A stretch of DNA of 59,996 bases, counting the filler. It is 4 parts of 4 records of this genome, joined end to end, with 100 filler letters (N's around TTAATTAATTAA, not from the genome) between each part and the next. Parts side by side here need not be neighbours in the genome. Positions count along the whole stretch, not along the records: positions 18,107 to 34,138 come from SRR22947725_3546; 3 more parts are not named here. One strand, written 5' to 3'. This document shows positions 1-59,996 of this stretch, piece after piece (within the stretch, counting starts at the first letter, position 1; each line of letters begins with the position of its first letter). A model generated the notes under the pieces. The model did no database searches. It worked only from the letters and a program-made list of their open reading frames with translations, and was not told where the DNA came from. Position numbers and translations under genes: made by a program.

Positions 1-160
1 GGAGCCTTTCTAATGTCCTCTCTATGGCTTCTCCTTGGAAATCCATAAAACTTATTGGGTTGGAGTTTGTGAGCAAGTTAGCAGCATTTTCTTCATCAAG
101 ATGAAGACCAAACTGAGGCCCTGGATTATATGACAGATCCATACCAAGAATGTCAAAGAG
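1..160 (-). pseudogene. hemE: Internal fragment of uroporphyrinogen decarboxylase in inverted orientation (probable chimeric contig end)
   Basis: Minus frame reads (LF)DILGMDLSYNPGPQFGLHLDEENAANLLTNSNPISFMDFQGEAIERTLERL, matching the HemE segment after the FSDIL motif; similarity stops near 155. Confidence 0.65.
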
Positions 161-190
161 TTTGTAATAAGAATTAGAGAAGCCTTCTAA
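146..190 (+). pseudogene. hemE: C-terminal end of HemE (KNVKEFVIRIREAF*) directly upstream of hemF
   Basis: Typical HemE terminal helix ending 6 nt before the hemF start; an in-frame TGA at 131-133 shows the frame does not continue upstream. Confidence 0.55.
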
Positions 191-196
191 AGCTCT

Positions 197-1009
197 ATGG
201 ATATTGAAGAAAAAAAATCCCTGACTTCATCTTGGTTTAAAGAACTAAGAGATATGTTCTGTAAGGAATTTATAGATATAGATGGCGGAAGCTTTGAAAG
301 AAAAAACTGGGATCATAAGTTTGAAGGTGGCGGGGAAATGAGTCTCATGAAAGGAGACGTTTTCGAAAAAGTTGGTGTAAATATATCTACCGTATCTGGA
401 AAATTTGATAACGACTTTAAATCTGAAGTTAAGGGAACCGAACAAGCTCCAAATTATTGGGCAAGTGGAATTAGCCTTGTGGCACACATGCAATCCCCCA
501 AAGTTCCAGCATTTCACTTTAATACAAGATATATCGTTACTGGAGATTCTTGGTTTGGTGGTGGAGGAGATTTAACGCCAACCATTAAGAAGGATGATGA
601 AATAAAATTTTTTCATCAGTGCATGAAAGAGGCTTGTGATTCTACTGATCCTGAATATTACGAAACATATAAAAAGGCTTGTGATGAATATTTCTATCTT
701 CCACATAGATCTGAGGCTAGAGGTGAAGGTGGGATATTTATAGACCATCTAAAAACCGACGATTGGAATAAGGATTTTAACTTTATAAAAGAAGTAGGTT
801 TATCAACTTTAAAAGCTATAACGACTATTATCAGGAACCTAAAAGATGAGGAATGGACTGAAGATGAAAAAGAACAACAGCTCATTAAAAGGGGTCGTTA
901 TGTTGAATTTAATCTTCTCTGGGACAGAGGTACTGCTTTTGGTATAAAAACTGGGGGCAATTCGGATGCTATATTGATGTCTATGCCGCCTACTGCCAAA
1001 TGGGATTAG
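197..1009 (+). CDS. hemF: Oxygen-dependent coproporphyrinogen III oxidase
   Basis: Motifs VFEKVGVN, WFGGGGDLTP, RGRYVEFNLLWDRGT, ILMSMPP. Confidence 0.96.
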   Translation: MDIEEKKSLTSSWFKELRDMFCKEFIDIDGGSFERKNWDHKFEGGGEMSLMKGDVFEKVGVNISTVSGKFDNDFKSEVKGTEQAPNYWASGISLVAHMQSPKVPAFHFNTRYIVTGDSWFGGGGDLTPTIKKDDEIKFFHQCMKEACDSTDPEYYETYKKACDEYFYLPHRSEARGEGGIFIDHLKTDDWNKDFNFIKEVGLSTLKAITTIIRNLKDEEWTEDEKEQQLIKRGRYVEFNLLWDRGTAFGIKTGGNSDAILMSMPPTAKWD

Positions 1010-1435
1010 ATGAATACCTACTTAATTTTTAAAACCATTCATATAATCTCGGTAATTACCTGGATGGCTGCCCTATTCTATCTTCCAAGACTATTTGTAT
1101 ATCACTCAACAAAAGAGATAGGCTCAGACGCTTCTGAGACCTTTAAAGTGATGGAGTCAAAGCTACTAAAAATCATTGCGAACCCATCTTTTATTCTGGT
1201 TTGGATCTCAGGCCTTGCCCTTTTAAGCTACAAAGGTTTAGAAATTTGGCTAATTCTAAAAATGTTTCTTGTCATGGGTATGACTCTTTTTCACTTTTAT
1301 CTGAATTTTCTAAGAATAAGTTTTGAAGTCGACTCCAACACAAAATCAGAAAAGTTTTTTAGGGTTATAAATGAAATACCGACGATTCTATTGTTAATAA
1401 TAGTTGTATTGGTTGTCTTCCAACCAAGATTTTAA
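1010..1435 (+). CDS. hemJ: Protoporphyrinogen IX oxidase HemJ (CopD/UPF0093 family)
   Basis: HIISVITWMAALFYLPRLFVYH and FRVINEIPT motifs; adjacent to hemF. Confidence 0.93.
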   Translation: MNTYLIFKTIHIISVITWMAALFYLPRLFVYHSTKEIGSDASETFKVMESKLLKIIANPSFILVWISGLALLSYKGLEIWLILKMFLVMGMTLFHFYLNFLRISFEVDSNTKSEKFFRVINEIPTILLLIIVVLVVFQPRF

Positions 1436-2403
1436 AATTCTATAACCTGTCCAGGCTGTAAGACTCGAAAGAACTCTTCAGATAAACCTAGTTCTTTAAG
1501 GGATTGTTTTAAAAGTTCTGGTGGTTCCATAATCTCTTCATCTGTTAATTGAAAAGTGCCCCAATGCATTCCAAAATTCCTTTTAGATTCAAGATCTAGA
1601 GCTATTTGAATAGCTTCATGAGGATTGACATGATTTGTTTTCATAAACCATCTAGGTGCGTAAGCACCAACAGGTATTAAACTAAGAGAAGGCGAACCTA
1701 ATTTATTTTTTGTTTCAATAAAATCACTGGAATATCCTGTATCTCCAGCGTGGTAAATAGACTCTGTTTTAAGTTCCATATACCAACCACCCCATAAACT
1801 TTTATTTCTGTCTGCAATACCTCTTGCTGACCAATGTTGAACCGGAGTAAAAGTAAATTTTGATCCGTTAATGTCAATTTCTTCCCACCAAAGAAACTCT
1901 TTAACGTTCTCTATGCCTCTTCTTTCAAGTCTCCTCTTGTCTCCCTTAGGAACTAAGAATATTGCATTAGGATTTGCCTTATAGATCTTCTTGAGACTTC
2001 TTAAATCCAAATGATCATAGTGATTATGGCTAACTGTAATGACGTCTATCTTAGGAAGCTTGTCTATAGGGATTGCCGGAGGGATCAGCCTTTTGGGTCC
2101 TGCAAATCTGACAGGAGAAGCTCTTTTTGAGAAAACGGGATCGGTAAGAATGGTTAGATTATCTTTGTTGATCAGATATGTTGCATGTCCTATCCACACC
2201 ATGTAATCAGTAGATCCAGTATCTAATTCTTTCCACTCATCAGAAGAATCAATCGCTACAAGTTCAGGTTTTTTATTAGTAAATGTCCATTTCAAAAAAT
2301 CTCTAAAAGACTTTCCTGCAGCCTCTTCATTGGTATTCTTAAATCTCTCGTTTGGCATCATTAAGCTTGAAAATAATAGCAATGGAAGAATGAATCTTTT
2401 CAT
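1432..2403 (-). CDS. MBL-fold metallohydrolase (NAPE-PLD/RomA-like) with signal peptide
   Basis: WIGHAT, SHNHYDHLD, QHWSAR, AGDTGY, GMHWGTF motifs. Confidence 0.88.
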   Translation of the reverse strand: MKRFILPLLLFSSLMMPNERFKNTNEEAAGKSFRDFLKWTFTNKKPELVAIDSSDEWKELDTGSTDYMVWIGHATYLINKDNLTILTDPVFSKRASPVRFAGPKRLIPPAIPIDKLPKIDVITVSHNHYDHLDLRSLKKIYKANPNAIFLVPKGDKRRLERRGIENVKEFLWWEEIDINGSKFTFTPVQHWSARGIADRNKSLWGGWYMELKTESIYHAGDTGYSSDFIETKNKLGSPSLSLIPVGAYAPRWFMKTNHVNPHEAIQIALDLESKRNFGMHWGTFQLTDEEIMEPPELLKQSLKELGLSEEFFRVLQPGQVIEF

Positions 2404-2413
2404 TGAACCTTGG

Positions 2414-3397
2414 TTATTTTGATAAAACTTTATCTATTTCATAAATTTGGTCTTGTGTAAGTGCGCCTTCTGATTGAGCGTCTAAGCTTTCTAAAAGTTC
2501 ATTTCTATTTTTAACTCCCAAGATTACTGATGAAACTTTTTCAACACTAAGCGCATATCTATATGCGAGAATCGAAGGGGTAATCTGCCATTCTGCTGCT
2601 AAATTTCTAAATGGTTCAGCTCTTTCATAATCTTCAAAATCTTTAATATCCCGACCGGATTCATGTGGCTTTCTGTCCATTTCAGAGGTCAAGGCACCAG
2701 CCTGAACTGCTCTTATGCCTAGAATAGGTATATCTGCATTCTGGCTTGCTTCCAAAATACTATTTGGATCATAGTCTTTATCTACATAACCAATAGCGCC
2801 AGCTGAATTCAAAGGATTAACAACACACTGTATAGCTTCAGGAGGTGTTGCATGATTTATTGCTTCAATAATTGCTTTATTTTGGCCCATTCCTCCGATA
2901 CCCCAACTTCCTATTTTTCCTTCTGTTTTTAATCTTTCAAAAGCTGGGATTGCTGCATTAAAGTAGCAAGATAAAGAAGTGCTAACTGCGTCTCTATGAT
3001 TATTTAATACTTGAAGTTGAAAATCATCTTCCCGCAACTGAGTATGTAAAAGAAAAAGGTCTACTCTTTCCATGTTTAGATAATCGAGGCTCTGGGTAAG
3101 TGATGAGTTGAAATGGTCATATACTTCTTCATCTGGCAATGTGCCTAGTCTACATTTAGTAGTTATTTTGATGCCATTGATTTCTTTACCCCGAAAAACC
3201 TCTCCAACAACACTTTCGGCCTCTCCATTGCCGTACATAGGAGCGACATCTAAATGATTGATTCCTTTTTCAATTGCAAGATTCACTGTTGCTATAGCTT
3301 CTTCTCTAGTAGTTTCTCCCCAAACTTGACCCAAGCCTCCTCCTCCAAGGGTTAAGGCACTAATGGAACCGTAAGGCTTAAAATCTCTTTCTTGCAT
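2414..3397 (-). CDS. Aldo/keto reductase
   Basis: LDVAPMYGNGEAE, ITTK, DLFLLH, VILGVKN motifs. Confidence 0.88.
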   Translation of the reverse strand: MQERDFKPYGSISALTLGGGGLGQVWGETTREEAIATVNLAIEKGINHLDVAPMYGNGEAESVVGEVFRGKEINGIKITTKCRLGTLPDEEVYDHFNSSLTQSLDYLNMERVDLFLLHTQLREDDFQLQVLNNHRDAVSTSLSCYFNAAIPAFERLKTEGKIGSWGIGGMGQNKAIIEAINHATPPEAIQCVVNPLNSAGAIGYVDKDYDPNSILEASQNADIPILGIRAVQAGALTSEMDRKPHESGRDIKDFEDYERAEPFRNLAAEWQITPSILAYRYALSVEKVSSVILGVKNRNELLESLDAQSEGALTQDQIYEIDKVLSK

Positions 3398-3431
3398 AAT
3401 TAAAATTTAAAAATATAAAAATGAAAGTTTG

Positions 3432-3917
3432 CTAAGCAACCTGTCTCTTCAGCCAAATCATTTGAGCGATAATGCCTACTACATAAATAATGAGGAAAGC
3501 TAGATGGAAGTTCAGTAACAAAGGATCCTCAAAAGAGTCTATGAAAGTATCTCCTACTGGCAGTCTTCTTAAAAAATCTGTAATGGCAGGAATCATATGA
3601 AAAAGTAATGTGGAGGTATAGCCCAATGCTTGAAAGTACTTTGAGAAAGATCCAAACCACTTATAACGCTCCATGATGTATCCACCAGCAAGGGCAATTA
3701 AAGTTAAGACGCCGAGAATATGCGCAACGCCAAAACCACCTTGGTTATAAATACCCAGGGCCGATCCAGCCACCAACAAAGTCACTAAAATGTATAATTT
3801 TCCTGAACTTACTTCGTATGAAATAACTCGATACTTGTATAAGGTGTAAAACCCACTCAACACAGCCAATATCCCTAAAATAGTATGAAACCACCCCAAT
3901 AATGTCATCTCTGGCAT
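3432..3917 (-). CDS. Conserved membrane protein with His-bearing TM helices (DUF2306-like)
   Basis: About 5 hydrophobic helices, GWFHT and AHILG; GGGAG RBS upstream. Confidence 0.6.
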   Translation of the reverse strand: MPEMTLLGWFHTILGILAVLSGFYTLYKYRVISYEVSSGKLYILVTLLVAGSALGIYNQGGFGVAHILGVLTLIALAGGYIMERYKWFGSFSKYFQALGYTSTLLFHMIPAITDFLRRLPVGDTFIDSFEDPLLLNFHLAFLIIYVVGIIAQMIWLKRQVA

Positions 3918-3942
3918 TTGTATTCTCCCCTTTTTGTATTAC

Positions 3943-5319
3943 TTAAACTTTTGCCCATTCCCCATGGAAACCATATGGAACTCTCTGAGGTAAATGAACT
4001 GTTGCCAATGGACCTGATTTTGGTTCTTTGGCATCTAAAATTATCAAATCACTCTTATCAGTTTCTTGGTTATAAACCAGTGATAATAAGTAGCCTTCGT
4101 CTTCTGACTTAGCACCTTCCGCAGCAACGAATACGGGTTCAGCACCAAACTTTCCGAGTCCATATTCATAAACTTCAGATGTATCGTTTATGAAATCATA
4201 CTTAATGATTTCTTTAAAATCTGGCCGATCAGCATTTGAAGACGCTAATGCATAGGCATATTGATTAGGCTTGCCTACCAAGTCTGGATTTATTCTAGGG
4301 AACTCCACTGATCTATCATCTAACTTAGATTTCGTGGCAAGGCCAGAAGATGTATTTAACTCCCATCGAGTAAGTTGCGGGGGAGATTCAGTAAAGGGTC
4401 CATTCCAGTCAGTATCAAATAATCTGTCATAGGCTGCTGCAGTCACTATCACATTGCCGTTTGAATCTTCGTGGGCATTAAATGTGTGAAAAAAATACGT
4501 GCTATCTATCTCAAACCACTTAACTTCATTTGAATTTCCTTTTCTGTCCAATAAGCCTATTCTTGCGGGGTGATTATCATCCCAAGAAAAAGGGAAATAG
4601 CCTCTACCGAGTTTGTATAAATCGAAAGCTACAGAGAGATCAAATACCAGCATATAGTTTTTAGTAATAGCGCATTCATGCAGCATAGATCTAGATTCAA
4701 AAGGTATTGATTGAGTTTTTTTGTGTAATCCATTTTCATCGACTACCACGTAATCAATGGTGTCAAAATTATTTGCGTAGTCATAACACATGGCATGCAT
4801 CTCGTTCGTATCAGGATCAATCTTAGGATGAGCGGTAAAGCCTGCGTTTCTATCACCATAAAATGGCTTTGTGTTTAGTGAATTAAGTTCCTGATCAATT
4901 TCTACAGGATAACCGCCCGCTTCAACAATGGCATAAATTTTTCCTGAATGGGAAATGACGCTCGTGTTTGCTACAGAATCATTACCATCTACTAGCTTAT
5001 TTTTGTACCAGAGCGCATTGCCAGAATCCAATCTAATTCCATGAAGCATCCCTTCTCCCAAAAACCAATGATGTTTTTTCTCATTGACTGATGACATTGG
5101 ATTTGGTCCATTTCTAAGCAAAAGACCTGATAGATCTTTAGGGATCTGTCCTGTTACCTTGAGATCAGTTTCGGAAATTATATTATTAACAGGTGCATAG
5201 TTCCCCTGTAAGTAATAATTCTTTTTAGTGGTTATGCCTGACATGTCTACTCCTATTCCGGCTGCAGCTAAGCCACCAAGACTTAAACCTGAAACTTTTA
5301 AAAACTTTCTCCTATTCAT
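3943..5319 (-). CDS. Carotenoid oxygenase (RPE65/CCD family) with twin-arginine signal
   Basis: LLRNGPNP, GEGMLH, four Fe-ligand His (TAHPK, MLHE, FFHTFNA, GFHG), EFPRI, GAEPVF; N-terminus MNRRKFLK. Confidence 0.92.
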   Translation of the reverse strand: MNRRKFLKVSGLSLGGLAAAGIGVDMSGITTKKNYYLQGNYAPVNNIISETDLKVTGQIPKDLSGLLLRNGPNPMSSVNEKKHHWFLGEGMLHGIRLDSGNALWYKNKLVDGNDSVANTSVISHSGKIYAIVEAGGYPVEIDQELNSLNTKPFYGDRNAGFTAHPKIDPDTNEMHAMCYDYANNFDTIDYVVVDENGLHKKTQSIPFESRSMLHECAITKNYMLVFDLSVAFDLYKLGRGYFPFSWDDNHPARIGLLDRKGNSNEVKWFEIDSTYFFHTFNAHEDSNGNVIVTAAAYDRLFDTDWNGPFTESPPQLTRWELNTSSGLATKSKLDDRSVEFPRINPDLVGKPNQYAYALASSNADRPDFKEIIKYDFINDTSEVYEYGLGKFGAEPVFVAAEGAKSEDEGYLLSLVYNQETDKSDLIILDAKEPKSGPLATVHLPQRVPYGFHGEWAKV

Positions 5320-5375
5320 TGCGCAGTGTGAATCGTTGAAATATGCATTATATCAGGTTAAATTTTTCAAACTTT

Positions 5376-6005
5376 TTAGCTTAATTTCCTATAAGCCAGG
5401 TAGAGCAAGGCAGGTAGAAAAGCCGCGCCAAAGAAGGCTAGAGTTGACGAGCCACTGGATAGGGCTGCTGCTCCTAATCCAGAAAAGACTACTGCTACAC
5501 CTATATTGGATAGGATCATTACATAGATAAATTTCTTAAAAGGCATTTTAGTTATTCCCGCAGCAAGTGTGCTCAGCTCAGCAAAAGCTGGGACAGGTCT
5601 GGCAAGGATTAATCCCATGACATCGATATCTTTAGCGGAATTTTCTGCTCTTTCTAAATCTTCTGTGCCGACAATTTTTATAGCTAAAGGTCTTGCTGCG
5701 TATCTTCCCACAAGGTAACCGAAGATTGCTCCAAAATTAAGACCTGCCCAAACAATAATAGAAGCAAGAGCCCAACCTAAACTGGCACCAGCAAGAGTAT
5801 TAGTTAATCCATTTGGTACTGGTAAAAATACATCAGCTGTTAAAGCGATTATTACAACTACGGATGTATATAGACTATTTTCTCCTGCCCACGATAATGC
5901 CATCTCTCCGTATCTTGCAAATGACGTCTCTAAAAATATAGCTGGCAGAATAATTGTTGTAAAAAACACTATTATAAAAGTAAGCCATTTTAATAACTTA
6001 GGCAT
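5376..6005 (-). CDS. VTT/DedA (SNARE-associated, TVP38-like) membrane protein
   Basis: DVFLPVP, GYLVGR, ARPVP motifs; hydrophobic profile. Confidence 0.8.
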   Translation of the reverse strand: MPKLLKWLTFIIVFFTTIILPAIFLETSFARYGEMALSWAGENSLYTSVVVIIALTADVFLPVPNGLTNTLAGASLGWALASIIVWAGLNFGAIFGYLVGRYAARPLAIKIVGTEDLERAENSAKDIDVMGLILARPVPAFAELSTLAAGITKMPFKKFIYVMILSNIGVAVVFSGLGAAALSSGSSTLAFFGAAFLPALLYLAYRKLS

Positions 6006-6006
6006 A

Positions 6007-7377
6007 CTAGTTATTGTTTTTGATGTGTTGCTTTATTGCTGCATGCTCTTTTTCACCAAAAGTAAATTTTTTATATAAAAGATACGCTCCACAACTATAA
6101 AAGACCAATGGAACCAAGCCATAGAGGCTTATTAAGGCTATCTTCACTTCCATTGTTTGAGGTTCGTTTGGGATAAATCCAGAAAACTGAAGTACAAATC
6201 CAGTCACTAAGAGCATAATTCCAGTTGCACTTTTATATACGAAATTTAATGCAGCAAAATAAGAACCTTCTTTTCTCTCGCCAGTAAGATATTCATCATA
6301 ATCAATCACATCTCCTTTTATTGATGGTCCTATTGCTCCACCACATCCGGCTGCTATTCCGGCCAGAAAAGCGCCAACAAACATAATCACTACTTTAGTG
6401 GTTACAGAATCTATGAACGGTAGAAAAAATGTAGCTCCGAAGGATATACCGGTAAAAAACATACTAAAAACCCAGAGGTTTATTTTTCCAAATTTTCTCG
6501 ATAAAGGTATCCAGAAAGGAACGGAAAGAGCTGAAGGCAACATATAGGCTAAAATCATTAAAGGCGCTAAGGCCGGTGTTCCAATAATATATTGAGTTAC
6601 GTATAAAGTAAGCACGCCAATTACCGCGCCTCCTAGATTCTCAATGAATAAAACCAATATCAAAATCTTCGCATGTGGATTTATCCATACATCCCTAAAT
6701 GCTTTAAAGGGATTTTTATTAACTCTATTTTGAAATTCAGGATTTTCATTCAATCTGGATACAGAGAAAAATATCATTAGACTCATTACCGCAACAGCCA
6801 AAAAAGCTAAGTTACTGGCAAGATTTCTTATATCACCATTAGGACTACTCTCTTCGCTAATCAACAAACTCATTGAAACCAAAGACAGGATAGAGCCAAC
6901 CGTGAATCCAATATGCCTGACTCCAAACAGTCTAGTTCTTTCATGATAATCATCAGAAAGCTCAGCCCCTAAAGCCATATGAGGTACATTGAAGAGTGTA
7001 ATAGCGGAATAAAAACCCAAAACAGCAAACATCATCCAAATCTCAAGTGATTGACCTTGCAAATATTCGGGAGGTGAGAAAACTGCTAAAAAACCTAATG
7101 AAATCGGTATGAAACTAAGAAGCATCCAGGTTTTCCTTCTACCAAATTTAAATGTTGTCCTATCGCTTAAATAACCTGCAACAGGGTCAGAAATTGCGTC
7201 CCAAATGCGTGAAATACTAAAGATAACACCCATCACTGCAGGCGCAATAAGTAATACATCAGTTGAGAACTTCATGACATAAAGCGTCATGAGTAAATAC
7301 ATATAGCCGGCCCCTACTCCGGGAATGCCGTAAGCTAATGTTGTTTTTAAAGGAACCTTAGATGAAATTTTAGACAA
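6007..7377 (-). CDS. MFS glycoside-pentoside-hexuronide (GPH/MelB-like) cation symporter
   Basis: WDAISDPVAGYLSDRT..FGRR, HERT, DVIDYDE..TGERKEG motifs. Confidence 0.9.
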   Translation of the reverse strand: MSKISSKVPLKTTLAYGIPGVGAGYMYLLMTLYVMKFSTDVLLIAPAVMGVIFSISRIWDAISDPVAGYLSDRTTFKFGRRKTWMLLSFIPISLGFLAVFSPPEYLQGQSLEIWMMFAVLGFYSAITLFNVPHMALGAELSDDYHERTRLFGVRHIGFTVGSILSLVSMSLLISEESSPNGDIRNLASNLAFLAVAVMSLMIFFSVSRLNENPEFQNRVNKNPFKAFRDVWINPHAKILILVLFIENLGGAVIGVLTLYVTQYIIGTPALAPLMILAYMLPSALSVPFWIPLSRKFGKINLWVFSMFFTGISFGATFFLPFIDSVTTKVVIMFVGAFLAGIAAGCGGAIGPSIKGDVIDYDEYLTGERKEGSYFAALNFVYKSATGIMLLVTGFVLQFSGFIPNEPQTMEVKIALISLYGLVPLVFYSCGAYLLYKKFTFGEKEHAAIKQHIKNNN

Positions 7378-7380
7378 AAC

Positions 7381-7461
7381 TTATGGCTCTAACCTCATGA
7401 GATCATTCACACTTCTATGATACAAAGCATCAATTATTTTTATATTTTGTACGTAACTCAT
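7381..7461 (-). CDS. Putative 26-aa small protein MSYVQNIKIIDALYHRSVNDLMRLEP (not in ORF track)
   Basis: ATG preceded by GGGGAG at 6-nt spacing, with an upstream TATAAT; stop lies 3 nt before the MFS start. Confidence 0.5.
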   Translation of the reverse strand: MSYVQNIKIIDALYHRSVNDLMRLEP

Positions 7462-7527
7462 TTTCTTCTCCCCAGAAACTCAGTTAGATTATATTCTCAC
7501 GTATTGATATGCAAAGTTTATAAATAT

Positions 7528-8682
7528 CTACTTGAGTATCGAAGACAATTCTTTTCTAGGATTATATGAGTGAATATTCTCGACACTGATCTTCATCGTG
7601 GCCTTTGTGACTAGATTCCTTGCGGACGCTAAAAGAGGATTAGAGATGTGATTAAAGAGTCCTTGAAGTTTAGACCTTTTTTGCATCCACTTAGCCCTCT
7701 TATTCCTTAACTGGTCATAAGCACTAAGAGCCTTATCGAGATCTTCTATCTCGCCAAGAAGAACCATCAAGCAATAGGCATCTTCTATCGCGAGGCACCC
7801 GCCCTGTCCTAGAAATGGGACCATTGGATGTGCGGCATCTCCCAGCAAGACACACTTACCTTGATGCAAGGTGCTAGGCAAAGGTCTTTCAAATATACCC
7901 CATTTGTAAAGCTTTTCAGTTGAGTTGAGCATTAAAAGTAACTCTTCATTCCATCCCTGGAAACACTTAAGAAAATCAGATTTATTGCCTTCTACTTTCC
8001 ATGATTCTTCAGCCCAAGAACGATTATGTTCAATCGCAACAAAGTTGATCAGTCCTTCTCGTCCAGTAGGATAATGCACGCAATGCCCTCCAGGTCCGTG
8101 ATAGACATTCACTTTCTCACTTCCTTCAAATTGTGGAAGCAAGTCTGAAGTTGTCATGCCCCTCCAAGCTACGTAGTTGGTGAATTGGGGTTCTTGATTA
8201 TCAAAATGTTCTTTTCTGAAGGAGGACTTAATTCCGTCACTTAACAGAATTAACTCATAGGTATTGATGTTTTCATCGGAGATTTGGATTGCTCCTGAAG
8301 AAGGGTTGATTGATTGCACTTCAGTGCCATAATGAATCTTGCCACCAATTTCTTCGAAACTTTGCGCCAATTGCTCTACAAGGTCTCTTCTATCCAGAGT
8401 AATAAAACTCTCATCAAATTTCATAGCGCTAATGACATTGGCGTTTTTATAGTCGCGAATGTATGAAGCCATAGGAAAATAACTTTTTTTAGATAGTAGC
8501 TCCATCAATCCAAGTTCTTTCAGTAACGATGTGGCATTCCTAGAAAGAGTAATTCCTGCACCAAATTCTGTTATGGATTGAGATCTTTCAAATATATCTA
8601 CTTCTAACCCAATTTTCTGCAATGCATACCCGGCCGTCAAACCAGATATTCCAGCCCCTACTACTGCAACACGCTTCAACAC
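7528..8682 (-). CDS. FAD-dependent monooxygenase (salicylate hydroxylase/UbiH-like)
   Basis: VVGAGISG, SDG, LLGDAAHPMVPFLGQGGCLAIEDA. Confidence 0.9.
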   Translation of the reverse strand: MLKRVAVVGAGISGLTAGYALQKIGLEVDIFERSQSITEFGAGITLSRNATSLLKELGLMELLSKKSYFPMASYIRDYKNANVISAMKFDESFITLDRRDLVEQLAQSFEEIGGKIHYGTEVQSINPSSGAIQISDENINTYELILLSDGIKSSFRKEHFDNQEPQFTNYVAWRGMTTSDLLPQFEGSEKVNVYHGPGGHCVHYPTGREGLINFVAIEHNRSWAEESWKVEGNKSDFLKCFQGWNEELLLMLNSTEKLYKWGIFERPLPSTLHQGKCVLLGDAAHPMVPFLGQGGCLAIEDAYCLMVLLGEIEDLDKALSAYDQLRNKRAKWMQKRSKLQGLFNHISNPLLASARNLVTKATMKISVENIHSYNPRKELSSILK

Positions 8683-9818
8683 TAGATTGCCTTAGTTTGG
8701 ATTAGATTTTTTTTCGCCCTTTCCTTTCTGCGCGTCTTGTCGTTAACCTGCCCTACTAACTGGCCACAGGCCGCCATGATGTCATCCCCTCTAGTAGATC
8801 TAATGGTAGTTATATACCCTTGCTCTTGGAGATATTGTTGAAATCTTTTTACTCTATTACCTGAGGGTTTCAAGTAGTCAGATCCTTCAAAGGCATTAAA
8901 GGGAATTAAGTTTATCTTGCTAGGCAATTGCTTTAATAACTCGCCCAACTCCTTGGCGTGAGCTAGCTCATCATTAATACCATCTATAAGAATATACTCA
9001 ATCGTTGTTACTCTCTTATCATCACAGGAATCTACATAACGCTTCACAGAATCTAAAAGCTGTTGAATAGGATACTTTTTATTAATCGGTACCAGCTCAT
9101 TTCTTAATTCGTCATTTGGGGCATGCAAGGAAATGGTTAAAGCCACATCACTGACCTTACTCAGCTCATCTATCTTAGGAACTATACCTGAAGTGCTTAA
9201 GGTAACTTTCCTTTTAGATAGGCCATACGCATTATCATCTGTCATTAAATTCATAGCATTTACTACAGGTTCAAAATTTAAAAGAGGCTCGCCCATACCC
9301 ATCATTACTACATTGGTGATATGTCTAGAATTTGGCTCTCTAGGCAGACCAAATGAATTTGCAGCTACCCAGACTTGGCCTATGATTTCGTCTAGATTCA
9401 AATTTCTTGAGAAACCCTGCTTGCCTGTAGCGCAGAAACTACAATCTACTGCACACCCAACTTGTGAAGATACGCACAAAGTAGCCCTATTTTTTTCAGG
9501 TATAAGAACCATTTCGATTAGATCCTTTTCGCCAACCTTGATAACCCATTTTTTTGTTCCGTCTTTAGAAAGTTTTTCATAAACAACATCTGGGGCTCGA
9601 ATTTCACAGTTTTCTTCCAATTTTTCTCTTAATTGCTTAGATAAATCTGTCATCAAGGAAATATCTGCGACACCTCTTTGATGTACCCATTTTATGATCT
9701 GAGTAGCGCGAAAAGGTTTTTCACCTATTGAAATAAAAAAGTCTTCCAATTGCCTTTTACTAAGGCCTAAAAGGTTAGTTTTTGATTTGATTGTTTTGAT
9801 ATTCATTCTGCCAGCCAA
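8682..9818 (-). CDS. rlmN: 23S rRNA m2A2503 / tRNA m2A37 methyltransferase RlmN
   Basis: [15 protein letters not shown] radical-SAM motif, MGMGEP, AACGQL. Confidence 0.97.
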
Positions 9819-9857
9819 AACCCATAATACAGTAGGTATATAAGGAAAAAAATAAAG

Positions 9858-11144
9858 TTAAGATCTTCTCTTGTTCTTAGAAGAACTATTTTTGTTTCTT
9901 TTTTTGTTCCAAGAGGGTCTGCCTTTGGAAGATCTAGTTTTATCACCCCCCTTAGCGCTCGAAGACCGTCTTCTATTGTTGCCTTTAGATTTAGGAGGTT
10001 CGGTACTTAAGTTTTGTGTTGGCTCAAAACCCTCTATCATTTCTCTTGGAATTGGAGATTTCAATAGCTTTTCTATATCAAATAGTAATTTGTGTTCATC
10101 GGCACTCACTAAAGATATAGCCTTACCCTCCTTTCCTGCCCTTGCCGTTCTGCCGATTCTATGAATATAGTCCTCTGGTACATAAGGTAAATCAAAGTTA
10201 ACAACCTGCGGTAATAAATTGATATCTATACCTCTAGCAGCAATATCAGTGGCAACTAAAACCTGAGTCTTTGAATCTTTAAAATCCTTTAGTGCTCTAG
10301 TTCTTTGCGCCTGAGATTTATTGCCATGGAATGCATCTGCATCAATTCCTTCTTTATTAAGTTGTTGAGCTAATTTGTTAGCGCCATGCTTGGTTCTGGA
10401 AAAAACGAGAACCTGAAACCAGCCCTCCTCTTTAATGCAGTGGGCAAGTAATTCCCTCTTTCTGGATTTATCTACTGGATAAACCACTTGGATAACTTTA
10501 TCGGCAGTAGAGTTATTGGATCTAACTTGAATTCTTTTTGGCGAATTCAAAAGACTATCAGCTAAAGACTTTATTTCTTTTGGGAAAGTAGCCGAAAACA
10601 AAAGATTTTGTTTTTCATCTGGCAGATAATTTAAAATCTTTTTAATGTCTCTTATAAAACCCATATCTAACATTCTGTCAGCTTCATCTAGAACAAAAGT
10701 TTCTAATTCGGAGAGATTTAATGTTTTCTGATTTAAATGATCAAGCAGTCTTCCGGGTGTGGCAACAACGATATCAACTCCTTTCCTGAGCTTATCTATT
10801 TGGGTGTTAATACTGACACCGCCATAAAGAGTAGAAGTCTTAAATCTCAGGTTACTGCCGTAATCTCTGAAACTTTCACCTACCTGAGAAGCCAGTTCTC
10901 TCGTTGGAACAAGAACCAACACACGCACTCTTCTTCTTTTAGATTCTGCATTTTGTAATCTATTGAGAAGAGGTAAAGCAAAAGCTGCCGTTTTACCCGT
11001 GCCTGTCTGTGCACCTGCCAAGATATCGTTCCCTTTAAGGATTTCTGGAATAGCCTGTTCCTGTATTTCAGATGGCTTGCTGTAGCCTTTTTCATGAATT
11101 GATTTTAAGAGGGCTGCAGATAAACCTAGATTGTTGAATGACAT
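9858..11144 (-). CDS. rhlE: DEAD-box RNA helicase (RhlE-like)
   Basis: [29 protein letters not shown]; basic C-terminal tail. Confidence 0.88.
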
Positions 11145-11302
11145 AATGCTGTATTAGTTGGCCTTTAAGATAAAAAATTAACCAACTTTTTTTACTCTAT
11201 TTCAAGTAAGACTGTGGGTTTATAAGAAATGCGCTCGCAGTATACTCTTTTAAATAAAATAAGCGCATTTATATTGAGTAGAAAGGCTTCTCTTCACAGG
11301 GA

Positions 11303-12535
11303 CTAGGATTCTAGGCCTTCGAGTCCTTTTTTTGCATTTCGTATGCGAAGCCAAAATTGAGAAAGAATCACAAGATTGATTAATCCCATTATTCCAGCAA
11401 ATGTAAATGCCCAGGAATAATCTCCATAAATATCAAAGAAATAACCTCCTAAGAATCCGCCAAGGCCCATACCAATCCAACCAAAAAAGGAGGTTAAGCT
11501 CATGGCTCTTGCGCCATATTTGGCAGAGACCATCATCCTGGTACAGACTAAAATACTAGACATGACACCCGAATAGGTAAATCCAAAGAATGCTGCCAAT
11601 AAATAAATGCCTGCGGGGGAGCTAAGATGAGGAAACCAAACTACAAAGACAGTTTGACCCAACGACATCAAAATATAGCCAGGCAAGGCGCCTATTCTAT
11701 CTCCAAGTATCCCGCCAAAAATTCTTCCAAATGCTCCGCAGATCATTAAAACCATTAAAACTGAGGTAGCAAATTCGAGAGTGAATCCAGAATCGGTTAA
11801 TAAAGGAACTAAATGCATAATGGGAACAGACATACAGACGCAACAAAAAATTACCGCAAAGCTTATCCAAGCAACTACTTCTTTTTCAGATAGCGGGAAA
11901 TCTCTAGATTCTGATTCATCTTCGGTTCGAGCAGTAATTCTCCATGGAGACTCTTTTATCAATAGCGATACAGGGAAAGCAATAATGATATAAATAATAG
12001 CCAACTTAATATAGGCATCCTCCCAACCTCCACTCTCTATAAGTACTCCGCTGATATGAGGTATAAATGCTTGCCCGATAGCACCTCCAGAAGCTGCAAT
12101 ACCTAGTGCAAGTCCTGGATTCTCTCTGAACCAAAATCCTACATTGGCATAAAGAGGCGAAAAAAGAAGGGCGCAACCAAAAGCCCCAAATAGAAAATAT
12201 AAAATATAAAACTGAATAATTGAATCTAAGCCACTCAACGAAACTAAAGTTAAACTCATGCAAATTGCACCGATAGTGCCAAACCATTTAGTCCCATATT
12301 TATCAGCTAACTGGCCCCACATAACGCCGAAAGCCGCTGAAGCAAAAGAAGCAAGAGTATAAGCAAAAGATGTTTGTCCACGTGACCAGCCAAACTCTAG
12401 TGATACGGGTTTTAAAAATACCGAGATAGATGCTAGAGATCCAAAAGCCAAGCCGCTCAGTACAAACACAACAAACACCATTACCCAGCCATAATTAATG
12501 TCTCTTGATTGCAAAAAATTTTCAATAAAGCTCAT
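11303..12535 (-). CDS. MFS transporter (OFA/MCT-like)
   Basis: 12-TM pattern, GQLADKYG and GILGDRIG loops, GWSRG. Confidence 0.88.
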   Translation of the reverse strand: MSFIENFLQSRDINYGWVMVFVVFVLSGLAFGSLASISVFLKPVSLEFGWSRGQTSFAYTLASFASAAFGVMWGQLADKYGTKWFGTIGAICMSLTLVSLSGLDSIIQFYILYFLFGAFGCALLFSPLYANVGFWFRENPGLALGIAASGGAIGQAFIPHISGVLIESGGWEDAYIKLAIIYIIIAFPVSLLIKESPWRITARTEDESESRDFPLSEKEVVAWISFAVIFCCVCMSVPIMHLVPLLTDSGFTLEFATSVLMVLMICGAFGRIFGGILGDRIGALPGYILMSLGQTVFVVWFPHLSSPAGIYLLAAFFGFTYSGVMSSILVCTRMMVSAKYGARAMSLTSFFGWIGMGLGGFLGGYFFDIYGDYSWAFTFAGIMGLINLVILSQFWLRIRNAKKGLEGLES

Positions 12536-12540
12536 GGTTT

Positions 12541-14004
12541 TTATTTAGAAGCTCCAACTTCTATAATTCTAATGTAAGTCTTTATACCTTTTATAAAGGC
12601 ATCAGTTTCAATTCTTTCGTTAGTGCCATGAAAGCCCGCAAACTCTTCATTTGAAAGAGGGAATGGATTAAATCTATACGCATCATCAGCCACTTTCCCA
12701 TAATGACGGGAATCAGAACCGGCAATCATCAGCCCAGGAGCCACAACAACATCTCCGTAAATTTCTCTAACAGAACTCTCGATAACTTTATAACCACTCG
12801 ATTCCCAACTAGATACTTCACTGGCCTGACTTCCGGAATAGTGCATCTCTCTAATCTCCACATCATCACTTTCAACCAACTCCCGAACATGATCAAAAAC
12901 ATCCTCAACAGAATTTCTAGGATGTATTCTGAAATTTACCGTTCCTACAGCTTCGATAGGTAAAACATTTGTTTTAATACTTGCAGAGAGCATTGTTGGT
13001 GCAGTAGTAGTTCTTATCATTGCATTTGTCGCAGGTATTTTAGCCAAATAAGAATCTATTAAGCCGCCAAAGAGCCAACGATTTGCAAAAGCGATTTTAT
13101 AAATAAAAGGCATATGCCTGCTCATCTCATCGAACATCTGAAGACTTAAACCCTCCAGCTCTCCACTCATTCTGTTGTCTTCCAGTTTGGCAAGAGCCTT
13201 GGATAAATGACCTACCGCTGATTGAGAAGTTGGCATTGAAGAATGACCGCCTTCTGCCTTTCCAACAACCTGAAGTGTCACACTACCCTTTTCTGCAACG
13301 TTTATTGCAGCCACTAGCTTATCTACGTTTGGAATAAAACCACCAAGTAAAAAAGAACCCTCATCCAGAGACCATTCAAGTTGAATTTCTCTATCTGCTA
13401 GATGTTTGGCAACTAAAGCTGCTCCATTTACTCCGCCAATTTCTTCATCGTGTCCGAAACTTAAGTAAACTGTCCTTTCGGGCTGAAAGCCTTCTTCCAT
13501 AAGATAAGTCACTGCCTCTAGTATCCCAATCACGCCGCTCTTATCATCTAAAGCTCCCCTCCCCCAAATATACCCTGAATCGATTTTTCCTGAAAAGGGA
13601 GGTTCTTGCCATTTATTTTCCGTACCTGGAATGACAGGCACAACATCGTAATGCCCCGTTAGTAAAATGGGCTGTAAGTTAGAATCTTTACCTTCCCATC
13701 GGAATAAAAGAGTTTGATTAAACATTTCCAAGGATGTGTTCTCTACCACCAATTTATAGCTAATTTTTATCCAATCAATAAAGTCTAAAAATTCTTTTAA
13801 ATCTTTGCTAGAGGCATTCTGATTAGAAATAGTCTTAAATTCTATCGACTTTGATAAATGATTTATTGCTCGCTGCTCATCAATAGTGAAATTGATGGGT
13901 GTGGGATTCTTATCAATTGAAGGTGTATGCAAAAAGGCATTGATTAGCATTAAAGACATCAAAGCCAAGACGCTTATAATAATAATTTTTGAAATTGCTT
14001 TCAT
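12541..14004 (-). CDS. M20 family peptidase (PM20D1/carboxypeptidase S-like), N-terminally anchored
   Basis: GHYDVVP, GRGALDDK, HDEE, GGHSS, HGTNE. Confidence 0.9.
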   Translation of the reverse strand: MKAISKIIIISVLALMSLMLINAFLHTPSIDKNPTPINFTIDEQRAINHLSKSIEFKTISNQNASSKDLKEFLDFIDWIKISYKLVVENTSLEMFNQTLLFRWEGKDSNLQPILLTGHYDVVPVIPGTENKWQEPPFSGKIDSGYIWGRGALDDKSGVIGILEAVTYLMEEGFQPERTVYLSFGHDEEIGGVNGAALVAKHLADREIQLEWSLDEGSFLLGGFIPNVDKLVAAINVAEKGSVTLQVVGKAEGGHSSMPTSQSAVGHLSKALAKLEDNRMSGELEGLSLQMFDEMSRHMPFIYKIAFANRWLFGGLIDSYLAKIPATNAMIRTTTAPTMLSASIKTNVLPIEAVGTVNFRIHPRNSVEDVFDHVRELVESDDVEIREMHYSGSQASEVSSWESSGYKVIESSVREIYGDVVVAPGLMIAGSDSRHYGKVADDAYRFNPFPLSNEEFAGFHGTNERIETDAFIKGIKTYIRIIEVGASK

Positions 14005-14028
14005 GGCGCACCTCTCTTATTAATTGAG

Positions 14029-14754
14029 TTAGTTCTTATTGAGTTCATCAGCCACCCAACTGATAGACCAATTATGCCCGAGCTTATTGCCTTTGTATGT
14101 CTCAGGAAGTCTAGTCACAGTGCTGTCGTTTATTTCAACGACTTGTGGATCATAGCTCAAATCCTTAAAGGCCCCATCTAGCTCTTGGATGGTTCTCCAT
14201 TGATGCAAGTTAGTTCCAGCTCTTAAAGCATTAGGCATTTGATAATCGCAGAATGAAGACAATCCATCCATACCTTTAAGCGGACCAGCAATAGAATGAA
14301 TTTGTAATGGCACATCTATATCCCATGCCTCAGAAAATATAGTTACTAAAAGCCCTCCGTAACTATGACCCAGTAATACAACATTATTTAAGTTGGGGTT
14401 TTGATCTAGCTTGGCCTTGATAGAGAGCAGTAAATTATTGACGCTAGGGCTCGGGCAAGAATCGTCATCCCAACGAAAAAAGGACACTAAGTTGGTTGAA
14501 TGATTAAGTTTTTGCAATGGGTATACCCATTCATAACCTCGGCTATTACTGCCATGAACGCCTATCAAAAGAGTCTCTTCAGCAGAAGTACTCCGTTCCA
14601 AGTCATACAACCCATAAGGCAAGGATATTAAGGACTTACCCGATTCAAATACATCCTGGTCAAGATTAAAATTTTCCAAAGAGGGTGGCATGTCTTCGCC
14701 ACAAGAAAATAAAAAAAATATACCGGTAACTAAAATTAATCTTTTATAAATCAT
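14029..14754 (-). CDS. Alpha/beta-hydrolase lipoprotein
   Basis: Lipobox LFSC, GHSYG nucleophile elbow, terminal GHN; start placed at ATG 14754, which overlaps the upstream stop (ATGA). Confidence 0.75.
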   Translation of the reverse strand: MIYKRLILVTGIFFLFSCGEDMPPSLENFNLDQDVFESGKSLISLPYGLYDLERSTSAEETLLIGVHGSNSRGYEWVYPLQKLNHSTNLVSFFRWDDDSCPSPSVNNLLLSIKAKLDQNPNLNNVVLLGHSYGGLLVTIFSEAWDIDVPLQIHSIAGPLKGMDGLSSFCDYQMPNALRAGTNLHQWRTIQELDGAFKDLSYDPQVVEINDSTVTRLPETYKGNKLGHNWSISWVADELNKN

Positions 14755-15878
14755 CTTATTTTCTTCCATGTCCAGTTTGAATTAATGAGATAGTTGAAGA
14801 CAGCTGCAATCGCAATTCCTATTAAGTTTGCATAAATATCATACATCCCGAAGGATAATAAAAGGATTAAAAAAATTAGATAATTAATAATTGCAGCCAG
14901 TCCGCTAACCAGATGAAACTTTATAAATTTCACTCTAATTCTACTCACAGAAAACCTTCGACCGAATGTCCAGTAATTATTAAGAATGAAATTAGATACC
15001 AATGCCGACTCAATAGATATGATAGGAGCTATCAGCTGTGATAATTCAAAATATCTTGTCAATAATGCATACAGACCAAGATTTATCACCACGCCAGATA
15101 GTCCTACTAAAGAGTATTTAATAAAGTCCTCCATGTTCCTAAAACCAAGTCTTGGAATATTCAATAGAAATTCGATCTGATCATGCAAAGAGAGCTTAGA
15201 GTCTCCATCTTTTCTTGAGTTAAATATAATGGGTATTTCTGAAATATTGGCCCCTCTCCAGGCAAGATCACATATTAAAGAGGATTGAAAAGAATAGCCT
15301 CTAGTAGATAAAAAATTTAAGTTACAGCCTTCTAATAAAGATGCTCTTATAGCTCGATAACCTGATGTGCAGTCCTGGAGGTCAGAAACTCCACCCACAT
15401 ATCTAACTAAAAAATTACCTACCTTGCTTATTATTAATCTTCTTGTAGAAAAATCTGGCGTGGAGCCTCCCTCTACAAATCTTGAACCAATAACAACATC
15501 TCTTCCCTTGTTAATTTCTTTCAAAAAAATAGGGATTAAAGAAGCATCATGTTGGCCATCTGAATCCATTTGGAAAATAACATCCGCATTTAAATGATCC
15601 AAGGCATACTTAAACCCTCTTTTGTATGCATCTCCAAGACCTCTTTTGTTGCCAGTGATTAAATCAACAGAATCATTGGCCTTAATAATATCTTTAACAA
15701 TCTCTTGTGTTTGATCTGATGAATTATCATCTACTACTAAAATAGAAAAGTTTGATGCAAGCTGATCAGAATGTTGATGGAAAATCTGATCAATAATATT
15801 TTTTATATTGCCCGCTTCGTTATAAGTTGGAAGCACGAAACAAATATTGCTTAGTGTGTCTTCAGAATTTATATCCAT
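14751..15878 (-). CDS. Polyprenol-phosphate mannose synthase-like GT2 fused to GtrA flippase domain
   Basis: PTYNE, VDDNSSD, QMDSDGQH, GSRF, DCTSGYR; C-terminal 4-TM GtrA (NFILNNYWTF). Confidence 0.9.
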   Translation of the reverse strand: MDINSEDTLSNICFVLPTYNEAGNIKNIIDQIFHQHSDQLASNFSILVVDDNSSDQTQEIVKDIIKANDSVDLITGNKRGLGDAYKRGFKYALDHLNADVIFQMDSDGQHDASLIPIFLKEINKGRDVVIGSRFVEGGSTPDFSTRRLIISKVGNFLVRYVGGVSDLQDCTSGYRAIRASLLEGCNLNFLSTRGYSFQSSLICDLAWRGANISEIPIIFNSRKDGDSKLSLHDQIEFLLNIPRLGFRNMEDFIKYSLVGLSGVVINLGLYALLTRYFELSQLIAPIISIESALVSNFILNNYWTFGRRFSVSRIRVKFIKFHLVSGLAAIINYLIFLILLLSFGMYDIYANLIGIAIAAVFNYLINSNWTWKKIR

Positions 15879-17221
15879 GAATCAAGCCACATTTTTGAAT
15901 AAAAACTTTCATCTGAGATCTCCAGTCCTAGCTGAATGGGAAGCCAATAAATGCTTGAGAGCAAAATAAGGACAAGGGTAAAACTATATAGGAGACGAGT
16001 TTCAAAGGTATTTCTTTGCATCAAACGATATATAAAATAAGCCAAGGCAAAAAAAGAGAAGATTGCTGCGGGCTGGTAATGATAGATAAAGGTTGATCTT
16101 GAAGCCAGGGCCCAAGGTAGAAAATTTGCGTAAAAGCCAAACAGAATAAAGCTTGATAAATATAGCTCATCTCGAATTTTTCTATTACCCAAAGATTCTG
16201 AAAGGTAGCCGATCCACTTTAATGAAAGAATCACAACAGCTATCAATGAAAAGAAATTAAGGGCAGGATTCGGGAAAAGATGTATGGCCTTAAAGACCTC
16301 AACATCAATAATTATAGATCCTGACTGAGCGCCTGATTCAAAAAAATAAGCTATTGGTCTTATCATCATAGGCCAGGTGTACCATGGGGAGCTATAGGGG
16401 TGTGACTTTTGATCGGTATTCTCGAAGTGATATGAAATCATTTGGGAATGTTGATCTATTAGATTGCTATTGTTGTGTAATAAATCAGGAAGCCAAAAGG
16501 CTAAATACACTGCGAAAGGAAAGAGAAAAACCAAACCTAATGCCTTAAAGTGAAATATTGTAATTACTTCTTTCATATCCCGATGGTGAGTAATGTATTT
16601 ATGTAATATAAAAAATTGTAATGTCAGTAAAAGACCCGATAACCAAAACCCAAGTCCATTCCATTTAACAGACACCGCGGCCCCTAGTAAAAAACCCGCT
16701 AGAGCAAAATAACTCAAGCTATTACCCTTAATCCCTTTAATAAAAAATAACATAGCCATCAGGCCAAAGAGGCTAAAAAATATATTTATTAATCCGAATC
16801 TAGAATCAACCAAAAGAGAGCCATCTAGCGTTAAAAACAATGCCACCAGTAAGGCAAACCCTCTTTGATTGAATATCTCTAAAGCAAGTTTATAACCGAC
16901 ATATATAAGCATTACGCCAGACAAAGCACTAACCCACCTAAAAGCCAATGGGTTGATATCCTCAATATCAGTAATCCCAAAACTAATGGCTTCTGTCCAG
17001 GGAAGTAAATGATATAAATAAATGCCCAAACTTAGCAAATAAGATCCAAGCGGAGGATGAACTGAAAAAAAATTTTTGTCTTCCAAGTAATTGAAGGCGA
17101 AAACAGGATAAAAGACCTCATCAAAAACAGGCCAAGGTATTTGACCTAAATTATAAAATCTAAGAATTGAGCCTATTAAAAGTAAAAACCCAATGGGTAA
17201 ATATAGTTTTATGGACTGCAA
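15869..17221 (-). CDS. Phospholipid-carrier-dependent glycosyltransferase, GT39 protein O-mannosyltransferase (PMT) family
   Basis: FDEVFY, HPPLG, SVKWNG, HPYSSPWYTWP, FIYHY motifs. Confidence 0.88.
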   Translation of the reverse strand: MQSIKLYLPIGFLLLIGSILRFYNLGQIPWPVFDEVFYPVFAFNYLEDKNFFSVHPPLGSYLLSLGIYLYHLLPWTEAISFGITDIEDINPLAFRWVSALSGVMLIYVGYKLALEIFNQRGFALLVALFLTLDGSLLVDSRFGLINIFFSLFGLMAMLFFIKGIKGNSLSYFALAGFLLGAAVSVKWNGLGFWLSGLLLTLQFFILHKYITHHRDMKEVITIFHFKALGLVFLFPFAVYLAFWLPDLLHNNSNLIDQHSQMISYHFENTDQKSHPYSSPWYTWPMMIRPIAYFFESGAQSGSIIIDVEVFKAIHLFPNPALNFFSLIAVVILSLKWIGYLSESLGNRKIRDELYLSSFILFGFYANFLPWALASRSTFIYHYQPAAIFSFFALAYFIYRLMQRNTFETRLLYSFTLVLILLSSIYWLPIQLGLEISDESFYSKMWLDSWI

Positions 17222-17223
17222 GG

Positions 17224-17820
17224 CTATTTTTTAAATCCGGCCGCTTTATCCATAGCCTCTACCTTACTTTCTTCTAATCCTGCTTCTAAAGCATCACTTC
17301 TAATGGTCTTATATTCATAAGGATAAATTGATTCCTTTCGAGTATGCAAAAAGTAGACGAGAAAGCCCCAAAGGTTCAAGAATACACATAGATAAAGCAC
17401 CCAAGGCCTTATCAAATCTGCAAAAAATATAAACATGATTATCTGTAATGTTGTCTCAGGTTTAGAAAAAAGCACTATAAAACCTAGTCTTCCTGGAAGA
17501 ATAATCATCCATAAAAGCATCATGATTAGTGCCAAACTTATAAATATAAGTTCTAACTCAAATCGAGTTACGGCTCCTTCCATTAGAGCATTTAGTGCTA
17601 CAAATCCTAGTAAAAAACATACTGATGCATGCATTTTATAACTAGTCACTTCTCGCATAGCGAGATAACTATTAATTTTTCCGTTTCTTAAATTCCAGGG
17701 CTTTTCTTTTGAAAATGAATCTAGAATTTCAAATATGCCGATGCCTAAATATAAGATTACCTCTATCCATAAAACAACTTTCAATAAAGTAGTTAATTCC
17801 AATAATTCATTTACTTCCAT
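17224..17820 (-). CDS. Hypothetical membrane protein
   Basis: 198-aa ORF with several TM helices, in operon with the PMT gene. Confidence 0.7.
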   Translation of the reverse strand: MEVNELLELTTLLKVVLWIEVILYLGIGIFEILDSFSKEKPWNLRNGKINSYLAMREVTSYKMHASVCFLLGFVALNALMEGAVTRFELELIFISLALIMMLLWMIILPGRLGFIVLFSKPETTLQIIMFIFFADLIRPWVLYLCVFLNLWGFLVYFLHTRKESIYPYEYKTIRSDALEAGLEESKVEAMDKAAGFKK

Positions 17821-17961
17821 GACTTCTTCTCTAATTAATCAGCCTACAGAATAACCTTATTAGACATACAAAAACACCCTCATGAGAGAGCACTTTTTTA
17901 AATGATATTTCCAGAATGAATAGCTATACTAAAAAATAAGAAAGTAATTATTGGAGAAAAA

Positions 17962-18006
17962 ATGCTAAAACAATTTATTTTTATCAGTATCCTCAGCGCT
18001 TTTATG
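17962..18006 (+). CDS. Partial ORF (signal-peptide-like MLKQFIFISILSAFM), cut by contig end
   Basis: GGAG RBS then ATG; runs into Ns. Confidence 0.5.
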
Positions 18007-18106
18007 NNNNNNNNNNNNNNNNNNNNNNNNNNNNNNNNNNNNNNNNNNNNTTAATTAATTAANNNNNNNNNNNNNNNNNNNNNNNNNNNNNNNNNNNNNN
18101 NNNNNN
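18007..18106. other. Artificial contig spacer
   Basis: 44 N + TTAATTAATTAA (stops in all frames) + 44 N. Confidence 0.98.
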
Positions 18107-18373
18107 AGAAATTTTTTCTAAAGTTATTTTTTTAACTTCTTTGCTTGGTCTATTTTCATTTTCATACAATGATAAAAGATCCCTACATTCGTCAATGCTA
18201 AAATTAAAACTTCTTGCTTTCCCAATAAATTTTAATTTCAACACATCTTCTTCTGTATAATTTCTATAACCAGTTTGACTATCTTGTTTTGGCTTAACTA
18301 AATCGATATTAGCATAATATCTTGTAGCTTTTACAGTTAAATCAGATAATTTTGAGGCTTTCCCAATATTCAT
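18107..18373 (-). CDS. cueR: Cu(I)-responsive MerR-family regulator CueR (3' truncated)
   Basis: MNIGKASKLS..RYY..GYRNY..ARSFNFSIDECRDLLSLY; divergent from the copper operon. Confidence 0.85.
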
Positions 18374-18383
18374 AATTTTTTTC

Positions 18384-18414
18384 TTTACCTTCCCCTTAGA
18401 GTAACCTTTATAAG
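18384..18414 (+). promoter_or_regulatory. MerR/CueR-type promoter with 19-bp spacer
   Basis: -35 TTTACC, 19-bp spacer, -10 TATAAG; contains the ACCTTCC half-site typical of CueR operators. Confidence 0.7.
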
Positions 18415-18433
18415 GTATAAATAGGAGATAATT

Positions 18434-18877
18434 GTGTCAATACTAAATACATTAAATATTAATTGGTTATGTATACACACCTGGTTACAAGCATCTAAGA
18501 ATACTTTATGGTGTTTATTAGGGTGTTGTATTGGTGATTTTGGAACAATAGGTTTTTTTCAATTTATGGAAATATCATGGCCAGTATCCTTAATAATGAC
18601 ACTAGCTATAGTAAACGGTATTATCACATCCATTATCCTTGAAACAATAATCTTATCAAAACAAATGTTATTTAAGTTAGCTTTTAAGACAGCAATAGGG
18701 ATGTCATTAGTATCGATGGTATCAATGGAAGCCGCTATGAATCTTACAGACTTTATATTGACGGGTGGAGCGATTTTAACTTGGTGGGTAATCCCTTTTA
18801 TGCTTTTTGCAGGATTTATTACTCCATTACCTTACAATTATTGGCGTTTAAAAGCGCTTGGAAAGGCTTGTCACTAA
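18434..18877 (+). CDS. DUF4396-family membrane protein
   Basis: TLWCLLGCCIGD, SMVSMEAAMN, PYNYW..GKACH. Confidence 0.8.
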   Translation: MSILNTLNINWLCIHTWLQASKNTLWCLLGCCIGDFGTIGFFQFMEISWPVSLIMTLAIVNGIITSIILETIILSKQMLFKLAFKTAIGMSLVSMVSMEAAMNLTDFILTGGAILTWWVIPFMLFAGFITPLPYNYWRLKALGKACH

Positions 18878-19666
18878 ATGAATTTATTTTATTACAAATT
18901 TATTCTTTCACAAACTTTTGCGCTTTTAATATCCTTATTTATTGGCTTACTGATTTCTTTAACATATTTTGGAAAAGTGTATGGAGATACAAAAATATTT
19001 AGTACACAAGAAACGTCAAAAATTAAAGAACTTATATTAGAAACTTTGTTAGAAAAACCTGAAGTTTTAATTGAAATGAGCCAGCTACTTAAGAAAAAAG
19101 AAGCACAAGCATCTCAACAAAAAGTTAAGTTAGTTATAAAAGAAAATAAAAATTTATTATTTAATAATGACAATGCGCCTGTTATTGGTAACAAAGATGG
19201 TAATGTAACTACAATTGAGTTTTTTGATTATAACTGTGTTTATTGTAAACGTGCCATAGACCCATTGAAAAAAATATTGGCAAAAGATAACAATATCCGT
19301 TTTGTTTTAAGAGAATGGCCAGTTTTGAATGAAGGGTCTATGTATTCGGCCAAGGCTGCCCTTGCTTCTCGTAAACAAGGACTATATGAGACTTTTCACT
19401 TCGCCTTAATGAATACCAAACGTGTGACAAAAAATTCAACACTGACGGTAGCAAGGAAGGTTGGATTAGATTTAGATAAATTAAAAAAAGATATGAAATC
19501 ACCAAAAATTGAACTTCATATAAATAACTCAAGGAAACTTGCGAGTGCTCTTGGTTTCTCTGGAACGCCCTCTTTTCTTATTGGTGAACAAACAGTTCCT
19601 GGTTTAATACCTTTAAAAGAGCTTGAGCGTTTAGTTAAAAAAGCAAGGTTAAATAAAAATGAGTAA
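18878..19666 (+). CDS. DsbA/Com1-like thioredoxin-fold protein (ScsC-like)
   Basis: EFFDYNCVYC and GTP motifs. Confidence 0.88.
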   Translation: MNLFYYKFILSQTFALLISLFIGLLISLTYFGKVYGDTKIFSTQETSKIKELILETLLEKPEVLIEMSQLLKKKEAQASQQKVKLVIKENKNLLFNNDNAPVIGNKDGNVTTIEFFDYNCVYCKRAIDPLKKILAKDNNIRFVLREWPVLNEGSMYSAKAALASRKQGLYETFHFALMNTKRVTKNSTLTVARKVGLDLDKLKKDMKSPKIELHINNSRKLASALGFSGTPSFLIGEQTVPGLIPLKELERLVKKARLNKNE

Positions 19667-20132
19667 AGTATATTATGCATCTTTGTTTAGTGCTGCTTTA
19701 GTTATTGGAACTTTAGTCTATTATTTAAATTCTCCTATCCAACCTGCTAATGCTTCAGTTTCGTTAAAACCTGAAGATAAATCTGTCATTTTATTAGGTA
19801 AGAATATCTATGCTCAAAACTGTGCATCATGCCATGGAGTCAACTTAGAAGGACAGAAGAACTGGATGTCAAGATTACCAAACGGAATGATGCCTGCCCC
19901 ACCGCATGATGTAACCGGTCATACTTGGCATCATTCTGATAATTACTTGTTTCTTATAACAAAGTATGGTGTTGAAGAAATTTTAGGTGAAAAATATCCA
20001 AATAATATGCCTGCATATAAAGATATCTTGACTGATGATGAAATAATTTCTGCTTTATCCTATATAAAGAGTACATGGCCGTCAAAAACAAAAAAAATCC
20101 ATGATGAAATTAATTTAAGATCTAATAAGTAA
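19659..20132 (+). CDS. Monoheme cytochrome c
   Basis: CASCHG, APPHDVTGHTWHH, MPAY. Confidence 0.9.
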   Translation: MSKVYYASLFSAALVIGTLVYYLNSPIQPANASVSLKPEDKSVILLGKNIYAQNCASCHGVNLEGQKNWMSRLPNGMMPAPPHDVTGHTWHHSDNYLFLITKYGVEEILGEKYPNNMPAYKDILTDDEIISALSYIKSTWPSKTKKIHDEINLRSNK

Positions 20133-20152
20133 TAAAGAATAAGGAATAAGGT

Positions 20153-20548
20153 ATGAATATAAAAATTATATTAATAGTGTTAATTTTCTTTCTAAAGAAC
20201 ACAGTTGCATTTGCTCATTCTCCTTTAAAAGTAGTTTCACCCAAGAATAATGAAATATTAAGTCAAGCACCTGAACAGATCACAATGATTTTTAAATCTG
20301 AAGCTAAACTTATCAAAATAACTTTAGAAAAACAAAAAAATACTAAGCAAGATTCAATGATTAGTAATTTCTTCTCTAAAGGTAATGGTGAAAATATTAA
20401 AATTAAAGAGAATGCCCTTATGCAAATATCCAAAAAGCACTCTATAGATTTGCCTAAACTTACTTCTGGGAAATATCTTTTTCATTGGCGTGCTATGAGT
20501 GAAGATGGACACGTTATAAAAGGAAATTTAAAATTTAATATAAAATGA
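20153..20548 (+). CDS. copC: Periplasmic copper-binding protein CopC
   Basis: AFAH mature N-terminal His; WRAMSEDGHV. Confidence 0.88.
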   Translation: MNIKIILIVLIFFLKNTVAFAHSPLKVVSPKNNEILSQAPEQITMIFKSEAKLIKITLEKQKNTKQDSMISNFFSKGNGENIKIKENALMQISKKHSIDLPKLTSGKYLFHWRAMSEDGHVIKGNLKFNIK

Positions 20549-20558
20549 GATATTTTTA

Positions 20559-21428
20559 ATGGAAATCTGGATATTATTAAATCCAATAATTAAGTTTTTT
20601 TTGTACATAGCAGTATTTGGTTCTGTCGGAACATTAGTATTTATTTCTCATTTTCATAAGCTTTTAAAGCCTGCACAATTAGACGATTGCTCTAAAATAA
20701 AAAATAAATTCACAAAAGTTGGTGTCTTAGTTTCTTTTATATCTATTTTATCTATACCTGGAAACATGTCAGGTGATCTTATGGGAGTTATAGATATTAA
20801 TATGATCAATTTATCATTTGATACTCTGGCTTTAAAATCTTCACTTCTTTTATTTACAGGCTTTATATTAATATATTATTTACCTACAAAATTTAAAAAG
20901 ATTTTTTTTTGGGGAAACACTACAGCTGTTTTTATAATTCTTTTTGCTTTTATTGCTATCGGCCATTCAACAAAAGGTGGAATTTTAACCCAAGCGTTAA
21001 TTATAATACACTTGATAGGTTTGTCTTACTGGATAGGGGCATTATTACCCTTGAAAGGAATGTGTAATATTCCCGACTTTAAGGAACTTAAAATCGTTGG
21101 TCATATGTTTGGCAAATATGCTATTTATTATATTTTGGCTTTATTAACTGCAGGTTTAATATTTTCATACATTTTAATCGGTGATATTTCTACATTATTT
21201 AATACTATGTATGGAAATGTTTTAATAATTAAATTTCTTTTTGCTATTTTGTTAATTTCACTTGGAGCCTTGAACAAGTTATTTTTAGTACCAAAATTAG
21301 ACATAAATAATGGAATAAGCATTAGAAAACTAAAAAGATCTATAAATGTAGAAATTATTATTGTTTTAATAATCTTTTTTTTAACCAGTTTACTTACAAC
21401 TTCCTTAACATTACCCATGAGTGATTAA
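20559..21428 (+). CDS. copD: Copper resistance inner-membrane protein CopD
   Basis: IGHS, HLIGLSYWIG, YGNVLIIK, GALNK. Confidence 0.85.
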   Translation: MEIWILLNPIIKFFLYIAVFGSVGTLVFISHFHKLLKPAQLDDCSKIKNKFTKVGVLVSFISILSIPGNMSGDLMGVIDINMINLSFDTLALKSSLLLFTGFILIYYLPTKFKKIFFWGNTTAVFIILFAFIAIGHSTKGGILTQALIIIHLIGLSYWIGALLPLKGMCNIPDFKELKIVGHMFGKYAIYYILALLTAGLIFSYILIGDISTLFNTMYGNVLIIKFLFAILLISLGALNKLFLVPKLDINNGISIRKLKRSINVEIIIVLIIFFLTSLLTTSLTLPMSD

Positions 21429-21429
21429 T

Positions 21430-22812
21430 ATGACTTCAAGAAGACAATTTCTTAAAATTTTACCGTATAGTTTTTTGTTAACTGCGTGTAAGCCTTTGGT
21501 ATTTGATACTAAAAAAGTAGTAAAATATGAGCTTGCAGCAAATAAATCGACATTCAATTTTAATGAAAAATTTAAAGCAAATTTGTTTTTGTACAATAAT
21601 GCGAACCCTGGACCATTATTAAAGGCAAATGTTGGAGATATTTTAAAAATTGATTTTAAAAATAACTTAGATCAACCTACAAGCATTCATTGGCACGGCA
21701 TTAAAAATATCAATAAAATGGATGGTGTTCCTTATTTAACACAAGACCCTGTTCAACCTGGTGAGACGTTTTCATATGAATTTCCAGTAAACCAATCGGG
21801 CACATATTGGTATCATGCACATTTTGAATCTTGGAAACAAGTCGCAAAGGGTTTGTATGGTCCGTTGGTTGTAAATGATAAAACTGATGATCTTATTGAA
21901 GATGATATTGTTATTTTAGCAGATGACTGGAGGTTAAACAAAAATTATCAAATTGATGAAAAATCTTTTGGTTCATTAATGGACTGGTCTCATGCAGGAA
22001 GAATAGGTAACTGGCTAACAATAAATGGAAAAAAATCACCACAATATTCAATTAAAGAAAATAGTATAGCAAGATTAAGGTTCATAAATGCTTCTAATGC
22101 TCGTATTTTAAAATTTGGATCAAGCTTAAAAAACAATAATATAATTACTATTGATGGGGTTGCAGTAAAACCAATGTTAGTAGAAGATTTTACTTTAGCA
22201 CCAGGACAAAGAATAGATTTACTTATAAACACTGTTGATCTTTTGAAAGTTGATTTCTTTGAAATTAGTCATACGAAACAGCTGAAAGCTTTTACTCTTA
22301 ACGTAACCAAGGCAGATAATAAAACGAAAAACATTACTAACATTAATTTTAAATCTAATTTGATTTTACCAAAACTAGATAATGCAAAAACTATTAACAT
22401 CCGAATGCAGGGTGGAGCAATGGGCAATCTCTCAAAAGCTAATCTTGATGGAGTTCAAAAAGATTTTCGTACCCTTGCAACTGAAGATAAAAAATTATGG
22501 GCCTTTAATAAAGAAATTGGAAGTTATGAATATTTACTTTCCACAGTTAAGCTAAACCAAGTTGTAATTTTAGATGTTTGGAATGATACTCGATGGCCTC
22601 ATAGTATGCATTTACACGGTAATCACTTTTTTGTGAAATCCAAAGAGTTCAAAGAAAATAATGATTATATTTTAAGAGATACTTATTTAATGCAGGCAGG
22701 TGAAAAAGCAAAGCTTATTTTTGTAGCTGATAATCCAGGCAAGTGGCTTTTTCATTGTCATATGCTAGAACATGCGGCCTCAGGCATGGTAAGCTATATT
22801 GATGTAGTATAA
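21430..22812 (+). CDS. Multicopper oxidase, Tat-exported probable lipoprotein
   Basis: HWHG, WYHAH, HSMHLHG, HCHMLEH copper motifs; MTSRRQFLK plus LTAC lipobox (ATG 21430 preferred over GTG 21421). Confidence 0.93.
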   Translation: MTSRRQFLKILPYSFLLTACKPLVFDTKKVVKYELAANKSTFNFNEKFKANLFLYNNANPGPLLKANVGDILKIDFKNNLDQPTSIHWHGIKNINKMDGVPYLTQDPVQPGETFSYEFPVNQSGTYWYHAHFESWKQVAKGLYGPLVVNDKTDDLIEDDIVILADDWRLNKNYQIDEKSFGSLMDWSHAGRIGNWLTINGKKSPQYSIKENSIARLRFINASNARILKFGSSLKNNNIITIDGVAVKPMLVEDFTLAPGQRIDLLINTVDLLKVDFFEISHTKQLKAFTLNVTKADNKTKNITNINFKSNLILPKLDNAKTINIRMQGGAMGNLSKANLDGVQKDFRTLATEDKKLWAFNKEIGSYEYLLSTVKLNQVVILDVWNDTRWPHSMHLHGNHFFVKSKEFKENNDYILRDTYLMQAGEKAKLIFVADNPGKWLFHCHMLEHAASGMVSYIDVV

Positions 22813-23022
22813 CACACTTAAAATATTTGTTGAAAAGCAGAAAATGTTTCAGGTTTTTTATATTAAAATAAATTTGTCTTTTTATTTATTCTAAGCATAT
22901 ATGAGTTTGTTTTTTAAAATAAACACATGTACGCTTTACAAGTAGAATGATCTTCAAAAACTTGTAATTTCTTCGCTCACATATAGAATGAGATTATTGA
23001 TATCTTTAATTGGGAGGTTAAT

Positions 23023-23853
23023 ATGTCACGTGTTTCATCTATAGATATTGGTTCAATTAAGGTTACTTCGTTGCTTGATGGCGAACTTGTTTTACCGGCT
23101 GAAGTTCTATTGAACTTAAAGGATGAAGATGCTCAAACTATTAGAGATAATACCGAAAATAAGCTTTCATCCTCTAACATAAATGCTTATCTTATTCAAA
23201 ATGGTGAACGTAACTTACTTGTTGATGCAGGGTGTAGAGAATTATTTGGTCCAACATGTGGTTTCATTAAAGATGCACTCGCTGAAGCTGGGGTATCTAC
23301 ACAACAAGTCACAGATGTATTTCTAACTCATCTACATCCAGACCACGTAGCTGGCACATTGAATACAGATGGTACGGCAGTTTTCAATAATGCTCAACTG
23401 CACCTTGTAGACATAGAGTACGACTTTTGGATAAAAGAAAATTTCGATGCCGTTGAAGTAAATGGTGCTGATTGGGCAAATTTAGCTCAGGCAGTTGTAA
23501 CTGCGTATAAAGATCGCCTAAATCTTTTATCACAAGGTAAAGAGATAATGCCTGGTGTTAACACTGTTGCTATACCGGGACATACTCCAGGTCACTCAGG
23601 GTTCAGAGTAGATAGTGGTAATGAAAACCTGATGCATCTTGGCGATATTTTACACTTACAAAATCTACAGCTCATAGACCCTAACGTTTCGACAGTGTTT
23701 GATATTGACTATGATACGGCTCTTTTATCACGTAAAAGAGTGTTAGACATGGTCAGTACTGATAAAAACTTATGTACAAGTGGACACTGGTTGTCTCCTA
23801 AGTTTGGTCATATTGAACGACATGGTCAAGGTTTTGCTGTGAGTTCAAAATAG
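23023..23853 (+). CDS. MBL-fold hydrolase (methyl-parathion hydrolase/AHL-lactonase-like)
   Basis: THLHPDH, GHTPGH, GDILH; GGGAGG RBS. Confidence 0.88.
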   Translation: MSRVSSIDIGSIKVTSLLDGELVLPAEVLLNLKDEDAQTIRDNTENKLSSSNINAYLIQNGERNLLVDAGCRELFGPTCGFIKDALAEAGVSTQQVTDVFLTHLHPDHVAGTLNTDGTAVFNNAQLHLVDIEYDFWIKENFDAVEVNGADWANLAQAVVTAYKDRLNLLSQGKEIMPGVNTVAIPGHTPGHSGFRVDSGNENLMHLGDILHLQNLQLIDPNVSTVFDIDYDTALLSRKRVLDMVSTDKNLCTSGHWLSPKFGHIERHGQGFAVSSK

Positions 23854-23979
23854 GGAAGCTAATAGTTATTCCATTTTTATAATCCGACCCTATAAGATTT
23901 TATAGAACTAAAAGTATTAAATCTAAAATTTGTCTAGTTTCAAAATGTTTTTTAAACTTAAAGATAAGGTTCTTAAACA

Positions 23980-24870
23980 ATGACTTCGCTTAACAAAACA
24001 CAACATGTATTCAAGGGAGTTTTATTTTTTATAACTGCAATTTTTTTTATATCTGTTGTAGACACTATATGTAAATTATTTACAAAAGAGCTTCATGCAA
24101 TACAGATTGTATGGGGTTATTTTTTGGGTATTAACCTTACACTATGGATCTTCTTTTTTTTGAAGGGCAAAAAACTCTCAAATTTAAAGACAACTGATAG
24201 ACCAATCCTTCAAATTCTACGCCCTGCTTTTTTAGTTTGTTCTATATCTAGTCTTTTTGTTGGTTTAACATATTTACCATTAGCGGAAGCTACAGCAATT
24301 GGGTTTGTGGCACCTCTGTTTATAACAGTCCTTTCTGTTCCTATTCTGAAAGAAAAAGTGGGTATTCATCGCTGGGCTGCAGTAGTAGTAGGATTAATAG
24401 GAGTTTTAATTATTATACGCCCTGGTAGTGATTTTTGGCATTTTATATCAATTATGCCTTTGGTAGGAGCCTTATTCTTTGCACTTTTTCAAATTTTGAC
24501 AAGATTACTATCTGGAACTGAAAAGACACATACAACTTTATTTTATACTGGCCTTGGAGGATTGTTTTGGTCTAGCTTAATTGTACCATTCGTTTGGGTT
24601 ATTCCCTCTCAGATTCATGTTTTAGTATTTTTGGCTACAGGTACTTTAGGTGCCCTGGCGCATTTGTGTATGATAAATGCTTTTGATTTTGCTGAAGCGT
24701 CCTTGTTGGCTCCTTATAATTACACTAAGTTATTATGGGTAGCTGTTTTTGGCTATTTGGTTTTTGGTGATATTCCAAGCTTTGAAATGTGGATAGGATC
24801 TGGAATTATAGCTTCAGCGGGTCTTTATGTTCTTTATAGAGAAAGAAAACATAGCATAGTGAAAGCATAA
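23980..24870 (+). CDS. DMT/EamA family transporter
   Basis: 10-TM pattern, LPLAEATAI..APLF, LKEKVG, IIRPG, LAPYNY. Confidence 0.9.
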   Translation: MTSLNKTQHVFKGVLFFITAIFFISVVDTICKLFTKELHAIQIVWGYFLGINLTLWIFFFLKGKKLSNLKTTDRPILQILRPAFLVCSISSLFVGLTYLPLAEATAIGFVAPLFITVLSVPILKEKVGIHRWAAVVVGLIGVLIIIRPGSDFWHFISIMPLVGALFFALFQILTRLLSGTEKTHTTLFYTGLGGLFWSSLIVPFVWVIPSQIHVLVFLATGTLGALAHLCMINAFDFAEASLLAPYNYTKLLWVAVFGYLVFGDIPSFEMWIGSGIIASAGLYVLYRERKHSIVKA

Positions 24871-24936
24871 TCAGTTGAAGTGATTAAATAGATAACCATT
24901 GTTAAATTTCATGGCGGCATAAAATTATTAGGATTT

Positions 24937-24976
24937 GGAGAGCACATGTGTTTATAGTGCTCTCCTTTAGATTTTT
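24937..24976 (+). terminator. Intrinsic terminator hairpin between the convergent DMT gene and the riboswitch-controlled peptide
   Basis: 9-bp stem GGAGAGCAC/GTGCTCTCC, 11-nt loop, followed by TTTAGATTTTT. Confidence 0.65.
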
Positions 24977-24983
24977 GTGTATA

Positions 24984-25100
24984 TTATTTACTTGATTTGC
25001 AAGTACACGACTTTGGTGTGCGATAATTCAAAATTTTATGAATTAATGCACGTTTACGTGCAAGCACAAACTTATTCCATTGATATGGTCTGTAAGTCAT
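24984..25100 (-). CDS. 38-aa basic small protein MTYRPYQWNKFVLARKRALIHKILNYRTPKSCTCKSSK downstream of glutamine riboswitches (not in ORF track)
   Basis: Strong RBS AGAGGAGGG just upstream; lies directly 3' of two aptamers; followed by a hairpin. Confidence 0.8.
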   Translation of the reverse strand: MTYRPYQWNKFVLARKRALIHKILNYRTPKSCTCKSSK

Positions 25101-25128
25101 TTTGTCACCCTCCTCTATTAAAGTTAGG

Positions 25129-25177
25129 TGCGTTCCTTCGGCATCATTACCTACTTCCGTCTCTTACGAGATGAACG
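25129..25177 (-). ncRNA. Glutamine-I (glnA motif) riboswitch aptamer 2
   Basis: CGUUC-A-UCUC[GUAA]GAGA-C-GGAAGUA-GGUA[AUGA]UGCC-GAAG-GAACG-CA: P1, GNRA-capped P2, E-loop AGUA/GAA and P3. Confidence 0.88.
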
Positions 25178-25184
25178 ATGATAA

Positions 25185-25235
25185 TGCGTTCCTTCAGCAT
25201 TGTTATATGCTTACTTCCGTCCTAAAGGATGAACG
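25185..25235 (-). ncRNA. Glutamine-I (glnA motif) riboswitch aptamer 1
   Basis: CGUUC-A-UCC[UUUA]GGA-C-GGAAGUA-AGCAU[AUAACA]AUGCU-GAAG-GAACG-CA; same core as aptamer 2 with different but paired stems. Confidence 0.88.
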
Positions 25236-25242
25236 TCCAATT

Positions 25243-25270
25243 ATAATAGCATTTAATTAACTTTAAGCAA
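25243..25270 (-). promoter_or_regulatory. Putative sigma70 promoter for the riboswitch leader
   Basis: TTGCTT-N16-TATTAT with extended -10 TG; predicted start about 1-2 nt before aptamer 1. Confidence 0.45.
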
Positions 25271-25382
25271 TAGAAAGAATAAATTCATTATATTACTTAG
25301 ATCTAAAATTAGGATTAAGCTCTAATACAATGTCTTTCTAATATTATTATTATATAATTAAGTCTTCTAGAACTAATATTTA

Positions 25383-25406
25383 TTTAGTTTACAATTTAGT
25401 CTACAA
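25383..25406. repeat. 12-bp tandem repeat TTTAGT(T/C)TACAA x2 (integrase arm-site-like)
   Basis: Near-identical copy at 31716-31736. Confidence 0.6.
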
Positions 25407-25443
25407 TAATCTTATTAGAAATTTAAACTTGAATAGGTATAAT

Positions 25444-26403
25444 ATGACAACCAATGTTGCTATAATTGGGTTAGGTATTATGGGTACTCGTATGTTAACA
25501 CATATGAGATTACATGAAGAATTCAATCCAGATTATTTGTGGGACCCAAACCCAATTGCTTGTGAAAATGCTATCAAACAAGATAGTAAATCTCTTATTA
25601 TGAAAAGTGCTGATGACGCAATAGAAAAGGCTGACTTAGTTTATTTAGCATGTCCACCTACCGTAAGGGAGGCATATGCCTTGAAAGTGGTTGAAATGGG
25701 CAAAGCTCTTTTACTTGAAAAACCATTTGGAATAAATACTGAAGATAGTAAAAATTTTATTAAAAAGCTTCAAAATTATGATGTTCCTATTGCGGTAAAT
25801 TTTACTCAAGCTGCGGGTGCTCCTTTGGCTGACTTGTTGGCAAGCAAAAATAAAGGCGAAATGGGAGAAATGCTAGGTGTTGATATCATAGTTACATATC
25901 CTTCTTGGCCTCGCGAGTGGCAAAAACAAGCTGATTGGCTTCGGTTTAAAAAAGAAGGAGGTATGACAAGAGAAGTAATATCTCATTTTATTTTTTTTAC
26001 CGAACGTGTTTTAGGACCTCTTAAAGTAAAGTGGGCCCATACTTCTTATCCCGCGGACCCTTCATCATGTGAAACTGATGTTCTTGCGAGATTAGAAACT
26101 GAAGATGGTTTGCCGGTCAATATATTAGCAAGTGTTGGTGGCATTCAACCAGACCGACAGGAATTTACAGTTAAAGGATCTAAACAAAGTAGAAAAATTG
26201 CAGAATTTCATAAAGACACAATATCTTATGGCGAAGATTTCATTCCTCTGAGGGAAGAATCTGAAGACCCTAGAGCAGTAAGCTTAAAGTCACAGCTTGA
26301 TGATTTAGTTCTTAAAATAAATCATAAACCCAATAGTTTGGCGACAATTGATGAGGCGTTTAGGGTACAAAAATTAGTAGAGGAAATATTGTCAAAAACT
26401 TAA
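25444..26403 (+). CDS. Gfo/Idh/MocA family oxidoreductase
   Basis: IIGLGIMG, LLEKP, GGMTREVISH; ATG 25444 preferred. Confidence 0.88.
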   Translation: MTTNVAIIGLGIMGTRMLTHMRLHEEFNPDYLWDPNPIACENAIKQDSKSLIMKSADDAIEKADLVYLACPPTVREAYALKVVEMGKALLLEKPFGINTEDSKNFIKKLQNYDVPIAVNFTQAAGAPLADLLASKNKGEMGEMLGVDIIVTYPSWPREWQKQADWLRFKKEGGMTREVISHFIFFTERVLGPLKVKWAHTSYPADPSSCETDVLARLETEDGLPVNILASVGGIQPDRQEFTVKGSKQSRKIAEFHKDTISYGEDFIPLREESEDPRAVSLKSQLDDLVLKINHKPNSLATIDEAFRVQKLVEEILSKT

Positions 26404-26436
26404 TAAGTTAAAACAGTTTGCAAATGAGGTTGATTA

Positions 26437-26664
26437 ATGGAACATGAAATGAAAGAAAGTCGTCCTAAATCATGGGATAAAACAAAACGTGTTTATGAGA
26501 TATCGTATCCTGATGGTAAAAAGGAAATATGGAAAGATGTTACTGCACGTGATTGTCTAACAAAGTATGAAGGCATGGATCCATATGGCAACGGATTAAA
26601 ATTAAGAGAAATAGTAGGAAAAGAATTACAATTAATAAAGGTAATGGATAGTGGCAAAAAATAA
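26437..26664 (+). CDS. Hypothetical protein (75 aa)
   Basis: GAGG RBS; plausible composition. Confidence 0.65.
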   Translation: MEHEMKESRPKSWDKTKRVYEISYPDGKKEIWKDVTARDCLTKYEGMDPYGNGLKLREIVGKELQLIKVMDSGKK

Positions 26665-26815
26665 CAATCAAAGACAAATAGAATTACTTAAAGTACTTGC
26701 TAAAGGTTGTAAGAAACATCCAGCCTATCGAGCCATAAGGAAAGCTACTGAACGGTGTGACGAGTGCGTTGTTGTTTGGAAAGCGAGAGTTGAGCTTAAT
26801 GCATTAGATAATTAA
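26651..26815 (+). CDS. 54-aa putative zinc-binding protein (CKKH...CDEC), not in ORF track
   Basis: GTG start overlapping the upstream ORF; MAKNNNQRQIELLKVLAKGCKKHPAYRAIRKATERCDECVVVWKARVELNALDN. Confidence 0.65.
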   Translation: MAKNNNQRQIELLKVLAKGCKKHPAYRAIRKATERCDECVVVWKARVELNALDN

Positions 26816-26823
26816 TAAAGTAA

Positions 26824-26918
26824 TGGCGGAGGGAGGGTCTGTCACAATAACCTTTAAGTGTCTGATTTTCATGCGCTTTATGAAATAACTTCAAATGTAC
26901 CCCACATAATACCCCACA
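26824..26918 (-). mobile_element. att-site remnant: tRNA-Ser-like 3' end plus arm-type direct repeats
   Basis: Minus strand CCCTCCCTCCGCCA (26824-26837) with no rest of a tRNA; TACCCCACA x2 at 12-bp period (26898-26918). Confidence 0.6.
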
Positions 26919-26925
26919 ATTATTA

Positions 26926-27330
26926 TTAAAATAATTTCAATGAATATCCCAATATAGTACCAAGAATAATAACAAAAAGGATCAATAGCATATTCATTTT
27001 CTTTAAAGATGACATGTGGTTATTCATTTTAATTTCCATTTTTGCGATGTCATTTTTTACCTGATTTAATTTGTTATCTTGTTTTTCTTGATTTTCATTT
27101 ATTACAGTAGTTGTATCATTTACAGATTTGTCTATTAATTTTCTTAGTTTATCGCTTTCATCTACAATTCTTAAAGCTGTAGCAGAACTGTTTTTTTCAA
27201 TATCTTCTGGTAATTTTGATAACTCTTTTGATATTTTTTTTAATTTTTCAATAGACCTTGAAACTTCAGCAACCTTTTTGCCATTTTCTTCTAGGTCAGA
27301 CAGTGTTTTCTCTGCTTGTGATAAATCCAT
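26926..27330 (-). CDS. Coiled-coil protein with C-terminal transmembrane anchor
   Basis: Heptad-rich K/E/L body; terminal hydrophobic helix LLILFVIILGTILGY. Confidence 0.75.
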   Translation of the reverse strand: MDLSQAEKTLSDLEENGKKVAEVSRSIEKLKKISKELSKLPEDIEKNSSATALRIVDESDKLRKLIDKSVNDTTTVINENQEKQDNKLNQVKNDIAKMEIKMNNHMSSLKKMNMLLILFVIILGTILGYSLKLF

Positions 27331-27344
27331 AATATACTCTTAAA

Positions 27345-30300
27345 CTAAAATACTTTCTGTAAACGTTTATTAAATAACTCAAGATATGTTATTGCAGAAT
27401 AATCATCTTGCAAATATTTATGTAATAAAATTAACTCTTTCGAGTTATCAAGATGAATTTCTATTGCTTCAGATAAAATGTTTTTTTGATCATGGTTTAA
27501 AATTTTTGCAAATTTTAATAAATTTATTAATGTTTTATTCCAAATTAAACTATCTTTTTTGGCCTCATCAATAAAGTCATTCAATCTGTTTCTACCATCC
27601 GGATCATCAAAGGTCTTTGTTATAAGTCTACAAATAGAGCTTAACAAATTCAACCAAGGATTACTTTGATAACTTTCTAAAAATCTTGCTAAAATAAAGG
27701 TGATTTCTTGTATTTTTTCTATAGGAATTAATGTTCCATCTTTAATTAATAAATCGTTAAGATTATTTGGCGCTTCAAGATAATTTGATTCAATGTATTT
27801 TTCTATATTATGTGTTTCATCATTTGATTTAAAATAAGCTTCAATTTTTCTCTTAAACTCTTTAGGTCCTGTGATTTCAAAATCTTTAGTATAATCATAT
27901 AAAGTTTTGAGAGATTGCCTTCTGTTATATAAAAAATGATCATTATTCCATTGTAAAAGATATCGTAAGATGTTTTTTCTTTGATCATCTTTTTTTAGCT
28001 TAAAAATTGAATTAATTTTATTCTTGTGTTTTTCTAATTCAGGTTCTGATTTTTCATAATTTTTTATGTGTTGAAATATATTCCCAGCCAATATTTTGTC
28101 ATTTAGATTTTCATAATAAATTTTATAAGTATTTTGAAAATAATCTGTAACTAACCAATCTTTAATTATACCAATTTGAAAAAGTCTATATAAATTAAGT
28201 TCGTTTTTTGCACGTAATTCTAATGGGGATACATTTTGAATAGTTAAAGTATGTAATAAATTCAAGACATCATTTAACTCATCATCTACTGTTTTTTTGT
28301 TATTTGTTAGTAAAAATAATTGATTTTTAAAGTCTCCTTTTTCAATTTTTTTACCCTCATCTCTATATTGTTTTAAGGTATTTATATCAGAGTTTTTAAA
28401 AAATATTCTATCTGGAATTCTTTCCTTTTCATCTTTAAATAAAATTATATTTTGAGCTTCTTTTTTATCTCGTCCAGTTCTTCCAGTTTCTTGATAAAGG
28501 GCCTCCATTGAAGATGGCATTCCATAGTGAAGAGAAAACCTAATATTTTTTTTATTAATTCCCATCCCGAATGATTTTGTTGCACACATGAGTTGTACAT
28601 CATTATTCTTGTACTCATTTTGAATTCTTCTTTTATAATTATTAAAGCTTTCTTCTTCTAATCTGGGCGTCCAATCATTAGGAATGCTTCCACAAAATAT
28701 ACCAGACTTAATATTTGGAAATTTGTTACGAATCTTTTGCTCAACATCAAAACAACCTAATTCTCCATTAACATGCATTGTAAATACAATACCGGCACTA
28801 ATATCTGACAAATTATGATCATTAATCATTTTGTTAATTGTAAGGTCTAAATTAAGATCTTTGTCTGGGGTTTTTATAATATTATAATTGAGTTCTGGCC
28901 TACTATTATGCATCCTAAAAATTACGTTTTCTTTTCTTATATTTAATTCTATTTTAATATTTTCCAAAACATTATTAGATGCTGTCGCAGTTAAAGAAAT
29001 AATTGGAACATTAGTTTTTAAAATTGTTACAATGGTATTAGCCAGGGCTAAATATGAAGGTCTGAAATCATGTCCCCATTCTGATAAACAATGGACCTCA
29101 TCAATTACGATATACGAGATTAAATTATTTTTGGTTAAATCTTTTACTAAGTCTCGAAACTTATCATTTTGGAATCTTTCGGGAGAAATAAATAAGAATT
29201 TTATTTCTCCTTTTCGAACTTTATCGTAAACAATGTTTTTTTGTGCTTGTGTTTGCTCTCCATAAACAAACTCACATCTATTTAAAAAACCATATCTACT
29301 AAGCTCATCTACATGATCATTCATGAGTGCTATAATAGGGCATACAACTATACTGCATCCTAGTTGAAATATAGAGGGAATTTGGAAGCATAAAGATTTG
29401 CCACCACCAGTAGGTAAAAGTCCTAGAGTGTTTTCTTGCTTTAAAACATTATCTATTATGTATGATTGACCTTCATTAAAAGAAGTATACCCAAACATTT
29501 GAAATAAAATTAGTTTTAAATTCTCAAATTTATGTTTTTCAAGAATATTTTCTATCTTTTTATTTTTTGATAATAGTGGCGAATGAAAATTAAAATCTAA
29601 ATAACTACGGTGTTCTTTTTCTAATTTGAAGTAATCTAGATAATAACTCTTTATCATATAATTTTTAGATATTATTTCATCAGGTCTTTGAAATAATTTC
29701 ATATCAAGATGAATTGCGTCTTTAGAGTTGGTGCCGTCTGAATATGTAATATTCACATTTGGTTTATTAAATTTTTCATCACATATTTTAGAAAAGGGAA
29801 GAAACCATTGATAGAAATCTTCAACTGCTAATGTAGACCAGTCAAATTGACATTTAAAATCAGCGTTAATATTAAATGACCATTCGTTATCATTTAAATT
29901 TAATTTCCCAACTTTAATTAATTCTATAATAAATATTTGAAATCTAATGATTGCTGTGCAAACAAATACTAAATTTTCTTTTTCATATGTTTTGTTTAGA
30001 AAGCTATCCTTATAATCATTGATACGATCTTGTAGTTTTAACTCATTTTTTATTTCATTGATTTTAAGAAAATAATCATTATCTCTAGATCTAATACTGT
30101 ACGTTGAAATTCTAATTGTTTTAATATTATATTTATCAAAAAGATTATCTCTGATTTTATCTAAATTCTCATTGTGTTGTTTGCCATCAATCTCAATTAT
30201 TAAGTTAGATTCTGGAATAAAAAAATCTACTCTTGTTTTAGGGTTTAGTTCTTTTAATTTTTTTAAATCTGGACAATACTCTGCTATTTCATATTCTGGA

Positions 30301-30662
30301 ATTGTCAAATTAGTAACAAAACCATATTCCCCTAAATCGTTTTGTAAATTATTAAAAAACAAGGTCGCAGGATTATCTGTTGGATCAATACTATTACCTA
30401 GAATTGTTTTTTGTGTCCATGTTTGTTTATGATTAGATATAAAGCATGGACTGTATGGTCTTTCTAGTTCTTCAGAAGAATAATATTTTCCAAGTGAGTC
30501 TTTCAAATAAAAAGAGAGTTTAGTAGGCATGCCACGTTTAATCATGTTTTCTGTGAGTAAAAGTGAAAATGGAACTTTATCTATTTTTTTATTCGAAAGA
30601 TTGTAAATACAAAAATTTAACTCTGTATCAAAAAACCCTGCTGTTATTTTTTTGTATTCCAT
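27345..30662 (-). CDS. RecQ-family helicase with N-terminal DUF559/Vsr-like endonuclease domain (1105 aa)
   Basis: RVDFFIP..LIIEIDGKQH..DKIRD nuclease motif; LPTGGGKSLCFQ, DEVH, EWGHDFRPSY, TAT, FGMGINK, QETGRTGRD. Confidence 0.88.
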   Translation of the reverse strand: MEYKKITAGFFDTELNFCIYNLSNKKIDKVPFSLLLTENMIKRGMPTKLSFYLKDSLGKYYSSEELERPYSPCFISNHKQTWTQKTILGNSIDPTDNPATLFFNNLQNDLGEYGFVTNLTIPEYEIAEYCPDLKKLKELNPKTRVDFFIPESNLIIEIDGKQHNENLDKIRDNLFDKYNIKTIRISTYSIRSRDNDYFLKINEIKNELKLQDRINDYKDSFLNKTYEKENLVFVCTAIIRFQIFIIELIKVGKLNLNDNEWSFNINADFKCQFDWSTLAVEDFYQWFLPFSKICDEKFNKPNVNITYSDGTNSKDAIHLDMKLFQRPDEIISKNYMIKSYYLDYFKLEKEHRSYLDFNFHSPLLSKNKKIENILEKHKFENLKLILFQMFGYTSFNEGQSYIIDNVLKQENTLGLLPTGGGKSLCFQIPSIFQLGCSIVVCPIIALMNDHVDELSRYGFLNRCEFVYGEQTQAQKNIVYDKVRKGEIKFLFISPERFQNDKFRDLVKDLTKNNLISYIVIDEVHCLSEWGHDFRPSYLALANTIVTILKTNVPIISLTATASNNVLENIKIELNIRKENVIFRMHNSRPELNYNIIKTPDKDLNLDLTINKMINDHNLSDISAGIVFTMHVNGELGCFDVEQKIRNKFPNIKSGIFCGSIPNDWTPRLEEESFNNYKRRIQNEYKNNDVQLMCATKSFGMGINKKNIRFSLHYGMPSSMEALYQETGRTGRDKKEAQNIILFKDEKERIPDRIFFKNSDINTLKQYRDEGKKIEKGDFKNQLFLLTNNKKTVDDELNDVLNLLHTLTIQNVSPLELRAKNELNLYRLFQIGIIKDWLVTDYFQNTYKIYYENLNDKILAGNIFQHIKNYEKSEPELEKHKNKINSIFKLKKDDQRKNILRYLLQWNNDHFLYNRRQSLKTLYDYTKDFEITGPKEFKRKIEAYFKSNDETHNIEKYIESNYLEAPNNLNDLLIKDGTLIPIEKIQEITFILARFLESYQSNPWLNLLSSICRLITKTFDDPDGRNRLNDFIDEAKKDSLIWNKTLINLLKFAKILNHDQKNILSEAIEIHLDNSKELILLHKYLQDDYSAITYLELFNKRLQKVF

Positions 30663-30764
30663 GCACTTATTCTTCCATTTTTAAATGTATGCGTAAATAA
30701 TTATGTTTTTAAAAAACCTTTTTTAAAACAATAAATAGCCTCAATATTTCTGTTAATTATAATT

Positions 30765-30962
30765 ATGAGTGCTAATTCAGATATAAAATGGATAGATCAA
30801 ATCTTTGATTACTGTGTTGATCTTCTTTTTGATGTGGCTGCAATTTTGGGCATTACATATGAGGAAATAAATGTCTGGTTATTTTGTATAATTTGGCCTT
30901 TGTTGAGTTTAATAATGTTTGTAGAAATTATAAGATTAAGATTAAAGCAAATTAACAAGTGA
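30765..30962 (+). CDS. Small membrane protein (65 aa)
   Basis: FDYCVDLL..GITYEEINVWLFCIIWP; one TM helix. Confidence 0.7.
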   Translation: MSANSDIKWIDQIFDYCVDLLFDVAAILGITYEEINVWLFCIIWPLLSLIMFVEIIRLRLKQINK

Positions 30963-30978
30963 AACAGTAAGGTCTAGA

Positions 30979-31656
30979 ATGTTTTCATTTTTATATAATA
31001 GACTTTATAAAAAGATATTTAGTGTTTTAGTAATAACCTTTATTGCTATCTTTTACATAGACGAAATTCCTTATCCCTTAATTTTAAATACCCCAAAATC
31101 TGAAGATATGAAGATATCTAATGAATGGAAAAATTTAAAATATCCTTGTTTTAAAGTAGAAACTCTTTCAGGAAATTTGTTATCTGATTATTCAGGATAT
31201 TTTAGTATATCTGATTATGAAAATTTCAGGCTAAATCCAGGCTTATATTTTGGAGACGAAATTCGAGATTACAAAGAAAAAGAGGTTTTAATTGGATATA
31301 GTCCTGTGATGTACTCACTGATTCAACCAATACATAAATGTATAAATAAAGAAATTAAAAACGCTAGTACTCATGATAACGTTTTTTTTATTCTAGGGGA
31401 ATTTAATACTAAGATATGTGCTGCACATGCTCCATATATTCAATCAAAATGTCAGAGTTCTTATATAGTACAGACCTGTAGTTTTTCTAAAACAGGTTCG
31501 ATGACTGGAATTAATCAATGTACAATTGGTTTGTTTGGATTGTTTAATTTAAAAGAAGTGGGATTAAGTATTGTACCACTTAAATATTTTGAGTTTTTCG
31601 AAGATGATAATGATGCTTTTAACTATATTTGGTTTAAAGAGAGAAAATTATCCTAA
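30979..31656 (+). CDS. Hypothetical Cys-containing protein with N-terminal anchor
   Basis: 225-aa ORF, hydrophobic N-terminus. Confidence 0.6.
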   Translation: MFSFLYNRLYKKIFSVLVITFIAIFYIDEIPYPLILNTPKSEDMKISNEWKNLKYPCFKVETLSGNLLSDYSGYFSISDYENFRLNPGLYFGDEIRDYKEKEVLIGYSPVMYSLIQPIHKCINKEIKNASTHDNVFFILGEFNTKICAAHAPYIQSKCQSSYIVQTCSFSKTGSMTGINQCTIGLFGLFNLKEVGLSIVPLKYFEFFEDDNDAFNYIWFKERKLS

Positions 31657-31715
31657 TGACTGAGAGGAACTCCTAACTTATATTGTATAACTATAGGAAT
31701 TTTACATTTTTTCTC

Positions 31716-31736
31716 AGTCTACAATTTAGTCCACAA
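31716..31736. repeat. Second copy of 12-bp-period AGTCTACAATTTAGTCCACAA motif
   Basis: Matches 25386-25406 with two mismatches. Confidence 0.6.
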
Positions 31737-31791
31737 ACTTGATATTTATTATATTAATATTTATAACTTAGGTCGGTAAGAAGGATGTACT

Positions 31792-33288
31792 TTGAATACT
31801 GTTATAGATAGTGGTGAATTTACTGACGACTTCATAGATTGTGCTAGATTTGTAAATAATTTCTTTTCTGAAAAAGGGAAGGATGTAATTAACTTCATCA
31901 GATTTGCAACTATTCCAACTCCAGTTCACACTTCTTTTAGAATAGGTAATCAACTCTTTTTCATTCACATTGTTGATCTTGACGACAACATGGAACAACC
32001 TGGCAGCATTGAAGGGTTTATCTCTATTTGTGAAAGGTTTCAATGCCTTGCTTGCCTTATACCAGTTCGTAAGAAAAATAATAAATGGACTATTGAAAAC
32101 TTAGATTGGGGACTAATAGACGCTAAAACAGGAGACGTCATTGACCCTTATGAACTTGTTAGTGACGAAAAGATTGTCATGTCTGATTATGAAATACACG
32201 AAATGGGTAATGACTATGTAAGATATCATATAATTACAAAGAACCTTGGTTATAAAGTCTCAAGTTTCATAATAGACCCTGATATAATACCATCAATTAT
32301 TTTTAATAAACCAAATGAAAAATGTTGTGTTTTAGTAAAAGTATCTTACGACCCTAACCCGTGGGTAAGACAAGAAGATTTTAAAGATGAATTAGAAAAC
32401 GTGAAGTCCAGTTTTCCTGATATGACAGTTTATTTTGCAGGTGTACATTTATTTGGACAAGAGCAAATGAAACAAAAAGATAACACTTTACCCTTATATA
32501 GAGGGCAAGGTTATTATCCTACTTTTAGGGGCTTAGAAACTTTTGACGATTTAGAGAATGTTAGAAAGTTTGACAAAGCTATTGAAGACGATGATTACAC
32601 AAATGCTTTCAAGTTACTTTTACCACTTGCTGAACAAGGGTATGAGCATGCTCAAAATAATATTGCAAATTTTTATGAGTATGGTCTGGGAACTAAGAAA
32701 GATATGAAATTAGCTTTTAAATGGTATCTTCGTTCTGCTGAAAGAGGCGCGTCTTATGGTCAAAATAATGTTGGGGTTTGCTATAAATTTGGCAAGGGAG
32801 TTGAAAAAAACCTTACAACTGCCTTTGAATGGTTTAAAAAAGCCGCAGACGAATCTAATCGTGCGTTATATAATCTAGCCCTTTGCTTTAGAGATGGTGA
32901 AGGAGTTGAACAAGATTATAGTGAAGCTATAAAAATTTTTAAGTCATTAATGGATAAAAATGATGCATCAGGTATTTGCGCTCTTGGAGTAATGTATTAC
33001 GAAGGAAAAGGAGTTCTAATAGATTATAAAGAAGCAGTTAGAATTACAAAAATAGCTATCAAGCAAAACGATAGTACCAGCCAAAGAAACCTTGGTGAAT
33101 TTTATGAATATGGACGCGGCGTTAAGCAAGATAATGTCAAAGCATTAATGTGGTATACGATTTCGCTAAAAAATGGGTGGGACGAAAGTAAAGAATTAAT
33201 AGAAAAATTAGCTGAAAAAATGTCACTAAATGATCTGGAAAAAGCTGAAAAACTAGCTAATGAATATTTAGCTAAACAAAAAAGTTAG
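31792..33288 (+). CDS. Sel1-like repeat protein with uncharacterised N-terminal domain
   Basis: About five SLR repeats (AQNNIANFYEYGLG, GQNNVGVCYKFGKGV, etc.) after about 250 aa of non-repeat sequence. Confidence 0.85.
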   Translation: MNTVIDSGEFTDDFIDCARFVNNFFSEKGKDVINFIRFATIPTPVHTSFRIGNQLFFIHIVDLDDNMEQPGSIEGFISICERFQCLACLIPVRKKNNKWTIENLDWGLIDAKTGDVIDPYELVSDEKIVMSDYEIHEMGNDYVRYHIITKNLGYKVSSFIIDPDIIPSIIFNKPNEKCCVLVKVSYDPNPWVRQEDFKDELENVKSSFPDMTVYFAGVHLFGQEQMKQKDNTLPLYRGQGYYPTFRGLETFDDLENVRKFDKAIEDDDYTNAFKLLLPLAEQGYEHAQNNIANFYEYGLGTKKDMKLAFKWYLRSAERGASYGQNNVGVCYKFGKGVEKNLTTAFEWFKKAADESNRALYNLALCFRDGEGVEQDYSEAIKIFKSLMDKNDASGICALGVMYYEGKGVLIDYKEAVRITKIAIKQNDSTSQRNLGEFYEYGRGVKQDNVKALMWYTISLKNGWDESKELIEKLAEKMSLNDLEKAEKLANEYLAKQKS

Positions 33289-33734
33289 GCTTTAGCCCAA
33301 TATCTTTTTGCAGCTTCATCAATGAACATAATTCTACTAGCAACCATTCCATAAACTTTCTGTTTAAAATCATCTGCCTCTTCGTCGCCTAATAGTAATC
33401 TTAGGCATTTAATAACACGAGTAATTCTAAGATGATTATGGTCGTTTTTCTTTTTCCAGTGACTATTTCTAAATAAAAAACCTAAGTACCAATCTTTTGC
33501 ATTTTTTAAATTAGTTTGAGCTTCTTTGCTTTTCTGGAAAAGAGCTATGACTTCGTCATCAACTATAGGAACATCACGAGCAATACTACTTTGTTCATCA
33601 GTTGGGAAAATCCATTGAACAAAGTCATGTTTTTCTTCAATGTCTCTATCTGTAAAGCTCAGTATTTCGGAGATATATCTATCTCTAAAATCGGGACCTT
33701 TATTAGCTAAGAAGTCATATAATTGATTGTTAAT
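33285..33734 (-). CDS. Opioid growth factor receptor (OGFr)-like conserved-domain protein, 149 aa, putative ATT start (not in ORF track)
   Basis: HDFVQWIFP and DHNHLRITRVIKCLRLL motifs; AAAGGA 7 nt before an in-frame ATT; no upstream in-frame ATG/GTG/TTG before a stop. Confidence 0.8.
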   Translation of the reverse strand: MNNQLYDFLANKGPDFRDRYISEILSFTDRDIEEKHDFVQWIFPTDEQSSIARDVPIVDDEVIALFQKSKEAQTNLKNAKDWYLGFLFRNSHWKKKNDHNHLRITRVIKCLRLLLGDEEADDFKQKVYGMVASRIMFIDEAAKRYWAKA

Positions 33735-33848
33735 GTCACTATCCTTTAATATTATATTAATTTTTTCTATTTCATTATGACACTACTCATCATAAATAAA
33801 AGTTTTATGCTACTATAAATTTTTAATAGTATTTAATGAATTTTAAAA

Positions 33849-34138
33849 ATGACAGACCTTCAAAAAGCAGTAGATGCAATAAATAAGAATGACTTCAAAG
33901 GAGCCATTAAAATTTTATCACCTATTGCGGAAAGTGGAAATGCTAGCGCTCAATTTTATATGGGGTCTCTTTATTTTAATGGCTTAGGTGTTATTGCAAA
34001 TGAACAAGAAGCTGCAAAACTTCGTTCAAGTGCAATTAAAATATTTAAAGAACAAGCAGGAAATAAGAATAAGGAAGCAATTTCTAAATTAGGCAGAATT
34101 CTAGCTGATGGATCACAAGTAGATGACACAAATTTTTT
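33849..34138 (+). CDS. Sel1-like repeat protein (3' truncated)
   Basis: AESGNASAQFYMGSLYFNGLGV. Confidence 0.75.
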
Positions 34139-34238
34139 NNNNNNNNNNNNNNNNNNNNNNNNNNNNNNNNNNNNNNNNNNNNTTAATTAATTAANNNNNN
34201 NNNNNNNNNNNNNNNNNNNNNNNNNNNNNNNNNNNNNN
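34139..34238. other. Artificial contig spacer
   Basis: Same 100-nt N/TTAATTAATTAA linker. Confidence 0.98.
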
Positions 34239-35531
34239 AGCAGTTAACTTTTCAACTCCATATTTTTTGGATAATTGCTCGTGAATCTTCTCATAATACT
34301 GATTATCCTTAACCTTAACGTTAGTTTCACGATGACAATTTATACACCAACCCATTGTTAAAGGAGAGTACTGATACATTATTTCCATCTCTTCAACAGG
34401 CCCGTGACAAGTTTGACATTCAATACCTCCAACAGAAACATGTTGAGCGTGATTGAAATATGAAAAGTCAGGAAGGTTGTGAATTCTTACCCACTTAACA
34501 GCTTGAGTTTCACCAGTATATTCTTGAGACTCATCATCCCATCCAACTGCTTTGTATAGTTTCTGAATTTCAGCATCATAAAACTCCTTAGAGTACTCTT
34601 CAGTGGTTTCTCCATTATATTCGTATATAGATTTGTGACAATTCATACAAACATTAAGTGATGGTATTCCAGAGTGCTTACTAACTCGTGCAGAAGAATG
34701 GCAATAATTACAGTCTATTTCATTATCTCCTGAATGAATTTTATGCGAGTAATGTATAGGTTGTACAGGTTCGTAACCCTGATTAACTCCGATTTGCATT
34801 AGAAATCCATAAACAAAATAAGCACTAACTAAAAGCATTATGATAGCACTACATAACATTAAAAACTGGTTATCAACGAAAGCTTTCCAAAGAGGTTTTC
34901 TTGTAGATTTCTTTTTAGTTGGTAACTGAATATTGTTTTGTGCAGCAAAACTTCTAAGTGTTTTGTTAACTACAAATAACCCTAATGATAGAAGCAAAAA
35001 CATAAATGCAAAAACTCCTAATATTATTTCGTTAGAGATGCCATTAGAAGTATTTTCACTAGTTGGAGAAACTTCAACAGCTTTAACTACAGGGGCAGGT
35101 TTTTCTTGGGCGGTATATGCTAAAATATTATTTAAATCATCATCTGATAACTGAGGATAAGCTGTCATAGCAGCTCCATTATATTCAGCATAAATTTTGT
35201 TAGCGTAATCATCACCAGATTTAATTAGAGATGAGCTATTTCTAATCCATTTGTAGAGCCATTCTCTGTCTAGACCTTCGTCATTGTAAAGTCTATCTTC
35301 AACTCCCCTTAATGCTGGGCCAGTCATTTTTTTATCAAGCTTGTGACATGCAGCACAATTAGAATTAAATAAAGCTTTTCCTTTTACAGGGTCAGCGTCT
35401 TGTCCAAGAGAAGAAATTGTAAAAATAAAAGCAAGCGGCAGAAGTAGTTTCCTGAGAGAGATACAAGAGAAAAATTTTGAATTTTTAATTAAGTAAAATT
35501 TAGAATCTACTTTATTATATTTTTTATTCAT
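34239..35531 (-). CDS. actA: Alternative complex III multiheme cytochrome c subunit ActA (monoheme + pentaheme; 3' truncated)
   Basis: CAACH, CNYCH, CMNCH, CQTCH, CINCH; PVQPIHYSHKIH; Flavobacteria-type fusion. Confidence 0.85.
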
Positions 35532-35707
35532 TTAAAAAGAAAAAATCATTTATAAAAATCAAGCACAAAAATAATACATATCAACGATTATTTAGCCCTC
35601 ACATATGGTAATTTTAATTCAAAATTATAATTTATAAACATTCTAAATAATATATTTAGAGCTTATTAAAAATAAGTATACATTTGTAATTCAAAAGTAA
35701 AGAAAAA

Positions 35708-36115
35708 TTGAATAAGATTATTACCTACTTAAGTATATTTTTTTTGTGCGCTAACTCGTTTTCACAAAGCCAATTAGCTCAAGTAAATCAAGACAGCAGA
35801 ATTGATAGTTTGTTAAAGCTCAAAAAGGAAATAAATAAAAATACATTTGATTTAAAAATTCAAATATTTAGTGGAGAGAGAGACAAGGCTTTAGAATTAA
35901 TTGCAAATCATGATAAAGATGATTATTCTAATACTAACATAGAACTGGTTTATGAGACTCCCAATTATAAAGTTTGGATAGGTGATTTTTATTCACAATT
36001 AGAAGCTGACAAAAAACTTTTAATGATTAAAAAAAAATATCCCGAAGCGTTTATCTTTAGACCAAAACCAAAGATCGAAAATACTAACGCTGATCTGGTT
36101 GAAATAAAACAATAA
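35708..36115 (+). CDS. SPOR-domain protein
   Basis: KIQIFSG, YETPNYKVWIGDF; Bacteroidetes promoter TACATTTG at 35679-35686. Confidence 0.8.
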   Translation: MNKIITYLSIFFLCANSFSQSQLAQVNQDSRIDSLLKLKKEINKNTFDLKIQIFSGERDKALELIANHDKDDYSNTNIELVYETPNYKVWIGDFYSQLEADKKLLMIKKKYPEAFIFRPKPKIENTNADLVEIKQ

Positions 36116-36119
36116 ATAA

Positions 36120-38804
36120 CTATTTAAGTTTTTTCTTAATTTCTACTTGTTGGAAACCTTCTATTATATCACCCTCTTTTAAATCGTTGTAATTTTTAAT
36201 TTGCATTCCACAATCATAACCTTTTGCAACTTCTTTAACATCATCTTTAAACCTTTTAAGGGAAGATAATTCACCAGAGTAGATTACAACTCCGTCACGA
36301 ATTAATCTAACACCACAATTTCTAAATATTTTTCCAGTTGTAACCATACAACCTGCAATAGTACCGATTTTTGAAATTTTAAAAGTCTCTCTAACTTCTG
36401 AAGTCCCAGTTATCTCTTCTTTAAAGTCTGGAGACAGCATTCCTTCCATAGCATCTTTCAAATCATTAATAGCATCATATATTATTGAATACATTCTGAT
36501 GTCTATTTCTTCTTTATCTGCTATTTGTCTTGCATTGCCTGTTGGCCTAACATTAAACCCAATTATAATTGCATCAGAAGCAGATGCTAATAAAACATCG
36601 CTTTCAGTTATTGCTCCAACTGCTTTATGTATAATATTTACTTGAATTTCTTCAGTTGATAATTTCTGGAAGGAATCAGTTAATGCTTCAACAGATCCAT
36701 CAACATCTCCTTTGAGAATAATATTTAATTCTTTAAAGTCTCCTAAAGCAATTCTTCTTCCAATTTCATCAAGTGTAATATGCCTTTGTGTTCTAACAGA
36801 TTGCTCTCTTTGCAATTGTGTTCTTTTAACAGCAATTTGCTTAGCCTCTCTTTCATCTGAAAAAACAATAAACTTGTCACCAGCTTGGGGAGCTCCGTCT
36901 AAACCAAGAATTGATATTGGAGACGAAGGACCGGCAGTTTCAACAATATTACCTCTTTCATCATGCATTGCTTTAACTTTACCACTATTTTTACCTGCTA
37001 AAACATAGTCACCAATCTTTAATGTTCCTGTTTGAACTAGGATTGTGGAAACATAACCTCTTCCTTTGTCTAAAAAGGCTTCAACTACTGTTCCAGATGA
37101 AGCTCTATTAGGATTTGCTTTAAGCTCTAAAATCTCTGCTTCTAATAATACTTTTTCCAACAAGTCATCTACGCCATCTCCCTTTAATGCAGAAATATCA
37201 TGAGACTGTATTTTACCTCCCCAATCTTCAACTAATAAATTCATTTGGGAAAGACCTTCTTTAATTTTATCAGGGTTTGCCGTTGGTCTATCAATTTTAT
37301 TAATTGCAAAGACTATCGGAACTCCTGCTGCTTGAGCATGAGAAATAGCCTCTTTTGTTTGAGGCATAATATCATCATCTGCAGCAATTACAATAATTGC
37401 CAAATCAGTTACTTGTGCTCCTCTTGCTCTCATTGCAGTAAATGCCTCATGCCCAGGAGTGTCTAAAAAAGTTATTTTTTGTCCACTTGAAAGTTCTACA
37501 CTATATGCTCCAATATGCTGCGTAATGCCGCCAGATTCACCAGCAATAACATTTTCTTTTCTAATGTAATCCAATAGCGAAGTTTTACCATGATCGACAT
37601 GACCCATAACTGTAACAATTGGGGCTCTTGGCTTTAAATCTTCTTCTGAATCTAATATTTCTTCAATTGAATCTTCAATATCTGCAGTTACAAACTCAAC
37701 GCTGTAACCAAATTCTTCAGCCACAATGCTTAATGTTTCTGCATCTAAACGCTGATTCATTGTAACCATCATTCCTAAGGTCATGCATGCTGATATTATT
37801 TCAGTAACAGAAACATCCATCATCGTGGCAACCTCACTAGCAGTAACAAATTCTGTTACCTTCAGCAATTTGCTTTCTGCCTCTACATTTGCAAGTTCAT
37901 CTTCTGTTTTTTGACGGTGCTGATCTCTTTTCTCTTTTCTATATTTTGCGCCCTTACCTTTTGAACTCTTACCTTGAAGTTTTTCAAGTGTTTCTCTAAC
38001 TTGTTTTTGAACTTCCTCTGCACTAGGCTCCTCTTTTGTAGAGGTGGTGTTCTTTGATTTAAAATTAGATTTTTGAGCTGTTCTTTGAACTGGTTTTTGA
38101 GTAGTTTTTGCATTATCGTTAGGCTTACTAATCCTCCTTCTCTTTCTTTTTGAATTAGACTGAGAAGGGCTTTCTTTTTTCTTTTCAGCTTTAAATTTTG
38201 TTAAATCAATAGTTTCTCCAGTTGACTTAAGTCCAGATAACTTTTTGTATTTGGTAGTGACTGTATCAGATTCAGCTTTGCTATCTTCACTGTCAACTTT
38301 GTCATCTTTTTTAACAGCTCCTTCTGTAGTAGCTTTTTTAGGATCTATTTCAATTTCTTTAGTATTCTTTTCATCGGAAGCAGCTTTTTCAACTACAATA
38401 GCAGAAGGTTCCACAGATTCTTTAGTTTTAAGCGATTTAGGTTTTTCTAAATTAGGCTGAAGGTCAATTTTTCCAACTTTTTTTACTTCTTTTAGTTTTG
38501 ATGCAGCTGTTATAACTTTCGCATCTTCTTCTTTATTCTTTAATAAAAGTTCAATTTCAGCCTCTCTTTTAATTCTTAGAGCTTCTTTTTCTTTGGATTT
38601 AGCCTCACCTAATTCTTTGGAAGCAACTTTTTTATTTGCATCAGTTTGGAATTCATTAGATAATAGTTCATAAATCTCTAAAGAAATTTTGGTAGTTGGA
38701 CGTTTTTCAATTTCAATGCTTTTGGATTCAAGAAAATCTATAGCACGGTCTATTGAAATATTCAACTCCCTTAACACTTTATTTAATCTAATATTTGGAG
38801 CCAT
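36120..38804 (-). CDS. infB: Translation initiation factor IF-2
   Basis: [17 protein letters not shown]. Confidence 0.98.
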
Positions 38805-38825
38805 AAATTGGTTTAAATTATATTA

Positions 38826-40058
38826 TCAATCTTCAAATTCTTCCTTAAGAATTCTAACTACCTCAACAATAGTTTCTTCTTCAAGATCAGTTCTTTTTAC
38901 TAAGTCAACAACTTCCTGTTCCAGAACACTTTTTGCGGTATCTAAACCAGCTTTAGCAAGTTCTTCAATAACCCATCCGTCTATTTCATCACTAAATTCT
39001 CTTAATTCTACGTCTTCTTCAACTCCTTCTCTAAATACGTCTATTTCATATCCAGTAATTTGACCTGCCAATCTAATATTATGACCGCCACGTCCAATTG
39101 CTTTGCTAACTTCTTCAGGTTTTAAAATTACTTCAGCTCTTTTATTTTCTTCATCAATTTTGATAGAGGTAATTCTAGCTGGACTTAATGAGCGAGTTAT
39201 AAAAAGCTGAAGATTATTAGTGTAATTAATAACATCAATATTCTCATTGCCTAACTCTCTAACTATCCCATGAATTCTAGATCCCTTCATTCCCACGCAT
39301 GCACCAACAGGATCTATTCTATCATCATATGAATCTACTGCTACTTTGGCTTTTTCTCCAGGGATTCTAACAACTTTCTTAACATTTATAAGACCATCAA
39401 ATACCTCTGGAATTTCCTGCTCAAATAATTTTTCTAAAAACAATGGAGAAGTCCTAGACATAATTATCGATGGTTTTGAACCTTTTAACTCAACACTTTC
39501 AATAACCCCTCTAATATTATCTCCCTTTCTAAAAAAATCAGATGGAATCTGTTTTTCTTTTGGCATTATAATTTCATTTCCTTCATCATCTAGCAATATA
39601 ATAGCTCTATGTCTTATATGGTGAACTTCAGCGGTGTAAATCTCACCAACTAAATCCTTAAATTGCTTATAAATGTTAGAATTATCATGTTCATGAATTT
39701 TGGAAACTAAATTTTGTCTTAGCGCCAAAATAGCTCTTCTACCAAGGTCAATTAATTTAACTTCTTCTGAAACATCTTCACCCACCTCAAAATCAGGCTC
39801 TATTTGTCTGGCTTCGCTAAGTGATATTTCGCCATTTTCATCTTCAATTTCACCATCAGCTACAACTACTCTGTTTCTCCAAATCTCTAAATCTCCTTTG
39901 TCAGGGTTAATTATAATATCAAAATTATCATCATCTCCAAACTTTCTTTTTAAGGCACTTCTAAAAACATCTTCTAAAATAGTCATTAGAGTTACTCTGT
40001 CAATTAATTTGTCGTCTTTAAATTCAGAAAAAGACTCTATTAAGGCTATATTTTCCAT
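38826..40058 (-). CDS. nusA: Transcription termination factor NusA
   Basis: S1/KH domains, IDPVGACVGMKGSRI, AIGRGGHN. Confidence 0.98.
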   Translation of the reverse strand: MENIALIESFSEFKDDKLIDRVTLMTILEDVFRSALKRKFGDDDNFDIIINPDKGDLEIWRNRVVVADGEIEDENGEISLSEARQIEPDFEVGEDVSEEVKLIDLGRRAILALRQNLVSKIHEHDNSNIYKQFKDLVGEIYTAEVHHIRHRAIILLDDEGNEIIMPKEKQIPSDFFRKGDNIRGVIESVELKGSKPSIIMSRTSPLFLEKLFEQEIPEVFDGLINVKKVVRIPGEKAKVAVDSYDDRIDPVGACVGMKGSRIHGIVRELGNENIDVINYTNNLQLFITRSLSPARITSIKIDEENKRAEVILKPEEVSKAIGRGGHNIRLAGQITGYEIDVFREGVEEDVELREFSDEIDGWVIEELAKAGLDTAKSVLEQEVVDLVKRTDLEEETIVEVVRILKEEFED

Positions 40059-40067
40059 AATATAATA

Positions 40068-40529
40068 TTAAAATTTAATTTTAACTTTTGCTTCGTTTAT
40101 ATCTTTGTATAATAAATTAATTTCTTTTTCAACAGTGATTTTACCCTTGCCAATTTTTTTAGGCTCACGTTGTTTCCATTTCAGTTTAATTTCGTCACTT
40201 GTAGCTTCAACTAATTCAGCCTCATAGTGATTATCATTAGTTCTAACCTGTAGAACTCTTCCAATGTTTTTTACAAATTGTCTAGAGATAGTTAATGCTG
40301 CTGAAGCTCCTGCTGAACTAACTTCTAGAGAAAAATCATATTCATCTCTGTCAATATTGTGTTCAATGGCGCGACTAACAAATATACAATCTTCGACCAA
40401 AACTCCTTTATCTCCATCTATAACAATTCTAATCTTATTACCGGACAAAATTTCGAAGTCTGTTAAAAAAAGATCCTCCCTTTCCAACAAACTTTTTTTA
40501 AGTAATTCTTCGACAATCGATTTAAACAT
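40068..40529 (-). CDS. rimP: Ribosome maturation factor RimP
   Basis: IDGDKGV, FSLEVSSAG; rimP-nusA-infB order. Confidence 0.95.
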   Translation of the reverse strand: MFKSIVEELLKKSLLEREDLFLTDFEILSGNKIRIVIDGDKGVLVEDCIFVSRAIEHNIDRDEYDFSLEVSSAGASAALTISRQFVKNIGRVLQVRTNDNHYEAELVEATSDEIKLKWKQREPKKIGKGKITVEKEINLLYKDINEAKVKIKF

Positions 40530-40537
40530 AATTCTAT

Positions 40538-40561
40538 AAAAAGAGGGGACTTAGTCCCCTC
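40538..40561 (-). promoter_or_regulatory. rimP-leader terminator-like hairpin
   Basis: GAGGGGAC-TAA-GTCCCCTC-TTTTT just before the rimP ATG; TATATTTG promoter at 40588-40595. Confidence 0.7.
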
Positions 40562-40653
40562 ATAATCATTAATAATAATTAAAGTTGCAAATATACAAAT
40601 TTAATTTTTATTCTTAATTACATCCTTCAAGAGAATATAATTAAAGTTTTCAG

Positions 40654-40726
40654 TTGGCCCACTAGGTTTCGAACCTAGACTCTTCTGCACCAAAAACAGA
40701 CGTGTTACCAGTTACACCATAGGCCA
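40654..40726 (-). tRNA. tRNA-Gln(TTG), CCA not encoded
   Basis: Full cloverleaf: TGGCCTA/TGGGCCA acceptor, TCTGT-TTTTGGT-GCAGA anticodon arm, CTAGG-TTCGAAA-CCTAG T arm. Confidence 0.95.
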
Positions 40727-40859
40727 ATTGCTGAGCGTGCAAATTTATAATAATCTTTTATTTTAACAAGATTTTTTAAAAAATAAATTTTGATTAAATA
40801 ATTGTTAAAAAAGATAGAGTATAAATTTTATAGTTAAATTTGGCTTTCAAATTATATTT

Positions 40860-43800
40860 ATGAGTGATATTGATTTTAAAAAATGGAATACTATTTTAGG
40901 ATGGCTGTGTTTTTTAATAGCGGCTATTGTATATGCTTTAACTGCAGAACCAACGGTTAGTTTTTGGGATACCGGTGAATACATCTTATCTGCTTCTAAA
41001 CTTAATGTTGGGCATCCACCTGGCGCTCCTCTTTTTCAAATGCTTGGTGCTTTTTTCTCGATATTTGCGATTGAGCCATCCCAAATTGGTTATATAATGA
41101 ACCTGATGAGTGGTGTATCAAGTGCTTTCACAATATTATTTATGTTTTGGTCAATTAGTCTATTGTTGACAAAAGTGTCTATAAAAATGAATATTGAAAA
41201 AAATAATAATTTTATAATTTTAATAAGCTCTTTAGTTGCTAGTTTGTCTTTTATGTTTACTGATACCTTTTGGTTTAATGCAGTAGAAACAGAAGTATAT
41301 GCAATGGCAACACTAATAATGTCAATATTATTTTATTTGGGCCTTAAATGGGAACAAGAGATGCATCTGCCAAGAGGAAATAGATGGCTTGTACTTATAA
41401 GCTTTGTGGTAGGTCTTTCTTTCGGGGTTCATTTTATGGGACTTTTGACTATCCCAGCAATTGGATTGATATATTTTTTCAAAAATTATAAACCAATTAC
41501 ACTTAAGAAGTTTATTTTGGCCAATTTAGCTGTAGTTGGAATTCTAATGTTTGTCTTTAAACTTTTAGCTCCTAACATCCTTAGATATTTTAGTGTCTTG
41601 GAAGTGTTTTTTGTTAATTCAATTGGGCTGCCTTTCAATTCAGGAACTATTATAGCAGGATTATTATTAATTTCATTTTTCTATTATTTATTAAATTACA
41701 CAGTAAAAAATAATCTTAAAACCTTCAACACTGTCACTATTTGTGTTTTATTTATTTTAATAGGTTTTTCTTCTTGGATTATGCTTCCAGTAAGAGCAAA
41801 TTCAGATGTAGTAATTAATGAAAATGACCCCTCTGATGCCAGACAATTATTAGCTTACTATAATCTTGAACAATATCCTAAAACACATTTATTTTATGGG
41901 CCACTATTTACTGATCAGTACTCTGGTTTAGATGAAGAAAAACCCTATAAAGATGACAAGCCAAAATATGAAAAAGATTTAACTCAAAATAAATATGTAA
42001 TAGTTAATAATTATAAAAATGCTAGTCAAAATTTTAACAGTGAACAAGCTTCCATACTGCCAAGAATGTGGAGTTCTGAACATGCTTCAAACTATCTTAG
42101 GTATACAGGATTTTTAGATTATAATGTTAAAAGAAAATATAAAAATCAACCCGAGGCAAAAGAATTAATTGAATTGGTAAATGATTTTAAAAAAAGAACC
42201 TACCAAGGAGATATAGATTATGATGAGCATCATAAATTTTTAAAGACATATGGGACATACCTTGATATTGAAAAACCGTCCATAGTTAGTAATGTAAAAT
42301 ATCTTTTTCAATATCAACTTGGCTATATGTATTGGAGGTATTTTATGTGGAATTTTAGTGGTCGCCAGGACGATATTCAAGGAAGAATGGATATGCATGG
42401 AAACTGGATTAGTGGAATTGATTTTGTTGATGAAATTCATTTGGGTTTAAGTCAAGAAAATTTACCAAGTGATGTTGCTGAAAATAAATCAAGGAACAAG
42501 TATTATATGATCCCTTTTATAATTGGCTTGATTGGTCTCTATTTTTTATATAATAAAGACAAAGAAATGTTTTGGATTTTGTTGGTGTTTTTTGTTTTTA
42601 CTGGTATCGCTATTCAGGTATATACCAATGTTAGACCTTTTGAACCAAGGGAAAGAGATTACTCAGTTGTTGGTTCATTTTATGTTTACTGTATTTGGAT
42701 TGGTTTTGGAATATTTAGTCTAATTAATTCATTAGAAAAAGTTACTAATTCTAAATATATTAAACTTTTAACTATCCCTATTTTTCTCTTAATATTACCC
42801 ATAAATCTTGCTAGTAGCAACTGGGATGATCATGATCGTTCCGGAAGATATACTGCACGTTCAATGGCGCTAAAATATTTAGAATCTTGTGAACCAAATT
42901 CAATTTTATTTACTATTGGTGATAATGATACTTTCCCATTATGGTATTTGCAAGAAATTGAAGGAATTAGAACTGATGTTCGTGTTTTGAATACTAGCCT
43001 TTTTAACACAGATTGGTACATTGATCAAATGAAAAGGAAGGCGTATGATAGTGACCCTATACCGTCATCTTTATCTCATGGAAAGTATCGATATGGAACA
43101 AGAGATTATATAATAAAAGAAGTTACTACATTGGATACTATTGACATTAAGACATTTATAAAATTTGTAACACAAGATGATGAGAAGTATAAGTATAAAA
43201 ACTTACTGCAAAAACAAGGTTACGAAACCAATTATTTGAGAGAGCAAGATTTAAATGCGAATTATCTACCTACTGAGAGTATTCGAATTCCTGTCAACAA
43301 AGAATCTGTACTTAATAATAAAATTGTTGATAATAGCTTATCAGATGAAATTGTAGATGAAATAATAATTAAAATTAAAGGTCAAGCGCTTTACAAAAAT
43401 AGATTAATGATGCTTGATATTATTGCCGAAAACAACTGGGAAAGACCAATTTACTTTACTGGTGGTTCATTTGGTGATGATGATTATTTATGGATGAAAG
43501 ACTATTTACAGTTAGAAGGCTTGTGTTATAAGTTAGTTCCTATTAAAACACCAATCGATCAATCGAATCCCTATGAAATGGGTAGAGTAAACACAGAAAA
43601 AATGTATTCAATGGTTAAAGATTGGGATTGGGGAACTAAAGGAAATGTGGGTGTGTATTTTGATGTTGAATCAAGAAAAAATAGCATTACCTATAGAAGT
43701 AATATTTCTAGATTAGTTAATCAGCTTATTATAGAAAATAAAAATGACAAAGCGGAAGAAATATCTGACATAGTAATTGAAAATATGCCTGTGAATATAT

Positions 43801-44096
43801 TTGGGTATTACACCCTTCTTGAATCTTACATAGATTCCTATTATAGACTTGAAAATAAAGAAAAGGCTAGAAATTTATTTTCAGAAATTGCGAATAAGTA
43901 CAAGGAAAATTTATTTTATTTTAGTAGTCTTAAAGATGAAAATAAAAACAGATATGCTGAAGAAATTTACACAGACATAGAAAGATATAGATCTTTAGTA
44001 GGTGTAATTATTTCTTACGAGGAAGGTGAGTTTTTAGAAAAACAAATGGATGATTTTAATTCTTACTTAGAATTTTTTATTGGCAAAGAAGAATAA
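40860..44096 (+). CDS. DUF2723 (TMEM260-like) GT-C membrane glycosyltransferase
   Basis: SFWDTGEYI, HPPGAP, ETEVY, RERDY, GDNDTFPLWY. Confidence 0.88.
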   Translation: MSDIDFKKWNTILGWLCFLIAAIVYALTAEPTVSFWDTGEYILSASKLNVGHPPGAPLFQMLGAFFSIFAIEPSQIGYIMNLMSGVSSAFTILFMFWSISLLLTKVSIKMNIEKNNNFIILISSLVASLSFMFTDTFWFNAVETEVYAMATLIMSILFYLGLKWEQEMHLPRGNRWLVLISFVVGLSFGVHFMGLLTIPAIGLIYFFKNYKPITLKKFILANLAVVGILMFVFKLLAPNILRYFSVLEVFFVNSIGLPFNSGTIIAGLLLISFFYYLLNYTVKNNLKTFNTVTICVLFILIGFSSWIMLPVRANSDVVINENDPSDARQLLAYYNLEQYPKTHLFYGPLFTDQYSGLDEEKPYKDDKPKYEKDLTQNKYVIVNNYKNASQNFNSEQASILPRMWSSEHASNYLRYTGFLDYNVKRKYKNQPEAKELIELVNDFKKRTYQGDIDYDEHHKFLKTYGTYLDIEKPSIVSNVKYLFQYQLGYMYWRYFMWNFSGRQDDIQGRMDMHGNWISGIDFVDEIHLGLSQENLPSDVAENKSRNKYYMIPFIIGLIGLYFLYNKDKEMFWILLVFFVFTGIAIQVYTNVRPFEPRERDYSVVGSFYVYCIWIGFGIFSLINSLEKVTNSKYIKLLTIPIFLLILPINLASSNWDDHDRSGRYTARSMALKYLESCEPNSILFTIGDNDTFPLWYLQEIEGIRTDVRVLNTSLFNTDWYIDQMKRKAYDSDPIPSSLSHGKYRYGTRDYIIKEVTTLDTIDIKTFIKFVTQDDEKYKYKNLLQKQGYETNYLREQDLNANYLPTESIRIPVNKESVLNNKIVDNSLSDEIVDEIIIKIKGQALYKNRLMMLDIIAENNWERPIYFTGGSFGDDDYLWMKDYLQLEGLCYKLVPIKTPIDQSNPYEMGRVNTEKMYSMVKDWDWGTKGNVGVYFDVESRKNSITYRSNISRLVNQLIIENKNDKAEEISDIVIENMPVNIFGYYTLLESYIDSYYRLENKEKARNLFSEIANKYKENLFYFSSLKDENKNRYAEEIYTDIERYRSLVGVIISYEEGEFLEKQMDDFNSYLEFFIGKEE

Positions 44097-44097
44097 A

Positions 44098-44394
44098 TTA
44101 TATGTATTCTTGAATACGGCCGATTAAAGTGTTCGCATCTTCAACACCACTTTGTCTCCACTTCATTTCACCATTTTTATATATAATAAAAGTGGGAAGC
44201 CCTTTAATTCTAAGAGCCTCAGCAAGGTCATTATTTTTATCTACATCAATTTTAATAACTTTAGCTTTATCTCCAATAGCAGCAGCAACATCCTTTATTA
44301 CAGGATGCATCTCGTTTGAGGTTTCATCCCATTGTGTGAAAAATTCGAGAAGAACAGGAATTTCTACATCAATTAATTCTCCAAATTTTGACAT
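44098..44394 (-). CDS. Thioredoxin-family protein lacking CxxC
   Basis: PVLLEFFTQW, KIDVDKN, GLPT, WRQSG; no cysteines. Confidence 0.8.
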   Translation of the reverse strand: MSKFGELIDVEIPVLLEFFTQWDETSNEMHPVIKDVAAAIGDKAKVIKIDVDKNNDLAEALRIKGLPTFIIYKNGEMKWRQSGVEDANTLIGRIQEYI

Positions 44395-44447
44395 AACTTA
44401 AAGTTTTAAATCAATTAAGGTTATACAAATATAACATTTCCACAGGA

Positions 44448-45656
44448 TTATACATTACTTGTTGATTTTAAGGTGATTACAGTGATTTCTGGCCACACTC
44501 CAAGCCTACCTGGAACAGCTGTAGTCCCTAAGCCTCTATTAACATTTAAATATTTATTTTTTTCTTTATAAATACCTGCCCAATATTTATATCGCCAGCT
44601 TACAGGACTCCATTTTACATGACCTGGGATTTCAATACCAAACTGGCCTCCGTGGGTATGACCACTAAGAGTTAATTGATAATTAGTATTGTCGATTAAA
44701 ACTTTTTTCTGCCAATGAGTTGGATCATGACTTAGCAGTATTTTAAAATCCTTTGATTGAATTTTTTCAGAGGCTTTGGATAAATCACCATATTTTCTAA
44801 AGTCATTTCCCCAATTTTCCACTCCGACAATAGCTAATTTGTGAATACCTCTTTTTATATATTTGCTGTCATTTGTTAATAACTCAAATCCTATATCTTT
44901 CTGGTATTGTTTTATCTTGTTAAAGTTATCAATTTTTTCGTTCTCAGATGGCCAAGATCGATAATCACCATAATCATGATTTCCTAAAATAGAATAAATT
45001 CCATCTTTAGATTTAAGCTTAGAAAGTGTGTTTATCCATGGCGTTAACTCAACCGCTGCATTATTAACTAAATCTCCTGTAAAAAAAATTACGTCTGAAT
45101 TTTGAGAATTAATTAGCCTTACAGTATGTTCTAAATAATCTAAACTATTGATATTTCCTGCATGAATATCGCTAATTTGAGTTAATTGATATCCGTCAAA
45201 AGAACTAGGAAGATCATCAAAAAAAAGGGTGTATTTAAGTACCTTTACATTGTTTTTTCCCCAAATCATTCCGAAATTAATACTGAAAAAAGGAAGTGAT
45301 GCTAAACCTAACCCTAGCTTGCTAATAAAATTTCTTCTGGACGGTAATTCAATTGACTTATTGAATCCAAAAATTCGATTAATCAAAGCTAAACTAAGCC
45401 TAAAAAAATCCTCGCTAAAATTAATGATTATTAGAACTAATTTTGGACTGTAAAAAGAAATTAATAAACCAAGTGCTAATGTTCTGTAACTACCTTCAGC
45501 CTGTATTTTATATTTATAAAAGAAATAAAAGACTATTAAAAAAGATATTGTAAAATAAGAATATTTAACAATTCTGTTTTTTGTAATATTTTTTATCGAT
45601 TGATATGAATAATAATCAATGAAAATAACAAATAATAAAAAAAAAATCCAGGACAT
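44448..45656 (-). CDS. Membrane-anchored metallophosphoesterase (YkuE-like)
   Basis: SDIH, TGDLVN, LGNHD, LSHDP, SGHTHGGQ; ATG 45656 preferred because a TATATTTG promoter overlaps the TTG at 45668. Confidence 0.88.
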   Translation of the reverse strand: MSWIFFLLFVIFIDYYSYQSIKNITKNRIVKYSYFTISFLIVFYFFYKYKIQAEGSYRTLALGLLISFYSPKLVLIIINFSEDFFRLSLALINRIFGFNKSIELPSRRNFISKLGLGLASLPFFSINFGMIWGKNNVKVLKYTLFFDDLPSSFDGYQLTQISDIHAGNINSLDYLEHTVRLINSQNSDVIFFTGDLVNNAAVELTPWINTLSKLKSKDGIYSILGNHDYGDYRSWPSENEKIDNFNKIKQYQKDIGFELLTNDSKYIKRGIHKLAIVGVENWGNDFRKYGDLSKASEKIQSKDFKILLSHDPTHWQKKVLIDNTNYQLTLSGHTHGGQFGIEIPGHVKWSPVSWRYKYWAGIYKEKNKYLNVNRGLGTTAVPGRLGVWPEITVITLKSTSNV

Positions 45657-45781
45657 AATTGAATGCAAATATATACTTATAATTGTTGATGATTAATTAA
45701 AATTTATTTAATAAAATGTTAAATATTCTTAATTGCTTTACTTATTTTAGACAACTAACAAATTTTAAAAAATTAATCTTA

Positions 45782-47425
45782 ATGAAAAATCAAAATAACA
45801 ATTCTGCTTTAGCTACTTTGGTAAGCGTATTTTTTTTCTGGGGCTTTATAGGTGCTTCAAATGGAGTTTTTATTCCATTTTGCAAAGAATACTTTATGAT
45901 AGATCAATTTCAATCTCAGCTTGTTGATTTTGCATTTTATGGAGCATATTATATAGGAGCTCTTGTATTATTTGTATTATCTAGCCAAAGAAAAAAGGAT
46001 ATTTTTAATAGTTGGGGATACAAAAAAGGAATTATCTACGGATTATTAATTTCAACAGTTGGCGCTTTAGTAATGTATCCAGCTATAAATGGAGCTGAAC
46101 CTGGGCAAACCGAAGTGTTTTATTGGGTTCTCCTTGCGTTATTTATTGTTGGGTTAGGCTTTTCTCTACAACAAACTGGAGCAAATCCATTTGCAGTTTC
46201 TCTTGGTGATCCTAAATCGGGATCCTCAAGATTAAATCTTGCAGGAGGAGTTAATTCTTTCGGTACAACTATTGGACCCTTAGCTGTTGCATTTATAATT
46301 TTTGGAACCTTATCTGGCGAAGGAACTGCTGAGTTTTCAAAAATGCAAGGTTTATACCTTGGAGTAGCTGCTCTATTTATTTTATGTGCTGCAGTTTTCC
46401 ACTTTTCAAAAAGTTTACCAGATGGCATAACAATTGAGCCATTTGAATCTGCTAATAAAGCAATGAATTTATTAATTATTTTAACTGTTATAATATTCCT
46501 ATGTTTTGGATGGGTATTTTATACTTACGCAGAATCATACAACTATACAGGATCTGTTGAAGATTTAGAATATAAAAGGTTAGCAGCGATAATTACATCT
46601 CTAATTGGCGTTGTTGGGTGTATATATTATGCCTATGTTAAATCTTCCTCAAATTCAAAGGGATGGGGGGCATTACAATTCCCACAACTTGCCCTAGGGA
46701 TGTTGGCTATATTTACTTATGTTGGGGTTGAGGTCACAATTCAGAGTAATTTAGGTGAAGTTTTAAAGTTAGTTACCGATAAAGTAAACAACCTGAACGG
46801 ACTAGGATTGCCTGCACTTGGTGATACAGAAATTGCTAAATATATCTCATTATACTGGGGAGGATTAATGATCGGCAGATGGACTGGAGCAATCAGTGTT
46901 TTTAATCCAACAGAGGGGTTAAAGAAAGTTCTTTTAATAATAGTTCCATATATAGCTTTTGGAGTAATCGTTTTAGTTAATTACGGTAGTTACACATGGA
47001 ATGAAATTTTTATATTTTCAGTTATTGTAGCTATACAAATTGTTGGTTTTTTTATTGCTAAAGACAAAGCAATAGCAACACTAAAAGTATTTAGCATGGT
47101 TGGATTAGCAGCAATGTTAATAGGGCTATTTTCAACTGGAACAGTAGCATTATTTGCTTTTATTAGTGGTGGTCTTTTCTGCTCTATAATGTGGCCTTGT
47201 ATTTTTTCATTAAGTATAACTGGTTTAGGTAAATATACCTCTCAAGGCTCTTCATTTTTAGTAATGATGATTTTAGGTGGAGCTATTATCCCTCCTATTC
47301 AAGGAAAAATTGCAGATATTTTCACTATTCAGTCATCTTATTGGGTAGCTGTATTATGTTTTGCTTATCTGATTCTTTACGCATTTTTAACAAAAAAAAT
47401 ATTAGGAGACCAAATTGAAAATTAA
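45782..47425 (+). CDS. MFS sugar transporter, FucP/GluP family
   Basis: [38 protein letters not shown]; start taken at ATG 45782. Confidence 0.88.
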
Positions 47426-47428
47426 GTA

Positions 47429-48403
47429 ATGAAAAGAAGGGGATTTATTAAGAAAAGCTCTTTACTAGGTGTAAGCGTTGGCATCCCTAGTTCATTTGCT
47501 TTGGAAATAAATGAACCTAAGGTGAAACTCAAAAAATTTCCATTAGTTATAGCAACTTGGGATGTGAAAAATGCAACAAAAAAAGCATGGGATTTATTAG
47601 AAAGTGGATCTAGTTCTTTGGATGCAGTAGAGCAAGGATGTATGATCGAAGAAGCTGATGTTAATAATCAATCTGTTGGAAAGGGTGGATTACCAGACAG
47701 AGATGGAAACGTAACATTAGATGCATGCATAATGAATTCTAATGGAGATTGCGGATCCGTAGTATATTTAAAAAATATAACTCACGCTATTTCAGTAGCA
47801 AGAAAAATAATGGAAGAAACACCTCATGTCATTTTAGCAGGGGTTGGTGCTGAAAAATTTGCATACTCTTTGGGTTATAAAAAAGAAAAACTATTAACTG
47901 ATAAATCTAGATTAGATTGGTTAGATTGGAAAAAGAAATCTGAATATAAACCAATAATAAATATTGAAAATCACGATACTATAGGAATGCTGGCTATTGA
48001 TAATAATGGTGATATTTCTGGTGGTTGTACAACAAGTGGCTTAGCTTACAAAATGTCTGGTAGAGTTGGAGATTCTCCAATAATTGGGTCTGGACTATTT
48101 ATTGACAATGAAGTTGGGGGAGCTGTTGCAACAGGTTTAGGAGAAGAAGTTGTTAAAACGGTTGGCAGTTTTTTAATTGTTGAGTTAATGAGAAATGGTT
48201 ATAGCCCTCAAAAGGCATGTGAAGAAGCTATAAGAAGAATCGTTTCGAAAAAGAATAGTAATTATAAAGATTTTCAAGTAGGTTATATTGCCATTAATAA
48301 AAGTGGGGAGACCGGCAGTTATTCAATTCATGACGGGTTTAGTATGACTAAGTTCGAAAACAATCTTAACAAAACATTTAAGTCCAATTATTACAGTGGC
48401 TGA
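47429..48403 (+). CDS. N4-(beta-N-acetylglucosaminyl)-L-asparaginase (glycosylasparaginase), Tat signal
   Basis: MKRRGFIK; NHDTIG autoproteolysis site; GRVGDSPIIG. Confidence 0.9.
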   Translation: MKRRGFIKKSSLLGVSVGIPSSFALEINEPKVKLKKFPLVIATWDVKNATKKAWDLLESGSSSLDAVEQGCMIEEADVNNQSVGKGGLPDRDGNVTLDACIMNSNGDCGSVVYLKNITHAISVARKIMEETPHVILAGVGAEKFAYSLGYKKEKLLTDKSRLDWLDWKKKSEYKPIINIENHDTIGMLAIDNNGDISGGCTTSGLAYKMSGRVGDSPIIGSGLFIDNEVGGAVATGLGEEVVKTVGSFLIVELMRNGYSPQKACEEAIRRIVSKKNSNYKDFQVGYIAINKSGETGSYSIHDGFSMTKFENNLNKTFKSNYYSG

Positions 48404-48426
48404 TTTTTTATAATCGTTATAATTTA

Positions 48427-51231
48427 ATGAATAGAAAAAGATTATTTTTAATAGATGCTTATGCTCTAATATTTAGAGGTTATTATGCTTTTATAAAAAA
48501 TCCTAGAATTAATTCAAAAGGGCTTGACACCTCTGCAATTTTAGGATTTACAAATTCCCTATTTGATGTAATTAAAAGAGAAAATCCAGATTATTTAGCA
48601 GTTTGTTTTGATAAAGGTGGTAGTCAAGACAGAGTTGAAATATTTTCCGAGTATAAAGCAAATAGAGATGAAACTCCAGAGGCGATTAAAATTGCAGTAC
48701 CTTTTATTGAGCAAATATTAAAAGCATTAAACATTCCTGTTATTGTAAAAAAAGGATACGAAGCAGATGATATAATTGGAACTTTATCCAAAAAAGCTGA
48801 ACAAGAAGGCTACCAGACATTTATGGTTACCCCTGACAAAGATTTTGCACAACTAGTTACTGAAAATATTTTTATGTACAAGCCGATGTTTGGCGGTGGT
48901 TATGAAGTTTGGGGTGTAGAGGAAGTGAGAAACAAGTTTGAGGTTTCTGATCCAATTCAAGTAATCGATTTTTTAGGGATGAAAGGAGATTCAGCTGATA
49001 ATATTCCTGGGTTGCCTGGTGTTGGTGATAAAACTGCTAAGAAATTTATAGCCGAATATGGAAGTATGGAAGAATTATTAGCTAACACTGATAATTTAAA
49101 AGGAAAATTAAAAGAGAAAATTGAAACAAATAAAGAATTAGGTTTACTATCCAAAAAACTTGCAACAATAATTCTTGATGTTCCCGTAGATTTTAGCCCC
49201 AATGAATTTAAATTCAAAGTAACAGATTTATTTGAAGTTAAAGATGTTTTTAGAGAATTAGAATTTAGAAGACTTATAGAAAGTGTAGATAGAATTTTTA
49301 AGATTAATAATGATGATGAAGATCTTGAAATAAAATCAGAATCAACAATACAAACACCTGTAAAAAATGCCGGTTCGGGTCAATTTTCTTTATTTGATGA
49401 AACCAATACATTTGAAAAACCAAAAATATTTAAAAGAAATAACCTATCTAATTCATCGAACTATTACCAAACAATTGATTCAAGCTTTGGTCTTAAACTG
49501 TTGTTAAAAAAACTTAATCTTAATTCTTCCGTTAGTTATAAACTTTTATCAAATAAAGTAAATTATTTATCTGATAAAATATTAGGAGTTTCTATATGTT
49601 GGGAGAAAGGAAAAGCATACTATTTATCCTTTTCAAATGATTTTGAAATTACGGAACTCATTTCATTTTTTGAAAATGAAAGTATTGAAAAAATAAGTGA
49701 TAATATAAAAAATGATATTAAACTTCTTAATCAACATAACATTAAGATTAAAGGAAAAATATTTGATACTAAATTAGCTCATTACATAATCAACCCTGAT
49801 ACTAACCACTCAATTAACCAACTCTCTGAAACATATTTAAATTACTCATTAATTGATTTACAGTTGTTAACGGGAAAAGGGAAAAATCAAAAATTAATTT
49901 CTGATTTGGCAGTGGATCAAATTAAGAATTTTATTTGCGAACAAGCGGATGTAAACCTTCAATTAAAAAGTCTTTTTAAAATTGAATTAAACAACACTAA
50001 GCTATTTAATTTATTTGATGAAATTGAAATTCCACTTTTAAAAGTTTTAGCTGATATGGAGATTCAAGGAATAAATTTAGATATAAAGTTCCTAGAGTTA
50101 TTAAAAACGGATTTAATTAACGATATTTCAAGTTTAGAGGAATTAATTTATACTGAGGCTGGTGAGAATTTCAATATCTCTTCCCCTAAACAATTAGGAG
50201 AAGTTTTATTTGAAAAAATGCAGTTAGTTAAAAATCCAAAAAAAACTAAAACTGGTCAATTTTCAACTTCAGAAGATATTCTAAAAGACCTTTCCTCTGA
50301 GCACGATTTTGTCAAAAATATACTTCAATACAGAAGCTTATCAAAACTGATGAGTACTTATGTTGATTCTTTACCAAACCAAGTCTTAAGTTCCACAAAT
50401 AGAGTTCACACTGAATATCTGCAAACGGTAGCTTCAACTGGCAGGCTGAGTAGCATAAATCCTAACCTTCAAAATATTCCTATAAGAACTAAAAGGGGCA
50501 GAGAAGTTAGAAAGGCTTTTATTCCCAAAGATGAAAATTATTTTTTACTGGCCGCTGATTATTCACAAATAGAATTACGAATAATTGCATCTATGAGTGG
50601 AGAAAAGAATATGATTAAAGCATTTAATAATAACGAAGATATTCATAGTTCTACGGCATCTATAGTATTTGATATTCCGGTAAATGAGGTGACTAAAACA
50701 CAAAGATCAAATGCTAAAACAGTTAATTTTGGTATAATATATGGTGTTTCTGCATTTGGGTTAAGTAATCAAACGGATTTATCCAGATCTGAATCAAAAG
50801 AGCTTATCGAAACATATTACCATAAATATCCAAATTTAAAAAAATTCATTAGTGATCAAATTGCTTACGCACGAAATAACGGATATGTCAAAACATTAAT
50901 TGGCAGAAAAAGATATCTTAAAGATATAAATTCAAGTAATGGATTAGTTAGAAGTGGAGCAGAAAGAAACGCAGTAAATGCCCCCATACAAGGTACTGCC
51001 GCAGATATTATCAAAATAGCAATGATTAATATTCATAATAGATTATCAAAAGAAAACTTGTCAAGTAAAATGTTATTACAAGTTCATGATGAATTAGTAT
51101 TTGATGTTTATAAACCAGAAATACGTGAAACTATTTTAGTTATTAAAGAGGAAATGGAAAATGCTTTTAAATTAAATATCCCATTAACAGTAGATATAGA
51201 TTATGGTCTCAACTGGTTGGAAGCACATTAA
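48427..51231 (+). CDS. polA: DNA polymerase I
   Basis: 5'-3' exonuclease (YEADD, GDSADNIPG), DYSQIELR, KTVNFGIIYG, QVHDELVF. Confidence 0.97.
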   Translation: MNRKRLFLIDAYALIFRGYYAFIKNPRINSKGLDTSAILGFTNSLFDVIKRENPDYLAVCFDKGGSQDRVEIFSEYKANRDETPEAIKIAVPFIEQILKALNIPVIVKKGYEADDIIGTLSKKAEQEGYQTFMVTPDKDFAQLVTENIFMYKPMFGGGYEVWGVEEVRNKFEVSDPIQVIDFLGMKGDSADNIPGLPGVGDKTAKKFIAEYGSMEELLANTDNLKGKLKEKIETNKELGLLSKKLATIILDVPVDFSPNEFKFKVTDLFEVKDVFRELEFRRLIESVDRIFKINNDDEDLEIKSESTIQTPVKNAGSGQFSLFDETNTFEKPKIFKRNNLSNSSNYYQTIDSSFGLKLLLKKLNLNSSVSYKLLSNKVNYLSDKILGVSICWEKGKAYYLSFSNDFEITELISFFENESIEKISDNIKNDIKLLNQHNIKIKGKIFDTKLAHYIINPDTNHSINQLSETYLNYSLIDLQLLTGKGKNQKLISDLAVDQIKNFICEQADVNLQLKSLFKIELNNTKLFNLFDEIEIPLLKVLADMEIQGINLDIKFLELLKTDLINDISSLEELIYTEAGENFNISSPKQLGEVLFEKMQLVKNPKKTKTGQFSTSEDILKDLSSEHDFVKNILQYRSLSKLMSTYVDSLPNQVLSSTNRVHTEYLQTVASTGRLSSINPNLQNIPIRTKRGREVRKAFIPKDENYFLLAADYSQIELRIIASMSGEKNMIKAFNNNEDIHSSTASIVFDIPVNEVTKTQRSNAKTVNFGIIYGVSAFGLSNQTDLSRSESKELIETYYHKYPNLKKFISDQIAYARNNGYVKTLIGRKRYLKDINSSNGLVRSGAERNAVNAPIQGTAADIIKIAMINIHNRLSKENLSSKMLLQVHDELVFDVYKPEIRETILVIKEEMENAFKLNIPLTVDIDYGLNWLEAH

Positions 51232-51310
51232 ATTATTTATATATAAATCTTTAAACAATATCTCAAAAAAATAATTTTATAGTTCTATTTGCTATTCAAA
51301 TATATAATTG

Positions 51311-51318
51311 TAGATTTG
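51311..51318 (+). promoter_or_regulatory. Bacteroidetes -7 promoter element TAnnTTTG for rplM-rpsI-rpsB
   Basis: TAGATTTG; the same motif occurs before actA, SPOR, rimP, tRNA-Gln, DUF2723 and thioredoxin. Confidence 0.7.
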
Positions 51319-51364
51319 CACACTCTTTTCGAGAGAAATTAATTATTAATGAAAATATTATAAA

Positions 51365-51820
51365 TTGGATAATTTAAGTTATAAAACTATTTCAGCAAAC
51401 AAAGCTACTGTGAATAAACAGTGGGTTATTGTTGATGCAGATGGTCAAAATTTAGGAAGATTAGCTTCGAGAGTTGCTATATTATTAAGAGGAAAGCACA
51501 AAACAAATTTTACTCCTCACGTAGATTGTGGAGATAATGTTATTGTAATAAATGCCTCTAAAGTTAAGTTAAGCGGAAACAAATGGGAAGAAAAGATGTA
51601 TGTAAGACATACTGGTTACCCTGGTGGTCAAAGATTTAAATCTGCTACTCAACTTTATGATCAAAATCCATCTATAATTATTGAAAAATCAGTAAAAGGC
51701 ATGCTGCCAAAAAATAAACTTGGAGCAGAATTATTTAGAAACTTATATGTGAGTTCTGATTCGAATCATAATCATGAAGCACAAAAACCAACTATTATTA
51801 ACTTAAACAAAGTGAATTAA
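51365..51820 (+). CDS. rplM: 50S ribosomal protein L13
   Basis: LGRLAS, FTPHVDCGD, HTGYPGG. Confidence 0.98.
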   Translation: MDNLSYKTISANKATVNKQWVIVDADGQNLGRLASRVAILLRGKHKTNFTPHVDCGDNVIVINASKVKLSGNKWEEKMYVRHTGYPGGQRFKSATQLYDQNPSIIIEKSVKGMLPKNKLGAELFRNLYVSSDSNHNHEAQKPTIINLNKVN

Positions 51821-52209
51821 TGGAAGAAACAATTCATAAAATTGGACGTAGAAAAACAGCTGTAGCTAGAGTTTACCTTAAAAAAGGTAAAGGTAAGATT
51901 ACTGTAAACAAAAAAGATTCTTCAGTTTATTTCCCTACACCAACGCTACAATTTAAAATAAACCAACCTCTTGTTATGACTGGTAATGAGAAAAAGTTTG
52001 ATATAAATATTAATGTCTACGGAGGTGGGGCTACTGGTCAAGCTGAAGCAGTAAGATTAGCTTTATCCAGAGCTATGTGTGAATTAAATGAAGAAAATAG
52101 AGGAGTTCTTAAACCTGAAGGATTGTTAACAAGAGATCCAAGAATGGTTGAAAGGAAAAAATTCGGTCAGAAAAAGGCTAGAAAAAAATTCCAATTCTCG
52201 AAAAGATAA
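51820..52209 (+). CDS. rpsI: 30S ribosomal protein S9
   Basis: GRRKTAVARV, ERKKFG, QFSKR. Confidence 0.98.
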   Translation: MEETIHKIGRRKTAVARVYLKKGKGKITVNKKDSSVYFPTPTLQFKINQPLVMTGNEKKFDININVYGGGATGQAEAVRLALSRAMCELNEENRGVLKPEGLLTRDPRMVERKKFGQKKARKKFQFSKR

Positions 52210-52326
52210 AAAATTAATAACCAGTTTTTGTTATCTATGAATTTTATTCAAGATTTAGTTTAGCATCTAAATGATCAAGTAAAAAAACTTGGCATTGCTA
52301 TTCAACAGAAAGTAAACTATCACAAA

Positions 52327-53158
52327 ATGGGAAAATTAGAAGTAAAAGAATTATTAGAAGCAGGTGTTCACTTCGGGCATCTAACAAGAAAATGGAATCC
52401 AAACATGGCTCCTTTCATCTACATGGAAAGAAATGGGATTCATATCATTAATCTTTATAAAACAGTTGCAAAAATAGATGAAGCATCTGAAGCGTTGAAA
52501 AAAATTGCAGCGTCAGGAAGAAAAATATTATTTGTAGCAACAAAAAAACAAGCAAAGGAAATTGTAGCAGAATCTGCTTCAAAAGTAAATATGCCTTACA
52601 TTACTGAAAGATGGCCAGGAGGAATGTTGACAAATTTTGTAACTATTAGAAAAGCAGTTAAAAAAATGGCTGCAATTGATAGGATGAAAAAAGATGGTAC
52701 ATTTAACACTCTTTCCAAAAAAGAGAGACTTCAGGTTGGTAGACTTAGAGAAAAATTAGAAAAGAATTTAGGTTCTATTTCAGATATGACAAGATTACCT
52801 GGAGCATTGTTCGTTGTTGATATAATAAGAGAACACATTGCAATTAAGGAAGCTCAAAAATTAAATATCCCAATATTTGCAATGGTTGATACTAACTCTG
52901 ATCCTAGAGAAGTGGAGTATGTTATTCCTTCTAATGATGATGCATCAAAATCAATTACTAAGATTTTAGAGAACATTACCCCAGCTATTCAAGAAGGGTT
53001 AGCAGAAAGAAATTCTGAAAAAGAAAACAATAAAGAAGATTCTAATGCTTCAACTCCTGAAGTAAAAGTTGAAGAAGTAAAAGTTGAAAAAGTTAAAGCT
53101 GAAGAGACTAATGCTGAAGAGACTAAAACTGAAGAGACTAAAGCTGAAGAAGCTAAAT
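52327..53158 (+). CDS. rpsB: 30S ribosomal protein S2 (3' truncated)
   Basis: AGVHFGH, RWPGGMLTN, DTNSDP, NDD. Confidence 0.97.
53058..53158 (+). repeat. 15-nt coding tandem repeats in the S2 acidic tail (EEVKV / EETKA)
   Basis: GAAGAGACTAAWRCT x3 preceded by GAAGTAAAAGTTGAA units. Confidence 0.8.
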
Positions 53159-53258
53159 NNNNNNNNNNNNNNNNNNNNNNNNNNNNNNNNNNNNNNNNNN
53201 NNTTAATTAATTAANNNNNNNNNNNNNNNNNNNNNNNNNNNNNNNNNNNNNNNNNNNN
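53159..53258. other. Artificial contig spacer
   Basis: Same 100-nt linker. Confidence 0.98.
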
Positions 53259-53420
53259 TGAACAATGATTTTTAAAAAGAATGGAAAATTGATTGTCGTC
53301 ACGATTGTCATTATCGAAAACTATTTTTTTACAATTTGATCCATAATAATATATCGAAAGCGTAGAAGAATTTCTTACAAAATTCTGACTAAATCTACGG
53401 GCTTTAATTTTCTTCTTCAT
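53259..53420 (-). CDS. Partial ORF coupled to the sigma gene (MKKKIKARRF...), possible anti-sigma
   Basis: ATGA overlap with the sigma stop; runs into Ns. Confidence 0.4.
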
Positions 53421-54019
53421 AGAGGATTCTGAATTCCTTTTGCTTCCAGACATGTAAGTAGCTTGCCCAATGCTCTTTTCAAGGTTGTTCCTACACTTCC
53501 AATTGGGATTGATTCTTTCTCTGAAATTTCTCGCTGATTTTCACCCTCCATGTAAAAGGAGTGGAAAAAATTGTTTTCCTTTGGATTAAGCTTTTCATTC
53601 CTACAATTAATCAGAGCCGCAAGAAAATCCGCAAGTTCATGGGAGTCAATCGAACAGACCTTAGATGCAATAAAATCAAGCCGTGTTGATCCATCTTCTC
53701 CAATTTTATCGTCCAAACTCAAAACTCCACCTCCACCACGCTTGTCGGCAGTTTGCTTGCGTAACCAATCAATTCCTCTCCGATACGCAATTGTCATTGT
53801 AAATCTCCTAAAATCCTCGAACATTTTCCTACTATCAATTGGAAATATGCGAATTGCTTCCAAAACAGTCTCCTGAATGATATCTTCTGCATCTGATATT
53901 GAAATCGAAAGCTTCGATGTTAGAACCCTTGATGCCGCTGCATTCAATAAGGGTAAAGCTTTACGCCACTCGGGGTCATCGCCATCTATCAGCTTACTTA
54001 CAGAAATGTTTTTGCTCAT
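53417..54019 (-). CDS. ECF-type RNA polymerase sigma factor
   Basis: DAEDIIQET, IAYRRGIDWLRK, KRGGG, region 4 REISEKESIPIGSVGTTLKRA; ATG 54019 overlaps the upstream stop. Confidence 0.88.
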   Translation of the reverse strand: MSKNISVSKLIDGDDPEWRKALPLLNAAASRVLTSKLSISISDAEDIIQETVLEAIRIFPIDSRKMFEDFRRFTMTIAYRRGIDWLRKQTADKRGGGGVLSLDDKIGEDGSTRLDFIASKVCSIDSHELADFLAALINCRNEKLNPKENNFFHSFYMEGENQREISEKESIPIGSVGTTLKRALGKLLTCLEAKGIQNPL

Positions 54020-54582
54020 CCTTTTTCCAAAGTCCACCCAAGACCAAATTTGTGCAAACCATCCCTAAGTTTATCCATCATATTCTGACAGGCATCTTTA
54101 AGGGATTCTGCATCCAGTCCATACTCAGATTTCAAAATATACAGATCTTTTTTTCTTACTAAATAATCACTAAATAGTCTCTTCTCTAATTCGTTTAGGC
54201 ACACACTAATAATTTCCCGAATACTTAATAAAAAACAAATCAGTCTCTCTTTTGCCTCAGAAACATTTTCCTTAAACATCTTTTTCCATTTTCTTAACGA
54301 ACCAAGTGCTAATTCATCAAGAAATACAATACCTCCCTGTAAAACATCAGTGATTACATGTGCTTTCACTTCTTCCCAAGTATTCACCTCCCAACTCGAA
54401 ATTTTAAAAGGTAATTTTTTCAGAAAATCAAAGGCATGCTCCTGTGCCTCGTTGTCTGATGAAAGACCTAATTTACACGCCGTTTTCCAAGCAACCGCAT
54501 ACAAAGGTTGAAAGGCTTCCCTCCAAGTTGACTCATCACCTAATTTAAGAAGGCGGACAAAATCATTACTAAAATCGGACAT
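54016..54582 (-). CDS. Degenerate ECF-sigma-like protein
   Basis: LLKLGDESTWREAFQPLYAVAW..EAQE resembles sigma region 1.2/2; CLNELEKRLF..EYGL..KLRDGL resembles region 4. Confidence 0.55.
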   Translation of the reverse strand: MSDFSNDFVRLLKLGDESTWREAFQPLYAVAWKTACKLGLSSDNEAQEHAFDFLKKLPFKISSWEVNTWEEVKAHVITDVLQGGIVFLDELALGSLRKWKKMFKENVSEAKERLICFLLSIREIISVCLNELEKRLFSDYLVRKKDLYILKSEYGLDAESLKDACQNMMDKLRDGLHKFGLGWTLEKG

Positions 54583-54641
54583 TTAGTCATTATTCAAACA
54601 TGATGATACACCAAGTCGAGAACAATGATTAAATGATAAAG

Positions 54642-56561
54642 CTAGTAACTCCGTCCGTTTTTGTTTTCGTAAAAATTCAAAAATGCTTTGTGTGCGACTC
54701 GATATCCTCCAGGAGTTGGATAATCTCCGGTAAAATACCAGTCTCCCGGATGGTCCGGGAGGGCTTCGTGTAGATTTTCAATCCCCTGGTAAATTACCTC
54801 GACCCGGGGCTCACCATTTAATTCACTTGGAGTTACTAACTCTGCTACCTTATTGGAAATTTCTTCTGGGGTGAAATTCTCATACACTTTTTTCACATGA
54901 TTCACCAAATTGGGACGAGTTTCCTTAAGGGCTTCACGGCAATTCTTGGCAACTTCAGCAAGCAGGCCTCCATAACCATTTTCATTGATCAGCGCGACTG
55001 CTGCCTGAAAAGCGATAAACTTTCCCAATTCGGACATGTCGATTCCATAGCAGTCTGGGTAGCGAATTTGAGGAGCGGTGGAAGCAATCAACAATTTCCT
55101 TGGCTTGGATCGACCCAGAATTTTCAAAATACTTTGCTTAAGTGTGGTTCCCCGAACAATCGAATCATCAATGCAGACAAGTGCATCAATTTTCTCCCGC
55201 ACAACACCATAGGTAATATCATAAACATGAGATACAAGTTGATTCCTGCCAGATTCCTGGGAGATAAATGTGCGTAATTTAATATCCTTGTTGGCAATCT
55301 TCTCCCCTTTTGGCCAATTATCCATTACCAATTCGTTGATTAATTCATCGGTTAATTCGCCCTTATTTTTAGCCTCAATTAACTGTTGCTGTACTTCTGC
55401 CCGACGAACCAATCGAAGTTGCTCCATAAACCCGTAATATGCACTCTCTGCAGTGTTAGGAACATAACTAAACACACTGTTGGAAAAATCATTCCCTACG
55501 GACTTGAGAACATCAGGCACCAATAAGGCACCGAGCATTTTGCGCTCTGCATAAATATCGGGATCATTCCCCCGGGAAAAATAGATTCGTTCGAACGAAC
55601 AACCAGTCTGGCGAGCCGGGTCATCGGCGAATCGCTCCACTTGAACCTCTCCGTTCGCCTTGGCCACCACAATGGTGCCTGGTTTGATTTCCTGAACCTC
55701 GTCCACTTTCTTGTCAAACACAGTCATTAAAGGTGCCCGCTCGGAAGCAACTGCAACCACCTCATCATCTTCAAAATAAAACCCTGGACGGATGCCCAGC
55801 GGGTCGCGCATGGCAAAGGCATCCCCGTTTCCAATTATACCGGCGAGTGCATAACCCCCATCCCAATGTTCGGAGGCCTTTCGAAAGATATCTGGCAAAT
55901 CGACGCGTTCACCAATCCATTTAGAAAGATCATCCCCACTTACTCCTTCTTTTACAGCCTCTGCGGAAAGCTTGTCATTAGTTGAATCAAGATGGTACCC
56001 GGTTTCTTCCAAAATTGCCTGTGTATCAGTATCAAAAACCGGATGTTGGCCACGCTCAACAAGTTTTTGATTCAATTCTTCGACATTGGTAAGATTAAAA
56101 TTACCCGCCACCATCAGGTTTTTCCCTGGCCAATTACTCTTACGAAAATATGGGTGGCAAGTGGTGGAACCATACGCTCCCGAGGTTCCATAGCGGAGGT
56201 GCCCCATGAGAATCTCACCCCCGTAGTCAAAGTGCTTCTTGTAAGTTTCAGGAAACTCAGGAAATGCAGTCCCATCCTTAACCATTTTTTCCAGTTTCTT
56301 GTGCTGACCACCAAAAATTTTAGACAAAGCCTTGGTGCTCGTACTCCGTTCGCGAAACATAAAAGCTTCACCGGGAGGCATATTTAATTTCATCGACCCA
56401 ATCCCAGCACCATCCTGACCCCGATTGTGCTGCTTTTCCATCAATAGGAATAATTGATTAAAGCCCCATAATGGAGTGCCATACTTCTGTTCATAATAAG
56501 CCAGTGGTTTCCGTAAGCGGACTAGGGCAATTCCGCAGTGGTGGCCGATTTCATCACTCAT
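54642..56561 (-). CDS. purF: Amidophosphoribosyltransferase (long form)
   Basis: HCGI N-terminal nucleophile, QHNRGQDGAG, GHLRYGT, CSFERIYFSR, DDSIVRGTT, YGIDM. Confidence 0.95.
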   Translation of the reverse strand: MSDEIGHHCGIALVRLRKPLAYYEQKYGTPLWGFNQLFLLMEKQHNRGQDGAGIGSMKLNMPPGEAFMFRERSTSTKALSKIFGGQHKKLEKMVKDGTAFPEFPETYKKHFDYGGEILMGHLRYGTSGAYGSTTCHPYFRKSNWPGKNLMVAGNFNLTNVEELNQKLVERGQHPVFDTDTQAILEETGYHLDSTNDKLSAEAVKEGVSGDDLSKWIGERVDLPDIFRKASEHWDGGYALAGIIGNGDAFAMRDPLGIRPGFYFEDDEVVAVASERAPLMTVFDKKVDEVQEIKPGTIVVAKANGEVQVERFADDPARQTGCSFERIYFSRGNDPDIYAERKMLGALLVPDVLKSVGNDFSNSVFSYVPNTAESAYYGFMEQLRLVRRAEVQQQLIEAKNKGELTDELINELVMDNWPKGEKIANKDIKLRTFISQESGRNQLVSHVYDITYGVVREKIDALVCIDDSIVRGTTLKQSILKILGRSKPRKLLIASTAPQIRYPDCYGIDMSELGKFIAFQAAVALINENGYGGLLAEVAKNCREALKETRPNLVNHVKKVYENFTPEEISNKVAELVTPSELNGEPRVEVIYQGIENLHEALPDHPGDWYFTGDYPTPGGYRVAHKAFLNFYENKNGRSY

Positions 56562-56567
56562 GGTGGT

Positions 56568-58883
56568 TTAGCTATGATTCATTTTTTGTGGGATGGCGTC
56601 GCTCCAAGTCTTATGCAGTTGATTGACCGAAGAATCAAGAATTTCATTACCCGACACTGAAAGTTTTAACTGTCCGGATGAATCGGAGTATCCTAATGGA
56701 TCAATGCTCAATCCATTTTGGCCCGCAGATAGTACTATTCCCTCACTTTCACTTTTGGATACTGCAATCAAGACACGGCCCTGACTTTCTCCAAAAAGGA
56801 GGGCATCCAGTCGGTTGGATTTCCCTTTGGAATCGATTGAGAGCGATGCTCCAATATTCGGGTTTTCAAAAAACATTTCAGCCAAGGCAACCAAAAGTCC
56901 ACCCTCAGCAATATCATGTGCAGCATGTACATGCCCGGCTTCAATTTGTTGTATAAGGAAATCCTGTACTTTCTTCTCGGATGCCAAATCAACATCCGGA
57001 CAAGTTCCCTCTTTTTTTCCATATTCGGTCTGAAGAAAATAACTTCCACCCAATTCATGAGGTAGACCGCCGAGCAGAAGAATTGATTGATCAGGTTGTG
57101 AAATAAAGCTTCGGGTCACACTTGATGATTTTTCAATTAAACCAACCATAGAAACCACTGGTGTCGGGTCAATTCCGCCCTCGCCATGCTCGTTATATAA
57201 ACTCACATTTCCACCTACCACCGGAACATCGAAAAAGGTACATGCATCCGCTAACCCCTTTACACATTCCTTCAGCATGTGATAAGCCTCCGGTTTATTG
57301 GGGTTGGCAAAATTCAGATTATCGGTAACGGCAAGTGCACGAGCACCTGAGCACGCCAAATTACGCATGCACTCTGCAAACGCAATCTGTGCTCCCTTGT
57401 AGGGATCCAAATAACAGAATCGATTATTACAATCATTCGAAATCGCTAATCGTTTATCAATGCCAGCAATACTCAAATGAACCACTCCAGCATCACTTCC
57501 TGGCTCAACTGTACAGCCAGACATAACCATATGGTCATATTGTTGCCAGACCCACCGCTTGGAAGCGATCGTAGGGTGAGCTAATAATTTATTTAAAGAA
57601 GATTCAACCGATTCAACAGCAAGTTCAGGAACAGAACTTATACTCCAATTTCGAGCCACTTCAATATGAGCAGGTTCACTGGCCGGTTGGTCATAAATAG
57701 GGGCTTCGTCAGTAAGGGATTTGGCGGGCAGATCCGCCACAACGACTCCCTTATGCCGAACTACCATTCGGTCTCCGTCTTTTACTTCTCCAATATGTGC
57801 CGCGTGTAAATCCCACTTTTCAAATACATCCCTAATCTCATGCTCCCTACCCTTCTTCACAATAACGAGCATTCTTTCCTGGCTTTCAGAAAGCATAATT
57901 TCATAGGAATTCATTCCCGTTTCTCGCTGTGGAACTAGATCGAGATCAATTTCAATTCCTAAACCTCCACGGGACGCCGTCTCACAAGTCGAACAGGTCA
58001 AACCTGCTGCTCCCATATCCTGAATACCCACCACTAATCCTGGAATCGCCATCATTTCAAGGCATGCTTCCAGAAGAAGTTTCTCCATAAATGGATCCCC
58101 CTTCTGCACCGCAGGACGATCGGCAGCACTCTCCTCAGTCAATTCACGGGAGGCAAAACTGGCTCCACCTAAACCGTCTCGACCGGTACCGGGCCCAACA
58201 TAAAAAACTGGATTCCCCACACCAGTGGCTGCACCACGATGAATATCCTCGTGTTTGAGAATTCCGGCACATAGTGCATTGACTAAAGGATTCCCCTCGT
58301 AGCAATCATCAAAGTAAACATCGCCCCCCATATTAGGAATTCCCAGGCAATTTCCATAATTTGAAATCCCGCTCACTACTCCCCTAAAAAGTCTTTTTAC
58401 ATGTGCAGATTCCAAGGAACCAAAACGAAGGGAATTGGTCAGTAGAACCGGACGGGCTCCCATCGTAAAGATATCCCTTACAATTCCACCCACTCCGGTA
58501 GCCGCACCTTCAAAGGGCTCAATTGCACTGGGATGATTGTGCGATTCAATCTTAAAAGCAACACCCCACCCTTCTCCCACATCAATCACGCCCGCATTTT
58601 CCTCACCCGCTTTAACGAGCACCTGGCCAATTGCTTCTTTATCCTTTTTTTCGGTGGGAAAAAGACGAAGTAATTTCCGGGTATTTTTGTAGGCACAATG
58701 TTCCGACCACATGACCGAGAAAATTCCCAATTCAGTCAAGTTGGGCGTGCGACCAAGAATTTCTAAAACTTGATCATACTCTTCCGGAAGCAGACCATGC
58801 TGTGCCACTAATTCCGGTGTAATCTCGACATTTAAACATGGATCTGGGTTAAGGGGTAATGAAGGAACTGTATTTTCGGTCAT
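56568..58883 (-). CDS. purL: Phosphoribosylformylglycinamidine synthase subunit PurL
   Basis: [35 protein letters not shown]. Confidence 0.97.
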
Positions 58884-59569
58884 GATTCAGAAAGTTCGAT
58901 TGGGGAACTCGATCGTATAGGGCCAAGAAAAGCTTCCAATACCGTTAAGCCATCTTGACTGGGATGAAATTTTTCAACCGCACGCTCAGGGTGTGGCATC
59001 ATACCGTAGACATTTCCCACTTCATTTCGAATTCCGGCAATATCATTGATTGAACCATTGGGATTTCCAATATAACGAAGGAGAACCTGATTATTTGATT
59101 CCAATTTTGCCAACGCATCCTGCTCCAGGCGATAATTTCCCTCTCCATGAGCAATCGGTATAGTTAACTCGCTTCCAATTGTATCCGAACTAAAATGTTC
59201 ATTTGAATCTTCCACTTTTAATTTTTGGTTTACGCAACGAAATTCCAGGCAATCATTTCGGATCAAGGCCCCGGGGAGTAAGCCCGCTTCACAAAGAATT
59301 TGAAACCCGTTACAAATCCCCAATACTGAGCCACCCTTCTCTGCAAATGATCGGAGGTCCTTCATAATCGGAGAGAATCGGGCGATCGCGCCACAACGAA
59401 GATAATCCCCGAAGGAAAATCCTCCCGGTACAATAACCGCCTCCGTTTCTGCCGGCAATGGCGACTTATGCCAAACTCGATTGGCGGGAATTCCTAAAAC
59501 ATCCTGCACCGCGTGTTCCGCATCCCAGTCACAATTGGAACCGGGAAATTGTAAAATTGCTACTTTCAT
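58880..59569 (-). CDS. purQ: Phosphoribosylformylglycinamidine synthase subunit PurQ
   Basis: [29 protein letters not shown]. Confidence 0.97.
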
Positions 59570-59584
59570 GAAATTACTTCTATT

Positions 59585-59995
59585 TTACTGTTCTTTTGGA
59601 GTTTCGGCTTCCTCCTCATCAAAAATTTCTTCCACCACCGGATTGGTCAATATACCAATCCCTTCAATCTGTACGGTGACTTCGTCCCCAGGCACAAGGA
59701 ATCTTCTCGGCTCTCTTGCTTCTCCCACTCCCGATGGAGTTCCCGTTAAGATAAGGGTTCCAGGTAGTAATGTGGTACTCCCACTTAGAAAGGAAATCAA
59801 GGTGGGAACATCGAAAATCATATCACTTGTTGAAGATTCCTGCATCTTTTCTTCATTCAAGAATGTTCGCAATGTAAGTTTACTGGGATCGGGAATTTCA
59901 TCCGCGGTGGTCAAACAAGGACCAACTGGGCAAAAGGTATCAAAACTCTTTCCTCTACAAAACTGGCCTCCCCTCGAAGGTGCTTTTAGTAAGTA
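59585..59995 (-). CDS. Fumarylacetoacetate hydrolase family protein (5' truncated)
   Basis: [42 protein letters not shown]. Confidence 0.88.
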
Positions 59996-59996
59996 C

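Follow-up and report, generated by a model that had tools for sequence, protein, structure and literature searches.

To our knowledge, glutamine riboswitches have a single experimentally understood cargo, the cyanobacterial protein IF17 of about 149 amino acids. In the parts of Klahn et al. (2018, PMC6212724) that treat its gene, gifB of Synechocystis, the aptamer was described as required for expression, which rises with the nitrogen supply, and the bases that follow helix P1 were proposed to pair with the ribosome-binding site (RBS). According to crystal-structure work summarized there, bound glutamine engages the C after P1 in a long-range pair, and the short helix attached to P1 melts, which was proposed to free the gifB RBS (PMC6212724). 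The locus described here resembles the gifB leader in its aptamer class (RF01739), in the output of a small basic protein, in post-P1 bases that can pair with the RBS, and, as proposed below, in a logic by which glutamine sensing would feed a post-translational effector (for gifB, see the same parts of PMC6212724). However, the protein is unrelated to IF17 by the tests run and far smaller (38 amino acids), the bacterial copies carry two tandem aptamers, and the hosts are Alphaproteobacteria with GlnE and PII, as well as phages.

Other described systems also lie close to this locus. The picocyanobacterial DUF4278 or 'IF17-like' peptides, such as Yfr6, are likewise encoded by very short ORFs that form the sole cargo of a glutamine riboswitch (as described in the relevant parts of PMC6212724 and PMC2864571), and a Y-R start shared with the present peptide can be seen by eye; unlike the RF01739 aptamer found here, theirs is the glutamine-II Downstream-peptide RNA (RF01704). 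In marine metagenomes, the same RF01739 aptamer, often in tandem, precedes amtB, gltB, or glnA (Weinberg et al., 2010, PMC2864571, in its part on the glnA RNA). The cargo of the amtB and gltB riboswitches is an assimilation gene behind a platform of the form CGGATC..., whereas here it is a microprotein. A single RF01739 aptamer was also described in T4-like phages of streamlined marine heterotrophs, namely Melnitz and the pelagimyophages (PMC9004378, in the part on this riboswitch). Against this background, the protein family and its hosts are new, while the kind is known, a small protein gated by a glutamine riboswitch.

The DNA analyzed, referred to as the window, is 59,996 nucleotides long and consists of four contigs joined by 100-nt linkers of the form N44-TTAATTAATTAA-N44 at 18007-18106, 34139-34238, and 53159-53258, so that any gene neighbourhood across the linker points is artificial. 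The riboswitch-peptide unit lies on the second of these, contig B (18107-34138), and its features are listed in Table 1.

Table 1. Features of the riboswitch-peptide unit and their positions in the window.
Feature	Position	Strand	Basis and details
Candidate promoter	25243..25270	minus	TTGCTT (25270-25265), 16-nt spacer, TGC-TATTAT (25251-25243); candidate by eye only
Glutamine aptamer 1 (type 1, glnA RNA, RF01739)	25183..25237	minus	56.3 bits, gathering score 35, model 1-53
Glutamine aptamer 2 (RF01739)	25127..25179	minus	61.3 bits, gathering score 35, model 1-53 of 53
Shine-Dalgarno region AGAGGAGGGTG	25106..25116	minus	GGTG (25109-25106) pairs with CACC
CDS, 38-aa basic microprotein	24984..25100	minus	stop codon included; translation, phmmer, coding signature, AlphaFold2
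Hairpin after stop codon	24937..24965	minus	9-bp stem, 11-nt loop, GGAGAGCAC-N11-GTGCTCTCC

Translation of the ORF (25100..24984) gave MTYRPYQWNKFVLARKRALIHKILNYRTPKSCTCKSSK, a product of 38 codons with six lysines and four arginines, no aspartate or glutamate, and a C32-x-C34 motif, which reproduced exactly the ten K/R, the lack of D/E, and the CxC tail given by an earlier sequence-only reading of this DNA. The strong RBS named in that reading was found as AGAGGAGGG at 25116-25108, where 8 nt separate GGAGG from the ATG. Its claim that the gene has a candidate promoter of its own stood in part: the candidate in Table 1, in which the TGC directly precedes the -10 element, was recognized by eye and ends about 5 nt ahead of the first Rfam aptamer match (25237), but a consensus scan found no promoter upstream of aptamer 1. 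Elements resembling a -10 box lie at an equal distance from the aptamer in other bacterial loci of the family, and the promoter, as a candidate, is the weakest part of the unit. The downstream hairpin fared similarly, as the 9-bp stem is present but was not flagged by the terminator scan, and no T-run follows it on the minus strand. Since the T-run sits on the opposite strand, this hairpin may mainly terminate the convergent gene for an EamA transporter (23980-24870); at other family loci, hairpins also occur 3' of the stop codon, several of them with T-runs. The neighbour on the other side, a gene for a GFO/IDH/MocA oxidoreductase (25444-26403), is divergent, so the riboswitch-peptide unit stands alone.

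The surrounding 6 kb of AT-rich DNA contain 44 ORFs of at least 25 amino acids. A 38-codon ORF by itself is no better than chance, and the case for a gene therefore rests on sequence comparison. What raises this ORF above chance is its conservation, its coding signature, and its constant link to the riboswitch, and judged from these the gene is genuine and monocistronic, with a strongly basic predicted product of 38 residues. The description of a self-contained, riboswitch-controlled small-protein gene was thus borne out, with conservation, purifying selection, and tandem RF01739 aptamers upstream.

A phmmer search of 1.84 billion representative proteins returned eight hits at E <= 1e-3, six of which were peptides of 31-56 amino acids with 59-75% identity. 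One of the hit peptides starts with the in-frame translation of the aptamer, which places the same RNA upstream of it. The two long hits (226 and 290 amino acids) are internally repetitive and look spurious, and no convincing fused or longer form of the family was found among the phmmer hits. The 90% cluster of the peptide also includes an unrelated-looking member of 436 amino acids, which is probably a clustering artefact, and a search of the ESM Atlas gave no usable hit.

Further loci were located by pattern scans derived from the peptide alignment and then confirmed by tblastn, a procedure that inflates the apparent conservation of the protein. Confirmation was obtained for seven of 14 pattern matches in species-representative genomes, 160 of 190 stretches in metagenome contigs, and 47 of 69 stretches in IMG/VR viral contigs. 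The best 80 of the 160 confirmed metagenome loci were carried forward, and duplicates were removed prior to counting because some contigs appear among both the metagenome and the viral loci. The seven reference loci belong to Ca. Levibacter sp. Uisw_134_01, four Alphaproteobacteria MAGs, Ca. Marisalimonas marina, and one SAR116 MAG, in line with the marine heterotrophs that had been predicted as carriers; the Levibacter copy encodes a peptide identical to the one in the window. Beyond what had been predicted, most of the family copies found here are on phage-like contigs. On these comparisons, the protein family is new and widespread, and it is common to SAR116-type bacteria and T4-like phages of the ocean.

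Among the loci, 61 distinct complete peptides of 31-39 amino acids were identified. Five residues (M1, T2, W8, R15, and R27) are invariant and ten more (Y3, R4, P5, K9, F11, A14, R17, A18, H21, and L24) are at least 90% conserved, giving a core of MTYRP[YF][QS]WK.F..AR.RA.VH[KR]ILNYR. All 61 have a net charge of +7 to +12 and a pI of 10.2-12.0. The window peptide shares 44-97% identity with the 60 other distinct members and shows the pattern by which the family is defined, M-T-[YF]-x-x-[YF]-x-W ... A-R ... H-[KR]-[IL]-L-x-x-R in 31-39 amino acids directly behind RF01739. The tail past residue 27 is variable. A C-x-C motif occurs in 28 of the 61 distinct peptides, and being confined to this subgroup it is no defining trait of the family.

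The peptide was earlier suggested to be undescribed, and the databases agree: none of the 61 members matched PHROGs or NCBIfam, and Pfam gave nothing relevant. A profile search of PDB chain sequences returned nothing better than E=1, where the presence of an IF7 chain in that set is unconfirmed. Two family members used as tblastn queries and one leader searched by blastn matched none of 50,697 phage records. The full-text literature searched contained no description of the peptide; the supplements of Klahn et al. (2018; Table S2 and Fig. S3), which lie outside that search, may list cargos without a Pfam domain, possibly including this family.

A resemblance to the DUF4278 peptides through a TYRG-like start had also been proposed, and this was not supported. 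The window peptide gave no DUF4278 match in Pfam at E <= 10, and at that threshold none of the 61 members matched PF14105. An hhalign comparison with a riboswitch-linked, DUF4278-like family gave a probability of 1.2%, with only YRPYQW aligned against YRGNSW, the comparison family being a narrow one of 12 sequences at 72-96% identity built from a 57-aa peptide and its relatives (E=0.0012 to PF14105). By the tests run, the family is not of the DUF4278 or IF17-like type. The 57-aa peptide itself is encoded at 1500-1833 of G044:C20 (L013), from the order of genome G001, where it consists of YRG repeats, stands behind an RF01739 match that an insert extends to 100 nt, and matches DUF4278 weakly (E 0.0012); this locus suggests a DUF4278-like riboswitch cargo outside the cyanobacteria.

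The coding signature was evaluated on 64 distinct gene heads of 81 nt. Entropy at the three codon positions was 0.41, 0.41, and 0.76, and dN/dS across these homologs, which the sequence-only reading had named as a check, was 0.25 in frame versus 1.15 and 1.12 in the shifted frames. As the scan pattern fixed residues 1-9, the test was redone on codons 10-27 alone, where pN/pS was 0.37 in frame versus 1.07 and 2.15 out of frame, in a set still skewed to protein similarity by the tblastn confirmation. One viral relative contains an in-frame insertion of two codons, and a decayed copy in a bacterial genome (L174, G147:C11, about 1557-1700) is interrupted by a TAA at codon 7 and preceded by a weak aptamer (37.6 bits); both fit a coding gene. 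From the alignment of 61 rows, AlphaFold2 predicted a single basic helix over residues 5-27 with a loose tail (mean pLDDT 77, up to 93 over residues 11-20).

Sequencing runs gave a hint that the unit is transcribed. Of the 19 runs (11 studies) listed, 13 that are recorded as RNA contained one third to half of the words sampled from a 501-nt stretch around the unit. Short contigs from RNA libraries of three studies matched the window with zero differences at 24981-25221 (241 nt), 25035-25213 (179 nt), and 24955-25145 (191 nt); such contigs give no strand, ends, or level, and RNA libraries can contain DNA. Uncovered parts of the stretch and small word shares in other runs were left out of the evidence.

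The expected co-occurrence with glnA aptamers was complete in a regular-expression scan, which found an aptamer before the peptide wherever 100 nt or more of upstream sequence was available. All seven reference-genome loci have tandem RF01739 aptamers directly upstream, while by Rfam each of the 20 viral loci sampled has one aptamer that exceeds the gathering score. A looser expression applied to non-redundant loci with 260 nt upstream gave the same division (tandem in 7/7 genomes, single in 26/26 viral loci), with 37 tandem and 27 single cases among the metagenome loci. The complete Levibacter chromosome has no second RF01739 locus. On a structure drawn by hand over the alignment of related leaders, 99.6% of 832 cells pair in helices P1-P3, and double changes were found at five of six pairs in P2 and P3, as expected for the aptamer class.

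The spacing and the expression platform are also conserved. Between the end of the aptamer core and the ATG lie 26-32 nt in all but one of 53 distinct leaders, and this outlier (84 nt) arose because the expression missed a variant second aptamer. In the window, the 3' tail CACC of aptamer 2 (25130-25127) forms the anti-Shine-Dalgarno strand. Every one of the 52 distinct leaders aligned allows the four bases after P1 (CACC or CACU) to pair with the RBS at GGUG (or AGUG); one of these pairs is C-G in 38 leaders, U-G in 11, and U-A in three. This complete pairing is weak proof, since the Shine-Dalgarno sequence is conserved for its own reasons and a double change is seen in three leaders only. 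The anatomy equals that of the gifB leader, which is the ground for reading the element as an ON switch, and by this analogy glutamine probably turns translation on. In the proposed mechanism, the CACC 3' of the P1 of aptamer 2 would pair with GGUG and sequester the Shine-Dalgarno sequence when no ligand is present. With glutamine bound, the first base of CACC would be drawn into the long-range pair of the aptamer, the short helix would melt, and the ribosome could load, while two aptamers in series would make the response sharper.

The first 8.7 kb of contig B (18107-26837) are 98% identical to the Ca. Levibacter chromosome and carry the riboswitch unit together with a copper-handling cluster, an MBL-fold gene, and the genes for the EamA transporter and the oxidoreductase. 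The copper-handling cluster (18434-22812) encodes DUF4396, ScsC/DsbA-like, cytochrome c, CopC, CopD, and multicopper oxidase proteins. The similarity breaks off precisely at the 3' end of a tRNA-Ser(GCT) gene (Levibacter L015 2186-2277), of which the window keeps the last 14 nt at 26824-26837 (CCCTCCCTCCGCCA). Beyond this remnant lie a gene for a RecQ-like helicase with a DUF559 domain and one for a Sel1-repeat protein, and the helicase segment looks like an element inserted at the tRNA with the peptide gene on its flank. As to the island on which the unit had been placed, the unit does adjoin a hot spot of integration at tRNA-Ser, on a contig of 16 kb, but its own stretch is the part shared with the Levibacter chromosome at 98% identity, so an island location of the gene itself is unsupported.

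Contig C (34239-53158), which includes the core genes for IF-2 and PolA, is 100% identical to genome G001. Its 1078-aa TMEM260-like protein shares 48-54% identity with the family of G001 and had no match in Levibacter or two alphaproteobacterial MAGs. Conversely, GlnA of the Levibacter type was found in none of 41 G001 relatives at E <= 1e-50. With contig C being G001-like and contig B Levibacter-like, either the assembly mixes lineages or a contig moved between them, and on sequence similarity the riboswitch-peptide unit was assigned to a Levibacter-like alphaproteobacterium. Among the G001 relatives, the best peptide match had an E-value of 0.018 and RF01739 was present in one of 61 genomes; these searches are uninformative on the distribution of the peptide, since the lineage of G001 differs from that of the carrier contig.

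Each of the five carrier genomes examined has one type-I glnA with glnB upstream, the adenylyltransferase GlnE, and two or three PII genes. The carriers thus retain the ordinary brake on glutamine synthetase (GS), and the absence of GlnE as a rationale for an additional brake was ruled out. In a sample of 151 genomes from the Levibacter order, RF01739 was found in 15, at a single locus each. Its cargo was the peptide in nine of these (eight intact and one pseudogene), amtB in five, and gltB in one. The ammonium transporter was identified by Pfam (1.5e-99 and 7.6e-101) for the two proteins scanned and by sequence likeness for the other three; these amtB loci (L161-L165 in G093, G077, G085, G081, and G074) have tandem RF01739 aptamers with a different platform. 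The remaining locus (L173, G179) has a single aptamer before the N-terminus of a class-II glutamine amidotransferase, most likely the glutamate synthase large subunit gltB.

None of the 15 genomes has both the peptide module and a riboswitch-controlled amtB or gltB. The pattern suggests that the peptide occupies a regulatory slot held by assimilation genes in sister genomes, and it is suggestive only, as the sampled genomes are related. The nitrogen context assumed by the sequence-only reading thereby gained its strongest support, which is indirect because it comes from the riboswitch standing before amtB or gltB in other genomes of the same order.

The viral loci are flanked by genes for DUF3310/phrog_480, an endolysin-type cell-wall hydrolase, glutaredoxin, and ThyX, and one viral flank shares 71-77% identity with genes of Pelagibacter phage HTVC008M and OM43 phage Melnitz. 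The motif TATAAATA, which we take to be the T4 late promoter, was found no more than 45 nt ahead of the aptamer in 21 of 26 non-redundant viral, 21 of 64 metagenome, and one of seven genome loci, against a background of 0.235 per kb; the viral copies mostly begin 21 nt before the aptamer. T4-like marine phages thus have this module as well, with a single aptamer and, in most cases, a motif resembling a late promoter; in phages it would tie a function late in infection to the glutamine of the host. Of the 20 viral loci examined with Rfam, nine (L110, L118, L122, L125, L127, L130, L133, L141, and L148) also contain a permuted alpha-type tmRNA gene, 0.1-2.6 kb downstream of the unit, and in L122 and L125 this gene begins 5 nt past the peptide stop codon.

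A related arrangement was observed in Melnitz itself (MZ577097.1 44898-47946; L150 1501-1670), where one RF01739 aptamer is followed by a CACU...GAGUG platform, a Shine-Dalgarno sequence, and an unannotated basic ORF of 32 amino acids. In the database record, the annotated tmRNA overlaps the aptamer and an antisense hypothetical CDS covers the ORF, and the gene order relative to the tmRNA is reversed compared with the viral family loci. The likeness of the 32-aa peptide to the family is by eye only, as hhalign gave no significant similarity. Buchholz et al. (2022, PMC9004378) assigned the riboswitch to the tmRNA and lysis timing, with the peptide unmentioned in the part concerned, and stated there that the OM43 host has no glnA. 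Since a Shine-Dalgarno sequence and a small ORF follow the aptamer, this assignment merits re-examination, and the riboswitch may control the peptide instead of the tmRNA.

Taking these lines together, we propose that the product would be an effector of nitrogen status, made only at high glutamine. A role of the peptide in nitrogen assimilation is the part of this proposal that we moderately favour. The full reading, in which a glutamine-gated microprotein exerts negative feedback on nitrogen assimilation by binding a protein, with type-I GS as the top candidate, is given an even chance. GS is the single most likely target because of the analogy to IF17 and because a conserved target would explain a core common to bacteria and phages; the peptide would then be a functional analogue of the cyanobacterial IF7 and IF17 and not their relative. 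As a specific claim the GS target is nevertheless doubtful. The tests run revealed no sequence or profile link to IF7, IF17, DUF4278, or a solved structure; most copies recovered are on phage-like contigs and follow a late-promoter-like motif, where a GS brake has no obvious benefit; and the carriers have GlnE, while the Melnitz host is stated to lack glnA (PMC9004378, part on the host). A bolder version, which we regard as rather unlikely, is that the peptide would be an independent inactivating factor of GS (or of ammonium uptake), the first outside the cyanobacteria, which T4-like phages of SAR116- and SAR11-type hosts captured to stop host nitrogen assimilation late, at high glutamine. If true, it would be a brake that is encoded by a virus, gated by a metabolite, and directed at a central enzyme of nitrogen cycling in the ocean.

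The GlnE of the carriers, which already serves GS, speaks for the idea that the peptide acts on another protein of nitrogen assimilation or signalling, either by plugging AmtB, an ammonium channel that GlnK is known to plug, or by acting on GOGAT, PII, or NtrB. The direct control of amtB (five genomes) or gltB (one) by the riboswitch in the same order agrees with such a target, as does the separation of these cargos from the peptide, as though the peptide achieved the same by another route; mutual exclusion in 15 related genomes is weak evidence, however, and we judge this explanation unlikely. The charge and pI of the 61 peptides and the single predicted helix with invariant Trp and Arg would also suit a basic helix of the arginine-rich-motif type that binds nucleic acid or the ribosome, late in phage infection and at plentiful nitrogen in bacteria, and that modulates the translation or transcription of specific RNAs or serves as a DNA counter-ion. 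The occurrence of TATAAATA upstream of 21 of 26 viral loci, the nearby tmRNA in nine of 20, and the neighbouring genes for nucleotide metabolism and lysis speak for this possibility, but an aromatic N-terminus that hardly varies (MTYRP[YF].W) suggests a specific partner, protein or RNA, more than a generic counter-ion, no conserved RNA partner came to light, and the late-promoter reading of the motif is an assumption of ours. This explanation, too, appears unlikely. Only a very small chance is left to the view that the RNA is the conserved element and the ORF is non-functional or matters only by being translated, as a leader or regulatory ORF. The high conservation of the leader and first codons in the DNA and the tmRNA gene 5 nt past the stop codon in two viral loci would fit it, yet the amino acids are conserved with synonymous changes in excess, the convergent next gene in bacteria leaves nothing downstream to control, hairpins follow the stop codon, and the order relative to the tmRNA is reversed in Melnitz.

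In this unit, the same sensor that serves IF17 drives an unrelated and unannotated microprotein that is common in ocean metagenomes and shared by abundant heterotrophs and their phages. As cultured carriers exist, including a complete Ca. Levibacter chromosome with an identical copy, the use of the glutamine signal by heterotrophs and phages becomes directly testable.

A further observation concerns the C-termini of the family. Although the tails are otherwise variable, 53 of the 61 distinct peptides end in A or S, most often as AS (20) or AA (17), and this conserved terminus might be a C-terminal degradation signal.

Follow-up and report, generated by a model that had tools for sequence, protein, structure and literature searches.

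Does a tandem pair of glutamine riboswitches really occur in a heterotrophic marine bacterium, and, if so, which gene would it control? According to passages of Klahn et al. 2018 (PMC6212724), glutamine riboswitches are confined to the genomes of cyanobacteria, and the sources of the metagenomic copies located beside nitrogen genes were unknown. The locus considered here lies within a window of 59,996 bases (the whole stretch of DNA analysed), which consists of four contigs: A (1–18006), B (18107–34138), C (34239–53158), and a fourth at 53259–59996. The N stretches between them (18007–18106, 34139–34238, and 53159–53258) each contain a pair of 44-N runs, which makes six runs in all. The cassette is carried by contig B, where a first-pass annotation had placed two glnA-type (glutamine-I) aptamers with shared cores on the minus strand at 25129–25235 and had proposed an alphaproteobacterial host.

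When the whole window was scanned with cmscan against Rfam 15 at gathering thresholds, two matches to RF01739 (Glutamine-I) were obtained, both on the minus strand; the third and last Rfam match in the window was a tRNA (40654–40726). Aptamer 1, the 5′ copy, occupies 25183–25237 (56.3 bits, E 9.3e-10), and aptamer 2, the 3′ copy, occupies 25127–25179 (61.3 bits, E 3.9e-11); each covers positions 1–53 of the 53-position model, and both scores lie well above the gathering score of 35. The proposed pair falls inside these two matches and its family assignment was confirmed, and the E-values place the observation well beyond chance. The joining sequences CGUUCA, ACGGAAGUA, and GAAGGAACGCA can be read in the raw sequence of both aptamers, and the cmscan alignments, taken together with the sequence, contain a three-stem junction (P1, P2, and P3) with the joining sequences CGUUCA, ACGGAAGUA, and GAAGGAACGC. 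As had been proposed, the stems differ between the copies yet still pair in the cmscan alignments: P2 is UCC/GGA in one aptamer and UCUC/GAGA in the other, whereas P3 is AGC(AU)/(AU)GCU in one and GG(UA)/(UG)CC in the other. The two aptamers are closely spaced, with 3 nt between the Rfam matches, 7 nt from the conserved GCA to the next CGUUCA, and 9 nt between the P1 helices. By covariance-model score, both aptamers are full members of RF01739, and they are predicted to bind glutamine. The minimum free energy (MFE) structure of the whole leader computed with RNAfold (z −2.02) did not reproduce the aptamer folds, but recovered the Shine–Dalgarno (SD) hairpin.

The host of this DNA was identified from the genes around the cassette. 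The gene for a Gfo/Idh/MocA oxidoreductase (25429–26403, plus strand, assigned by Pfam), which is divergent from the cassette, encodes a protein 99% identical to the copy in the closed chromosome of Candidatus Levibacter sp. Uisw_134_01 (NZ_CP159808.1); species-representative genomes yielded three such loci in total, the other two, with 81% and 80% identity, belonging to uncultured SAR116 single-cell assemblies. In a blastn comparison, positions 18107–26837 of the window were collinear with the Levibacter chromosome at 98.26% identity over 8736 nt. At the protein level, 13 of the 17 queried window proteins, from a truncated MerR-type gene to a 54-codon ORF, matched the Levibacter locus (L127) at 91–100%, and a 14th, a helicase, had only a distant match there (23%). 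Levibacter carries the same aptamer pair at the same place, with identical Rfam scores. Whole-genome searches found no other RF01739 copy in Levibacter and none in the two SAR116 assemblies that share the Gfo gene. The NCBI taxonomy assigns Levibacter to the Puniceispirillales in the Alphaproteobacteria, and passages of its naming paper describe a cultured Arctic isolate from a low-GC SAR116 lineage with 31.4% GC (PMC12421898). Near-identity to a closed chromosome bearing the same pair excludes a cyanobacterium or a phage as the host, and the alphaproteobacterial placement thus stands.

The other contigs have different affinities. Contig C was 100% identical to a contig of another genome (G001), whereas contig A matched neither G001 nor Levibacter above about 65–84%, in short stretches. 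Both A and C aligned with Levibacter in short stretches only (68–91% identity), indicating that the window is a mixed bin. Such a mixture could be taken to favour the view that the cassette contig comes from a cyanobacterium or cyanophage and was binned with a heterotroph by mistake. That view is nevertheless extremely improbable, given the collinearity of the contig with the chromosome of a cultured SAR116 isolate (described as such in passages of PMC12421898), and it is already refuted unless the public Levibacter chromosome is itself misassembled. No phage record matched the cassette contig, nor did it have any match in G001, and only chance-sized matches were found in the genus of G001.

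Upstream of the cassette, the Levibacter-like contig contains a metal-handling cluster (18107–22812) with a truncated MerR-type regulator, DUF4396, thioredoxin-like, cytochrome c-like, CopC-like, and CopD-like proteins, and a multicopper oxidase; the Pfam check covered DUF4396 and the oxidase, whose companions were named by reading the translations. The DUF4396 gene matches Levibacter in two overlapping pieces, suggesting a frame difference. On the other side, collinearity ends at 26837, exactly at a Levibacter tRNA gene (L127, 11399–11487) that the window lacks at this point. Past 26837, the window holds different island content, including a DEAD/Helicase_C protein of 1105 aa with a DUF559 domain (27345–30662), and the region looks like a tRNA-side variable island.

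Within the cassette, the tandem aptamers occupy the leader of a 38-codon ORF (24984–25100, minus strand; from the ORF list, with 45 distinct homologues aligned) that has no Pfam match and encodes a basic peptide, which we refer to as the MTYRPY family. Its ATG lies 26 nt past aptamer 2 and 8 nt past the SD sequence GGAGG (25113–25109). The SD region (25106–25113, minus strand) is overlapped by GGGUG (25110–25106), the 3′ arm of the sequestering helix discussed below. A candidate promoter on the minus strand (25243–25270) was read by eye as TTGCTT (25270–25265), a 16-nt spacer, and TATTAT (25248–25243). It would start the transcript at approximately the first base of aptamer 1, which is a weak inference; a consensus scan for promoters and terminators produced no usable entry for the cassette, and it missed this promoter because the −35 hexamer matches at only three of six positions. 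Downstream, between the peptide ORF and the convergent EamA/DMT transporter gene (23980–24870, plus strand; Pfam EamA, E 4e-21; 96% identical in Levibacter), a repeat search found a perfect 9-bp inverted repeat, GGAGAGCAC/GTGCTCTCC, whose arms are 11 nt apart (24937–24965). This repeat is probably a terminator hairpin shared by the two genes, a function that we can only infer because the terminator scan missed it.

To collect homologues of the peptide, public viral and metagenome collections were scanned for an aptamer 3′ end followed within 15–45 nt by codons for MTYRPY. The scan yielded 19 viral and 88 metagenome stretches; with the window and the Levibacter locus, these amount to 109 records and 45 distinct complete peptides of 31–39 residues. 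Residues W8, R15, A18, H21, L24, and R27 are invariant across the 45 peptides, as are the first six residues, which were fixed by the search pattern. Over codons 7–27 of 47 distinct coding sequences, variation was highest at third positions (208, vs 133 and 131 at positions 1 and 2), and the codon differences comprised 5145 synonymous and 5350 nonsynonymous changes. Both of the other frames are interrupted by stops in every one of the 47. By these codon statistics, the 38-codon ORF behaves as a translated gene under purifying selection. AlphaFold2 predicted one helix, at residues 6–27, with a mean pLDDT of 72.

No distant relatives of the family emerged: a profile search of 1.84 billion representative proteins returned only seven clusters (31–56 residues), all from the same peptide family. 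The family had no match in Pfam or PHROG and none among PDB sequences at E up to 10; for the peptide itself, there was no usable match in the protein Atlas, and tblastn against phage records found nothing. A relation to DUF4278 (PF14105), the family of the cyanobacterial inhibitor IF17, was considered and rejected, since none of the 45 members matched that domain at E up to 10 and an hhalign comparison with a DUF4278 peptide encoded on a viral contig gave a probability of 3%. As a positive control, two YRG peptides located behind the same type of tandem switch matched DUF4278 with E-values of 3e-9 and 1e-7. A relation to a second family of small peptides (49–56 aa, “NPFYP”) was likewise rejected (hhalign probability 0.2%).

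RNA libraries from three studies yielded contigs that align with the ORF and aptamer 2 over 191–241 nt with zero mismatches (X1, 24955–25145; X2, 24972–25165; X8, 24981–25221); in runs X1 and X2, positions 24917–24947 have no such cover. Such contigs do not reveal the strand, the ends, or the level of a transcript, and DNA may be present in RNA libraries; the matches are consistent with transcription of the cassette but do not prove it. Other X1 and X2 contigs that share the aptamer core at window positions 25129–25139 run into the leaders of other peptide families, for example one with AAAGGAGATGACATGAC, so that several cassettes co-occur in the same metatranscriptomes.

The distribution of RF01739 was then compared at three taxonomic levels, with Levibacter itself counted at each. 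The family was found in 15 of 151 sampled genomes of the order of Levibacter, 13 of which had two copies, vs 2 of 151 in a class-wide sample and 1 of 151 in a phylum-wide sample. Loci parsed by script showed an MTYRPY-family peptide behind two aptamers in seven further genomes of the order, and the locus of an eighth (L260, genome G186) had a distant peptide homologue. Among the 14 other loci of the order, five (L247–L251) share a distinct linker, unlike that of the peptide-type leaders. In two of these, L248 and L249, the script read an ammonium-transporter-like ORF after the tandem aptamers; Pfam confirmed it in L249 only, where the pair (1436–1551) is directly upstream of an ammonium transporter gene (68–1405; Ammonium_transp, E 8e-98). 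Two further loci differ in form. In another alphaproteobacterium (L261, genome G260), a single RF01739 match (1501–1551) lies upstream of a gene for a circularly permuted ATP-grasp protein (56–1462), and in genome G068 (L001, 1501–1600), a match of 47.5 bits spans 100 nt for the 53-position model, implying a large insertion in one stem.

The same architecture is frequent in viral DNA. An exact-pattern scan for two aptamers in series returned 115 stretches from a viral collection, of which 112 tandem matches were parsed; in 107 of these, an SD-like site and an ORF of 27–65 codons followed within 80 nt, and the other five ran off the contig. Glutamine aptamers followed by a tiny basic peptide are thus a common architecture, in which IF17-like peptides are a minority. 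At least six unrelated families of basic peptides, 27–65 residues long, occur behind these viral aptamers (L012–L126). The largest consists of 46–56 residues ending in NPFYP or NPWY, with 38 distinct sequences, and the three members scanned had no Pfam match; the others are MTMWT (10), MTYRPY, two YRG peptides belonging to Pfam DUF4278 (the IF17 family), and a few more.

These observations bear on whether the cassette belongs to the host or came with a virus. Peptide-bearing SAR116 loci share only the cassette itself, about 170–325 nt at 77–88% identity, and their flanks fall into at least five unrelated groups, so the cassette behaves as a portable unit. MTYRPY-family loci occur in viral contigs (in L111, PHROGs typed the neighbours as a DnaB-like helicase, 2OG-Fe(II) oxygenases, and a thioredoxin-fold protein) and also in cellular-looking contexts with varied neighbours; the flanks in the window are not among the 22 largest neighbour clusters of these loci. 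It might be argued that the cassette arrived recently as a phage moron and plays no part in host physiology, in view of the 19 viral stretches that encode close peptide homologues behind the same leader, the small size of the unit shared between different flanks, and the absence of the cassette from the two SAR116 assemblies with the same Gfo gene. We consider this unlikely, because the cassette has no phage genes beside it either in the window or in the Levibacter chromosome, phage records gave no match to the contig, the peptide family recurs behind two aptamers in the seven further genomes of the order (and, as a distant homologue, in G186), and exact-match RNA-library contigs exist. The preferred reading remains a chromosomal SAR116 cassette.

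How would the aptamers act on the peptide gene? Immediately after P1 of aptamer 2, an anti-SD arm, CACCU (25126–25130, minus strand, starting at the C after P1), is complementary to 25106–25110, and the resulting hairpin is present in both the MFE and the centroid structures from RNAfold. Across 65 distinct leaders drawn from all peptide families, this 5-bp helix is paired in 325 of 325 cells, compared with 34–62% in slid controls, in which the partner was moved by 1–3 columns. There are 33 compensatory cells at two pairs (22 at one, CG to UA or AU, and 11 at the other, CG to UA). The observed pairing, the compensatory-cell count, and the covariation score were each reached by 0 of 500 shuffles, controls that, here and for the second helix described below, overstate the support, because the helices were derived from the same and related sequences on which the pairs were then counted. 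Even so qualified, the compensatory changes would be hard to explain otherwise.

The closest known counterpart is the leader of gifB, which encodes IF17 in Synechocystis sp. PCC 6803. According to passages of Klahn et al. (PMC6212724), the gifB aptamer is required for IF17 synthesis and glutamine enhances expression; those authors proposed that the C after P1, which they equate with the ligand-dependent linchpin C, pairs together with its neighbours with the ribosome binding site, and that the ligand melts this helix. Both leaders belong to RF01739, and in both, the post-P1 C and the nucleotides next to it form a helix with the ribosome binding site ahead of a gene for a small basic protein, with translation predicted to be switched on by glutamine (compared with the gifB leader as presented in parts of PMC6212724). 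The leader described here differs from that of gifB in its SAR116 alphaproteobacterial host, in its two aptamers where gifB has one, in a peptide that is not of the DUF4278 type, and in a host that has a classical GlnE and PII system. By this analogy, glutamine bound to aptamer 2 would pull the post-P1 C into the aptamer core, melting the anti-SD helix; ribosomes could then start, and the peptide would be made at high glutamine. Conservation of the anti-SD helix leads us to predict a translational ON switch, the direction being carried over from one cyanobacterial example.

The opposite direction, in which glutamine would repress the peptide, has two points in its favour. The same pair precedes amtB-like ORFs in related SAR116 genomes, and amtB would be expected to be repressed when nitrogen is plentiful; moreover, Klahn et al. 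themselves state, in a passage of their report, that the mode of action of gifB is unclear (PMC6212724). However, the amtB-type leaders carry a different linker, and the post-P1 C helix sequesters the SD sequence in all 65 of the 65 leaders, matching the architecture of the ON-acting gifB as set out in passages of PMC6212724. An OFF-acting switch is therefore improbable in our judgment, and we retain the ON direction for the peptide-type leaders.

The presence of two aptamers raises the further question of whether they act together. Starting at the C 3′ of its P1, the tail of aptamer 1 and the linker contain CAUUAUC (25180–25186, minus strand), the proposed 5′ arm of a relay helix, which is complementary to GGUAAUG (25145–25151, minus strand), the proposed 3′ arm. 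Because GGUAAUG is the 5′ strand of P3 of aptamer 2 with its loop, the relay pairing and P3 are mutually exclusive. With only 9 nt between the P1 helices, there is no separate expression platform for aptamer 1; in this interval, the scan gave no terminator-like site and the sequence contains no second ribosome site. In the proposed mechanism, the tail of unliganded aptamer 1 would pair with the 5′ side of P3, so that aptamer 2 would stay unfolded; aptamer 2 could fold only once aptamer 1 had bound glutamine, and such a two-ligand relay would sharpen the response.

A 7-bp helix of the relay type was found in 48 of 82 distinct tandem units. Over 49 distinct units, 82.8% of 285 cells were paired, vs 79.0% in shuffles and 25–60% in slid controls, and 17 compensatory cells occurred at two pairs, a count reached by 0 of 500 shuffles. 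One class of linkers (CCGAAAT and similar sequences) allows only 2–3 bp and lacks the relay helix. The comparison of sequences lends moderate support to a relay in which aptamer 1 would have to bind before aptamer 2 folds.

The main competitor is that the two aptamers act independently, in a pseudo-cooperative or redundant manner, and that the relay complementarity is functionless inherited sequence. Tandem glutamine-I riboswitches have been catalogued as 157 doublets and four triplets in the review of Sherlock et al. 2022, of which we cite the relevant passages (PMC9481103). The present pair resembles the catalogued doublets in that two same-class aptamers follow one another ahead of a single ORF, and the review files glutamine doublets under independent, pseudo-cooperative systems (according to passages of PMC9481103); here, by contrast, aptamer 1 lacks a platform and has a tail with complementarity to P3 of aptamer 2. 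The pseudo-cooperative type implies that each riboswitch has its own platform, which is not the arrangement found. Independence would also fit the small difference in relay pairing between the real units and the shuffles, the linker classes without a relay, and the fact that a single aptamer serves many leaders of the same peptide family: among 78 distinct MTYRPY-family leaders, two aptamer cores were found in 29 and one in 44, and the remaining five were cut by the contig end. On the other side are the 9-nt spacing of the P1 helices, the lack of a terminator or ribosome site belonging to aptamer 1, and the 17 compensatory cells at two positions together with the low pairing in slid controls. 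We regard independent action as a serious contender, with somewhat less than an even chance of being correct, and continue to treat the relay as a candidate.

If the relay is right, the leader would be like the tandem glycine riboswitch in joining two like aptamers to one platform and in giving a steeper response, but it differs from that system in fold and ligand and is not of the same family. Cooperativity in the tandem glycine riboswitch comes from tertiary contacts between the aptamers, not from a stem-sequestering tail. If true, the arrangement in which unliganded aptamer 1 keeps aptamer 2 unfolded would give this class a kind of cooperativity not previously described for it.

Taken together, the locus is likely to be a chromosomal SAR116 cassette in which a weak promoter, two aptamers, a sequestered SD sequence, a gene for a basic peptide of 38 codons, and a hairpin would form a glutamine-ON unit, with the relay as a candidate element. 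The function of the peptide is a more speculative matter. The peptide is predicted to be made at high glutamine, and the same sensor precedes amtB-like genes in the order, which together suggest that it might damp nitrogen assimilation. The same guess follows from the cyanobacterial sensor, which controls a small basic inhibitor of glutamine synthetase, given that the MTYRPY peptide is predicted to be a basic helix with invariant arginines. In IF7, arginines contact glutamine synthetase. Damping of nitrogen assimilation in the manner of IF7 and IF17 in cyanobacteria is our best guess, although we give it well below an even chance, and a direct action on glutamine synthetase is less likely again. 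In Levibacter, glnA is preceded by a PII gene, and there are a GlnE homologue and two further PII genes (three PII genes in total); with glnA, glnE, and PII present, there is no obvious need for a peptide inhibitor of glutamine synthetase. The lack of any detectable sequence relation between the peptide and DUF4278 likewise weighs against such a role. The most far-reaching reading, in which the micropeptide would be a glutamine-induced nitrogen brake analogous in function, but not related in sequence, to IF7/IF17, portable among SAR116, other marine bacteria, and phages, and governed by relay-wired aptamers, is improbable as a whole.

Some elements of this picture are already known, namely tandem glutamine-I copies and copies outside cyanobacteria. 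RF01739 has been reported in phages of OM43 and SAR11 (Methylophilales phage Melnitz and Pelagibacter phage Mosig; PMC9004378), and a passage of PMC12379486 notes it in SAR86. The present locus is like those of Melnitz and Mosig in that RF01739 occurs outside cyanobacteria in marine low-GC systems; in the phages, however, the riboswitch lies inside the ssrA region (PMC9004378), whereas the present copies are chromosomal and lie ahead of a gene for a peptide. Melnitz is also the only phage isolate with DNA similarity to the cassette (79% over 72 nt, in the aptamer region). We found no literature linking a glutamine riboswitch to SAR116: the riboswitch passages of PMC12379486 concern SAR86 and Prochlorococcus (its supplementary tables lay outside the search), the text of a SAR116 pangenome paper contains neither “riboswitch” nor “glutamine”, and both words are absent from the Levibacter naming paper (PMC12421898).

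What is new is that a cultured alphaproteobacterial SAR116 isolate carries genuine tandem copies on its closed chromosome and that RF01739 recurs in SAR116, before amtB-like ORFs or the MTYRPY peptide. To this are added an undescribed peptide family that also occurs in phages and is a candidate for nitrogen regulation, a conserved anti-SD helix counted across peptide families, and a candidate relay helix. The finding adds a culturable, non-photosynthetic marine bacterium to the hosts of a sensor that has been examined chiefly in cyanobacteria, and Levibacter may offer a tractable heterotroph in which to study RNA-based glutamine sensing beside the classical PII/GlnE system.
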